Assembly: GCA_046483205.1 (NCBI GenBank)
Contig: JAWODS010000345.1
Location: forward strand, 1-41,975
Direction of reading: 5' to 3'
Length of the DNA stretch: 41,975 nt
Origin: Armatimonadota bacterium
Lineage (GTDB): Bacteria; Armatimonadota; Zipacnadia; Zipacnadales; UBA11051
Shown: piece by piece, positions 1 through 41,975 of the stretch
How positions within the stretch are numbered: the stretch's first letter is position 1
How the letters are laid out: the number at the start of each line of letters is the position of its first letter
The notes under the pieces: model-generated
The model's input: only the letters and a program-made list of their open reading frames with translations
Database searches by the model: none
Told to the model about the DNA's origin: nothing
Made by a program: the position numbers and the translations under genes

Positions 1-10
1 GGACGGTGTA

Positions 11-2644
11 CTACGGGGCGGTGCTGCCGGAGGCCGGGACGGCGCTGCTGGAGCTGCTGGGCCCCGGCAGCTCAATCTTCACATCCGCTCTGTCGCAGTT
101 GAAGTAGTATCTGCCGTTCTCGTACACCAGCTCCCAGATGCCGTTGTGCAGCCACACGCGCACAATTTCGCGCCCGTTGAGCGAAACCACCGTCGGCGTT
201 GAGGCGGTCCGGGCCTTCGTGCTGATCGGCGTATCACCCATCTGCTCGAGGCGGTACACTGTCTTTTCAGCATTGGAGTGATGGTGCTTCATGGCCTGTC
301 CGGTGTTTTCGGCCACCGTCACTATCTTGATCATCCAGTGGGCTGAATCTTCCAGACCTCTGCCGTCGAAGCTCGTCCACACCACGGTCCCGGTGTCGCT
401 GTTTGTGTCGATGTCCAGTGTTTCAGTGGCCGCGGCCGGGCTACTGAGGTTTCCGGCGATGGCCTGGAAATGGGGAGTCTGCACGGTGAGTACACCATCA
501 TCTATATCGCGCTCGATCTGGCGCGTGTCGGACCGATAATGGTTTTGATCCACGAAGTCGTGCGACACGGGAGCGTCATAAATCTGGTTTAGTGCATCGA
601 GCGCACACCGCAGCTTCTGATGGGCCGTCAGTCTGCGGAAGACGTAATTGTCGCGCCGCGTATCCCGGAAGCCCACACAGCTCTCCGCGTCGCGGCTGGA
701 GCCGATAGGCCGGTAATCCTGGGCCTTCACATCGGCCACCAGAAACGCCGGATCGGTGAGGAAACGGACGGTCTGGCCCGACGCATACATGGTGCCACCG
801 AAGGTGTAGTAGCCGTAATCGCCTGGAATCGTCGCCACCTGGTATCCTGCCTTGTCCTCGAGGCTTTGATCACGCTTGTGGTCGTGGAGATCCTCAGTCG
901 GCCAGTTGCTGCAGAGAATCGCCCGCGTGCGGTCATAGACACCGCTGGCGGAGCGCCCCGAGGCCATGAGGAGATCCGGCTTTTGCTTTGGGACCTCTTC
1001 ATCGAAAAACAGCGTGTAAAACCGCGATACCCAGCCGAGCTTGTACGCCTCCGTCGGCATCGGCTGCCAGGTCGGGTAGAAACTGTCCACGCGGGAGAAT
1101 GCCATCGCCGTGCTGTGGTTTGCGGCGCGCACGTCCCGCTGCAGGTACATTTTCGCACAAAGCGCCTGCAGCCCCCACCGGACGGGATCGGTACTCACAT
1201 CGAAGAATTCAAGGCGCCGCTTGCTTTCGATGAGGTCATAGGTGAACAGGATGACGGCATCAAGGTCCTGCAGGGTGCTGTAGGCCGCGGCTTCGATCAT
1301 CCCCACCGCCCGGTGTTGATTCGGCCAGCACACGTTCCATTCGCGCACAACCGACGGCACCCCCCATATCCTGCTCACCAGCATCCTCGGCACGAATGTC
1401 TCGGTGCGGGGGTCTGAAATCGGGTTGCGATTTTCGTGGAAGGCCGGCAGGTGCCATTCGTTGCCCCTCCGCCACAGGGGGTGGTCGTAGTAGAAGTTTG
1501 TGCCCATGAAGTCGAGATTTTCCGCGACCGTGCGCATGTCCGCAACATGGTTGAAATCCAGCACGGCCGTAATGGGTACCTTTACGCCCCGGCGCCGCAG
1601 ATACGTCTTCATCCGCCGGAGGTACTCGCTGTGTACGTGGTCAATGAAGAGGCGGCGGTCGGCAGCCCGGCCGCGCTGCAGGCGGGGGCTTTCACCTTCG
1701 GCAGATGCAAATCGTCCCGGATACCGGGCCTCGGGGAATAGCCAGACGGTCCCCTCTTCGAGATTCTCGTCCTCCAAAAGACCCGTGTTACCCTCAAAAT
1801 CAGTCCATCCTTCCGCGAGATTCAGCGTGTTGCCGTACCGCTCCCGCAGCCACTCATTGAACCGGCGCCGCAGATCCGAGGCGTACGGCTCCACCAGGTC
1901 CCCCCACCTGCTTCTGGAGAAGTACAGGCCGTTTTCGTCACAGATTTCTATCATGCACACCGTGGGATCTTCGGCGTAGCTCAACCCGGTGTAGGGGTTC
2001 GTATGCTCGATGAGCAGGTGGCGGGCGTACTGCTGCTGCAGCTCGATGAGGTGGTTGTCGAACACCGCATAGGGCTTGGCACCACGACCGAGCTTTTCGG
2101 CGCTGGCAACACGTTCTTCCTCAAAAAACGTCCTGAAATCCAGCAGGTCCAGATAGACGTAGATCCCGGCCTGCTTGAGGCGGTAAATCCAGTAGTCCAC
2201 GCGGTCGAGCTTTTCGGGATCAATGCGGTCGGGGTTGGCGGCCCGTTCCGGTGGAAGCAGCCCGCCTGTACCGTCAATATGATGAATGCGCACGAGGTTG
2301 AAGCCAGCCCGGGAAATTGCCCGCACCGCCTCATCAATGCGTTCATTGGACTGGAAGACTGAATCCTTGGCGACATTGATTCCCCAGAACCGTGCGCGGG
2401 AGCCGTCCTCAAAATAGAAATGCCCGTCGGTACCCGCAAACACAAAACCATGCTCATCCGCCTGCGCCCGATGGAGGTATGAAAAATCGAGGATGCTGGC
2501 ATCAATGAACTCTTCGGTGTTGTAGTTGACGCGCCCGAGGTAATCCACAAACACTGGGGACTGCCGCGATTGGTCGGGAGCGGCTGTGGCATAGCAGATA
2601 CAGAGTGTGAGGAAGGCGACGATGATGAGAAGATTCAAACGCAT
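11..2644 (-). CDS. Secreted clan GH-A (GH5-like) glycoside hydrolase
   Basis: Signal peptide MRLNLLIIVAFLTLCICYATA; motifs RFWGIN, GFNLVRIHHID, GIYVYLDL, HTNPYTGLSYAEDP, EICDENG (acid/base) and VREWN (nucleophile). Start set at ATG 2644, overlapping the upstream stop (TGATG); the track starts at 2659. Confidence 0.7.
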   Translation of the reverse strand: MRLNLLIIVAFLTLCICYATAAPDQSRQSPVFVDYLGRVNYNTEEFIDASILDFSYLHRAQADEHGFVFAGTDGHFYFEDGSRARFWGINVAKDSVFQSNERIDEAVRAISRAGFNLVRIHHIDGTGGLLPPERAANPDRIDPEKLDRVDYWIYRLKQAGIYVYLDLLDFRTFFEEERVASAEKLGRGAKPYAVFDNHLIELQQQYARHLLIEHTNPYTGLSYAEDPTVCMIEICDENGLYFSRSRWGDLVEPYASDLRRRFNEWLRERYGNTLNLAEGWTDFEGNTGLLEDENLEEGTVWLFPEARYPGRFASAEGESPRLQRGRAADRRLFIDHVHSEYLRRMKTYLRRRGVKVPITAVLDFNHVADMRTVAENLDFMGTNFYYDHPLWRRGNEWHLPAFHENRNPISDPRTETFVPRMLVSRIWGVPSVVREWNVCWPNQHRAVGMIEAAAYSTLQDLDAVILFTYDLIESKRRLEFFDVSTDPVRWGLQALCAKMYLQRDVRAANHSTAMAFSRVDSFYPTWQPMPTEAYKLGWVSRFYTLFFDEEVPKQKPDLLMASGRSASGVYDRTRAILCSNWPTEDLHDHKRDQSLEDKAGYQVATIPGDYGYYTFGGTMYASGQTVRFLTDPAFLVADVKAQDYRPIGSSRDAESCVGFRDTRRDNYVFRRLTAHQKLRCALDALNQIYDAPVSHDFVDQNHYRSDTRQIERDIDDGVLTVQTPHFQAIAGNLSSPAAATETLDIDTNSDTGTVVWTSFDGRGLEDSAHWMIKIVTVAENTGQAMKHHHSNAEKTVYRLEQMGDTPISTKARTASTPTVVSLNGREIVRVWLHNGIWELVYENGRYYFNCDRADVKIELPGPSSSSSAVPASGSTAP

Positions 2645-4605
2645 CACAGCGGCGACCACTCCATCACGTCACCCGTGCGGGCAACCTCCGGGCGGAATGC
2701 GTGATGTGACGTGAGTGCCGAGACTGTGTCCATCCGGTATCCCTCCTGCTGCAGCAGTGCCAGCAGGTGTGGCAGCACCTCCGGAGTTTCATCATAGCCG
2801 TTGTGCAAAAGTATGATGCCCTGGCGGCCGATTTTGCGCACCATGTCGTGAGCGGTCTGTCGGGGATCGGCGCCGGGGTAGTTGCCGATATTTTCGTTCC
2901 AGAAGACGGTGCTGAAGCCCGTCGCCCGGGCTGCCTGCCGGACAGTGTGATTGTAATGCCCGCCGGGTGGCCGGAAGAGTGTCACAAACTCCCCGCACGC
3001 ACGCCGGATGACCTGCCGCGTCATCACCAGCTCCCGCTCCACTTCAAGCTGGCTCAGTGCTGTCAGGTCGCGGTGGCTGTAGGAATGATTCGCCAGCTCG
3101 TGGCCGCGATCGGCGATTTCGCACACCAGCTCCGGATATGTCTCGGCCTGCTTGCCGACCACGGTGAAGGTGGCCCTCGCATCATACTTATCCAGAAGAT
3201 CCAGTATGATCGGGGTCAATACCGGATGCGGGCCGTCATCGAAGGTCAGTGCCACCTTTTTGGCCCCGGAGGGCAGCCGGTGGATTTCATTTCTTCCACC
3301 ATTGAGCAATCCCATCTCGAAATATCCCAGCAGCAGATCCACCCGCAGGCCGGGCATTGATGGATTGTACGAAAACGCGTATTCGAACGCATCCACGGCC
3401 TCTGCGTCCCGGTCAGCCTGTCGGAGGATATGGCCGCAAAGCTGCGCCCGCTGCAGGGGATCGACATGAAGCACAAGCAGGCTCTGCAGGATGGTGTCCA
3501 GGTCCGCCCGCCGCTTGATTTCCCGCGGACTGAGGGTCCGGTCGCCATTAGCCACGGTTATCAGCCTCTGGCACCGTCCCACGATCTCGCCGTCTTTTCC
3601 GTACGCCTCACACCGGAGCTGCCGCACGCCGTCGGGAGCCAGTCGCGTATCCACGTAGATGCGAAATGGCCGGGCATTGCTGACGCCACAGAAACGGTCA
3701 TCGAGAAGGAGTGCAATATAATCCACATCGAGCGCGGTGTCAGACTGAACGCCGACCTCAATCGCCCCCCGGACGCGGTCGCCCTGTGCGGGATAGGTGA
3801 TGGTGAGACCAGAGTCATCCGGCTCCGGCGTGGGCGCCACCGTTTCCGGCTCGGCTGTCGCCGCCGCGGGGGCTGAAATACCCAGCGGCTCGAGCGACGC
3901 CAGGCGGATGGCCGGGTTGAGCTGATGATCCGCGTAGTACGCAGCCTGTCGGCTGAACAGCGGAGACTGCACCGTGAGCGCGGGGCTGATAGTCGTACCG
4001 TTCGTCACGGGTGCGGCAAGGATTTCAAGGGCCTCTTCATTGCGTTCGTACACAAAACACACCGCACTCAACACCTGCCGGGCGAGCTCGCAATTCGGGT
4101 CCTGCGCAACTGCATTCTTCGCGTCCATCTCCGCCGACCGGTAAAACCCTAAGATGCAGGCATTGTACGCGACGCTGGCGCGGATTTGCGCCCGATAACT
4201 GACATCATAGGCCAGAGCGTGACCGTACGCCTCCATTGATTTCTGATACTCACCGGCAAGGTAGCGAACCGCGCCGCGTCCCACCAGCGCCCCCGTGCAG
4301 TGCGGATCGAGCACCAGGGCGCGAGTGAATGAGTCCCTGGCGGCCTCGTGATCGCCCATGAAAAGCTGCGCCGCCCCCTGTCCGGCCACCGCCACCGCAC
4401 AGCGGGCATCCTGTTCGGCGGCCCTGGTGAAGGCTCGTTCGGCCTGCACGTACTTGCCGGCAGACAGCAGCACTCCGCCCTCGTCAAGCAAATCGGCCTG
4501 CAGGGGAAGTGCGAGCAGGCCTGTGACAATAAGACACGCGAGGAAAATCCACCCCGCGGATGCTGTGTTGTGAGCGAAAGATTTATGCATTATCTCAATC
4601 TTCAC
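2644..4605 (-). CDS. TPR + Ig-like + polysaccharide deacetylase (CE4/NodB) protein
   Basis: Signal peptide, N-terminal TPR-like helices, Ig-like segment (ITYPAQGDRVRG...VDTRLAPDG), CE4 motifs TFDDGP, HSYSH, RPPGG and LLH. Confidence 0.85.
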   Translation of the reverse strand: MKIEIMHKSFAHNTASAGWIFLACLIVTGLLALPLQADLLDEGGVLLSAGKYVQAERAFTRAAEQDARCAVAVAGQGAAQLFMGDHEAARDSFTRALVLDPHCTGALVGRGAVRYLAGEYQKSMEAYGHALAYDVSYRAQIRASVAYNACILGFYRSAEMDAKNAVAQDPNCELARQVLSAVCFVYERNEEALEILAAPVTNGTTISPALTVQSPLFSRQAAYYADHQLNPAIRLASLEPLGISAPAAATAEPETVAPTPEPDDSGLTITYPAQGDRVRGAIEVGVQSDTALDVDYIALLLDDRFCGVSNARPFRIYVDTRLAPDGVRQLRCEAYGKDGEIVGRCQRLITVANGDRTLSPREIKRRADLDTILQSLLVLHVDPLQRAQLCGHILRQADRDAEAVDAFEYAFSYNPSMPGLRVDLLLGYFEMGLLNGGRNEIHRLPSGAKKVALTFDDGPHPVLTPIILDLLDKYDARATFTVVGKQAETYPELVCEIADRGHELANHSYSHRDLTALSQLEVERELVMTRQVIRRACGEFVTLFRPPGGHYNHTVRQAARATGFSTVFWNENIGNYPGADPRQTAHDMVRKIGRQGIILLHNGYDETPEVLPHLLALLQQEGYRMDTVSALTSHHAFRPEVARTGDVMEWSPL

Positions 4606-5387
4606 AGCGGATATTGAATGTGAACATCGCCGGAGCTGAATATCATGATCCTGTCTCCGACTTCGACCAGAAGATATCCGTGATCATCAACGCCCTGCAC
4701 CCGGCCTGAGATCCGTTCGCCTGCCCTGTCCACTATGACCTGTTGGCCGCGTGTAATTTCCAGTGAGCGGTACACTTCGAGCAGTTTATCTCCAGCCAGC
4801 TTTCCGCCGGGCCCATAATATTTCTCAATCTGCTGCAGCAGTCCGGACAGGACGTCTTCTCTTTGTAACGCAGCGCCGGTGGCATCCTGCACCGTCGTGG
4901 CAGGTTGAATGAGATCTTCGGGCAGGCTGGCGGCCTGGCCGAGCAGGTTGATGCCGACCCCGAGGACGACATACGGCGCCTCCAGGTTCGCTTCCGCCAG
5001 CACTCCCCCGACCTTCCGGTCACCGGCCATGATGTCATTGGGCCATTTCGTCTGAAAGGCGTGGGCGGTGAGCTCCGCCAGCGCCCGGGCCGCCGCGACC
5101 GCTGGCAGCAGTGACAGCAGCCCGGCGTCTGCGGCGTCAATTTGCGGGCGTAATATCAGCGAAACGAGCAGATCCGCTCCCGGGCGGTCAATCCACTCCC
5201 GTCCCTGCCGCCCGCGCCCGGCCGTTTGATGGTCCGCGACCAGGACAGTGCCCTCGGGTGCGCCATCTTGCGCACGCTGCAGGAGGGTCGAATTCGTCGA
5301 TTCCACCTCGGTGGCGTTTTCTATGGACCAGTCAATGGCCGACCCGTGCATGGCAGCCTCGACTTTCGCGATGTCAGGCACCTTCAT
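4602..5387 (-). CDS. birA: Biotin--[acetyl-CoA carboxylase] ligase, no N-terminal HTH
   Basis: STNS, QTAGRGRQGR, KWPND, KVGGVL and GVGIN motifs. Confidence 0.95.
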   Translation of the reverse strand: MKVPDIAKVEAAMHGSAIDWSIENATEVESTNSTLLQRAQDGAPEGTVLVADHQTAGRGRQGREWIDRPGADLLVSLILRPQIDAADAGLLSLLPAVAAARALAELTAHAFQTKWPNDIMAGDRKVGGVLAEANLEAPYVVLGVGINLLGQAASLPEDLIQPATTVQDATGAALQREDVLSGLLQQIEKYYGPGGKLAGDKLLEVYRSLEITRGQQVIVDRAGERISGRVQGVDDHGYLLVEVGDRIMIFSSGDVHIQYPL

Positions 5388-5976
5388 CGATTTCGATCAT
5401 GGCCTCTTCCACGAGCTCACACAGAATGTGCCCAATCGCCAGGTGCGCTTCCTGTATTTTTGGTGTATTGAACTCGGGCACCCGGATGCACCAGTCGGCT
5501 TCATCTTTCAGCGCCCCGCCTTCGGAGCCCGTAAGGCCGATGGTTTTTATGCCCTGGCTTTTAGCCTGCTGCACGGCGCGAAGGATATTCGGGGAGTTGC
5601 CCGAGGTTGACATCACCACAAGCACGTCCCCTGCTTCCAGCAAGCCCTGGACCTGGCGGGCGAAAATCTGTTCATATCCGAAATCGTTTCCAACGGCGGT
5701 CAGGATGGACGTATCAGTCGTCAGCGCCACGGAGCGATATGCCCGGCGGTCCTGCAGGTACCGGCCCACGAGCTCTCCTGCAAGGTGTTGCGCCTGTGCG
5801 GCACTGCCACCGTTGCCCGCAAAGGCGACCGTGCCACCGGCGCGAAGACAGGCCGTCAAAACACGCACGGCGGCCGCGATATCTTTCGGGATCTTTTTCG
5901 CGCAGTTGTTCATGACCTCGGCGCTGTATTCAAAGGAATCCACGATGCGCTCGACAGGGTCCGTTTGGTCCGCCAT
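5374..5976 (-). CDS. gmhA: Phosphoheptose isomerase (SIS domain)
   Basis: GNGGSAAQAQH, NDFGY..F.RQ, STSGNSPN and IQEAH motifs. Confidence 0.93.
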   Translation of the reverse strand: MADQTDPVERIVDSFEYSAEVMNNCAKKIPKDIAAAVRVLTACLRAGGTVAFAGNGGSAAQAQHLAGELVGRYLQDRRAYRSVALTTDTSILTAVGNDFGYEQIFARQVQGLLEAGDVLVVMSTSGNSPNILRAVQQAKSQGIKTIGLTGSEGGALKDEADWCIRVPEFNTPKIQEAHLAIGHILCELVEEAMIEIDEGA

Positions 5977-5990
5977 AGAAGCCTCCCGGG

Positions 5991-6767
5991 TCAGTAGTTC
6001 TGATGATCGGTGAGATCGGCAAACATCTGCGTCACCCAGTAGTCTCCCTCTTCGTTAATTGCAATGCCGATGGCGACGTGCGTGACCTCTTCGCGCAGAA
6101 TATTCTCTCTGTGTCCCGGGCTTTCCAGCAGGTCAGCCTGGCTTTCGGCGATATGGGCAAGGCTGAGCGAAATACCCTGCCCGGAGCGCCACCGTCGGGC
6201 GAGATTTTCGGCGATGCACCGGGGCTGAAATCCAAACACAGAGCCGAACCGGTCACCCACTGTCTTTCTCTCCTCATTGGGCGATGTATGCGAGAAATAG
6301 CCCTCGTCGCGCATCTCACGGCTGTGACCGCGCGCAGGAGAGACCATCTTCGGCAGCGGATACAGCGGCGTCATTCCCTTGGTCGCACGCATGTCGTTGA
6401 GAAGCAGCGTCATGTAGGCCTCACACTGGGTGATGAGCTGTCGGCCGAGTGGTGAGCTGCCGGGACCGCTGATGGTTCCCTCCATGGTGTCAGCCATCCG
6501 CTGAAGCCGCAGATACTGCTGCAAGGCGGCGGCGTCCATGTCCATCATCTGGTACGCGACGGCCAGCCGGGAATGTGCCGCCGGCCAGTCGGGAGAGGTC
6601 TGCAGCGCCGCTTTGAGATCATCAATCGCCGCCGCCGGCTGCCCGCGTTCGATGGCATTTTGCGCGTCACTGACCAGCTCGCGTGCCCGATCGGTCTGTG
6701 CGTGGGCAGAAATACACACGACCATGGCGATGACAGCACAAATTATGATAAAGCGTGTGCGCATCAT
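5991..6767 (-). CDS. Secreted TPR + CAP (SCP-like) domain protein
   Basis: Signal peptide from MMRTRFII (start 6767, ATGA overlap with the upstream stop; the track start 6974 lies inside the activase); CAP motifs HSREM..YFSH, AENLA, SPGHRENIL and WVTQMF. Confidence 0.85.
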   Translation of the reverse strand: MMRTRFIIICAVIAMVVCISAHAQTDRARELVSDAQNAIERGQPAAAIDDLKAALQTSPDWPAAHSRLAVAYQMMDMDAAALQQYLRLQRMADTMEGTISGPGSSPLGRQLITQCEAYMTLLLNDMRATKGMTPLYPLPKMVSPARGHSREMRDEGYFSHTSPNEERKTVGDRFGSVFGFQPRCIAENLARRWRSGQGISLSLAHIAESQADLLESPGHRENILREEVTHVAIGIAINEEGDYWVTQMFADLTDHQNY

Positions 6768-7552
6768 TTCTGAGCTTTTTCTCCCGCAAGGACTGCTGCA
6801 CCAAGAGCGCCGACAAGCTGCGGCACATCCGGGACGACCACCCGCGTCCCCAGGTGCCGCTGCAGGGCTTCCCGGACTCCTCTGTTGCGGGCGACACCGC
6901 CACACAGCACCAGCGGCGGCTCGATATCCAGGCGGTTTGCCATGGCGACAATGCGGCGCGCTACGGCGTCGCACAACCCCGCTGCTATATCGGATAGAGC
7001 CCGCCCTTCTGCCAGCAATCCAACGACCTCTGATTCGGCGAAAACCGTGCAGGTGCTGCTCAGTTCAGCGGGGCTGTCGGAACTGACGGCCAGGTCGCCG
7101 AAATCAGCCAGGTCAATCTCCATTGCGTCGGCCATGATCTCAAAGAACCGTCCCGTCCCCGCCGCACAGCGGTCATTCATCTGAAAGTCCAGTGCGTTGC
7201 CCCGGTCATCAACACGAATGACCTTCGCATCCTGCCCGCCGATGTCTATGACGGTTTTCGTCCCGGGCTCGATGTGCCACGCTCCGCGGGCGTGACAGGA
7301 GATCTCCGTAATGCGCCAGTCAACGCCTTCGATGGCCACCCGGCCATAGCCGGTACCCACCGAGGCGTGGATATCGTCCGCACAGATGCCCGCCGCGTCG
7401 AGCGCCCCGGACAGGACACGAAGACCGGAACGCGACGGGTCGTGGCCGGTCGGCATGAGGTGGCTGCCGATGACCCGGCGTGTCTCGTACTCCATAATCA
7501 CGGCTTTAGCTGTCAGTGACCCAACATCTATGCCTGCAGTTACCACCTGCAT
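6764..7552 (-). CDS. CoA-substrate-specific enzyme activase (HgdC/BcrA-D-type ASKHA ATPase, [4Fe-4S])
   Basis: GIDVGS, TGYGR, EISCHARG, IDIGGQD, MNDRCAAGTG and STCTVFAESE; AAGGAG RBS upstream. Confidence 0.92.
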   Translation of the reverse strand: MQVVTAGIDVGSLTAKAVIMEYETRRVIGSHLMPTGHDPSRSGLRVLSGALDAAGICADDIHASVGTGYGRVAIEGVDWRITEISCHARGAWHIEPGTKTVIDIGGQDAKVIRVDDRGNALDFQMNDRCAAGTGRFFEIMADAMEIDLADFGDLAVSSDSPAELSSTCTVFAESEVVGLLAEGRALSDIAAGLCDAVARRIVAMANRLDIEPPLVLCGGVARNRGVREALQRHLGTRVVVPDVPQLVGALGAAVLAGEKAQK

Positions 7553-7695
7553 ATCTCCTTTGAACGCTCCTTTTCATCATACCGCATAACAGGCGTTCTG
7601 GCTACCCCGGTTGTGCGGTGCAGGATTAGGCGGGGTATCACGCGAAATGAGATGCAGCATTTGAACAACCGCCTGAAATTGAATGAGGGGATGTC

Positions 7696-8343
7696 ATGAG
7701 CAACAGCAGCCGGCCACCGGGGGTCGTGGAAACGTGTCACCGGTGCGGTCAACCGCTGCCCGAGAACGTCCGGTTTTGCCCGAACTGCGGGGCCCCGGTG
7801 CAGCAGGCCCTGCAGAAATCGGACCAGAAAATGAGTCCTCAGCCACCGGGCGTACCGACGCCGCCAAAGCCGTCGGTGACCGCCTCCCCATCACCCCGGC
7901 AGTTCGTGAATGTCAGCTTCTGGCCGCGAGTGCTGGCCACACTCATAGACGGTTTCGTCGTGCTCTTTCTGCAGCTTCCGATCCTTTTTGTTCTCGTCGC
8001 GATGGGTGTCATCGGTACGAGTGCAGGCTTTGATCTGCAGGCAGAGGAAACCCAGCGGCTGCTGAACCTCATGTCAATCCCCATGAGTATTGTCCAGATT
8101 GCATATTTCACCATCATGAACGGTACCTGGGGCGCAACGCTGGGGAAAATGGCGCTCGGCATGCGGATTGTCCGGGCCGACGGCAGCCCTATCTCGTACG
8201 GAATCGCCCTGGGCCGGATTATTATCAAGCTGATCCTGGCACAGTGTACATGCAGTCTGATGTACCTCTCGGTGGCCATCAACACCGAACACCGCGGCTG
8301 GCACGACCAGATCATCGGCACCAGAGTTATCTACGATCAGTGA
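7696..8343 (+). CDS. Zinc-ribbon + RDD family membrane protein
   Basis: CHRC..CPNC zinc ribbon, Pro-rich linker, RDD motifs FWPRVLATLID, GATLGKMALGMRIV and RGWHD. Confidence 0.9.
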   Translation: MSNSSRPPGVVETCHRCGQPLPENVRFCPNCGAPVQQALQKSDQKMSPQPPGVPTPPKPSVTASPSPRQFVNVSFWPRVLATLIDGFVVLFLQLPILFVLVAMGVIGTSAGFDLQAEETQRLLNLMSIPMSIVQIAYFTIMNGTWGATLGKMALGMRIVRADGSPISYGIALGRIIIKLILAQCTCSLMYLSVAINTEHRGWHDQIIGTRVIYDQ

Positions 8344-8427
8344 CGAGACGAAAGCGAAAGTCGCGTTCTCTCAGAACATCAGGGCCGTGATGAATACCTA
8401 CCGATGGCAGGACAGGGTGTGAAGTGC

Positions 8428-10167
8428 ATGACGAAGGTGATGGTGACGCTTCTTTTTATCTGCTTTGCCGTGGTGCTGGTCGTGTCCGCGTCCGCTCAGG
8501 TTCCCTATTTCGCGAATGTGCAGGACTACCTGTCTGAGGATTTCGCCGGAGACGGCTCCGTGGACTGTACGGAGGGAATCCAAGCGGCGCTGTCTGAAAA
8601 CGCAGCGGTCTATTTCCCGGGCGGCAGCTCGGGCGAGCCGGTGATTTACGCTACCCGGCCCGATCTCACCACGCAGGGTGGCGCACGCGTCCTCTTCGGC
8701 CCGCACACCCGATTGAAGCGCCTCCCCGGTGAGGGCGCGGTGCTGACACTCAATCGCGGCACCCACCTGTCGGGAGCGGTGATTGACGGCAACAAATACG
8801 CCCACTGGCCGGACCATCCCGACCTGGGCAAGCGCGCCTACGGAGTGTTGATGCGGGGGCATTGCGTGGTCGAGAACTGTGTTGTGTTCAACAATCCCGG
8901 CATCGCGTTCGCCGCATACAGCGACGAGAACATGGTGCGCGGCTGCCGGGCGGAGAATTGCGGGTACATTGACGTGAAGTTTGGCGCTGATTTCTACCAG
9001 GGCAAGTGGGACAAATGGAGCGCAGACGGCTTCTACATGCGCGGGAGCGGCAATACAGTCAAAGACTGCGTGGCCTACGACTGCTTCCGGTGGGACCTGT
9101 GCTCATCCCACAGCGACGCCCGCGGCAACCTCTACGTGGACTGCCGTGGCGGTGATGTAAACTTCCGCACAGGGCGCTTTGTGGATATCGAGCTGGCTGA
9201 GCCTCACAACCGGCTGGTGCGCTGCAGGTCCACTAACAGCAGCATCATGGTCTCCACACCACACACGGAGATCATTGACTGTGTCGCCGACAGAATCTGC
9301 GTGTATTATGATGCCGACTACTGCACGGTGCGGGGATGTACGCTGTCGGGCCCGCTCATTGTGGGATCGCGCAATCCCGAGAAGCGCCCGGAGGAGACCG
9401 GAGGCGCCTCCCCGATCGTGCGAGACAACCGCATATTCCTGGCGCCGAAGTGGAATGATTACGGCCTGCGGGTGTCCTCCACCGACGGCGATGGTGTGGT
9501 TACGGGAAATTTTGTGTACGGCTGGCAGAAGGATGAGGAAGAGTCGCAGGGGCTAAAGATTGAGGGCATTCCCGACCCCTCGGCAAACGTGGTCCAGCAC
9601 GGAGAGTGGGACTTTCCCGCAGGGATGGTGCAGCCGAGGCTTGAATACGGCTCTGTGGACTGGGATCACATGACCGAACGCAAGCGGGCCGCTTTTGTAA
9701 CACAGTTCGAAAACTACGCCGCTGCAGCCGATCTGCCCCTTGAACCCGATTACATGAAGGTCCTGATCGGCCCGGTGGATTTTGCATTCGACCACGAGGA
9801 CACCGGGTTCAAGCGCAACTGGCACACGCGGGAGGGCCGGCCGGAGGATACCGAAACTGCCCGGCTGGGATGGCACTGGAACGCTCGCAAGGGTGACGTG
9901 GGCGGCCCGGCGTGGTATTTTGTTGACTTCGAGCTCCCGCACAAACCCGGCACAGAGGCCATGCTCTTTTTCGGCGGCGTGGACAGTGACGCCATCGTGT
10001 ACGTCAACGGCAAACAGGTCGGCGAGCACCACGACTGGGAGACGCCCTTTGCCGTGGATATCACCGCGGCGGTCAATGACAGCGCAACGAACTATCTTGC
10101 CGTGAAGGTCGATTCAGAGGGCGGACTGTACGGCATCTACGGCCCCGTGGCAATCGTGCAGTACTGA
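8428..10167 (+). CDS. Secreted right-handed beta-helix (pectin lyase-like) protein with C-terminal GH2-type sugar-binding domain
   Basis: Signal peptide; GDGSVDCTEGIQAAL...VYFPGG beta-helix N-cap; C-terminal LFFGGVDSDAIVYVNGKQVGEH..PFAVDIT..GIYGPV. Alternative start 8404. Confidence 0.7.
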   Translation: MTKVMVTLLFICFAVVLVVSASAQVPYFANVQDYLSEDFAGDGSVDCTEGIQAALSENAAVYFPGGSSGEPVIYATRPDLTTQGGARVLFGPHTRLKRLPGEGAVLTLNRGTHLSGAVIDGNKYAHWPDHPDLGKRAYGVLMRGHCVVENCVVFNNPGIAFAAYSDENMVRGCRAENCGYIDVKFGADFYQGKWDKWSADGFYMRGSGNTVKDCVAYDCFRWDLCSSHSDARGNLYVDCRGGDVNFRTGRFVDIELAEPHNRLVRCRSTNSSIMVSTPHTEIIDCVADRICVYYDADYCTVRGCTLSGPLIVGSRNPEKRPEETGGASPIVRDNRIFLAPKWNDYGLRVSSTDGDGVVTGNFVYGWQKDEEESQGLKIEGIPDPSANVVQHGEWDFPAGMVQPRLEYGSVDWDHMTERKRAAFVTQFENYAAAADLPLEPDYMKVLIGPVDFAFDHEDTGFKRNWHTREGRPEDTETARLGWHWNARKGDVGGPAWYFVDFELPHKPGTEAMLFFGGVDSDAIVYVNGKQVGEHHDWETPFAVDITAAVNDSATNYLAVKVDSEGGLYGIYGPVAIVQY

Positions 10168-10230
10168 ACGTTCAGTGGTTGGATACAGTGTATGAATACA
10201 GGCTGAAGAGATGGCTGGAGGAGAGGCAGA

Positions 10231-11196
10231 ATGCGGAATGTGACTTTTGCTCGCGCGCTGAATGAGGCGCTTCACGAGGAGTTTGAACGCGACGAAAACG
10301 TATTCTTGATCGGGGAGGAAGTTGGGGGCGTTTTCGGTGTCACCCGTGGACTGGATCGGACCTTCGGCGAGGACCGCGTGCGCTGTACCCCGATATCGGA
10401 GGCGGCATTCACGGGGCTGGGTGTCGGTGCTGCGATGGCTGGCCTGCGGCCCATCGTCGAAATCATGTATCTCGATTTCGCCACCTGCGCGTGGGACCAG
10501 ATTACCAACCAGGCGGCAAAGCTGCGGTACATGTCCGGCGGGCAGGTGAAAGTGCCCCTCACCATCCGCGGCCAGCAGGGAGCAGGCACCCGCGAGGCCG
10601 CACAGCATTCGCAGCAGCTTGAAGCCGCGTTCGGCCATATCCCGGGGCTGAAGGTCGTCATGCCCGCCACCGTGGAAGATGCCAGGGGCCTGCTGAAATC
10701 GTCCATACGCGATAACAATCCCGTGATTTTCTGCGAACATCGCCTGATGTATGAGCTTAAGGGCCCGATGCCGAAAGAGGAGTACACCACCCCGCTGGGT
10801 GTTGCAAAGGTGCAGCGCGAGGGCGCCGATATCACCGTTGTCGCCACCTCCAACGCCATGCAGAAATCGCTCCAGGCCGCGGAGAACCTTGCGGACGAAA
10901 TTGATGTCGAAGTCGTTGACCCGCGAACCGTCGTACCTCTGGACATCGAAACGATTCTCGAATCCGTCCATAAAACCGGCAGGCTTCTGGTGGTGCACGA
11001 GGCACCCGTGCGCATGGGATTTGGCGCGGAGGTGGTGCGTCTGGTGACAGAGCAGGCCTTCGATGACCTGCAGGCGGCACCACGCGTACTGGGAGGTATC
11101 CCGGTCCCCATGCCCTACAGCTCGGTCCTCGAAGACGCCTGTATTCCGGAGGTTTCGCAGATCGAGACGGCTATCAAAGACGTCATGGAGAGCTGA
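10231..11196 (+). CDS. 2-oxoacid/acetoin dehydrogenase E1 beta subunit (PdhB/AcoB-like)
   Basis: GEEVG, TPISEAAF, LRPIVEIMY.DF, AAQHSQ and VDPRTVVPLD. Confidence 0.93.
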   Translation: MRNVTFARALNEALHEEFERDENVFLIGEEVGGVFGVTRGLDRTFGEDRVRCTPISEAAFTGLGVGAAMAGLRPIVEIMYLDFATCAWDQITNQAAKLRYMSGGQVKVPLTIRGQQGAGTREAAQHSQQLEAAFGHIPGLKVVMPATVEDARGLLKSSIRDNNPVIFCEHRLMYELKGPMPKEEYTTPLGVAKVQREGADITVVATSNAMQKSLQAAENLADEIDVEVVDPRTVVPLDIETILESVHKTGRLLVVHEAPVRMGFGAEVVRLVTEQAFDDLQAAPRVLGGIPVPMPYSSVLEDACIPEVSQIETAIKDVMES

Positions 11197-12560
11197 TGAT
11201 GAGAAACCACGAGGAGCTTGTTGAGGCGGCAAAAAAGCACGTCTGGCTGCATTTTGCGCACTATGATGACGTCGAAGAACGCCCCAAAATTTTCGTCCGC
11301 GGTGACGGAATGTACCTGTGGGATGATGAGGGGAATAAATACCTGGACACGTTTGCGTCGCTTCTGACAACGGTGTGCGGGCATCATCGGCCGGAGGTCC
11401 ACCGGGCCGTGCAGGAGCAGATGGAGCAGCTCGAGTTTTTTCCCAACTACCACGACTGCTACAACATCCCCTCCATCGAGCTGGCTGAAAAAATCGCCGA
11501 GGTCACGCCGGGGAACCTGGATGTGTCGTTTTTCGTCTGTGGCGGGTCGGAGGCCAACGAGTCGGCCATGAAGATGGCGCGGCAGTACTTCCACGAAACC
11601 GGCCAGAGCGGGCGGTTCAAGGTCCTCGCCAAAAAGTGGAGCTACACCGGCGCGACGATGGGGACGGTGTCCGCCACCGGCATTCCGTGGTTCTGGGAGA
11701 CTTTCGGTGCCCGCCAGCCGGGATATGAGTTTTACAACCCCGAATGGTACTATCACCGAAAGCTCGGTCTCGACGAGGCGGACGCCGCCGACATCGCGCT
11801 CAAAGATTTCCGCGAGCTGGTGGAGTTCGAGAACCCCGGCACCATCGCCGCGGTGATCATGGACACCGTCTCAGGCTCAAATACCGGTTACTGGGTGCCC
11901 TCGAAAAAATTCATGCAGGGCGTGCGGGAGACCTGTGACGAGCACGGCATCCTGCTGATTTTTGACGAGATCCAGGTCGGGTTTGCCAAGACGGGCAAAT
12001 GGTTCTGCTGCGAGCATTTCGATGTTGTGCCCGATATCATGACGGTTGGCAAGGGCTTCTCCGGGGGGTATCTGCCGCTTGCGGCGGCGATTACGACCCA
12101 GAAGATCGCCGAACCGTTCCGCAAGGAGGGGTCCGAATTTCGCCACGGCTTCACCTTCGGCGGCCACACCACGGCCTGTGCGGCGGCGCTTGCCAATCTC
12201 AATATCATCGAGGATGAAAACCTCGTTCAGCGGGCGGCCGAGCGCGGAGAATACCTTAAAAAGAAGCTGGAGGCGCTGAAGAAATACCCGATCGTCGGCG
12301 ATGTCCGGGGCATCGGCCTGCTGCTGGCGGTGGAGTTGCTGGAGGACCGCGAAACGTGGAAAGAGCTTGAACCCGGCGGGGGCACAGTCGGCACCTTCAT
12401 CCGCAACCGCATGTACGAAAAGGGCATGATCCTGCGCAACAACGCCGATATCCTGGTTTTTGCGCCCTCTTTGACCATCTCCGAGGAGCAGATTGATGAG
12501 ATGATCGCAGGCACCGAGGAGGCCATCGCCGCCGCCTGCGAGGAGTTTGGCTACAGCTAA
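11196..12560 (+). CDS. Class III PLP-dependent aminotransferase (omega-transaminase-like)
   Basis: GGSEANE, FDEIQVGFAKTG, DIMTVGKG (PLP lysine), HGFTFGGH and VRGIGL; 1-nt overlap with the E1 beta stop. Confidence 0.9.
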   Translation: MMRNHEELVEAAKKHVWLHFAHYDDVEERPKIFVRGDGMYLWDDEGNKYLDTFASLLTTVCGHHRPEVHRAVQEQMEQLEFFPNYHDCYNIPSIELAEKIAEVTPGNLDVSFFVCGGSEANESAMKMARQYFHETGQSGRFKVLAKKWSYTGATMGTVSATGIPWFWETFGARQPGYEFYNPEWYYHRKLGLDEADAADIALKDFRELVEFENPGTIAAVIMDTVSGSNTGYWVPSKKFMQGVRETCDEHGILLIFDEIQVGFAKTGKWFCCEHFDVVPDIMTVGKGFSGGYLPLAAAITTQKIAEPFRKEGSEFRHGFTFGGHTTACAAALANLNIIEDENLVQRAAERGEYLKKKLEALKKYPIVGDVRGIGLLLAVELLEDRETWKELEPGGGTVGTFIRNRMYEKGMILRNNADILVFAPSLTISEEQIDEMIAGTEEAIAAACEEFGYS

Positions 12561-12644
12561 ACAAATGGCCGCACCCGGACTGAAGAACAAGAAGGCATGA
12601 CACACTAAGGCCGCGCCAGATAGATAGAGGAAGTGGGTCAACCA

Positions 12645-13694
12645 ATGGCATATCCGAATGTGCTGGAGGATGTTCAGACGTGTATTGATCTCGGAGTCCC
12701 GAGCCGTGTCCCGATTTTTATGCTCGGTGAAGAGTTCGACGTGGAGCAGTATGACATTGACTACCGCGAATATATCAAAAGCCCCGAAGACATGATCGAG
12801 TGCTGGGTGCAGGCGGTGGAGACGTTTGATTACGACTGGATCCTCCTGCACCCGGACGACTATATCGAGTTCGAGCCGCTGGGAGTGAAGACACAGGCCG
12901 ATGCAAAGACGCCGCCGGCGCCGGTGGAGCAGATCGAGGCGGATATTGATGTCCTGAAATCGCTGGAGATACCTGACGCGGCCACGGCCGGGCGGATGCC
13001 CGCACACCTGGAGGCGCTCCGGGGGATCCGCGAGCGTATGGGCGATTCGGTGATGCTCGCCGGGCGCGTGGCGGCGCCCTTCAGTTCCGTTGGATTGCTG
13101 TTCGGTGTCCAGGAGGCGCTGATGCTCATGCTGACGGACCCGGGACTGTTCAACGCGGCGCTCAATTTTTGCACTGACCTGATGATCTACTGGGGCCAGC
13201 AGCAGCTCGACGCCGGGGCGGATGCGCTGTGGGTGGGTGACTGTGTAGCCTGCTCGGGCTTTATCTCCGCAGGTGATTACGAAATGTACGCATATCCCGG
13301 CGCAACGAAGCTCTGCAGCGCCATCCGGGAGGCCGGTGGATGGGCGTATTACCACGCCGGTGAGCACAGCCTACAGCATTTGCGCCTCGAGGCCGCCACC
13401 GGGTGTGATATCCTCAATGTCGGCGAGGGGATTGATCTGGCGGAAGTGAAGGCCGAACTCGGCGACACGGTGTGTCTTTCGGGCAACATCAACCCCATCG
13501 AGCTTTTCGAGATGAAAGACCTCGATAACGTGAGAGCTGCCACACGCCGGGTGATGGAGGCCGGGAAACCGGGTGGCGCCTATATCTTTAACTCCGGTGA
13601 AGGCGTCCCGCGCCCTACGAGTGCTGAAACCATCGCCGCATGCATGGAAACCGCCAGATCAATGGCTCCCTATGAAGAGGCTGATGCGCAGTGA
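12645..13694 (+). CDS. Uroporphyrinogen decarboxylase / MtaA-CmuA superfamily TIM-barrel protein
   Basis: AAPFS, QQLDAGAD, LSGNINP and PGGAYIFNSG pattern. Alternative start GTG 12633. Confidence 0.8.
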   Translation: MAYPNVLEDVQTCIDLGVPSRVPIFMLGEEFDVEQYDIDYREYIKSPEDMIECWVQAVETFDYDWILLHPDDYIEFEPLGVKTQADAKTPPAPVEQIEADIDVLKSLEIPDAATAGRMPAHLEALRGIRERMGDSVMLAGRVAAPFSSVGLLFGVQEALMLMLTDPGLFNAALNFCTDLMIYWGQQQLDAGADALWVGDCVACSGFISAGDYEMYAYPGATKLCSAIREAGGWAYYHAGEHSLQHLRLEAATGCDILNVGEGIDLAEVKAELGDTVCLSGNINPIELFEMKDLDNVRAATRRVMEAGKPGGAYIFNSGEGVPRPTSAETIAACMETARSMAPYEEADAQ

Positions 13695-14770
13695 GCGAGA
13701 TTCTGAAGTGCGCGATTGTCGGATATGGCCCGATATGGAATTTCGGGCAGATGCACGCGAGGTGGATGGAGCATTGTGAGCGCATGAAGCTGGTGGCGGT
13801 GTGCGACATTGACGCCGAGGCCAGGCAGCGGGCCCTGGAGGATTGGCCGGGTATTGATGTCTATGGCTCCACCGAAGAAATGGTGCACGACGAGACCATT
13901 GACATGGTGACGGTCGTCACACCGCACTTCACCCACGCCGATATCGTCACCACCTGTCTCGATGCGGGTAAGCACGTGGTGTGCGAAAAGGCGATGGCGA
14001 CGAATGTTGCCGAATGCACGCGGATGGTCGAGGCCGCTGAGGCCGCCGACCGCACGCTCGCGATCCACCACAACAGGCGCCATGACGGCAACTACCGGAT
14101 CATCGAGCAGGCCGTCGCAGACGGGATGATCGGTGACCTGTTTCATGTTGAGTGCTGTGAAGAAAGCTACGGCCACATGGGCGACTGGTGGTATTCGGAT
14201 AAGGAAAAGTCGGGGGGAATATTCTTCTTCTGGGGGCCTCACGCTGTTGACTGGGTTTTGAACCTGGTGCCATCGCGTCCGGTCAGAGTGACCGGCTCCA
14301 CCCAGCGGCGGATGTGGAATGATATTTCGGTGGCCGACGAGGTGCGCTGCTTTATCTGGTTTGAAGGTGGTCAGACTGCAGAAATCACCTATTCCACCAT
14401 CGCCGCCATTGACCGGCCGCTGTGGAGAGTTCTGGGCACCCGGGGCGCCATCGAAGATTCGAAGCGCGGGAACGTGTCCGGCGCGTATATTCAGGGCTAC
14501 TGTGAGGAACTCGTCGGTGAGGCGGGACAGGGTTCCATCCGCGTGGTCACCACCGACGGCGACAAACCCAAAGAGCACGACCTGCCGTATCTCCAATCAG
14601 ACTGGACGTCATACTACGAAGACATGGCCGCCCACCTGCTCGACGGAACACCCGTTCCCGTGTCGGCCGAAGAAGGTCGCCGAACCGTCGCCGTAATGCA
14701 GGCCGCACAGGAATCGGGCGAAGCAAACGGCACGATGATAGAGCTGGAGGATTATGAGCAACAACAGTAG
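13691..14770 (+). CDS. Gfo/Idh/MocA family oxidoreductase
   Basis: AIVGYG Rossmann motif, GKHVVCEK, HNRR and SGG...GPHAVD. Confidence 0.92.
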   Translation: MSEILKCAIVGYGPIWNFGQMHARWMEHCERMKLVAVCDIDAEARQRALEDWPGIDVYGSTEEMVHDETIDMVTVVTPHFTHADIVTTCLDAGKHVVCEKAMATNVAECTRMVEAAEAADRTLAIHHNRRHDGNYRIIEQAVADGMIGDLFHVECCEESYGHMGDWWYSDKEKSGGIFFFWGPHAVDWVLNLVPSRPVRVTGSTQRRMWNDISVADEVRCFIWFEGGQTAEITYSTIAAIDRPLWRVLGTRGAIEDSKRGNVSGAYIQGYCEELVGEAGQGSIRVVTTDGDKPKEHDLPYLQSDWTSYYEDMAAHLLDGTPVPVSAEEGRRTVAVMQAAQESGEANGTMIELEDYEQQQ

Positions 14771-15044
14771 CGAACAGGTCATTGTGGCAATCCCCGAGCC
14801 ACTGCGGGCAATCGTGGGTGGACACCGCGAACTGGGCGTTGCCCCCGGAACCGTCGCCGAGGTCTTAGTGCAGTTGACAGAGCAGTATCCCGACCTTGGC
14901 CCGGCACTTGTGACAGAAAGTGGGCGGCTCGCCGACGCGACGGTGCTGGCCGTTGACGGACGCGATATCCGCTTTGCCGAAGGGCTCAATACCACCATTA
15001 AAGCCGGACAGACGCTTGTGATAGTCCAGACGCTGGGCATTTAA
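14754..15044 (+). CDS. MoaD/ThiS/SAMP-like beta-grasp (ubiquitin-like) protein lacking C-terminal GG
   Basis: IPEPLR..GTVAEVL..L...YP.L...VDGRDIRFAEGLNT.IK.G matches the CysO/MoaD pattern; ends QTLGI. Confidence 0.75.
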   Translation: MSNNSSEQVIVAIPEPLRAIVGGHRELGVAPGTVAEVLVQLTEQYPDLGPALVTESGRLADATVLAVDGRDIRFAEGLNTTIKAGQTLVIVQTLGI

Positions 15045-15134
15045 TGCCGACCGGGCGGGTATTTGGGAGAACATTGTGACCTCTTAGGCGTCATAGTAGA
15101 TAGAGAAGACAAACGCCGGCGCGGGGAGTATCGT

Positions 15135-16328
15135 ATGAAACTGCGTACCACCGTTGTGACAATCTGTATCGTGGTACTGCTGCTGAATGCGGCAGCGGTC
15201 TTTGCCGGGTCACCGCCGTATTCCAAAGAGGCGGAAGAAGCGGCCGGCAAAGAGGTATGCGCGGCAATTGAAAAAGAATACGACGTGTGGGATGACGAGG
15301 AAGCCTACAAGAAGGTCGCCCACATGGTCGAGACTATCACACCCCACACGCAGCGCCCGGATATTGAATATGAAGTCAAGCTGCTGGATACCGACGAGGT
15401 CAACGCATTCAGCGTTCCAGGTGGCAACATCTATGTGTGCCGCGGCCTGGTGGAAGACGCCCAATCTGACGACGAGCTGGCAGCAGTTATTGCCCACGAG
15501 ATAGCCCACAACTGCACCTACGATGCAATGAAGCAGGCCGAACGCAACAGGAAGCTTTTTATCGGCGGTGTCTCCGCGGCGCTGCTGACAATCTTCCTGG
15601 GAGCCTCCAGCGAAGACGTGGCGGGAGTCCTGCAGGCGGGTGGTTTCCTCCGTCAGGGTATATTGAGCAAGTATTCCAAGGATATGGAAGAACGCGCCGA
15701 CAAAAACGCCATCTCCTACATGATGGAGACCGACTACGATCCGGTGGGACTTTTGACGTTCATGGAGCGGCTCCTGGCCAGGGAGGCGGGCCATTACCGC
15801 CCCGACTACGGAATCTTCGAAACCCACCCCGCCCCCATAGACCGCCGGGGGTATCTCATCCAGACGCTGTACGAGGCCGGGGCTGAGATCAACAGGCGCG
15901 CGGTGACGGCCTGGGAGGCTCCGACGTACGAGCTCATCAGACCCGACGGTGACGAAGAGTCGGCCCCCACCGCGGCGACGATCAGTCTGTGGGATATTGA
16001 GATCATCACCATCCGGACACCGGGCGACTTTGACAGCATCGAGGCACGCGCCGAAGCGATATGTCACACTCTCAAAAACTCCCTGGCGGCCGGATTGCAG
16101 CGCTATGAGGTGCAGACTGCCCGACATGACGACCATGTGACGGTTGACCTCCGTCGCATCCCCATGGTGACTATCCATCCTGAAGATGTGGTAGCCGCCA
16201 GGGAGGCCACGGAAACGGACACCGAGAATACAGAATCGCAGATTACAGCCGACACCATCGCACAGGATATCGTTACGGCAGTCGCCAGGGCACTGTATGT
16301 CGAAGCACTGAACAGGCGGCACGAATAA
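15135..16328 (+). CDS. Secreted M48 family zinc metallopeptidase with C-terminal extension
   Basis: Signal peptide from MKLRTTVV (GGAG RBS); NAFSVPGG, HEIAH, EERAD and THP. Confidence 0.9.
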   Translation: MKLRTTVVTICIVVLLLNAAAVFAGSPPYSKEAEEAAGKEVCAAIEKEYDVWDDEEAYKKVAHMVETITPHTQRPDIEYEVKLLDTDEVNAFSVPGGNIYVCRGLVEDAQSDDELAAVIAHEIAHNCTYDAMKQAERNRKLFIGGVSAALLTIFLGASSEDVAGVLQAGGFLRQGILSKYSKDMEERADKNAISYMMETDYDPVGLLTFMERLLAREAGHYRPDYGIFETHPAPIDRRGYLIQTLYEAGAEINRRAVTAWEAPTYELIRPDGDEESAPTAATISLWDIEIITIRTPGDFDSIEARAEAICHTLKNSLAAGLQRYEVQTARHDDHVTVDLRRIPMVTIHPEDVVAAREATETDTENTESQITADTIAQDIVTAVARALYVEALNRRHE

Positions 16329-16835
16329 ATGGGGCAGTATGTGACAATCGAGAAGTGGGCCGAAAACCTCGAGGAAGTCACCATCGGCCAGTGGCACAAA
16401 AAGCAGGGAGACACCATCGAGGCTGGCGAAGTTCTCTGCGAGATTATCACCGATAAGCTTACCTTCGAATACACCCCCGAAACCGGGGGTACCGTCACTC
16501 ACATCTACGCCGCCGAAAACAGCGTCGTACCCGTGGGTTATATCATCGCCTTCATCTCCGAAGCCGGAGAAGAGCCCGATACGGACGTCGAGAGGCGCAA
16601 CAATCACCTGCTGCAGCAGCGCCGTGAAGCGACGGAAGCAGAGCTTGACCTCGACGACATCTTTGAAGCCGCAAAAAAGCCGCAGTCCCGCTCCCGGGTG
16701 AAAGCCGCTCCGGCCGCGCGCCGTCTCGCCCGTGAAAACGATGTGGATATTGAAGATGTCGCCGAATGGCTGGGTGACGCCCCGGGCCTCGTCAGCAAAG
16801 CGGATGTGGAGAGCTATCTGCAAGAGATGCGATAA
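16329..16835 (+). CDS. Lipoyl domain + peripheral-subunit (E3)-binding domain protein; E2-like without acyltransferase domain
   Basis: [23 protein letters not shown] (lipoyl lysine) and [15 protein letters not shown]...G.VSKADVE, then a stop at 168 aa. Confidence 0.88.
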
Positions 16836-16837
16836 CT

Positions 16838-17584
16838 GTGATTGATCTGAGCGGAAAAGTCGCGCTGGTGACGGGTGCCTCACGCGGGCTGGGACGAGCG
16901 ATTGCGCTTCAGCTCGCCGCGGTTGGCGCCGACGTAGCCGTCAACTACCTCGAAAGCTCCGAGGCCGCCGAAGAAACCGCCGCAGAGATCCGGCAAAGGG
17001 GCTCGGAAGCTTACGTGTGCCAGGCAGATGTGCGTGACGCTGATGCGGTCAAACAGATGGTCTCGGATATCGTTGCAGCGCTCGACGGCCTCGACATTCT
17101 CGTCAACAACGCCGGTATCATCGCCGACCAGTTCCTCCTGTTCATGAAAAAAGAGCAGTGGGATGATGTGCTGGACACTTCGCTGACAGGTGCCTTCAAC
17201 TGCACGCAGGCGGCCGTGCGACAGATGATGAAAAACAGGTGGGGCCGGATTGTCAATATCTCCTCGGACGCCGGCCTGATGGGCGATCTGCAGCGGGCGA
17301 ACTACAGCGCCGCCAAAGCCGGTCTGACAGGCTTCACGAAGGCAGCCGCACGAGAGCTGATCGGCCAGGGCATTACCGCAAACGCCGTCGCCCCGGGGAT
17401 CATAAACACCGACCTGACCGCCGATATGAACGAGACGCGCAAAGAGCAGATGGAGCAGATGATCCCCGCCGGGCGGTTCGGAAATCCCGAAGAGGTTGCT
17501 CCGCTGGTTGCTTTTTTGTGCTCCGAGCAGGCATCATACATTACCGGCCAGGTTTTCAGCGTTGATGGCGGCCTCCGCATGTAA
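16838..17584 (+). CDS. fabG: 3-oxoacyl-ACP reductase (SDR)
   Basis: [27 protein letters not shown] and VDGG. Confidence 0.85.
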
Positions 17585-17640
17585 CGGTGTCTCAACTCTC
17601 CCCCTTTCCTCTCTTGCACCCGTGGCTGTGTCGGGTTATT

Positions 17641-17680
17641 ATTAAGAATAGATTAAGATTTTATAAAACCTGGATTAAGA
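17641..17680 (+). promoter_or_regulatory. 11-bp-period direct repeat array (Pho-box-like / OmpR-PhoB family site)
   Basis: ATTAAGA at 17641, 17652 and 17674, with degenerate ATAAAAC at 17663, in an AT-rich island about 125 nt upstream of the DUF47-pit operon. Confidence 0.65.
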
Positions 17681-17803
17681 GCCGGTGTGCAGGATCCGCG
17701 CCATTTACTCCTCATCCGTTTTGACGATCATGCTGCCACAGCACCGTGGCGGTACCGGTATCCCGGCCATTGACGAACGCTCGGCACGAAAGGGGCTGCA
17801 GAA

Positions 17804-18469
17804 ATGCCGGAACGCAACAAGTTTCTGGACGCGCTCCAGCGTGTTATGCGGGGATTTGCGCCCAGTGAAGAGAACTTCTATGAGCTTTTTGAGCGGCTCG
17901 CCACCAAAGCCTATGAAGCCGCACAGTGTCTGGACGATGTCGTTCACAGGTATCACCGGCTTGAGCTGAATGTTGAGAAAATCGCCGATATCGAGCACGA
18001 TGCGGATGATATTGTCCACGAAGTGGTTCGACGGCTCAATACCACTTTTGTCACCCCCGCCCTGTTTGACCGCGAGGACATCTACCGCGTCGCCGAACGT
18101 CTTGACGATATTATCGACCAGACAAAAGGGGTCATTGACCGCCTCCAGTTGTTTGATATTGAGGAGCCGACGGGCCGCTGCGTGGAGATGAGCGATATCT
18201 TTCTTAATGCGGCCGAGTGCCTGCAAATAAACATGCAGGACCTGTCCAACATGGAGCCGTCCAACTGCGAGCATGTCGCCGAGATCAACGCGCTGGAAAA
18301 CCAGGGCGATGTGGTTAACCGTGCTGCGATGAGCGAGCTCTTCGAATACGACGGCGATCCCAGATACATCATGAAATGGCTGCAGATATATCAGTTCATG
18401 GAGGGTGCCATTGATGCCTGCGAGGGTGCGGCAAACCTCGTTGAGGCAGTGGTGGTAAAGAATGCCTAG
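17804..18469 (+). CDS. DUF47 family phosphate transport regulator (PhoU-like, Pit accessory)
   Basis: IEHDADDI, TFVTP..DREDI, LENQGD, E.AID.CE and VVKNA. Confidence 0.92.
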   Translation: MPERNKFLDALQRVMRGFAPSEENFYELFERLATKAYEAAQCLDDVVHRYHRLELNVEKIADIEHDADDIVHEVVRRLNTTFVTPALFDREDIYRVAERLDDIIDQTKGVIDRLQLFDIEEPTGRCVEMSDIFLNAAECLQINMQDLSNMEPSNCEHVAEINALENQGDVVNRAAMSELFEYDGDPRYIMKWLQIYQFMEGAIDACEGAANLVEAVVVKNA

Positions 18470-19490
18470 CTGGGTTATCGCCACGGTATTTTTCGGCCTT
18501 GTGTTCAACTTCATGAACGGGTTTCACGATACGGCCAATGCAATAGCTACCTCCATCCTCACCCGCGCTTTGAGCATACGCCAGGCGATAGTGTTCGCCG
18601 CCGGCCTGAACTTCCTCGGGGCGCTGGTTAGCGTCAGAGTCGCTACCACCATGGGGAAAGGCATCGTGGATCCGGCCGACACGACCAACACCGTTGTGAT
18701 GGCGGCGTTGATCGGCGGGATCTGCTGGCTTTTGATTACCTGGTATTTCGGTCTCCCCACGAGCTGCTCGCACACGCTCATTGGCGGGACTGTCGGTGCC
18801 GTCCTGGCGGATCACACGACAGTTCACGCCACTGCCGGTCAACTGGGATGGACGATGAATTACAGTATTCTGCAGTTCGACGGGTTGCAGAAAATCATCA
18901 TCGCCCTGCTGGTGTCTCCAATCATCGGCATTATCGGCGGCGCGATGCTGATGATTCTTCTTTTGCATATTTTCGGCCACTGCGTCCCGGCGGTCCTCAA
19001 CCGGTACTTCAAGCGCTTCCAGGTGGTCTCCGCCGGCTTCATGGCTTTCAGTCATGGCTCCAATGACGCCCAGCAGATTATGGGGATTATTACATTGACG
19101 CTTTTCGCCAGCGGCGTTTACACCGGGGATTTTATCGTCCCCCTGTGGGTAAAAATCGCGTCGGCCGCCGCCATCGCCCTGGGAACAGCCGCCGGAGGCT
19201 GGAGGATTATCAAGACCATCGGTAGAAAGGTTATGGAGCTGAAGCCGATTCACGGATTTGCGGCAGAAACCGCGGCGGCCTCCACAATCCAGCTCGCCAC
19301 TCATTTTGGGGCGCCCGTCAGCACCACACACGTCATCTCAACCGCCATCATGGGCGTCGGGCTGTCGCATCGGCTCACCGCGGTCCGATGGGGCATCGTC
19401 GGCCAGATCGTCGGCGCCTGGATACTCACTCTGCCCGTGTCGATGGTTTTCGGCGCTGTGACTTACTGGATTATGAACGGCTGGTTATAA
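18462..19490 (+). CDS. pit: Inorganic phosphate transporter, PiT family
   Basis: GFHDTANA, GLPTS.SH, HGSNDAQ and PVSTTH signature motifs. Confidence 0.95.
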   Translation: MPSWVIATVFFGLVFNFMNGFHDTANAIATSILTRALSIRQAIVFAAGLNFLGALVSVRVATTMGKGIVDPADTTNTVVMAALIGGICWLLITWYFGLPTSCSHTLIGGTVGAVLADHTTVHATAGQLGWTMNYSILQFDGLQKIIIALLVSPIIGIIGGAMLMILLLHIFGHCVPAVLNRYFKRFQVVSAGFMAFSHGSNDAQQIMGIITLTLFASGVYTGDFIVPLWVKIASAAAIALGTAAGGWRIIKTIGRKVMELKPIHGFAAETAAASTIQLATHFGAPVSTTHVISTAIMGVGLSHRLTAVRWGIVGQIVGAWILTLPVSMVFGAVTYWIMNGWL

Positions 19491-19499
19491 TAGTCATAT

Positions 19500-20747
19500 A
19501 TGGCAGCGACAACCGCTACACCACAAAGACGGGCCGTGATTACCGGCCTGGGAGCCGTCACACCACTCGGTACGGGGGTTGACACGTTCTGGACCCATCT
19601 GACGGCCGGTGAACGCGGCATAAGGCCGATTACGAAATTTAACCCTGAGGGCCTGCGCAACGAAAAGGCGGGCGAAATCCGGGACTGGTCGTTTGCACCG
19701 TCCGACTTCAATCTCGCTGACGCCCCCGACGAAGCGGCTCAATTCCTCCTGCAGGCGGCCTCCCAGGCCTTTGCAGACGCCGGGCTTGAACGTCATTTCT
19801 GCCCTTCTGACATTGACCCTCACACCGGGACGGTCCTCGCCACGAATTTCGCAGGCATGACCGCCTGGGACGCGTATATGAATTCAGTGCTGGACGGTGC
19901 ACCCGATGCGGCGGCATTTTCCGGATTCGGCTTCGACCACGCGCTGGGACAGGTCGCCCGGGTGTTTGGTATGGGCGGCCCGTGCAGCGTCACTTCCATG
20001 GCCTGTGCATCAGGAACGGCGGCAGTGGGGATTGCCCGCGATGAAATTGTCCGTGGTAATGCCGAGGTCATGCTCGCCGGAGGGTATGACAGCCTCTCAC
20101 CCACGCTGTTGAGCGGTCTCAGCCTCCTGCGAACCATCACCGACGACGATCTGCGCCCATTTTCAGCCAATCGCAGCGGCACACTTTTTGGCGAGGGCTC
20201 CGCCGCACTCGTCGTCGAATCCTACGAGCACGCAGTCCGGCGGGGCACAAAGATTTACTGCGAGGTGCTCGGGCACTGGCAGAATAACAACGCCTACCAT
20301 CTCACCGCCCCTGACAGCGGTGGCGCCGGAATGGCCCGGGCTCTGGGCAAAGCGCTCGAAGTGTCGGGTGTCGATCCGGCAGCCATTGATCACATCAACG
20401 CCCACGGCACCGGAACCGAGTACCATGATGTCGCCGAGACCGAGGCGATTAAGACGGTTTTGGGCGATCATGCCTACGAGGTGACCGTGGTCTCCATCAA
20501 GGGAGCCCTGTCGCATCTCATGGGCGCTGCCGGAGCCATCGAGGCCGTGACCACGGCTCTATCCATCGCCCACCAGAGAGTCCCGCCGACCACCAACTAC
20601 TCCGAGCCCGATCCTGAATGCGATCTTGATTACGTCACCGGCGGTGCCCGCGAGCAGCAGATCCGCAACGCTGCCAGCATCTCCGCAGGTATCGGCGGCG
20701 ATAACGCCTGCGTCGTTTTTGGGGCTGTGCCTGAGAATAACCAATGA
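19500..20747 (+). CDS. Beta-ketoacyl-ACP synthase II-like (FabF / type II KS)
   Basis: VITGLG, catalytic MACASG, GEG, NAHGTGT and KGALSHLMGAAG; atypical C-terminal SAGIGGDN. Confidence 0.92.
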   Translation: MAATTATPQRRAVITGLGAVTPLGTGVDTFWTHLTAGERGIRPITKFNPEGLRNEKAGEIRDWSFAPSDFNLADAPDEAAQFLLQAASQAFADAGLERHFCPSDIDPHTGTVLATNFAGMTAWDAYMNSVLDGAPDAAAFSGFGFDHALGQVARVFGMGGPCSVTSMACASGTAAVGIARDEIVRGNAEVMLAGGYDSLSPTLLSGLSLLRTITDDDLRPFSANRSGTLFGEGSAALVVESYEHAVRRGTKIYCEVLGHWQNNNAYHLTAPDSGGAGMARALGKALEVSGVDPAAIDHINAHGTGTEYHDVAETEAIKTVLGDHAYEVTVVSIKGALSHLMGAAGAIEAVTTALSIAHQRVPPTTNYSEPDPECDLDYVTGGAREQQIRNAASISAGIGGDNACVVFGAVPENNQ

Positions 20748-21694
20748 CCACCACCGGAGACAGGACAAATGGCGTTGTTGTAACCGGCGTCGGGCCGATC
20801 AGCTCGATCGGTATCGGGCGGGCGGACTTCCTTGAGGGTCTTCGCACCTCTCGAGAGGGTGCCGGCCCGTCCGAGCGCATGAAAAGCACCGGCTCTTTTG
20901 CAGAAGTCGCTGAATGCCGCGATTTTGTCCTTGATGACTATTTGGAGAGCGAAAAGACCTATCTCGACAGGTGTTCGGAACTGGCGCTTGCATCCTGCAT
21001 CCTGGCATTCGACGACGCCGGTATTAGCCGGCAGGAGATCGATGGCGAAACCGTCGGCATCTCCCTGGGGACGTCGTTCGGCTGCCTGGAGTCGCTGACG
21101 AATCACACCGCACGCGTTCAGAAGCGGGGCGTACGGTTCGGCTCTCCGATGATTTTCACCCACGCCATGGCAAACTCAGCCACGGCACTTTGCGCCATCG
21201 AATACGATATCCTGGGGCCGTGTGCGACATTCTGCACGGCCGATGTCGCGGCCGCCAGCGCGCTGCAATTCGCCTGGCGGGCTGTGGCAGACGGACGGGC
21301 CGAGTACGTCCTCGCCGGAGGGTGTGATGCTTTGACGCCGGCGCTCCTGCAGGGCATCGGTCCGGATGTATTGCCGGAAAAGACAGCACCCGGTGAGGGT
21401 GCCGCCATGTTCGTGCTGGAAACGCTGAAACACGCGCGCAAACGCGGCGCGGCGATTATCGCCGAAATAACTGATGTCGGCGTATCAGGCCGGGCTGAAG
21501 CGTCGGAAACATTCGCCATCTTCAGCCTCCCCTCCCCCCGCCCGTACGGACACACTTTCGGAGCATCAGTCGCACTCGACCTCGCAACCCTGATGCTGCA
21601 GGACGCACCGGGTGGATACAGCTTCCAGAGCTATCGCCCCTCGGATGTCGCAAACCGCCCTGCAGCCGAAATCGTCTTCGGGAGGCCCCAATGA
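20744..21694 (+). CDS. Inactive ketosynthase-like protein (chain-length-factor-like)
   Basis: VVTGVG, YLDR, LAGG.D, PGEGAA and GHTFGAS are present, but TAC is replaced by TAD, HGT is missing and the protein is only 316 aa. Confidence 0.8.
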   Translation: MTTTGDRTNGVVVTGVGPISSIGIGRADFLEGLRTSREGAGPSERMKSTGSFAEVAECRDFVLDDYLESEKTYLDRCSELALASCILAFDDAGISRQEIDGETVGISLGTSFGCLESLTNHTARVQKRGVRFGSPMIFTHAMANSATALCAIEYDILGPCATFCTADVAAASALQFAWRAVADGRAEYVLAGGCDALTPALLQGIGPDVLPEKTAPGEGAAMFVLETLKHARKRGAAIIAEITDVGVSGRAEASETFAIFSLPSPRPYGHTFGASVALDLATLMLQDAPGGYSFQSYRPSDVANRPAAEIVFGRPQ

Positions 21695-22665
21695 CTCACG
21701 ATTGCGATGAGCTCATCGAACATTACGGACGGATGGTGCTGATCCGCCGGTTTGAGCAGCATCTCAGCGACCTGTTTGCAACCGGCGCCATTGCCGGCAC
21801 CTCTCATTTCTGCATCGGCCAGGAAGCCTGCGCCGTCGGTGCAACAGCGGCTCTGGATGATGAGGACATGGTCGCATCAAACCACCGCGGACACGGCCAT
21901 TTCCTCGCCAAAGGCGGAGACCCCAGGCGGATGATGGCCGAGCTCATGGGCAAAGAGGCCGGATACTCCGGCGGGCGGGGCGGATCGCAGCACATGGCGA
22001 ATTTTGATATCGGCTTTCTCGGCTCCAACGGCATCACCGCCGGGATGATCCCCGTCGCCACCGGTGCGGCCCTCACCCAGAAAATACACCGGACCGGCCG
22101 CGTCGTGCTCTGTTTTTTCGGTGACGGCGCCTGCGGACAGGGCGCATTTCACGAGGCGGTGAATATGGGAGCGATCTGGAAGCTGCCGGTGATCTATTTC
22201 CTCGAAAATAACCTTTACGCCATGAGCACCGCAGCCTCCGACATGTTCCCTATTGAGAACCTCGCCGACCGGGCTCACTCGTATGGCATTCCCGGAGTGG
22301 TGGTGGATGGAAACGACTACTTTTCGGTGCGGGAGGTCACTTTCGATGCGGTCAATCGCGCCCGGGCCGGTGAGGGCCCGTCACTCATTGAGGCGAAGAC
22401 GTACCGCCAGTGCGGCCATTCCAAGAGCGACCGGTGCGAATACCGGTCGGATGACGAAGAGCAGCGGTGGCTGCAGCGGGACCCGCTCGTGATCATGCGA
22501 GAGCGATTGCTGCAGGATGGTGTGGCTTGTGCAGCGGCCCTGGATTCGGTGGAGGAGCGGGCGCAAAAGCAAATTGAAGAAGCTTCTGATTACGCCGAGA
22601 ATTGTCCGGAGCCGGACCCCGCGACCGCAGATGCGGATGTTTTCAGCGACCCGGCGTGCTCTTGA
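21691..22665 (+). CDS. TPP-dependent dehydrogenase E1 alpha subunit (PdhA/AcoA-like)
   Basis: GQEA, HRGHGH, GRGGSQH, GDGA...ENN TPP motif and TYR..GHS..D. Confidence 0.93.
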   Translation: MTHDCDELIEHYGRMVLIRRFEQHLSDLFATGAIAGTSHFCIGQEACAVGATAALDDEDMVASNHRGHGHFLAKGGDPRRMMAELMGKEAGYSGGRGGSQHMANFDIGFLGSNGITAGMIPVATGAALTQKIHRTGRVVLCFFGDGACGQGAFHEAVNMGAIWKLPVIYFLENNLYAMSTAASDMFPIENLADRAHSYGIPGVVVDGNDYFSVREVTFDAVNRARAGEGPSLIEAKTYRQCGHSKSDRCEYRSDDEEQRWLQRDPLVIMRERLLQDGVACAAALDSVEERAQKQIEEASDYAENCPEPDPATADADVFSDPACS

Positions 22666-22680
22666 CAGAGAAAGACGAGC

Positions 22681-22738
22681 CTACTATGATTAGTAGTACG
22701 TCTTTCGGGGAATACTTTATGTAGTACGCAATTACAAT
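22681..22738 (+). promoter_or_regulatory. Putative BlaI/CopY-type operator pair and -10 element
   Basis: CTACTA-TGAT-TAGTAG palindrome (22681-22696), second TACT-N6-AGTA (22713-22726) and TACAAT at 22733-22738, directly upstream of the BlaI gene. Confidence 0.65.
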
Positions 22739-22771
22739 ACAGGATTGGCTGAGGAGCGGGAGGAGCGGCAA

Positions 22772-23218
22772 ATGGCACAACGTGATGAGCTGAACCTACC
22801 GGTATTCCGGCCCGGCAAGAAGGGGCTGCAGAAAACACTGGGCTCACTGGAGACCATGGTCATGGACGCAGTGTGGGAGGCCGGTGAACCCGTATCGGTC
22901 GAACAGGTGCGGTCAAAACTTGAAGAAGCAGGCAAGCAGTCCGCATATACCACGGTTATGACCACCATGAGCCGGCTTTTCAAGAAGGGGCTTCTGCAGC
23001 GCGAGATGCGCGGGAAGGCCTATTACTATACCCCCGCAGTCTCCCGCGAGGAACTCGACAGCAATATCACCAGGCAGGTCGTTGACGCGCTTTTGACGAC
23101 CTTTGCAGAGCCCGCCATGTCGTATTTTGTCGAAGCCCTGAGCGAAAATGACCCGGACAAGCTCGATTCACTGGCTGAGATGATCGAGCAAAAACGCCAG
23201 GACGAGCAGGAGGAGTAG
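22772..23218 (+). CDS. BlaI/MecI/CopY family transcriptional repressor
   Basis: LGSLETMVMDAVW...AYTTVMTTMSRL.KKGLL.R...GKAY.Y; GGAGGAG RBS before ATG 22772. Confidence 0.93.
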   Translation: MAQRDELNLPVFRPGKKGLQKTLGSLETMVMDAVWEAGEPVSVEQVRSKLEEAGKQSAYTTVMTTMSRLFKKGLLQREMRGKAYYYTPAVSREELDSNITRQVVDALLTTFAEPAMSYFVEALSENDPDKLDSLAEMIEQKRQDEQEE

Positions 23219-23221
23219 CGC

Positions 23222-24220
23222 TTGGCGCTCTGTCTGGCTGCAGGGCTGTTGTGGGTCGTGTTTAGCGATCTGCTGCATATTGTTATCGCCCTTCCTGTTG
23301 CAGCCGCTGCAGAATCACTTTCCTTCAAACACCCGACAGTCGCCGCCAGGTTCTGGGCGGCGGCCTGTCTTTTACCGGCCGTCTGTGGCGCATTTTTCGC
23401 CGCTGTCGCCCTGCTTTTGCCGTACACAGGTGCCGTAACCCCTCACCTGGAGCGCATCCGGCCTCACCTGTGCTGGCATTCTTTGATTACCTCGGCCGAC
23501 GCCCCGTGGCATTTCAGGCTCGCAGCTCTGGCCGCCTGTGCCATCATCATCGCCGCACTCATACGCTTTGTGTGGCGGCTGGCAAATACCTATCGTCTGC
23601 AGGTTTTGGCCTCCGGCCCAATGTCGGATGACACCGGCCCGGGGGTTATCGTTGCTCCGTCGGAGTCGTGTGCAGCGTTCACTGTGGGGCTTTCGAGCGG
23701 GGCCATAATTATCTCGCAGCGGCTCGCCCGCGAGCTTCCGCAGGACGAGTATGCGGCTGTGCTGGCCCACGAACGATCTCATTTCAACCGCAGCGACAAT
23801 CTACAGCATCTGCTGCTGGAGCTGGCGGCGACAGTATCGCTTCCCGTACCCCTGGGATATATCTATTTCAACCGGTGGCGAGCGGCCGCTGAAACTGCCT
23901 GTGACCGGGCCGCCGTCAAAGCGACCTCTCCCGAGGCGGTCAGAAGTCTCCTGGAGCGCCTGCAGGAGCTCCACATGGAACACACCGCCGAGATCTCCGG
24001 TGGGACACTTCAGCCGACCTACCGCAGCGGGCTTTCTCCTTCGGAGCGGATCGCACGTCTGTGCGGCCCTCACCATCCCACCATTGCCCCCCCATTACCC
24101 ACAGTGTTGACGGTCGAGGCCGTGCTTGTCGTTGCCGTTGTGTGGCTTTTGCGCGGGCCAATTGTCGATTCGCTGTACTGTGCCGGGGACAGCGTGCTTT
24201 CCATTCTTTCCGGCGGATGA
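23222..24220 (+). CDS. M56 (BlaR1-like) membrane metallopeptidase
   Basis: Hydrophobic N-terminal helices, AFTVG, VLAHERSH..R.D and E.ACD; adjacent to BlaI. Confidence 0.85.
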   Translation: MALCLAAGLLWVVFSDLLHIVIALPVAAAAESLSFKHPTVAARFWAAACLLPAVCGAFFAAVALLLPYTGAVTPHLERIRPHLCWHSLITSADAPWHFRLAALAACAIIIAALIRFVWRLANTYRLQVLASGPMSDDTGPGVIVAPSESCAAFTVGLSSGAIIISQRLARELPQDEYAAVLAHERSHFNRSDNLQHLLLELAATVSLPVPLGYIYFNRWRAAAETACDRAAVKATSPEAVRSLLERLQELHMEHTAEISGGTLQPTYRSGLSPSERIARLCGPHHPTIAPPLPTVLTVEAVLVVAVVWLLRGPIVDSLYCAGDSVLSILSGG

Positions 24221-24276
24221 TTGCAACTGGTTGCACCCTTTGCCACTGCGACCGCTGTTGTGCTAAAATTCGGGTG

Positions 24277-24903
24277 ATGGAGAACCTGGGTTTCGAGTGG
24301 AAAAGCGCCATCCGTCTGGGCATCCTCGGAGGCACATTTGATCCTGTCCACTACGGGCATCTCGCTGCCGCGCGGGTGGCTGCTGATGCGTGTGATCTCG
24401 ACCGCATCCTGTTCGTTCCTGCCCGAAAACCACCACACAAGACCGATGCGACGATTTCGTCACCCATGCACCGCTACCTCATGGCCGTTGTTGCAGTTCT
24501 CGACACAGAGCGGTTTTCCGTCTCTCGCCTGGAATTGGACCGGGAGGGGCCCAGCTATACCATCCACACCATCCGGCAGTTGAACAAACTGACGGGGCGG
24601 GATGCAGAGCTTTTTCTCATTCTCGGGGCCGATATGGTTCTTGATATTGTCAACTGGTATGAAACCGACGCAATTGTTGAGGAGGCGCATGTCCTCGGCG
24701 TCTCCCGGCCGGGCTTTGATCTGAAGGATATGGAGCAAAAGCTGGGCCGAAAGCGTTCTCGTACAATAGAGATCATCCCGGCCGACACCCCCGATATTTC
24801 GGGGACGCAAATACGGGCACGGGCCCGCAGAGGCGAATCGATCCGTGGGACCGTTCCAGATCCCGTAAACGCATATATTGAGGCGGCCGGACTGTACACA
24901 TAG
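24277..24903 (+). CDS. nadD: Nicotinate-nucleotide adenylyltransferase
   Basis: GGTFDPVHYGH, PPHK, SYT, GAD and ISGT.IR; start moved from track 24061 to ATG 24277. Confidence 0.95.
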   Translation: MENLGFEWKSAIRLGILGGTFDPVHYGHLAAARVAADACDLDRILFVPARKPPHKTDATISSPMHRYLMAVVAVLDTERFSVSRLELDREGPSYTIHTIRQLNKLTGRDAELFLILGADMVLDIVNWYETDAIVEEAHVLGVSRPGFDLKDMEQKLGRKRSRTIEIIPADTPDISGTQIRARARRGESIRGTVPDPVNAYIEAAGLYT

Positions 24904-24952
24904 GACTATGGGCTCCCGGGGAACCTTCCCCGGAGCAAAGCCGGAGCGAACA

Positions 24953-26245
24953 ATGCGCACATCGACTGATTACATCCTGTACATGCTGGTCTTCGCCGTG
25001 ATTTCCGGCGGCGCCTATGGTGTGTATGACGCCGTCAGCACGCCACCGGCCCGCGTCGAGCAGGCGAGACAATCTGATACCTGGCAGACCACCGACTCGG
25101 GGTTCGATACGTCGGGCACTGAGCTGAGCGGGATTGTTCGTATTGTGCTGATAGGCGCCGACGACCGCGACGGAGAGGCCGGCCGCTCCGACACTCTCAT
25201 GGTCGCATCCATCAACCCCGCCCGCATCACGCTGGCGTTGATGTCCATCCCGCGAGACCTCCGCGTGCTTATCCCGGGCCAGGGTTACGATAAAATCAAC
25301 GCAGCCTATGCGACGGGTGGCCCGCCGCTGACGGTGGAGACGGTGGAGCGCTTTTTGGACGACGATATCGACCACTGGGCAAAGATTGACTTCGAAGGTT
25401 TTGTGAAGGCGATAGACACACTCGGCGGGGTTGAAGTCACCGTCCCCGATATCGAGGGGCCGCAGACAGGCGGGACGCACCACGGGATGAATTATGACGA
25501 TAACTGGGGCAACCTGCACATTCACCTCAAACCGGGCCGCCAGAAGCTCAATGGCGAGGAAGCGCTCGGCTTCGTCAGGTATCGCAAATCCAATATGTAC
25601 CGCAACCGCCAGGGCACAAGATACCGGGCGGGGATTAACGACATCGAGCGAGCGAAAAATCAGCAGATGTTTCTGCAGGAACTGATGAAGCAGAAGCTGC
25701 GGCTGACGAAGCTGCCCAGCCTCGTGAAGGCCGGAAGTCAGATCCTGAAGTATCTGGAGACCGACCCGGACCTCACGTGGACGAAGGCGTATCAACTCTT
25801 CAAGATTATCAGACACGTGGACCCGTCGGAGATGTACACGATGACGGTGCCTATCCGGGACCGGTGGATATCCAACGGCAGCCAGGAGATCTACTATGCC
25901 GAGGTGGTCTCGAGCACCTTCCGCGAGCGCCGCTCGGAGATGCAGGATTATCTGTACGGGCGCGAGCGGACGGACGTGCAGGTGACTGTGCTCAACGGCT
26001 GTGGACGAGCCGGCATCGCTGCGGCTGCAGCGGACCTTTTGACCGACCGGGGCTTTGAAAACGTCCAGATTGGCAATGCCGCACGCTTCGACTACAGGGC
26101 TACTGAAATTGCATACTACGGCGACAACGAGAAGACGGCGACCCGGATCGCCCGGCTCATGGACTGCGGGCGAGTGTCACCCGGCTCAGCCGATGACGAC
26201 AAATCGGGCGTCGAAATTGTTGTCGGCGAGGATTTTCAGCCCTGA
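24953..26245 (+). CDS. LCP (LytR-CpsA-Psr) family protein with LytR C-terminal domain
   Basis: N-terminal TM helix; GRSDT, SIPRD, KINAAY, ALGFVRYR, DIERAKNQQ; C-terminal VLNG.G.AG...IVVGED. Confidence 0.92.
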   Translation: MRTSTDYILYMLVFAVISGGAYGVYDAVSTPPARVEQARQSDTWQTTDSGFDTSGTELSGIVRIVLIGADDRDGEAGRSDTLMVASINPARITLALMSIPRDLRVLIPGQGYDKINAAYATGGPPLTVETVERFLDDDIDHWAKIDFEGFVKAIDTLGGVEVTVPDIEGPQTGGTHHGMNYDDNWGNLHIHLKPGRQKLNGEEALGFVRYRKSNMYRNRQGTRYRAGINDIERAKNQQMFLQELMKQKLRLTKLPSLVKAGSQILKYLETDPDLTWTKAYQLFKIIRHVDPSEMYTMTVPIRDRWISNGSQEIYYAEVVSSTFRERRSEMQDYLYGRERTDVQVTVLNGCGRAGIAAAAADLLTDRGFENVQIGNAARFDYRATEIAYYGDNEKTATRIARLMDCGRVSPGSADDDKSGVEIVVGEDFQP

Positions 26246-26301
26246 CGGCGAAAAGAGTAATACTGGTGCATACGTCCGGACGAACTTAGGGAGGCGGTTT
26301 T

Positions 26302-26658
26302 TTGGAGCAACATCCACAGGAGAAAGTCCAGATCGCCATTGACGCACTTCTGGACAGGCGAGGGCAGGACGTCGTTGTCATGGATATGCGAGATGTGACC
26401 ACGATCTGTGATTACTTTGTCATCTGTCACGGCCTCTCTCCCACTCATATTGATGCGCTGGCCGAAGAAGTTCAGCAGAAGATGAAAGCAAGCGGGCACC
26501 TTCCCCTTCACATAGAGGGCAGTAAAGATGGCCGCTGGATGATCCAGGATTACCTTGAGGTCGTCGTCCATATCTTTGCCCAGGAAGCCCGGCGCTTTTA
26601 CGATCTCCAACGGCTCTGGAGTGACGCCAGGATTGTCGCCGAATACACAGAAGAGTAA
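26302..26658 (+). CDS. rsfS: Ribosome silencing factor (Iojap)
   Basis: DYFVIC.G, EG....W...DY..VVVHIF....R.FY.L..LW; TTG start with GGAGG RBS. Confidence 0.93.
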   Translation: MEQHPQEKVQIAIDALLDRRGQDVVVMDMRDVTTICDYFVICHGLSPTHIDALAEEVQQKMKASGHLPLHIEGSKDGRWMIQDYLEVVVHIFAQEARRFYDLQRLWSDARIVAEYTEE

Positions 26659-26680
26659 CGGCACTGTTGACGCCGACAGT

Positions 26681-27367
26681 ATGGAGCTTGAGCGGCGGTT
26701 GAAGCGGCTGGATATGCGGCTCTCCGCGGGACATTTGAAGGAGGCCCGGCAGCTTGCAGAACAGCTCGTGGCCGACTTCCCCGGCAGCACCTCGGCCCAT
26801 GAGCTGTACGGCGATGTGTACATGGCCCTGGGCGATTCTGCCCGGGCGCGCAAATATTACAAGAAAGCCATGGAGCTTGAGCCCGCCAATGCTGATGCCG
26901 AGCGCAAGTTCGGCGCCGCCCTTATCAACATGTCGGAAACCGAGCAGCGCCGGAAGATGATCCAGGACCTGGTCACAGGAGTGGACGATCACTCCATTGG
27001 ATCCCGGCGACCCCTGAACGCCACCCTCATCGCTCTTATCTTCCCCGGTCTCGGCCAGCTTTACAACAGAGAGCACGAAAAGGGGATTGCCGCTTTTGTC
27101 ATCGCCTCGGTACTGGTCATCCTGCTGTTTCACTGGCTGGTGCTGACGCCCTGGAAGATAGTGGTGGCCCGGGCCGGTGACCAGAAGCTATCGTTTGCCC
27201 AGCAGTTTGAGCAGGCCCAGCAGGTCATCGGCACCATGCCCTGGACGTACTGGGTGCTGGTGGTTGGCGCACTTTTGCTCCTTCTCGGAATATACGCATA
27301 CAGCATCTGGGACGCGTATGCAACCGCCCGGAAGCGGGCATCAGACCATGAAGTACTCGGTGTCTGA
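26681..27367 (+). CDS. TPR-containing membrane protein
   Basis: N-terminal TPR (AHELYGDVY...[10 protein letters not shown]) and PGLGQLYN...TM...SIWDAY (TM2/DUF5683-like pattern). Start set at ATG 26681. Confidence 0.75.
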
Positions 27368-27391
27368 AATGGCCGCCGCTGAATACGGGGT

Positions 27392-27420
27392 TTGACATAG
27401 AGTATATTCTGTATTATGCT
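27392..27420 (+). promoter_or_regulatory. Sigma70-type promoter of the csp gene
   Basis: TTGACA (27392-27397), 17-nt spacer, TATGCT (27415-27420). Confidence 0.75.
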
Positions 27421-27465
27421 TTCCCAAAGGGAGCCCCACAACACGGCTATTGGGGGGATCGGGAA

Positions 27466-27768
27466 GTGCTCGGGCGCGTAAAGTGGTTTGACGCCCAGAA
27501 GGGCTACGGTTTCATCGAGCGCGACGACGAGCCGGACGTCTTCGTGCACTACAGCGCTATCCAGCAGGAAGGCTTCAAAACTCTCGATGACGGCGAGACG
27601 GTGGAGTTCGAGCTCATCCACGGCGATCGCGGCCCACAGGCTGCGAACGTTGTCCGCAAAGGGCAGTCGTCTGAGGAGTCGGAGCCAGTGAGTGAAGCGG
27701 CGGAAGAGGCGGACGAAGTGGACGCCGAAATCGAAACCGAAGATGAAGACGAAGGCTGGCTCTTTTAG
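27466..27768 (+). CDS. Cold-shock domain protein with acidic C-terminal tail
   Basis: [21 protein letters not shown] and GPQAANV; 35-aa D/E-rich tail. Confidence 0.93.
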
Positions 27769-27804
27769 GGAACGCTAACGTAAAAGAAAATGCCCTGCCC
27801 TCTC

Positions 27805-27857
27805 AAGACACCCATTTCCCGAACACATGGGGAAAAGTTGTGGGTGTTTTTGTTTTG
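27805..27857 (+). terminator. Probable intrinsic terminator after csp
   Basis: AAGACACCCA-TTTCCC ... GGGAAA ... TGGGTGTTTT bulged hairpin followed by a T-rich run. Confidence 0.55.
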
Positions 27858-27960
27858 TTGATTGACCTGATCATCCGCGGAGCATCCTGTCACCATGGGC
27901 AACAAAAAACCCGGGATTTGCCGTCTGGCTGAACATTACCTGCACCTCGCCCGAAGGGAT

Positions 27961-29694
27961 ATGAAGAGGACGCGATTTTTGCATTATGCGCGCATCCTCG
28001 CCGCCGGCACGATTGTCGGTGCTATAGGTGGCTTCGGTGCCATCGGCTTTCGCTGGTTGATTATATTCTTTGATCGAATCTTTTTTGAGACCATCCCCGG
28101 CCAGTTTCCCATCGTCGAGAGCTGGTGGATCATTGTTGCGCCGGCCCTCGGTGGCGCACTCGTTGGGCCGATCGTTACTTTTCTGGCCAAAGAGACTCGC
28201 GGAAGCGGGATCCCGGAGGTGATGGAGGCAATTTTCACCACCGGGGGCAAGATCAGAGCACGTGTGGCCCCACTGCGCGCCCTTGCCTCATCCATCCTGG
28301 CGGGCTCCGGCGGATCGGTTGGACGCGAAGGCCCGATTGTACAAATCGGTTCGGCGGTCTCCTCGCTTGTCGCACAGCTTCTGAAGTTAAAGCGGACCGA
28401 GATGCGGGTCCTGGTCGCATGTGGGGCCGCAGCAGGAATTTCAGCCACATTCAACTCACCGCTGGCAGGCGCCTTCTTCGCTCACGAAGTCGTCCTGATG
28501 AATTTCAGCGCCGACACATTCTTCCCGGTGGTCGTCTCCTCGGTTGTCGCCAGTATCATCGGCTATGCGGCATTCGGCAGCGAACCCACCTTTCGAATCC
28601 CCGAGTACAGCATTGAGACATTCACCGAAATGCCCCTCTTTCTTTTGCTAGGAGTGGTGCTTGCGGTGGCCGGCGTAATTTTCACACGGCTGCTGTATTC
28701 GGTCGAGTCGCTTTTCAAGCGCTCCCATATCCCCGCGTATCTGGCACCTGCCGCCGGCGGCCTGGCCGTCGGTCTCATCGCATATTTCGATCCCCGTGTG
28801 CTGGGGATCGGCTACGACATCATAGGCGATTTTTTACGACAGGAATATGTCGTCATCGGCAGTGTCATCCTGCTGGCGCTATTGAAGATCCTCGCCACCT
28901 CCCTGTCCATCGGTTCTGGAGGGTCCGGAGGGCTCGTTGCCCCCTCGCTATTTTTGGGAGCCGCCATTGGAGGAGCGCTGGGGCAGGCAGCGAACGCCTG
29001 GGGTGCAATGACCACTCCCTCCGCCTATGCGCTGGTCGGTATGGGCGGCGCATTCGCAGCTACCAGTCACGCTCCCATCACTTCGGTCCTGACCGTTTTC
29101 GAGCTGACGCGCGATTACAATATGATGCTGCCGCTGATGCTGACATGCGGTGTATCCACGATCGCGGCACGTGTGATTTACCGGTTTTCCATCTTTAACC
29201 TCCAGCTCGTGCGCCACGGTGTGCATTACTCCCTCACCGAAGATACCCGGCTGCTGGACCAGGTGACAGTACAAGAGGCCATGGTCACAGATGTTATCAC
29301 GGTGGCGCCTGATACGACCGTTGCCGAGGCCAGCCACCTCTTCGATGAGAGCAAGCACCACGGATTTCCCGTCGCCGACGCTGACGACACCCTGCACGGC
29401 ATTGTAACGCTGGAGGATGTTCGCAAGGCACTGGAAAATGATATGCAGGATGCGACGGTGCAGGAGGCAGGAACGCATGAACTGGTGGTCGCTTTCCCGG
29501 ATGAATCGCTGAACGACGCGCTCCGCAAGCTGGGCCTGCGAGATATCGGAAGGCTCCCGGTGGTTGACCGCGATGACCACACAAAGCTTCTGGGCCTGGT
29601 CACCCGCAAGAACATCATCGCTGCATACAACCGCGCGCTGATCAGGAGACACACGCACCTGCGCGATACCGTGCAATCCGAGCATATCGAGTGA
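27961..29694 (+). CDS. ClC family chloride channel/antiporter with tandem CBS domains
   Basis: GSGIP, GREGP, GGSGGLVAPSLF and FELT; two C-terminal CBS repeats. Alternative start 27895. Confidence 0.93.
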   Translation: MKRTRFLHYARILAAGTIVGAIGGFGAIGFRWLIIFFDRIFFETIPGQFPIVESWWIIVAPALGGALVGPIVTFLAKETRGSGIPEVMEAIFTTGGKIRARVAPLRALASSILAGSGGSVGREGPIVQIGSAVSSLVAQLLKLKRTEMRVLVACGAAAGISATFNSPLAGAFFAHEVVLMNFSADTFFPVVVSSVVASIIGYAAFGSEPTFRIPEYSIETFTEMPLFLLLGVVLAVAGVIFTRLLYSVESLFKRSHIPAYLAPAAGGLAVGLIAYFDPRVLGIGYDIIGDFLRQEYVVIGSVILLALLKILATSLSIGSGGSGGLVAPSLFLGAAIGGALGQAANAWGAMTTPSAYALVGMGGAFAATSHAPITSVLTVFELTRDYNMMLPLMLTCGVSTIAARVIYRFSIFNLQLVRHGVHYSLTEDTRLLDQVTVQEAMVTDVITVAPDTTVAEASHLFDESKHHGFPVADADDTLHGIVTLEDVRKALENDMQDATVQEAGTHELVVAFPDESLNDALRKLGLRDIGRLPVVDRDDHTKLLGLVTRKNIIAAYNRALIRRHTHLRDTVQSEHIE

Positions 29695-30458
29695 AAACAT
29701 CCATGACGACCGGTGAACGTGACCTGCTGATTATCATTGCCACATACAACGAGCGCGAGAACCTTCCGATTCTCATGCGGCGTCTTATGTCGCTTGACCT
29801 GTCCGCCGATGTGCTGGTGGTGGACGATGCCTCCCCCGACGGGACGGGAGATATTGCCGAAGCGCTCGCCCGCCAGTATGGGGGGCATATTCACACGAAA
29901 CATCGGGCAGGGAAGCTCGGCTATGCTTCTGCTCTCCGGGAGGGCTTCCACTTCGGCCTCGATGAAAGATACCGCGTTATCATGACGATGGACGCCGACC
30001 TTTCTCACCAGCCGGAGAAGGTGCCGGAGCTGTACGCAGCGGCGAAAAGAGCGGATGTGGTCATTGGCTCGCGCTATACTCCCGGCGGCGGCACGCAAAA
30101 CTGGCCGTGGTATCGTCGGGCGCTGAGCCGCACCGCCTCAGTGCTGGCCCGCTTCATGACGGGGCTCCGCGTCCGTGACTGCACCGGCGGTTTTCGCGCG
30201 TACCGCCGGGAGATTATCAAGGCGTCAGGCATGTTGGACAGCACCACGGAGGGCTATTCATTTCTGGTCGAAGCGCTCTACAAATGCGCCGCAGCCGGGG
30301 CGCAAATCGTCGAGGTGCCGATTACCTTCGTCGAGCGCCGGCGCGGCGCTTCGAAAATCTCCAGGCGAATCATCTTCGAGGCCGCCTGGATTCTGTGCAA
30401 ACTCGCCTGGAAGCGTATCACGGGCCGAAAAGAACCTCTCCGCCGCGGGGAAGAGTAA
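29691..30458 (+). CDS. Polyprenol-phosphate glycosyltransferase (GT2, DPM1/Ppm1-like)
   Basis: TYNERENL, VDDASPDGT, MDADLSH, GSRY, D.TGGFR and F.ERR.G.SK. Confidence 0.92.
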   Translation: MKTSMTTGERDLLIIIATYNERENLPILMRRLMSLDLSADVLVVDDASPDGTGDIAEALARQYGGHIHTKHRAGKLGYASALREGFHFGLDERYRVIMTMDADLSHQPEKVPELYAAAKRADVVIGSRYTPGGGTQNWPWYRRALSRTASVLARFMTGLRVRDCTGGFRAYRREIIKASGMLDSTTEGYSFLVEALYKCAAAGAQIVEVPITFVERRRGASKISRRIIFEAAWILCKLAWKRITGRKEPLRRGEE

Positions 30459-30574
30459 ACAACTCTCTTTGGGCGGAAGGGGAAACGCCCGTGAATGTCG
30501 AATGGTAATAGATGTGGCAATACGCTGGTGTGTCGGTGTATGTACCAGCATCATCACACAGGAGGCAGATAAAG

Positions 30575-31849
30575 ATGTCAGACGAACTGGCAATTAATGG
30601 TGGCGAACCGGTGCGGGAAAAACCCTTTCCCCCATGGCCATATTTCGACGAGGAATCCATTGAAGCAGCGATGGAGCCTTTGAAAAGCGGGGAGGTTAAC
30701 TACTGGACCGGAAGCGTCGGCATGGAGTTTGAAAAGAAATTTGCCGAATGGTGCGGCTGTGAGTACGGAATATCCACCAACAGCGGCACGAGCGCTCTTC
30801 ACACGGCGATGGCCGGTGCTTTGAATATCGGCCCCGGTGACGAGGTGATTGTTCCCAGCTACACCTTCATTGCCTCATCAATGTCCGTGGCGCAGTGTGG
30901 CGCGGTGCCGGTGTTCGCAGACGTCGAGCGGCTCACCCACACCATCTCCCCGGATTCCATACGGGAAAAGATTTCCGCGCGGACGAAGGCGATTGTCCCC
31001 GTGCATCTGTACGGCTGCATGTGTGACATGGATCCGATCATGGAGATCGCCGAGGAATACGACCTGTACGTCATCGAGGACTTCGCCCAGGCCCATGGCG
31101 GGGAGTATAAGGGCCAGAAGGCCGGCAGCATCGGACACGTCAACGCGACCTCATTCTGCCAGAGCAAGCACTTCACCACCGGCGGCGAGGGCGGCTGTGT
31201 CGTCACCGATAACGAGGAATGGGCCTGGAACGCCCGGGCATTTCGAGATCACGGCTACGACGTCTCCGAGCGGATGCGGCTTCTGGAACTGGAAGCGAAG
31301 CTGCCCTACATCCACAACCGCATCGGCTTCAACTTCCGGCTGACTGAGATGCAGTCGGCGATCGGCCTGCGGCAGCTTGAGATCATCGACGAGTGGAACC
31401 TTGCGAACCGCCGCCGGAATGCGAAGATTCTGGATGAAGAGCTGGCCGATGAGTCGTACATCCTGCAGCTTCCGATCGACACCGCTGACCGCAAGAACGC
31501 CTACTGGCTGTATCCGATCATCCTCGATATCGACCGCCTCACCGTCGAGGCCCGTGACTTCTTCGAGGCCCTCGACGCCGAGGGAGTACCGGCCGGTCCG
31601 GTGTTGTGGCCCGAAGGCTACCGGGAGCGCTGCTACCGAAACCACAACGGCTTCGGGCGTCTGCAGTACCCGTTCCGCGACCCGGCCACGCGCCCCGAAG
31701 CGGTGGAGTATGTCAACGAAGAGCTTCCCAACGCCATCTGGGCCGAAAGCCGCACCTTCTTCACCGCCATCCACCCGACCTATGAAGAGGAAGACGTCCG
31801 CGATATCGCCGCGGCCATCAAGAAGGTCGGGGCAGCATACAGCGAGTAA
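30575..31849 (+). CDS. DegT/DnrJ/EryC1/StrS family sugar aminotransferase
   Basis: NSGTSALH, PGDEVIVP.YTF.AS, VHLYG, EDFAQAHG and SF..SKH.T.GGEGG; GGAGG RBS before ATG 30575. Confidence 0.93.
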   Translation: MSDELAINGGEPVREKPFPPWPYFDEESIEAAMEPLKSGEVNYWTGSVGMEFEKKFAEWCGCEYGISTNSGTSALHTAMAGALNIGPGDEVIVPSYTFIASSMSVAQCGAVPVFADVERLTHTISPDSIREKISARTKAIVPVHLYGCMCDMDPIMEIAEEYDLYVIEDFAQAHGGEYKGQKAGSIGHVNATSFCQSKHFTTGGEGGCVVTDNEEWAWNARAFRDHGYDVSERMRLLELEAKLPYIHNRIGFNFRLTEMQSAIGLRQLEIIDEWNLANRRRNAKILDEELADESYILQLPIDTADRKNAYWLYPIILDIDRLTVEARDFFEALDAEGVPAGPVLWPEGYRERCYRNHNGFGRLQYPFRDPATRPEAVEYVNEELPNAIWAESRTFFTAIHPTYEEEDVRDIAAAIKKVGAAYSE

Positions 31850-31874
31850 GCACGCAGCCCTGACACGCTATCAC

Positions 31875-31914
31875 ACAGCTCGCCGACACCCCATACGTCG
31901 GCGAGCTGTTTGTT
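31875..31914 (+). terminator. Intrinsic terminator after the DegT gene
   Basis: Perfect 13-bp stem ACAGCTCGCCGAC / GTCGGCGAGCTGT with a 9-nt loop, followed by TTGTT. Confidence 0.7.
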
Positions 31915-32056
31915 GACTCCCTGTGCTTCCCTCCTTTGTCGAAAGTCGCGCTATGATGTAAAATCATGGTACCAATCAGATATTTGCAGCGATCCCTCAC
32001 CTGCAGGCGCAAATTCTGCATCTGCAGGACAATATAGAGGCAATAAGGAGAGAGAC

Positions 32057-32527
32057 ATGGTCGCAAAAGACATTATGAAAACTGATTTTCCCTCTGTGAA
32101 ACCAGACACTGTTCTTGTGGACGCGCAGGACGTGATGTTCAAGTCCGGAGCCCTGCTGCTGCCGGTCATTGGCGAGGATGGCTGCCCGTGTGGAGTTCTT
32201 CTGGAGGCGGATTTGCTGCGGGCTGTGTTGCCGAAATATCTGGACAGTCTGGCGAGTTTGAACTTCTTGCCGGAATCGTGTTCGCTGTATGACGTCGATG
32301 TCAAGGTGGAGCAGATGACGGTCGAGGAAATTATGGAGGAGCGGAAGCTCCACACGATCGAAGAGGACACGCGCCTCGTACAAATTGCCCACACTTTCGT
32401 TACCAAGAAGATCGCGGCTGTGGGCGTGGTTCGCGACGATGCGGTCGTCGGGATGGTGCACCGAAGAGAGCTCGTCGAGCATATCTTCGAGCACACGCTG
32501 TGTGAAGTGGAGTATGATGACGAATGA
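32057..32527 (+). CDS. CBS domain pair protein
   Basis: AKDIM...LPVI...G...E.DLL and TVEEIM...VVGMV.R.EL; AAGGAG RBS before ATG 32057. Confidence 0.85.
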   Translation: MVAKDIMKTDFPSVKPDTVLVDAQDVMFKSGALLLPVIGEDGCPCGVLLEADLLRAVLPKYLDSLASLNFLPESCSLYDVDVKVEQMTVEEIMEERKLHTIEEDTRLVQIAHTFVTKKIAAVGVVRDDAVVGMVHRRELVEHIFEHTLCEVEYDDE

Positions 32528-33864
32528 CCTGGCCCGCGATTCTTGCGATATCCATTTTTGTTGTTTCGTATCTACTCCTTGCATTTGAGATAGTTCACAA
32601 AGCCACAGCGACCATGGCCGGTGCAGTGCTGATGATTATTCTCGGTATTGTCAGCCAGCACACCGCCTTTCGCGGCGATGAGGCTCTCAATATACAGGGC
32701 ATCGACTGGAATACTATCCTGCTGCTGATAGGCATGATGGTCATCGTCGCCATTACCCGCCAGACCGGTGGCTTCGAATGGCTGGCCATCAAGGCGGCCA
32801 AATCCGTCCGGGGACATCCAACGAAGGTTATTATGCTGTTGTGTGTCGTCACGGCCCTGCTGTCGGCATTTTTGGACAATGTCACCACCGTCATTGTCCT
32901 TGCGCCGGTAGCGATCTTGATCTTCGAGCGACTGGAAGCCGATCCGGTTCCGGCGTTGATTTCGATCATCCTGGCATCCAACTTCGGGGGAACCGCAACA
33001 CTCATCGGAGACCCGCCCAATATCATCATCGGCTCCGCCGCGCGCATCCCGTTTATTGACTTTCTGTTCGTCGATGGTGTGGCGGCCGTGATAGCAATGG
33101 GCGTGCTTCTCGCTGCCATCGCGCTGGTGCTGCATCCCCGCATTCACGTGCCGCAGGAGCTTCAGGAGCGGGTGATGGAGTTCGACGAGGATGAGGCCAT
33201 TACAGATCCACGGCTGCTTCGCAAGTGCATCATCGTCTTCAGCGTGACCATGCTGGGTTTTGTCACGCACGGCTTTCTCGGGTTTGAAGTGGCCACCATC
33301 GCCCTGACAGGTGCAGTGATTCTCCTGCTGTGGCACGATGAGGGCCCCGAAGAGGCCCTGGCGAACGTCGAATGGACGACAATCTTCTTTTTCATCGGCC
33401 TGTTTATCATGGTGGCGGGTCTCGCACAGACCGGCGTGGTACAGATGCTCGGTGAGGGGCTTTTGTCGGTTACAGAAGGCAGCACGTCTGTGCTGACAAT
33501 GGTCGTACTCTGGCTGTCAGGCGTCTCGGTGAGTGTCATAAACAACACAGCCTACGCAGCGATGATGACCCCCCTCATTCAATCCATTGCTGAGACTCTG
33601 CATGCAAATCCGGACGCGGCCTCGTGGGAGGCTGTGTATCAGAGTAAAGATATCCTGCCGCTGTGGTGGGCTCTTTCGCTTGGCTCCTGCCTCGGGGGCG
33701 TCACCACCCTCGTCGGCTCGGCTGCAAACGTTGTCGTCGCCGGCATCGCCGAAAGCAGCGGACACCCGATAAGCTTCGGCAGGTACCTCAAATATGGCAT
33801 ACCCATGGCATTCATTACACTGCTCGTCGCCACGGGATGGCTATGGTTGATATTCCTGCGATAG
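32524..33864 (+). CDS. ArsB/NhaD (IT superfamily) transporter
   Basis: IDWNTILLLIGMM, SAFLDNVTT, ATLIGDPPN, EW.T.FFF.GLF and GSAANVV. Confidence 0.92.
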   Translation: MTWPAILAISIFVVSYLLLAFEIVHKATATMAGAVLMIILGIVSQHTAFRGDEALNIQGIDWNTILLLIGMMVIVAITRQTGGFEWLAIKAAKSVRGHPTKVIMLLCVVTALLSAFLDNVTTVIVLAPVAILIFERLEADPVPALISIILASNFGGTATLIGDPPNIIIGSAARIPFIDFLFVDGVAAVIAMGVLLAAIALVLHPRIHVPQELQERVMEFDEDEAITDPRLLRKCIIVFSVTMLGFVTHGFLGFEVATIALTGAVILLLWHDEGPEEALANVEWTTIFFFIGLFIMVAGLAQTGVVQMLGEGLLSVTEGSTSVLTMVVLWLSGVSVSVINNTAYAAMMTPLIQSIAETLHANPDAASWEAVYQSKDILPLWWALSLGSCLGGVTTLVGSAANVVVAGIAESSGHPISFGRYLKYGIPMAFITLLVATGWLWLIFLR

Positions 33865-33886
33865 GCGCGTTTCGGAGGCCCTTCTC

Positions 33887-34345
33887 ATGAGCGAATTACA
33901 GCGTTTCGGAATCTCGATGTCACATGAGCTGTTGCAGCAGTTCGACGAAGCAATCGATGAACAGGGATACGCCAACCGCTCGGAGGCGATCCGTGACATC
34001 GTCCGCAACTATCTCATCCAGCGCCATACGAAGCACTCCGATGCGGAGGTCGTCGGCACTGTCACCCTCATCTACGACCACCATACCCGGGGGCTGGAAT
34101 CACGCCTCATTGACATCCAGCACGAAGACGTTGATGCCATCCGCTGCAGCACTCACGTCCACCTCGATGACGACAACTGTATCGAGGTGCTCGTGATGCG
34201 CGGGCAGGCGGACAATGTCCGCAAGATTGCGGACAGTCTCATAAGCACGCGCGGTGTAAAGCACGGGCACCTGACCTGCACGAGTGTGGAAGCGATCGCA
34301 GAGGGCAAACATGGTCACGACCATCCCCACGATCATGACCACTGA
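33887..34345 (+). CDS. nikR: Nickel-responsive regulator with His-rich tail
   Basis: RFGISM ribbon, NRSEAIRD, YDHH, QH and H.HLD...C.EV; tail HGHDHPHDHDH. Confidence 0.93.
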   Translation: MSELQRFGISMSHELLQQFDEAIDEQGYANRSEAIRDIVRNYLIQRHTKHSDAEVVGTVTLIYDHHTRGLESRLIDIQHEDVDAIRCSTHVHLDDDNCIEVLVMRGQADNVRKIADSLISTRGVKHGHLTCTSVEAIAEGKHGHDHPHDHDH

Positions 34346-34395
34346 GCCGGCCGGGGCGGATTGATGGCGCCGAAGGGATGGAGGTGCTTTTTACC

Positions 34396-35325
34396 ATGAA
34401 GCGCGTTGTCAGTGTGAGTCTCGGCTCCAGCAGCCGGGACAAGCAGAGCGAAGTCGAGCTCCTCGGTGAGCGGTATCTTCTCGAGCGCATGGGCACCGAC
34501 GGTAGCATGGAGCGGGCGGTCGAAAAAATCCGCGAGATCGACGGCGAGGTGGAGGCCATCGGTCTCGGCGGAATTGACCTGTACCTGGTCGCCGGCGAAC
34601 GCAGGTGGGTTATCCGCGACGCCCTGAAACTCGCAAATGCTGCCGAAAAAACGCCGGTGGTGGACGGAAGCGGCCTCAAAGATACCCTGGAGCGACAGAC
34701 CGTCCAGACGCTCCATGACGAAGGACAACTCGTCCCGGCAGGCAAAGCCCCGGCCGACGTGAGGGTGCTGGTTGTGTCGGCGGCAGACCGCTTCGGTATG
34801 GCCGAAACCTTCGTCTCCCTGGGCTACCACTGCACCTTCGGTGACCTCATCTACGCCCTCAGAATACCCATACCACTACGGCGTCTGTGGCTTGTTGAAC
34901 TTGCTGCAACACTGGCCTGTCCAATCCTGGTGCGTCTTCCCTTCCGCATCCTCTACCCCACCGGCGGCCGCCAGGAGACGTCGGTCAGGGGCGGCTCGAA
35001 GTATTTTGCAGATGCAGACATCATTGGTGGCGACTTCCATTATATCAGGCGTTACCTTCCGGAAAGCGGCGACCTCCTCGCAGGAAAAACCATCATCACC
35101 AATACCACCACGGAAGAAGATGTTGATCTGCTGGGCAGTCTGAAGCTGCACCGCCTGATCACCACCACCCCGAGAATCGGCGGCAGATCGTTCGGCACGA
35201 ACGTCATGGAAGCGCTGCTGGTGGCTCTTTCAGGGCGTCTCCCGGAGGAGCTGCAACGGGCCGACTACGCCGACCTGCTCGTTGAAATCGGCTGGCGCCC
35301 AAACGTACAGGTCCTCAACGAGTAG
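34396..35325 (+). CDS. Conserved protein of unknown function (family often auto-annotated 'quinate 5-dehydrogenase')
   Basis: MKRVVSVSLGSS.RD, R.GTDG, GLGGIDL, DGSGLK.TLER, GGDFHYI and GRSFGTNVMEA, recognised from memory; GGAGG RBS before ATG 34396. Confidence 0.65.
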   Translation: MKRVVSVSLGSSSRDKQSEVELLGERYLLERMGTDGSMERAVEKIREIDGEVEAIGLGGIDLYLVAGERRWVIRDALKLANAAEKTPVVDGSGLKDTLERQTVQTLHDEGQLVPAGKAPADVRVLVVSAADRFGMAETFVSLGYHCTFGDLIYALRIPIPLRRLWLVELAATLACPILVRLPFRILYPTGGRQETSVRGGSKYFADADIIGGDFHYIRRYLPESGDLLAGKTIITNTTTEEDVDLLGSLKLHRLITTTPRIGGRSFGTNVMEALLVALSGRLPEELQRADYADLLVEIGWRPNVQVLNE

Positions 35326-35460
35326 CACAGCGCTGCACCATCTTCACGTGCCTTCTCCACTTCCGCCACAGCAAAATCTTTTTTTCTGGCAGGAAACTCT
35401 CCCGGCGGGAAGAAGTATATTACATGTGTTTTTTCTTAATAGGCCTGGAGGAGGCGTTTC

Positions 35461-36081
35461 ATGCAAAGGGGTTTTACGCTCATTGAGCTGCTTGTCGTCA
35501 TCGCGATCATCGCCATACTGGCGGCGATCCTTTTTCCTGTTTTTGCCCGCGCCCGGGAAAAAGCCCGGGAAACGAGCTGTCTTTCGAACGTGAAGGAGAT
35601 TACTCTGGCACTGATCATGTACAAGGATGACTACGACGGCACCTTCCCGCTGGACCGTTTTGAAAATCCGCGAGTGTATTGGTGCGTCGCTGTCAACCCG
35701 TACATCGGCCAGCAGGAAATCAGCGGATGGACAGGCAGCAACTACGGTATCTGGCAATGTCCGTCCTTCCACGGAGAACCTGCGTGGTACGGAGGCGCTT
35801 ACAGTGACTATGGACTGAACTACCACATTGATGGCCACAATGAGGCGGAATACGACTTTCCTGCACAGACGCCGGTCATTGCCGAAAATTTCTACTCACA
35901 CTCCAATGGCAATGACTATGGCTGGTACCGATGGTATGGCATCAATCATTCACGAACCCGTTTTGACCACAACGAGCGAGGCAACTTCGGCTTCATGGAC
36001 GGACATGCGAAGGGCAACACCCGAACGGGGATGATGAGCGGCGCGTATTACGACTACTGTGGCTATTACCCGCCCAGTTAA
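35461..36081 (+). CDS. Prepilin-type N-terminal cleavage/methylation protein with H-X9-DG C-terminal motif (DUF1559-like)
   Basis: [38 protein letters not shown]; CPS; [13 protein letters not shown]. Confidence 0.92.
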
Positions 36082-36110
36082 TCGGCAGCACTGAAACCGG
36101 ATATACAAAC

Positions 36111-36160
36111 AAACCGCATTCGCCGATCCTCACTGACAATGGCGAATGCGGTCTTTTTAT
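36111..36160. terminator. Intrinsic terminator between convergent genes (probably bidirectional)
   Basis: 12-bp stem ACCGCATTCGCC / GGCGAATGCGGT followed by CTTTTTAT, with A-rich sequence on the other flank. Confidence 0.7.
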
Positions 36161-36190
36161 CTGAACGAACGCTTTCGGTGCATCCGGCGG

Positions 36191-36955
36191 TCAGGCTGAA
36201 TCCACCCAGGCCCTGTACAGCAGCGAGTAGATCTGGATGATGCGTTCGGCGTCCGGGCTGGGTGTATCGGACTCCACGGAGTTAAAGCCTGTATAGCCGA
36301 TGTCCTTCAGCCACCGGAACAGGAGCCGGTAGGGATAGATGTTCTCCAGCTCGTGCATGTGGACATGGCGCAGATACGGCTTGATGGGCTCCAAAAACTG
36401 CCCGATGGAGCCGAAGGCGATTTCGGAGACGTTGCAGTTGTAAACGATTCCGATGCGCTGGTGGTCGGCGATCTCCACGGCCCGCAGGCTGTATTCCCAG
36501 TATGAGAAGTCGCCGTGCAGCTCGAGGTTGCAGTCCACGCCGGTCGGTGCCGCGTGTTCGGCGATCTCGGCCAGTGCTTCTCCGACGTTCTCGATGACCT
36601 CGTCTTTATCAGCGCCCTCGGGAAAGCTGTTGCCGAAAACGCGAATGCGGGGACAGCCCACCTCTGCGGCCAGGTCGATATACCGCTTCGCTTCATCGAT
36701 CTGCTCCCGGCGTTCGGCGTCATCCAGTGACTCGAACCGGCAGCTTGTCCCAATCCCCGCGATCTCCAGGGTGCTGTCTTCCATGCGCTGTTTGATTTCT
36801 TTGCGCTCTTCGGTCGTGGCCTCCAGCTCCACTCCATGAGGCCCGACACCGGAGCGGAACTCGATCCCGTCGTAGTCGTATGCCTCGCAGATGCGTATCA
36901 GCTCTTCGAGCTCAAAGTCTCGTCCGAGGTTATAGGTCAAAAGGCTCAGTTTCAT
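36191..36955 (-). CDS. Sugar phosphate isomerase/epimerase family (AP endonuclease 2 TIM barrel), paralog A
   Basis: YDGIEFR, IDLA..VG.P.IRVFG, LE.HGDF, HVH and GY.G..S.E; GGAGG RBS before ATG 36955. Confidence 0.88.
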   Translation of the reverse strand: MKLSLLTYNLGRDFELEELIRICEAYDYDGIEFRSGVGPHGVELEATTEERKEIKQRMEDSTLEIAGIGTSCRFESLDDAERREQIDEAKRYIDLAAEVGCPRIRVFGNSFPEGADKDEVIENVGEALAEIAEHAAPTGVDCNLELHGDFSYWEYSLRAVEIADHQRIGIVYNCNVSEIAFGSIGQFLEPIKPYLRHVHMHELENIYPYRLLFRWLKDIGYTGFNSVESDTPSPDAERIIQIYSLLYRAWVDSA

Positions 36956-37035
36956 CGTCTTATCCTCCCATACAGGCACACGCAGCCCAGCTATTGCGGC
37001 GCAGGCCCACGGTTGCCCTCACGGTCAATGTTTGC

Positions 37036-37803
37036 TTACGAGTTCCAGTACATCCACTCAAAGAGGCGGGCGTACAGGGCGATTACGCGCTCGGGATCGT
37101 CGCTGCCCTGCGCCTCCAGCGAGCAGTATTCGCCGTACCCGAGATCCTTCATGATGCGGAAAAACTCGGGATACGGATAGTCGGTATCTTCCAGGTTGTG
37201 CATGTGGACGTGGCGCAGGTACGGGGCGATAGGCTCGATGAAGGTGCGAATCGGGCCCCAGTCCGTCTCCCGCCGATCGCAGTTGTACACGATGCCGATC
37301 CGGTCGTGGTCGGCAAGCTCGACGGCGCGCAGCGTGTACTCCCAGTAGTAGAAATCGCCGTGCATTTCGAGGTTGCAGTCAACACCGGTGCCCTCGGCAT
37401 GCTCGCCAATTTCTCTCAGGGCGGCGCCGACATTTTCAACAACCTGGTCTTTGTCGGCGCCCTCCGGAAAGGCGTTGCCAAAAACGCGGACGCGCGGAGC
37501 CCCGACGTCGGCGGCGAGGTCGATGAACTGTTTGGCGATATCCACCTGCTCCTGCCGCTCGTCTGCATCCAGCGACTCGAAACGGCAACTTGTGGAGATA
37601 CCGGCGAGGTTGACGGTGTGAGCGTCGAAAATCTCTTTGATTTCGGCGCGCTCGTCGGCGGTGGTGTCAAGCTCGATGCCGTGTTTGTGATCGGCCTGTG
37701 CCCGGCATTCCACGCCCTTGTAACCATACCGGTCACACACCTCCAAAAGCTCCTGCAGCTCAAAGCCTTTTCCAAGGTTGAAGGTCAGCAGACATAGCTT
37801 CAC
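37036..37803 (-). CDS. Sugar phosphate isomerase/epimerase family, paralog B
   Basis: Colinear and highly similar to 36191-36955; GTG start with AGGAGG RBS. Confidence 0.88.
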   Translation of the reverse strand: MKLCLLTFNLGKGFELQELLEVCDRYGYKGVECRAQADHKHGIELDTTADERAEIKEIFDAHTVNLAGISTSCRFESLDADERQEQVDIAKQFIDLAADVGAPRVRVFGNAFPEGADKDQVVENVGAALREIGEHAEGTGVDCNLEMHGDFYYWEYTLRAVELADHDRIGIVYNCDRRETDWGPIRTFIEPIAPYLRHVHMHNLEDTDYPYPEFFRIMKDLGYGEYCSLEAQGSDDPERVIALYARLFEWMYWNS

Positions 37804-37897
37804 GATAATACCCTCCTGGTTTTTTCCTCACGGCCGGTGTCATTTGAATTTCTTCAGTCCGCCATCCCCTTCTCGCCTGCGGGAAATTTCCCCTGCA

Positions 37898-38722
37898 TCA
37901 GCCGAGAAACGGGAAGAACTCAGCAAGCTCTTCGTCCGAGGGAAGGCGTCCGTACTCGGAGATCATGAAGCATTCGGCGCTCTGAACTTCGGCGGCATGT
38001 TTCTCTCCGTACCACTTCGCCAGGCACTCGCGGCCGTCGTCGGCCTGTCGCTTGAAGCGTTCGACAAGCTGTTGCCTCAAATATTCACGACGTCCCGCTT
38101 CGTCATCGGGCACCTCGGTTCCGGCGTCCCTGTTGTACGGGAGCCACTCAAACACCTGGGAGACATGGCAGGCGATCATATCCACCTTGCGCTCGAAAAC
38201 ATCATCGGTATCGACCGCCACGTCCGCACGGAAGGGTGTTGGGTCTTTAAACCGGTCGTAGTAATAAAACAGCACCGGCATCTCCTTCAGCGCCGGTGTC
38301 AGCGGCGCCACGTTGGGCACCGTGACAGTATAGCTGGCGTCCTGGACGAGCTGTCCGACCGTGCGGTGGTCGGGGTGGTAATCATTGGCCCGGTGGCACA
38401 TGACGACATCTGCATCAAACTCGCGCATCAGCTCGATGACGGTCCAGCGGTTTCGGACGGTTGTCTGAATTTCGCCGTTGTGAATGTCGAGGATTTCATA
38501 TTCGACATCGGCGATTTCGGCGGCGGCCTGTGCCTCGGCGTATCTCCGGCGGGCCAGCTCACCTCCGCCTATCTGGTGGTGACCGGTGTCACCGTTGGTC
38601 ATGGACACGAACTTCACATTGTGTCCGAGCTCCCGCAGCTTCATGGCGGTGGCACCGAAACGGAAGTCACAGTCGTCGGGATGTGCTCCAAAAAGCAGGT
38701 AGTTGAAAGTTTGGGTACTCAT
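37898..38722 (-). CDS. PIG-L/LmbE family de-N-acetylase
   Basis: AHPDD, TNGD.G, R..EA..AA, DYHPDH and H.SQ. Confidence 0.92.
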   Translation of the reverse strand: MSTQTFNYLLFGAHPDDCDFRFGATAMKLRELGHNVKFVSMTNGDTGHHQIGGGELARRRYAEAQAAAEIADVEYEILDIHNGEIQTTVRNRWTVIELMREFDADVVMCHRANDYHPDHRTVGQLVQDASYTVTVPNVAPLTPALKEMPVLFYYYDRFKDPTPFRADVAVDTDDVFERKVDMIACHVSQVFEWLPYNRDAGTEVPDDEAGRREYLRQQLVERFKRQADDGRECLAKWYGEKHAAEVQSAECFMISEYGRLPSDEELAEFFPFLG

Positions 38723-38737
38723 GGCTTCGCTGATTGT

Positions 38738-39538
38738 TCAGCTATTTGCTCCTTCCAGTGTCTTAATGAGTGAAACGAGATCATTGACCGCTTCTGCGGC
38801 AAGCTTCTCCCCCATCTGCGCCGAGGCCTTCCCGGGGTCACCCATGACCCCCACCTCGATGTCGGGATGCTGGCCGACCCGGGGGACCACCTCTTCGACA
38901 TCAACATTTTTGTGTGATACCTGGTAGGCGTCCGGATCGTCGCGCATCATCTCCAGGATCTCCGGCCGGTCTGTGGTGATTTCGCCCTTCAGGACTTCGT
39001 CAGGGGCCCAGAACATCATCAGAGAGGTCTCAAACGCGCCCGCGTGATAATCCCGCTCCTCGTCATAAAAGGGTCGGAATATGTCCGACATGAGCACGTT
39101 GCAGACGGCCACATTGCGGTCCTGGTAGCCCGGATAATCCCGGACGAAGTGGTATGCGCCGCGCTCGACGGCTTCGGTATTTTCACTGCCGCCGTGACCG
39201 AGCACGATGATAAGATTCTGCAGACCGTGAAACGCCAGGGCCCGGAGTATCTCGGTGATCATCTGCGACACAACGTTGAGATTGATATTGATGCTGCCTT
39301 CGAGTTCGCCGCCGGAGAAGGTATAGGGCAAAAGCGGCGCCACGAAGGAGCCGGTCTTTTCGGCGGCGCGGGTGGAAATCTGCCAGGCGTTGTGATTGTC
39401 GGTATCGGTGGTCAGGTGATAGCCATGCTGTTCGGTACACCCGATGGGGATGAGGACGGTCCCGGTGTCCTGCAGCCCCTCCCGGATCTGCTTGACGGTC
39501 ATCTTCTGCCAGATCTTTGCATTACCCATGGGACTCAT
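38738..39538 (-). CDS. Creatininase family amidohydrolase
   Basis: P.G..EQHG.HL...TD, GHGG, HAG..ETS and G..GDP..AS...G. Confidence 0.92.
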   Translation of the reverse strand: MSPMGNAKIWQKMTVKQIREGLQDTGTVLIPIGCTEQHGYHLTTDTDNHNAWQISTRAAEKTGSFVAPLLPYTFSGGELEGSININLNVVSQMITEILRALAFHGLQNLIIVLGHGGSENTEAVERGAYHFVRDYPGYQDRNVAVCNVLMSDIFRPFYDEERDYHAGAFETSLMMFWAPDEVLKGEITTDRPEILEMMRDDPDAYQVSHKNVDVEEVVPRVGQHPDIEVGVMGDPGKASAQMGEKLAAEAVNDLVSLIKTLEGANS

Positions 39539-39611
39539 CTCGGTTCCTGGTGATAGTCGATGCTCGGGTATTCGTTCCAGATACCCTTATTCAAACGTAC
39601 CTTTTGACACA

Positions 39612-39647
39612 TAAAAAGAGCCACTCGCGACGCGCGCCGGGAGTGGC
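39612..39647 (-). terminator. Probable intrinsic terminator after the Gfo gene
   Basis: Minus strand GCCACTC...GAGTGGC stem followed by TCTTTTTAT. Confidence 0.55.
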
Positions 39648-39685
39648 GTGTAAAGCGGGCTCTTTATATGCTGTTGAGCACAGTG

Positions 39686-40729
39686 TCAGTCAAATCGAAC
39701 CATCCGACCGGTTTCGCTGGATTCATAGATCTTCAAAATCACTTCGACGGCTCGGCGGGCCTCGCGGGCGGAAAGTTTCGGCTCGCGGTCATTTTCAACA
39801 GCGTCCAGCAGGTCGCCAATCTGCTCGGTGTGGGCATCCACGGCCTCGCCTTTCATGCCGTCTTCAGGTTTCGCGGCTCCGCCTGCTTCACCTGCTTCAG
39901 GGTCGAAGATGGTGTCCTCGCCCTCCACCTCCCACAGCCTGATGTCCTCGCCGACGGTGATGATGTTGCCCTTTGTGCCGTGAATTTCAAGCTCAGCGGG
40001 GTGCCCCTGGTACGTGCATGTCGTGCCCTGGATGACGCCCTGAGCGCCGGAGGTGAACTTCAACGCGGCGGTGGCACAATCCTCCACCTCGATCATATCG
40101 TGGTCGAGGGCGTCTGCAAAGCCTCCAAGCACCTCGACATCCCCCATGATCCAGATGAGCAGATCGACGTAATGAATCGACTGGTTCATCAGTGCGCCGC
40201 CGCCGTCGAGCTTCTTCGTACCGTGCCAGCCGTCGCTGTAGTACTCGTCGGTGCGATACCACGGGACCTTCGCGTTTCCGTATAAAAGCTTCCCGAGCTT
40301 CCCCGTCTCAGCGTAGTTTTTGATCTTCTTGTAAATCGTGTAGCCGCGAAACTGGTGTGTCGCCCCGATTTTCACGTTGTTTCTTTCGCCTGCTTCGATC
40401 AATGCGTCGATTTTTTCCAGCGTCACATCAATCGGCTTGGTGCAGATGACGTGCTTTCCCGCATCGGCACATTGAATGCCCAGAGGCGCATGCAGGCCAC
40501 TCGGCACCACGACGTTGACGACGTCGATCCGATCATCCTTCAGCATCTCGTCGAGATCGACATAATACTCGCAGCCGTATTTTTCAGCTTTCGATTTTGC
40601 AGCCTCTTCAACCCTATCGCACACAGCAATGGTTTCAGCATTCGGAAGCTTTGCAATCGCATCGAGATGTGTGTCTGAAATGACGCCACATCCGAGAACG
40701 CCAAACCCATATTTGTTGTCTTTGGCCAT
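39686..40729 (-). CDS. Gfo/Idh/MocA family oxidoreductase
   Basis: GVLGCG, PSGLH, GKHVICTKP, GGGALMNQSIH.VD and EVED. Confidence 0.93.
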   Translation of the reverse strand: MAKDNKYGFGVLGCGVISDTHLDAIAKLPNAETIAVCDRVEEAAKSKAEKYGCEYYVDLDEMLKDDRIDVVNVVVPSGLHAPLGIQCADAGKHVICTKPIDVTLEKIDALIEAGERNNVKIGATHQFRGYTIYKKIKNYAETGKLGKLLYGNAKVPWYRTDEYYSDGWHGTKKLDGGGALMNQSIHYVDLLIWIMGDVEVLGGFADALDHDMIEVEDCATAALKFTSGAQGVIQGTTCTYQGHPAELEIHGTKGNIITVGEDIRLWEVEGEDTIFDPEAGEAGGAAKPEDGMKGEAVDAHTEQIGDLLDAVENDREPKLSAREARRAVEVILKIYESSETGRMVRFD

Positions 40730-40968
40730 ATCCTGCCCTCCTGTGGATGGAATATGCTGAACCGGCCAGTGCTGCGAGGATAGCTGTTCGCAGGGCCAGT
40801 TTGTGGGTCAACTGAAGCAGTGGAAAGGTAGCAAAAAAACGCCTGAAATGCAAATATCGACAATTGCGCAAATGAAGGTATTCTTCGCTCATCTCGCCAA
40901 ATAGAGAGTACTGCAGGCCGGGGCGAATATACTCTGCACCGTGTCTGTGACTGTGATTGTTTGCGATT

Positions 40969-41975
40969 ATGATAGATGGTGTGAGCATGAATACGGGCAA
41001 AATGTCAGAGGTCCAGAATCCCTACGACGGCAGCGTCATTGACACTGTTATCGAGGCGAGCACTAAGGACGTCGAGCGGGCCTGTGAAGCGGCCTATAAT
41101 GCGCTCGAGGACATGAGTGGCATGACCGCCTACGAGCGCAGCAACGCGCTTTTCGAGGTGTGGCGAAGACTTGACGACGAACGCGAACACCTCGCCTCAC
41201 TGGTCTGCCAGGAGGTCGGCAAGACCATCTCTGAAGCCCGTGGTGAAATCGGCCGGGCGATGGAGGTTGTGCGGCTTGCCTCCGAGGAAGCCAAGCGTTT
41301 CGCAGGCGCGCAGATTCCCTTTGACGGCGCCTCCAACGGTGCTGGCAAGACAGGGTTTTTCATGTACGTTCCTGCGGGCGTGGTGGCCGCCATCGTGCCG
41401 TTCAACTTTCCAATGGTGCTGACGGCCCACAAGCTGGCGCCCGCGCTGGCGGCGGGCAATTCTGTGGTACTCAAGCCTCCGCCCCAGGCCCCCCTGGCCG
41501 CCTGCAAATTCGCCACGATCTTTCAGGAGGCCGGCTTTCCCGACGGTGCGCTCAATGTCGTGCCCGGCGGGGCTGAAGTCGGTGACGCCCTCGTCAGGAA
41601 TGACCGGGTGCGCGTGGTCGCCTTCGGAGGCAGTGACCGAACGGGAGAGATCGTCGCCCGCGCAGCGGGCATGAAGCGGCTTTTGCTGGAATGTGGCAGC
41701 ACGGCATCCGTCACAATTATGGAAACCGGGCATAGCGACGATGCCGTCGATGCGTGTGTGCGGGCCGGATATTCCGTCGCCGGCCAGATGTGCATACACA
41801 TGCAGCGGCTCTTCGTGCACAACAGCATTTTCGAGGAGGTCCTCGACGACTTCGTCCGGCGCACCGAAGCACTGGTGGTCGGAGACCCCCGGAAGGAGGA
41901 CATCGACGTTGGGCCGATGATCGACCAGGCCGCAGCAGAGCGGGTGGAAAGCTGGGTCAAGGAGGCGGTTGCCGA
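40969..41975 (+). CDS. Aldehyde dehydrogenase family protein (3' end runs off the window)
   Basis: Translated by hand, absent from the track: MIDGVSMNTGKMSEVQNPYDG...EVGKTISEARGE...PFNFP...KLAPALAAGNSVVLKP...AGQMCI (catalytic Cys); in-frame stop just upstream at 40954. Confidence 0.9.
   Translation, partial: MIDGVSMNTGKMSEVQNPYDGSVIDTVIEASTKDVERACEAAYNALEDMSGMTAYERSNALFEVWRRLDDEREHLASLVCQEVGKTISEARGEIGRAMEVVRLASEEAKRFAGAQIPFDGASNGAGKTGFFMYVPAGVVAAIVPFNFPMVLTAHKLAPALAAGNSVVLKPPPQAPLAACKFATIFQEAGFPDGALNVVPGGAEVGDALVRNDRVRVVAFGGSDRTGEIVARAAGMKRLLLECGSTASVTIMETGHSDDAVDACVRAGYSVAGQMCIHMQRLFVHNSIFEEVLDDFVRRTEALVVGDPRKEDIDVGPMIDQAAAERVESWVKEAVA

Follow-up and report, generated by a model that had tools for sequence, protein, structure and literature searches.

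Several described systems share parts with the locus studied here. QncN/QncL/QncM of quinocarcin biosynthesis and SclQ1-4 of scleric acid biosynthesis are described as glycolyl-ACP loading systems, and the scleric acid cluster also encodes a PPTase, SclP (PMC6335953). PDH-like E1 pairs in the avilamycin and paulomycin clusters are proposed to form a two-carbon sugar branch (PMC4425429). Described KS/CLF-like pairs include AmcF-AmcG of the cispentacin pathway, reported to extend an unusual ACP-bound starter by one C2 unit (PMC10698177), the FabF-homolog heterodimer ApeO-ApeC of aryl polyenes (PMC8358021), and a FabF pair of the ladderane cluster (bioRxiv 10.64898/2026.05.19.726425). Chains A and B of 6kxd are from a highly reducing type II PKS. 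For the E1p of G. stearothermophilus, H128-beta and H271-alpha are implicated in the reductive acetylation of lipoate (PMC2663715).

We analyzed a window of 41,975 nucleotides from an Armatimonadota genome, in which a first-pass annotation had joined six genes and an aminotransferase into one functional unit. Five of the six genes are part of a widely conserved, hitherto undescribed bacterial operon in which a PDH-type E1 and a free lipoyl carrier are combined with a FabF-like KS pair, a dedicated ACP, and sugar transferases. The operon probably serves the acyl decoration of a cell-surface glycoconjugate. No description of such an operon was found in the literature searched. The window contains the first half of this conserved accessory biosynthetic system, whose three pieces in the source genome extend across ~32 kb, with the last of them just past the window on contig C22. 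The core within the window consists of the lipoyl carrier (Lip), a second FabG (FabG'), the KS, the dead KS, and E1-alpha'. Feature coordinates are listed in Table 1.

Table 1. Features of the system and its surroundings in the window and on contig C22.
Feature	Position	Strand	Remarks
E1-beta (type A) and class-III aminotransferase	10231..12560	+	Separate unit; E1-beta 10231-11196, Transket_pyr and Transketolase_C
Lip, lipoyl and PSBD carrier	16329..16835	+	168 aa; Pfam Biotin_lipoyl and E3_binding only, without E2 catalytic domain
FabG', second 3-oxoacyl-ACP reductase	16838..17584	+	Cluster-dedicated; Pfam SDR/KR
PhoU_div and PHO4 phosphate-transport pair	17804..19490	+	Pfam; insertion outside the system
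KS, active, FabF-like	19500..20747	+	Pfam ketoacyl-synt N and C domains
Dead KS, CLF-like (predicted)	20744..21694	+	316 aa; Pfam ketoacyl-synt N domain only
E1-alpha' (type B), PDH-type ThDP enzyme	21691..22665	+	Cluster-specific paralog; E1_dh 285.8 bits
Window end shared with C22 start	41785..41975	+	191 nt, exact suffix/prefix overlap
E1-beta'	C22 599-1600		After aldehyde dehydrogenase
ORF without assigned family	C22 1634-2182
GT2	C22 2186-3073
ACP'	C22 3086-3340		~3 kb past window end
Two alpha/beta-hydrolases	C22, ending 5103
Three GT4 genes, then MurJ	C22, ending 10456

All six open reading frames lie on the forward strand where they had been placed, and their Pfam content agrees with the earlier description. 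Read directly, the junctions are also as claimed: TGATG between the type A E1-beta and the aminotransferase, a 2-nt gap (TAA-CT-GTG) between Lip and FabG', and ATGA overlaps both between KS and dead KS and between dead KS and E1-alpha'. The window contains no E2 catalytic domain, E3, or ACP, as had been reported; whole-genome searches with PF00198, PF02852, and PF00550 found these on other contigs only. The linkage of Lip, FabG', KS/dead KS, and E1-alpha' stood up to comparison, and the type A E1-beta and the aminotransferase proved not to be members.

The association of these genes is above chance, since the same neighbors are found again across many Armatimonadota families and beyond the phylum. 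MAGs of Verrucomicrobiota, Kiritimatiellia, and Lentisphaerota carry a compact operon with the order Lip-FabG-KS-deadKS-E1a-E1b'-GT2-ACP-hydrolase-GT4. All ten genes occur in this order with overlapping stops and starts in a Verrucomicrobia MAG (L188). Only the hydrolase-query match is missing from a Kiritimatiellia locus (L206), and Pfam finds an alpha/beta-hydrolase there. Three further loci (L190, L189, and L088) keep the order up to the contig end or with inserts. Lip-FabG-KS-deadKS-E1a is contiguous with unrelated genes on either side in L024, and L048 (G149), L054 (G092, f6), and L085 (G140, f4) show the same uninterrupted run of five. The PhoU/PHO4 pair is missing between FabG and KS in these four loci. 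Lip-KS-deadKS occurs in 3/3 f7 loci and FabG-KS-deadKS in 3/3 f20 loci retrieved with the dead KS as anchor. Two other genomes carry KS-deadKS-E1a-E1b' (G013) and E1a...E1b'-GT2-ACP-hydrolase-GT4 (G027). Lip adjoins FabG and/or KS-deadKS in loci from f1-f7, f9, and PVC MAGs, and in 10 family groups Lip or KS is flanked by a FabG' ortholog. Lip is on a different contig from KS-deadKS in many genomes of f14, f20, f22, and parts of f9. The short form of Lip (open frame ≤318 aa) was found in at least 42 of the 151 sampled genomes of the phylum and dead-KS orthologs, counted by E-value and frame length, in 43, with both together in 41. The families with the system possibly belong to a single clade or a small number of clades, so these counts overstate independence.

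The lipoyl lysine of the carrier, Lys43, is invariant in 21/21 Lip orthologs, and the PSBD motif is invariant or nearly so across the same number. FabG' scores 309.8 bits against TIGR01830 (cut-off 297.75). Another FabG, 50% identical to it, is encoded in a housekeeping fabG-acpP-fabF cluster on contig C262, and the source genome also has a FabH. PPTase genes (PF01648) occur between Lip and FabG or beside FabG at three loci (f5, f9, and f20). The KS triad Cys169-His267-His302 is invariant in 20/20 aligned orthologs. Scores for this protein fall below the cut-offs of both the fabF HMM (344.8 versus 493.75) and NCBIfam AmcF (231.6 bits). PDB sequence matches of the KS and dead KS include 6kxd A/B, 6smo, and 9s5h B/C. 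The dead KS has Asp in the Cys column, where 15 orthologs differ from one another (D, S, M, G, L, A, or another residue), and lacks the His-His motifs; judged from these residues, it is a catalytically dead KS partner. Of 30 loci in which an ortholog was found, 26 have it after KS; in G149 (742 aa) and L025 (646 aa) a single fused ORF encodes both proteins. The partner is often truncated (217–405 aa). FabH was detected in 145/151 genomes of the phylum, so the pair is not a FabH substitute.

The 191 nt shared by the window and C22 join the two, and the second half of the system follows on C22. A single aldehyde dehydrogenase gene runs across the joint: its window part matches positions 7-328 of the Pfam profile and its C22 part positions 269-461. 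ACP' matches AmcB with 61 bits, below cut-off. In NCBIfam, the two hydrolases score best against hydr2_PEP (111.8 bits, cut-off 202.75) and hydr1_PEP (111.5 bits, cut-off 168.45). MurJ, LCP, and sugar-aminotransferase genes are nearby. The first-pass annotation had envisaged a direct, CoA-independent transfer from the lipoyl arm to the KS, which is hypothetical, and a product such as a diol or amino-alcohol. A glycoconjugate is what the conserved partners suggest instead (GT2, ACP, alpha/beta-hydrolases, GT4, and MurJ).

The type A E1-beta had been taken as the partner of E1-alpha'. This pairing was rejected, and the true E1-beta' is encoded on C22. The E1-betas that follow KS-deadKS-E1a in L048, L076, and L077 are 65%–72% identical to the C22 gene, and that of L088 is 50% identical. 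These E1-betas are only 45%–48% identical to the type A protein. The latter is 79% identical to a G067 gene and forms a 100/100 clade with it, separate from that of E1-beta'; the G067 gene is located directly 3' of an E1-alpha of the type found on contig C340. The type A E1-beta is a paralog and the partner of another E1-alpha. Among the loci compared, the aminotransferase is beside the cluster only in L025 and in L023/L047, which are one contig. Type B E1-alphas and type B E1-betas each form their own clade. E1-alpha' groups with all E1-alphas linked to KS-deadKS, apart from both canonical PDH E1-alpha and the C340 paralog. It retains GDG...NN and the histidine of GHS[KR]SD. The best-scoring models of E1-alpha' and E1-beta' are PDH E1, and in alignment both subunits together keep the equivalents of H128-beta, H271-alpha, and E59-beta of the G. 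stearothermophilus enzyme.

The overall explanation we favor, to which we would give an even chance, is that a lipoyl carrier loaded with a short acyl unit by E1' primes KS/ACP' chemistry for a glycolipid or surface glycan. The data show which genes are present, how they are conserved and arranged in operons, that the catalytic residues are intact, how the E1 subunits pair, and that some genomes manage without an E2 catalytic domain; the substrate, each transfer step, and the product are inferred. The heterotetramer-type E1 (alpha' and beta') would decarboxylate a small 2-oxo acid, by default a pyruvate-like one, and reductively acylate the lipoyl-lysine of the free carrier, with docking via the PSBD. 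The acyl group would then pass to the KS/dead-KS heterodimer, either straight to the KS cysteine or by way of ACP', in which case one hydrolase-fold protein may act as transacylase. The KS would condense the acyl group with malonyl-ACP, and FabG' would reduce the 3-oxo group. The hydrolase-fold enzymes and glycosyltransferases could use the resulting short 3-hydroxyacyl-ACP' for a glycolipid or surface glycan, and housekeeping E3 would re-oxidize the carrier. Several points count against this scheme, including the separate contigs of Lip and KS-deadKS in many genomes and the below-cut-off hydrolase matches given above, and the stand-alone E2 gene described below. FabF-type KSs usually take their primers from acyl-ACP, not from lipoyl arms, and neither a dehydratase nor an enoyl reductase is conserved in the operon in the neighborhood comparison.

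The genes could instead encode an ordinary dehydrogenase of pyruvate or another 2-oxoacid with a naturally split E2, in a genome whose genes are scattered, an explanation we consider unlikely. Lip would be the N-terminal half, and its adjacency to FabG and KS would reflect co-regulated acetyl-CoA supply and lipid synthesis or inherited synteny. A genome-wide check found, besides the dedicated ACP, a stand-alone E2 catalytic gene on C439 (235 aa), whose best models are PDH acetyltransferases, and an E3 gene on C147; with these, the single Lip could serve such a complex. Lip is the only lipoyl E2-type protein detected in the source genome (87.6% complete), and JGI auto-annotation labels its homologs 'PDH E2 component'. 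The stand-alone E2 gene also exists in the class of the source genome; it is conserved in f1-f6, f24, and f22 (44%–73% identity across f1-f6 and f24) and is two genes from a fused E1 in G092. G080 and G122 (f3) and G032 (f24) have this gene and, with the queries used, no Lip match or dead-KS ortholog, so the E2 catalytic gene and Lip are not strictly tied. However, PF00198 has no match in 4/4 f14 genomes (96%–98% complete), which carry Lip, KS-deadKS, one type B E1 pair, and GT2 and hydrolase orthologs. In addition, 5/5 PVC genomes with the operon hold a full-length E2 elsewhere (452–468 aa frames), the operon Lip of these genomes being an extra, dedicated carrier. The translational packing of Lip with FabG/KS/E1'/GT2/ACP in the compact operons of other phyla and the distinct clade of the linked E1 also argue against a split E2. 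Such a complex may exist additionally, with the carrier common to two systems.

It is similarly improbable that E1-alpha'/beta' acts as proposed for AviB1/AviB2 or Pau11/Pau12, with Lip as an accessory or redox partner and KS/dead KS, FabG', and ACP' building a separate acyl substituent. In its favor are the precedent of E1 pairs proposed for sugar branching and the position of GT2 directly 3' of E1b' on C22 and in L077, L088, L188, L190, and L206. Yet the sugar-branching systems, as described, list no lipoyl protein (PMC4425429), whereas the compact operon begins with Lip, E1' retains both histidines implicated in acylating lipoate, and translation of E1a' is coupled to that of the dead KS. 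A private mini-FAS (KS/dead KS, FabG', ACP', and PPTase), analogous to mitochondrial FAS, might make octanoyl-ACP to lipoylate the carrier, the cluster being cofactor supply with no new product, as a lipoate/biotin ligase-family gene two genes from Lip in G038 and the PPTase genes beside Lip/FabG at three loci could suggest. This is very improbable given that neither a dehydratase nor an enoyl reductase is conserved, the complete housekeeping FAS II parts and FabH, and the same-operon GT2, GT4, and hydrolase genes it leaves unexplained.

Compared with known systems, the C22 genes resemble the exosortase-A-associated ACP/hydrolase 1/hydrolase 2 set (TIGR03100 and TIGR03101) in that an ACP precedes two paralogous alpha/beta-hydrolases and the surroundings are glycan-related, but the hydrolase scores are below both cut-offs. 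The usual partners of that set are an acyl-CoA ligase and a PLP decarboxylase, and neither was seen as a partner here. The canonical PDH complex with heterotetrameric E1 (G. stearothermophilus/human type) shares the E1 models and catalytic residues, a normal lipoyl domain and PSBD on the carrier, and an E3 in the genome. In contrast to it, the source genome lacks a single-chain E2 and an E1a-E1b-E2 operon (present in L172, L173, and L202-L229), and the genes are embedded among KS, FabG, ACP, and GT and persist without an E2 catalytic domain in f14. Like KS/CLF-like heterodimers, the locus encodes an active FabF-like KS and, adjacently, a partner without the catalytic Cys. Aromatic CLFs have a conserved Gln at this position, whereas the residue here is variable. 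Neither E1 nor a lipoyl carrier figures in the consulted descriptions of the KS/CLF-like systems, which sets those systems apart. The Qnc and Scl systems share the PDH/transketolase-type ThDP E1 with alpha and beta parts, the lipoyl arm, the dedicated ACP, and the channeling of a C2 unit out of central metabolism into a biosynthetic pathway (PMC6335953). As described, an acyltransferase (E2 catalytic) domain fused to their lipoyl domain transfers the unit to the ACP, and the unit feeds an NRPS, whereas the carrier of the present operon has a lipoyl domain and PSBD only, with no E2 catalytic domain encoded in the operon, and is accompanied by a type II KS/dead-KS pair, FabG, and glycosyltransferases.

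All six open reading frames (ORFs) singled out by the first-pass annotation, which had proposed a split 2-oxoacid dehydrogenase wired to a ketosynthase (KS) pair through a lipoyl carrier, are present on the forward strand with the domain content described (ORF calls and Pfam), and the junctions TGATG, 2-nt gap, ATGA, and ATGA were read directly. Domain searches of the window and family searches across the genome agreed with it that E2 catalytic domains, E3, and ACP are all missing from the window. The window is one contig (C270) of a 466-contig MAG with 87.6% completeness; among named genomes, Candidatus Zipacnadia and Armatimonadia MAGs are closest to it. The carrier is a 168-aa protein whose only domains are a lipoyl domain and a PSBD, and 21 orthologs show conservation of the lipoyl lysine and of the PSBD motif. 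The KS has a Cys-His-His triad that is invariant in 20 of 20 orthologs and adjoins a Cys-less partner, the arrangement of a KS-CLF pair. This partner (dead KS) has 316 aa and contains the N-terminal KS domain alone (Pfam). Its Cys column holds Asp here and, across 15 orthologs, D, S, M, G, D, L, A, A, M, M, A, A, and others. Aromatic CLFs are defined by a Gln at their active-site position, and no conserved Gln is found in that column of the 15 aligned orthologs. In the ESM Atlas, the dead KS matched nothing more specific than generic "beta-ketoacyl synthase N-terminal-like" clusters. Its conserved motifs K71/Y73/D75 and F138/H140/N144 were considered as a new functional site and dropped, as they presumably lie where FabF has structural motifs of its own. 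A single ORF covers both KS and dead KS in two loci, with further fused frames in genomes G031 (contig C306, 741 aa) and G029 (611 aa), a hint from sequence, with sequencing errors possible, that the two act as one heterodimer.

The second half of the operon is hidden from the window by an assembly break. Window positions 41785–41975 are identical over 191 nt to positions 1–191 of contig C22 (locus L167), with one aldehyde dehydrogenase gene split across the joint, and cluster genes start ~0.4 kb beyond the window end with E1-beta'. The C22 genes include a dedicated cluster ACP (ACP'), with orthologs in four compared loci (L077, L088, L188, and L206). The two hydrolases scored 111.5 against a cut-off of 168.45 and 111.8 against 202.75 (TIGR03100/TIGR03101) and so are not assigned to the exosortase-A-associated families.

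Locations of cluster genes and neighboring features
Feature	Location	Remark
Lipoyl carrier	window 16329–16835	
FabG'	window 16838–17584	
KS	window 19500–20747	
Dead KS	window 20744–21694	
E1-alpha'	window 21691–22665	
E1-beta'	C22 599–1600	
Unknown protein	C22, after E1-beta'	182 aa
GT2	C22, after the 182-aa protein	
ACP'	C22 3086–3340	84 aa, DS motif
Two alpha/beta-hydrolases	C22, after ACP'	best matches exosortase-A-associated hydrolase 2 and 1 families, below cut-off
Three GT4 genes, then MurJ	C22, after hydrolases	
M48 metallopeptidase	window 15063–16328	TAA directly before carrier ATG
BlaI-BlaR1-cytidylyltransferase-LCP (LytR_cpsA_psr)	window 22745–26245	after E1-alpha'
Type A E1, class-III aminotransferase	window 10231–12560; C340 6567–7550 (L168); L047 2376–5717	E1 pair, then aminotransferase
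KS and dead KS as one ORF	L048 6832–9060 (G149); L025 8753–10693	742 aa; 646 aa
BCCP-like biotinyl-domain protein	C297 ~2300–2700	biotin-attachment site Leu-Arg (E-A-L-R) vs M-K
Giant ORF	L188 3270–9968; L206 3380–9970; L190 4155–9986; L088 179–4066	directly upstream of carrier

Homologs of the M48 metallopeptidase also occur near the carrier in loci of families f5 and f22 (L053 and L061). The BlaI-BlaR1-cytidylyltransferase-LCP block has an identical order in L022, L023, and L025 and parts E1-alpha' from E1-beta' in the window's family; the two genes adjoin in G149 and G013.

The identity of the E1-beta partner was examined with pairwise identities, maximum-likelihood trees, and gene neighborhoods. 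The genome has three E1 systems (the window E1-alpha, an E1-alpha on C340 that is 44% identical to it, and a fused alpha-beta E1 on C437) and three E1-beta sequences (window 10231, C22 599–1600, and the fused one). E1-betas found right after KS-dead KS-E1-alpha in G149, G013, and G027 are 65–72% identical to the C22 gene, and that of L088, a Victivallaceae-labelled MAG, is 50% identical to it; all four are only 45–48% identical to the 10231 gene. The window E1-alpha falls within a 16-row clade that holds every KS-linked E1-alpha, including those of family f14 and L088, and E1-beta' groups with KS-linked E1-betas (99/97). The C340 E1-alpha groups with canonical PDH E1-alpha of f19 and f12 (95/93), and the 10231 E1-beta pairs with a G067 gene (100/100) that directly follows a C340-type E1-alpha. 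Among the loci compared, the overlapping aminotransferase was found beside E1-beta only in L025 and in L023/L047, which are one contig. Since identities and tree placement tie E1-beta' to the KS-linked E1, the 10231 E1-beta and its aminotransferase, which the first-pass annotation had counted as parts of the system, were reassigned to a separate unit. This unit, an E1 pair of type A followed by a class-III aminotransferase, was noted at window 10231–12560, on C340, and in L047. In both copies of type A E1-alpha examined, the catalytic His lies in a loop that reads H-C-M-V in place of the usual GHS-x-SD. The cluster-linked pair (type B) carries GDG...NN and GHS[KR]SD in 16 of 16 E1-alpha sequences and THS and PISE in seven of seven E1-beta sequences. 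The ThDP motif and catalytic His/Glu of PDH-type E1 are thus present, with HMM matches in support, and alignment places equivalents of H128-beta, H271-alpha, and E59-beta in type B. Work on Geobacillus stearothermophilus E1p ties H128-beta and H271-alpha to reductive acetylation of lipoate (PMC2663715).

Conservation within the phylum was assessed from gene order at individual loci and from counts in 151 sampled genomes. A distant Armatimonadia MAG (45–63% identity) has carrier-FabG-KS-dead KS-E1-alpha as five contiguous genes with unrelated opposite-strand flanks and no PhoU/PHO4 insert, and these genes are likewise contiguous in G149 (f1), G092 (f6), and G140 (f4). Shorter combinations are also found: carrier-KS-dead KS in three f7 loci, carrier-FabG in f2, f3, f4, f5, and f9, FabG-KS-dead KS in three f20 loci, and KS-dead KS-E1-alpha-E1-beta' in G013. 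A PPTase (PF01648) lies between carrier and FabG, or next to FabG, in f5, f9, and f20 loci. No dehydratase or enoyl reductase was conserved among cluster neighbors by neighbor clustering, in which family counts are lower bounds, as a greedy ORF caller loses some genes to opposite-strand ORFs in G+C-rich DNA. A short carrier (open frame ≤318 aa) is present in at least 42 of the 151 genomes among the matches listed, with 127 further matches beyond these. Dead-KS orthologs, judged by E-value, identity, and frame length, occur in 43, and both genes occur together in 41. Genomes with either or both belong to families f1–f7, f9, f14, f16, f20, f22, and f37, which may be few clades, so that genome counts are not independent events. 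A profile scan for distant dead-KS relatives (five sequences; one of its two patterns generic) returned ordinary FabF at 77 of 80 loci; only L087, L088, and L089 were informative. Short contigs from two RNA-labelled salt-lake runs (n = 2, from two studies; shares 0.10 and 0.06) match parts of M48, carrier, PhoU, PHO4/KS, KS, and BlaI with no differences. No contig spans two cluster genes, DNA carry-over is possible, and gaps in coverage carry no information, so these matches hint at most that the source organism is active in these samples.

Outside the phylum, a carrier-alignment scan and then tblastn with the full set of cluster proteins uncovered a compact form of the operon (taxon labels as in the records). 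A Verrucomicrobia MAG (L188) encodes carrier-FabG-KS-dead KS-E1-alpha-E1-beta'-GT2-ACP-hydrolase-GT4 in one operon with four overlapping stop/start junctions, and a Kiritimatiellia locus (L206) has the same gene order. The order is kept up to GT2 in a Verrucomicrobiota locus (L190), up to E1-beta' in a Lentisphaerales locus that ends there with its contig (L189), and with two inserts in L088. Partial gene sets occur in L184, L193, L234, and L087; L202–L229 are ordinary E1-alpha-E1-beta-E2 operons with full-length E2. A giant ORF of 1943–2232 aa (1295 aa in L088) lies upstream of the carrier in the PVC-group operons. It belongs to no clear family, has only weak 3-keto-disaccharide-hydrolase/DUF6250-like matches, and may act as a partner of the cluster system or serve as its substrate.

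The relation of the carrier to E2 differs between genomes. In the window genome, E2 does not occur as one chain of lipoyl domain, PSBD, and catalytic core: the sole E2 catalytic domain (PF00198) is a stand-alone 235-aa gene on C439 flanked by unrelated genes. E3 is available outside the cluster (PF02852 in a 474-aa frame on C147). The window carrier is the only E2-type lipoyl protein found, because the other two PF00364 matches in the genome are BCCP and a Lys-less BCCP-like protein. Stand-alone E2 cores are conserved in the class of the window genome, with frames of 236–302 aa in most genomes and 44–73% identity. In G092 (contig C44, L176), this gene lies two genes from a fused E1 alpha-beta (711 aa), together with a mannitol dehydrogenase, and the fused E1 may be the partner of the bare core. 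Three genomes, G080 and G122 (f3) and G032 (f24), have the E2 core (236–241 aa frames) and no match to carrier or dead-KS queries. PF00198 had no match in four of four f14 genomes (96–98% complete), which retain the carrier, KS-dead KS, GT2, a fused hydrolase, and a single type B E1 pair (58–59% identical to E1-alpha' and 55–58% to E1-beta'). Full-length E2 genes (452–468 aa frames) are found elsewhere in five of five PVC genomes with the operon, so the carrier there is an additional dedicated protein. These patterns bear on how E2 can be dismantled: a housekeeping E2 persists as a bare catalytic protein in the window's lineage, and one family has lost that protein altogether and retained the carrier.

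The cluster genes very probably form one functional system. Beyond gene content, we infer every step of its mechanism. E1' most likely acylates the carrier, since type B E1 retains the ThDP motif and lipoate-acetylation residues and the PSBD is intact. As the operon lacks an E2 acyltransferase, the acyl group would pass either straight to the KS cysteine or to ACP' by way of a hydrolase-fold transacylase; KS with malonyl-ACP and then FabG' would give 3-hydroxyacyl-ACP'. A glycoconjugate is the product context suggested by the GT2, GT4, hydrolase, and MurJ partners and also by a local LCP ligase, cytidylyltransferase, further GT2, and DegT-type sugar aminotransferase. Whether this acyl route runs in full, from E1 through the lipoyl carrier and KS/ACP' to a glycoconjugate, we regard as evenly balanced. 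Strictly direct lipoyl-to-KS transfer, as the first-pass annotation had it, is doubtful. In its fullest form, the KS/dead-KS heterodimer would replace the E2 catalytic core, with the S-acyl-dihydrolipoyl arm acylating the KS cysteine and a 2-oxo acid becoming 3-oxoacyl-ACP with CoA bypassed, which we likewise consider improbable. Complex predictions of KS, dead KS, and the whole carrier, with the carrier as partner, scored 0.65, 0.67, and 0.63, versus 0.01 and 0.00 for partner-swapped controls and 0.47 for a KS-replaced control; these scores were given no weight for or against binding. The observations of that annotation stand and its interpretation survives in part, with the 10231 E1-beta and aminotransferase removed. 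A rival role for E1' is sugar branching, as proposed for PDH-like E1 pairs beside glycosyltransferases (PMC4425429); the cluster encodes such neighbors, together with the carrier and KS pair. A housekeeping FAS II role does not fit: KS scores 344.8, below the fabF equivalog cut-off of 493.75, and although FabG' passes TIGR01830 (309.8, cut-off 297.75), the housekeeping fabG-acpP-fabF set lies on C262. FabH is on C173. Substitution of KS/dead KS for FabH is ruled out by PF08541, found in 145 of 151 genomes, the window genome included.

Known clients of lipoyl swinging arms are 2-oxoacid dehydrogenases, the glycine cleavage system, and a small number of natural-product loading modules. All of these loading modules, to our knowledge, retain an E2 acyltransferase domain. 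The lipoyl carrier of the present cluster has a docking domain and lacks an acyltransferase, and in at least two distant bacterial groups it is linked to a pair of condensing enzymes, a cluster-specific ACP, and glycosyltransferases. If the carrier feeds KS or ACP, the cluster would connect central carbon metabolism to acyl-chain assembly at a new point and would give rise to an unknown envelope component in Armatimonadota and the PVC group, which have been little studied. The direct lipoyl-to-KS route, if true, would prime chain synthesis in a new way and give lipoyl swinging arms a further client. With ten genes, the compact operon is of a size that suits direct heterologous expression and reconstitution in vitro. 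In public databases the carrier has only a generic name, and full-text literature searches, with subscription journals and supplements outside their scope, returned no published description of the operon. KS/dead-partner pairs of FabF ancestry reportedly include ApeO-ApeC and a ladderane-cluster pair. Such pairs are already known from PDB matches (6kxd, 6smo, and 9s5h); AmcF-AmcG is another (PMC10698177). None of these pairs is known to have an E1 or lipoyl partner. By analogy, the nearest described logic is that of QncN/L/M and SclQ1-4, in which E1 parts, a lipoyl-acyltransferase, and an ACP feed an NRPS (PMC6335953). The L188 and L206 operons resemble these systems in encoding ThDP E1 parts, a lipoyl arm, and an ACP together. 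They differ in the loading step: a lipoyl-acyltransferase fusion loads the ACP in Qnc/Scl, whereas no PF00198 is found in the operon genes of L188, L088, or the window and C22.
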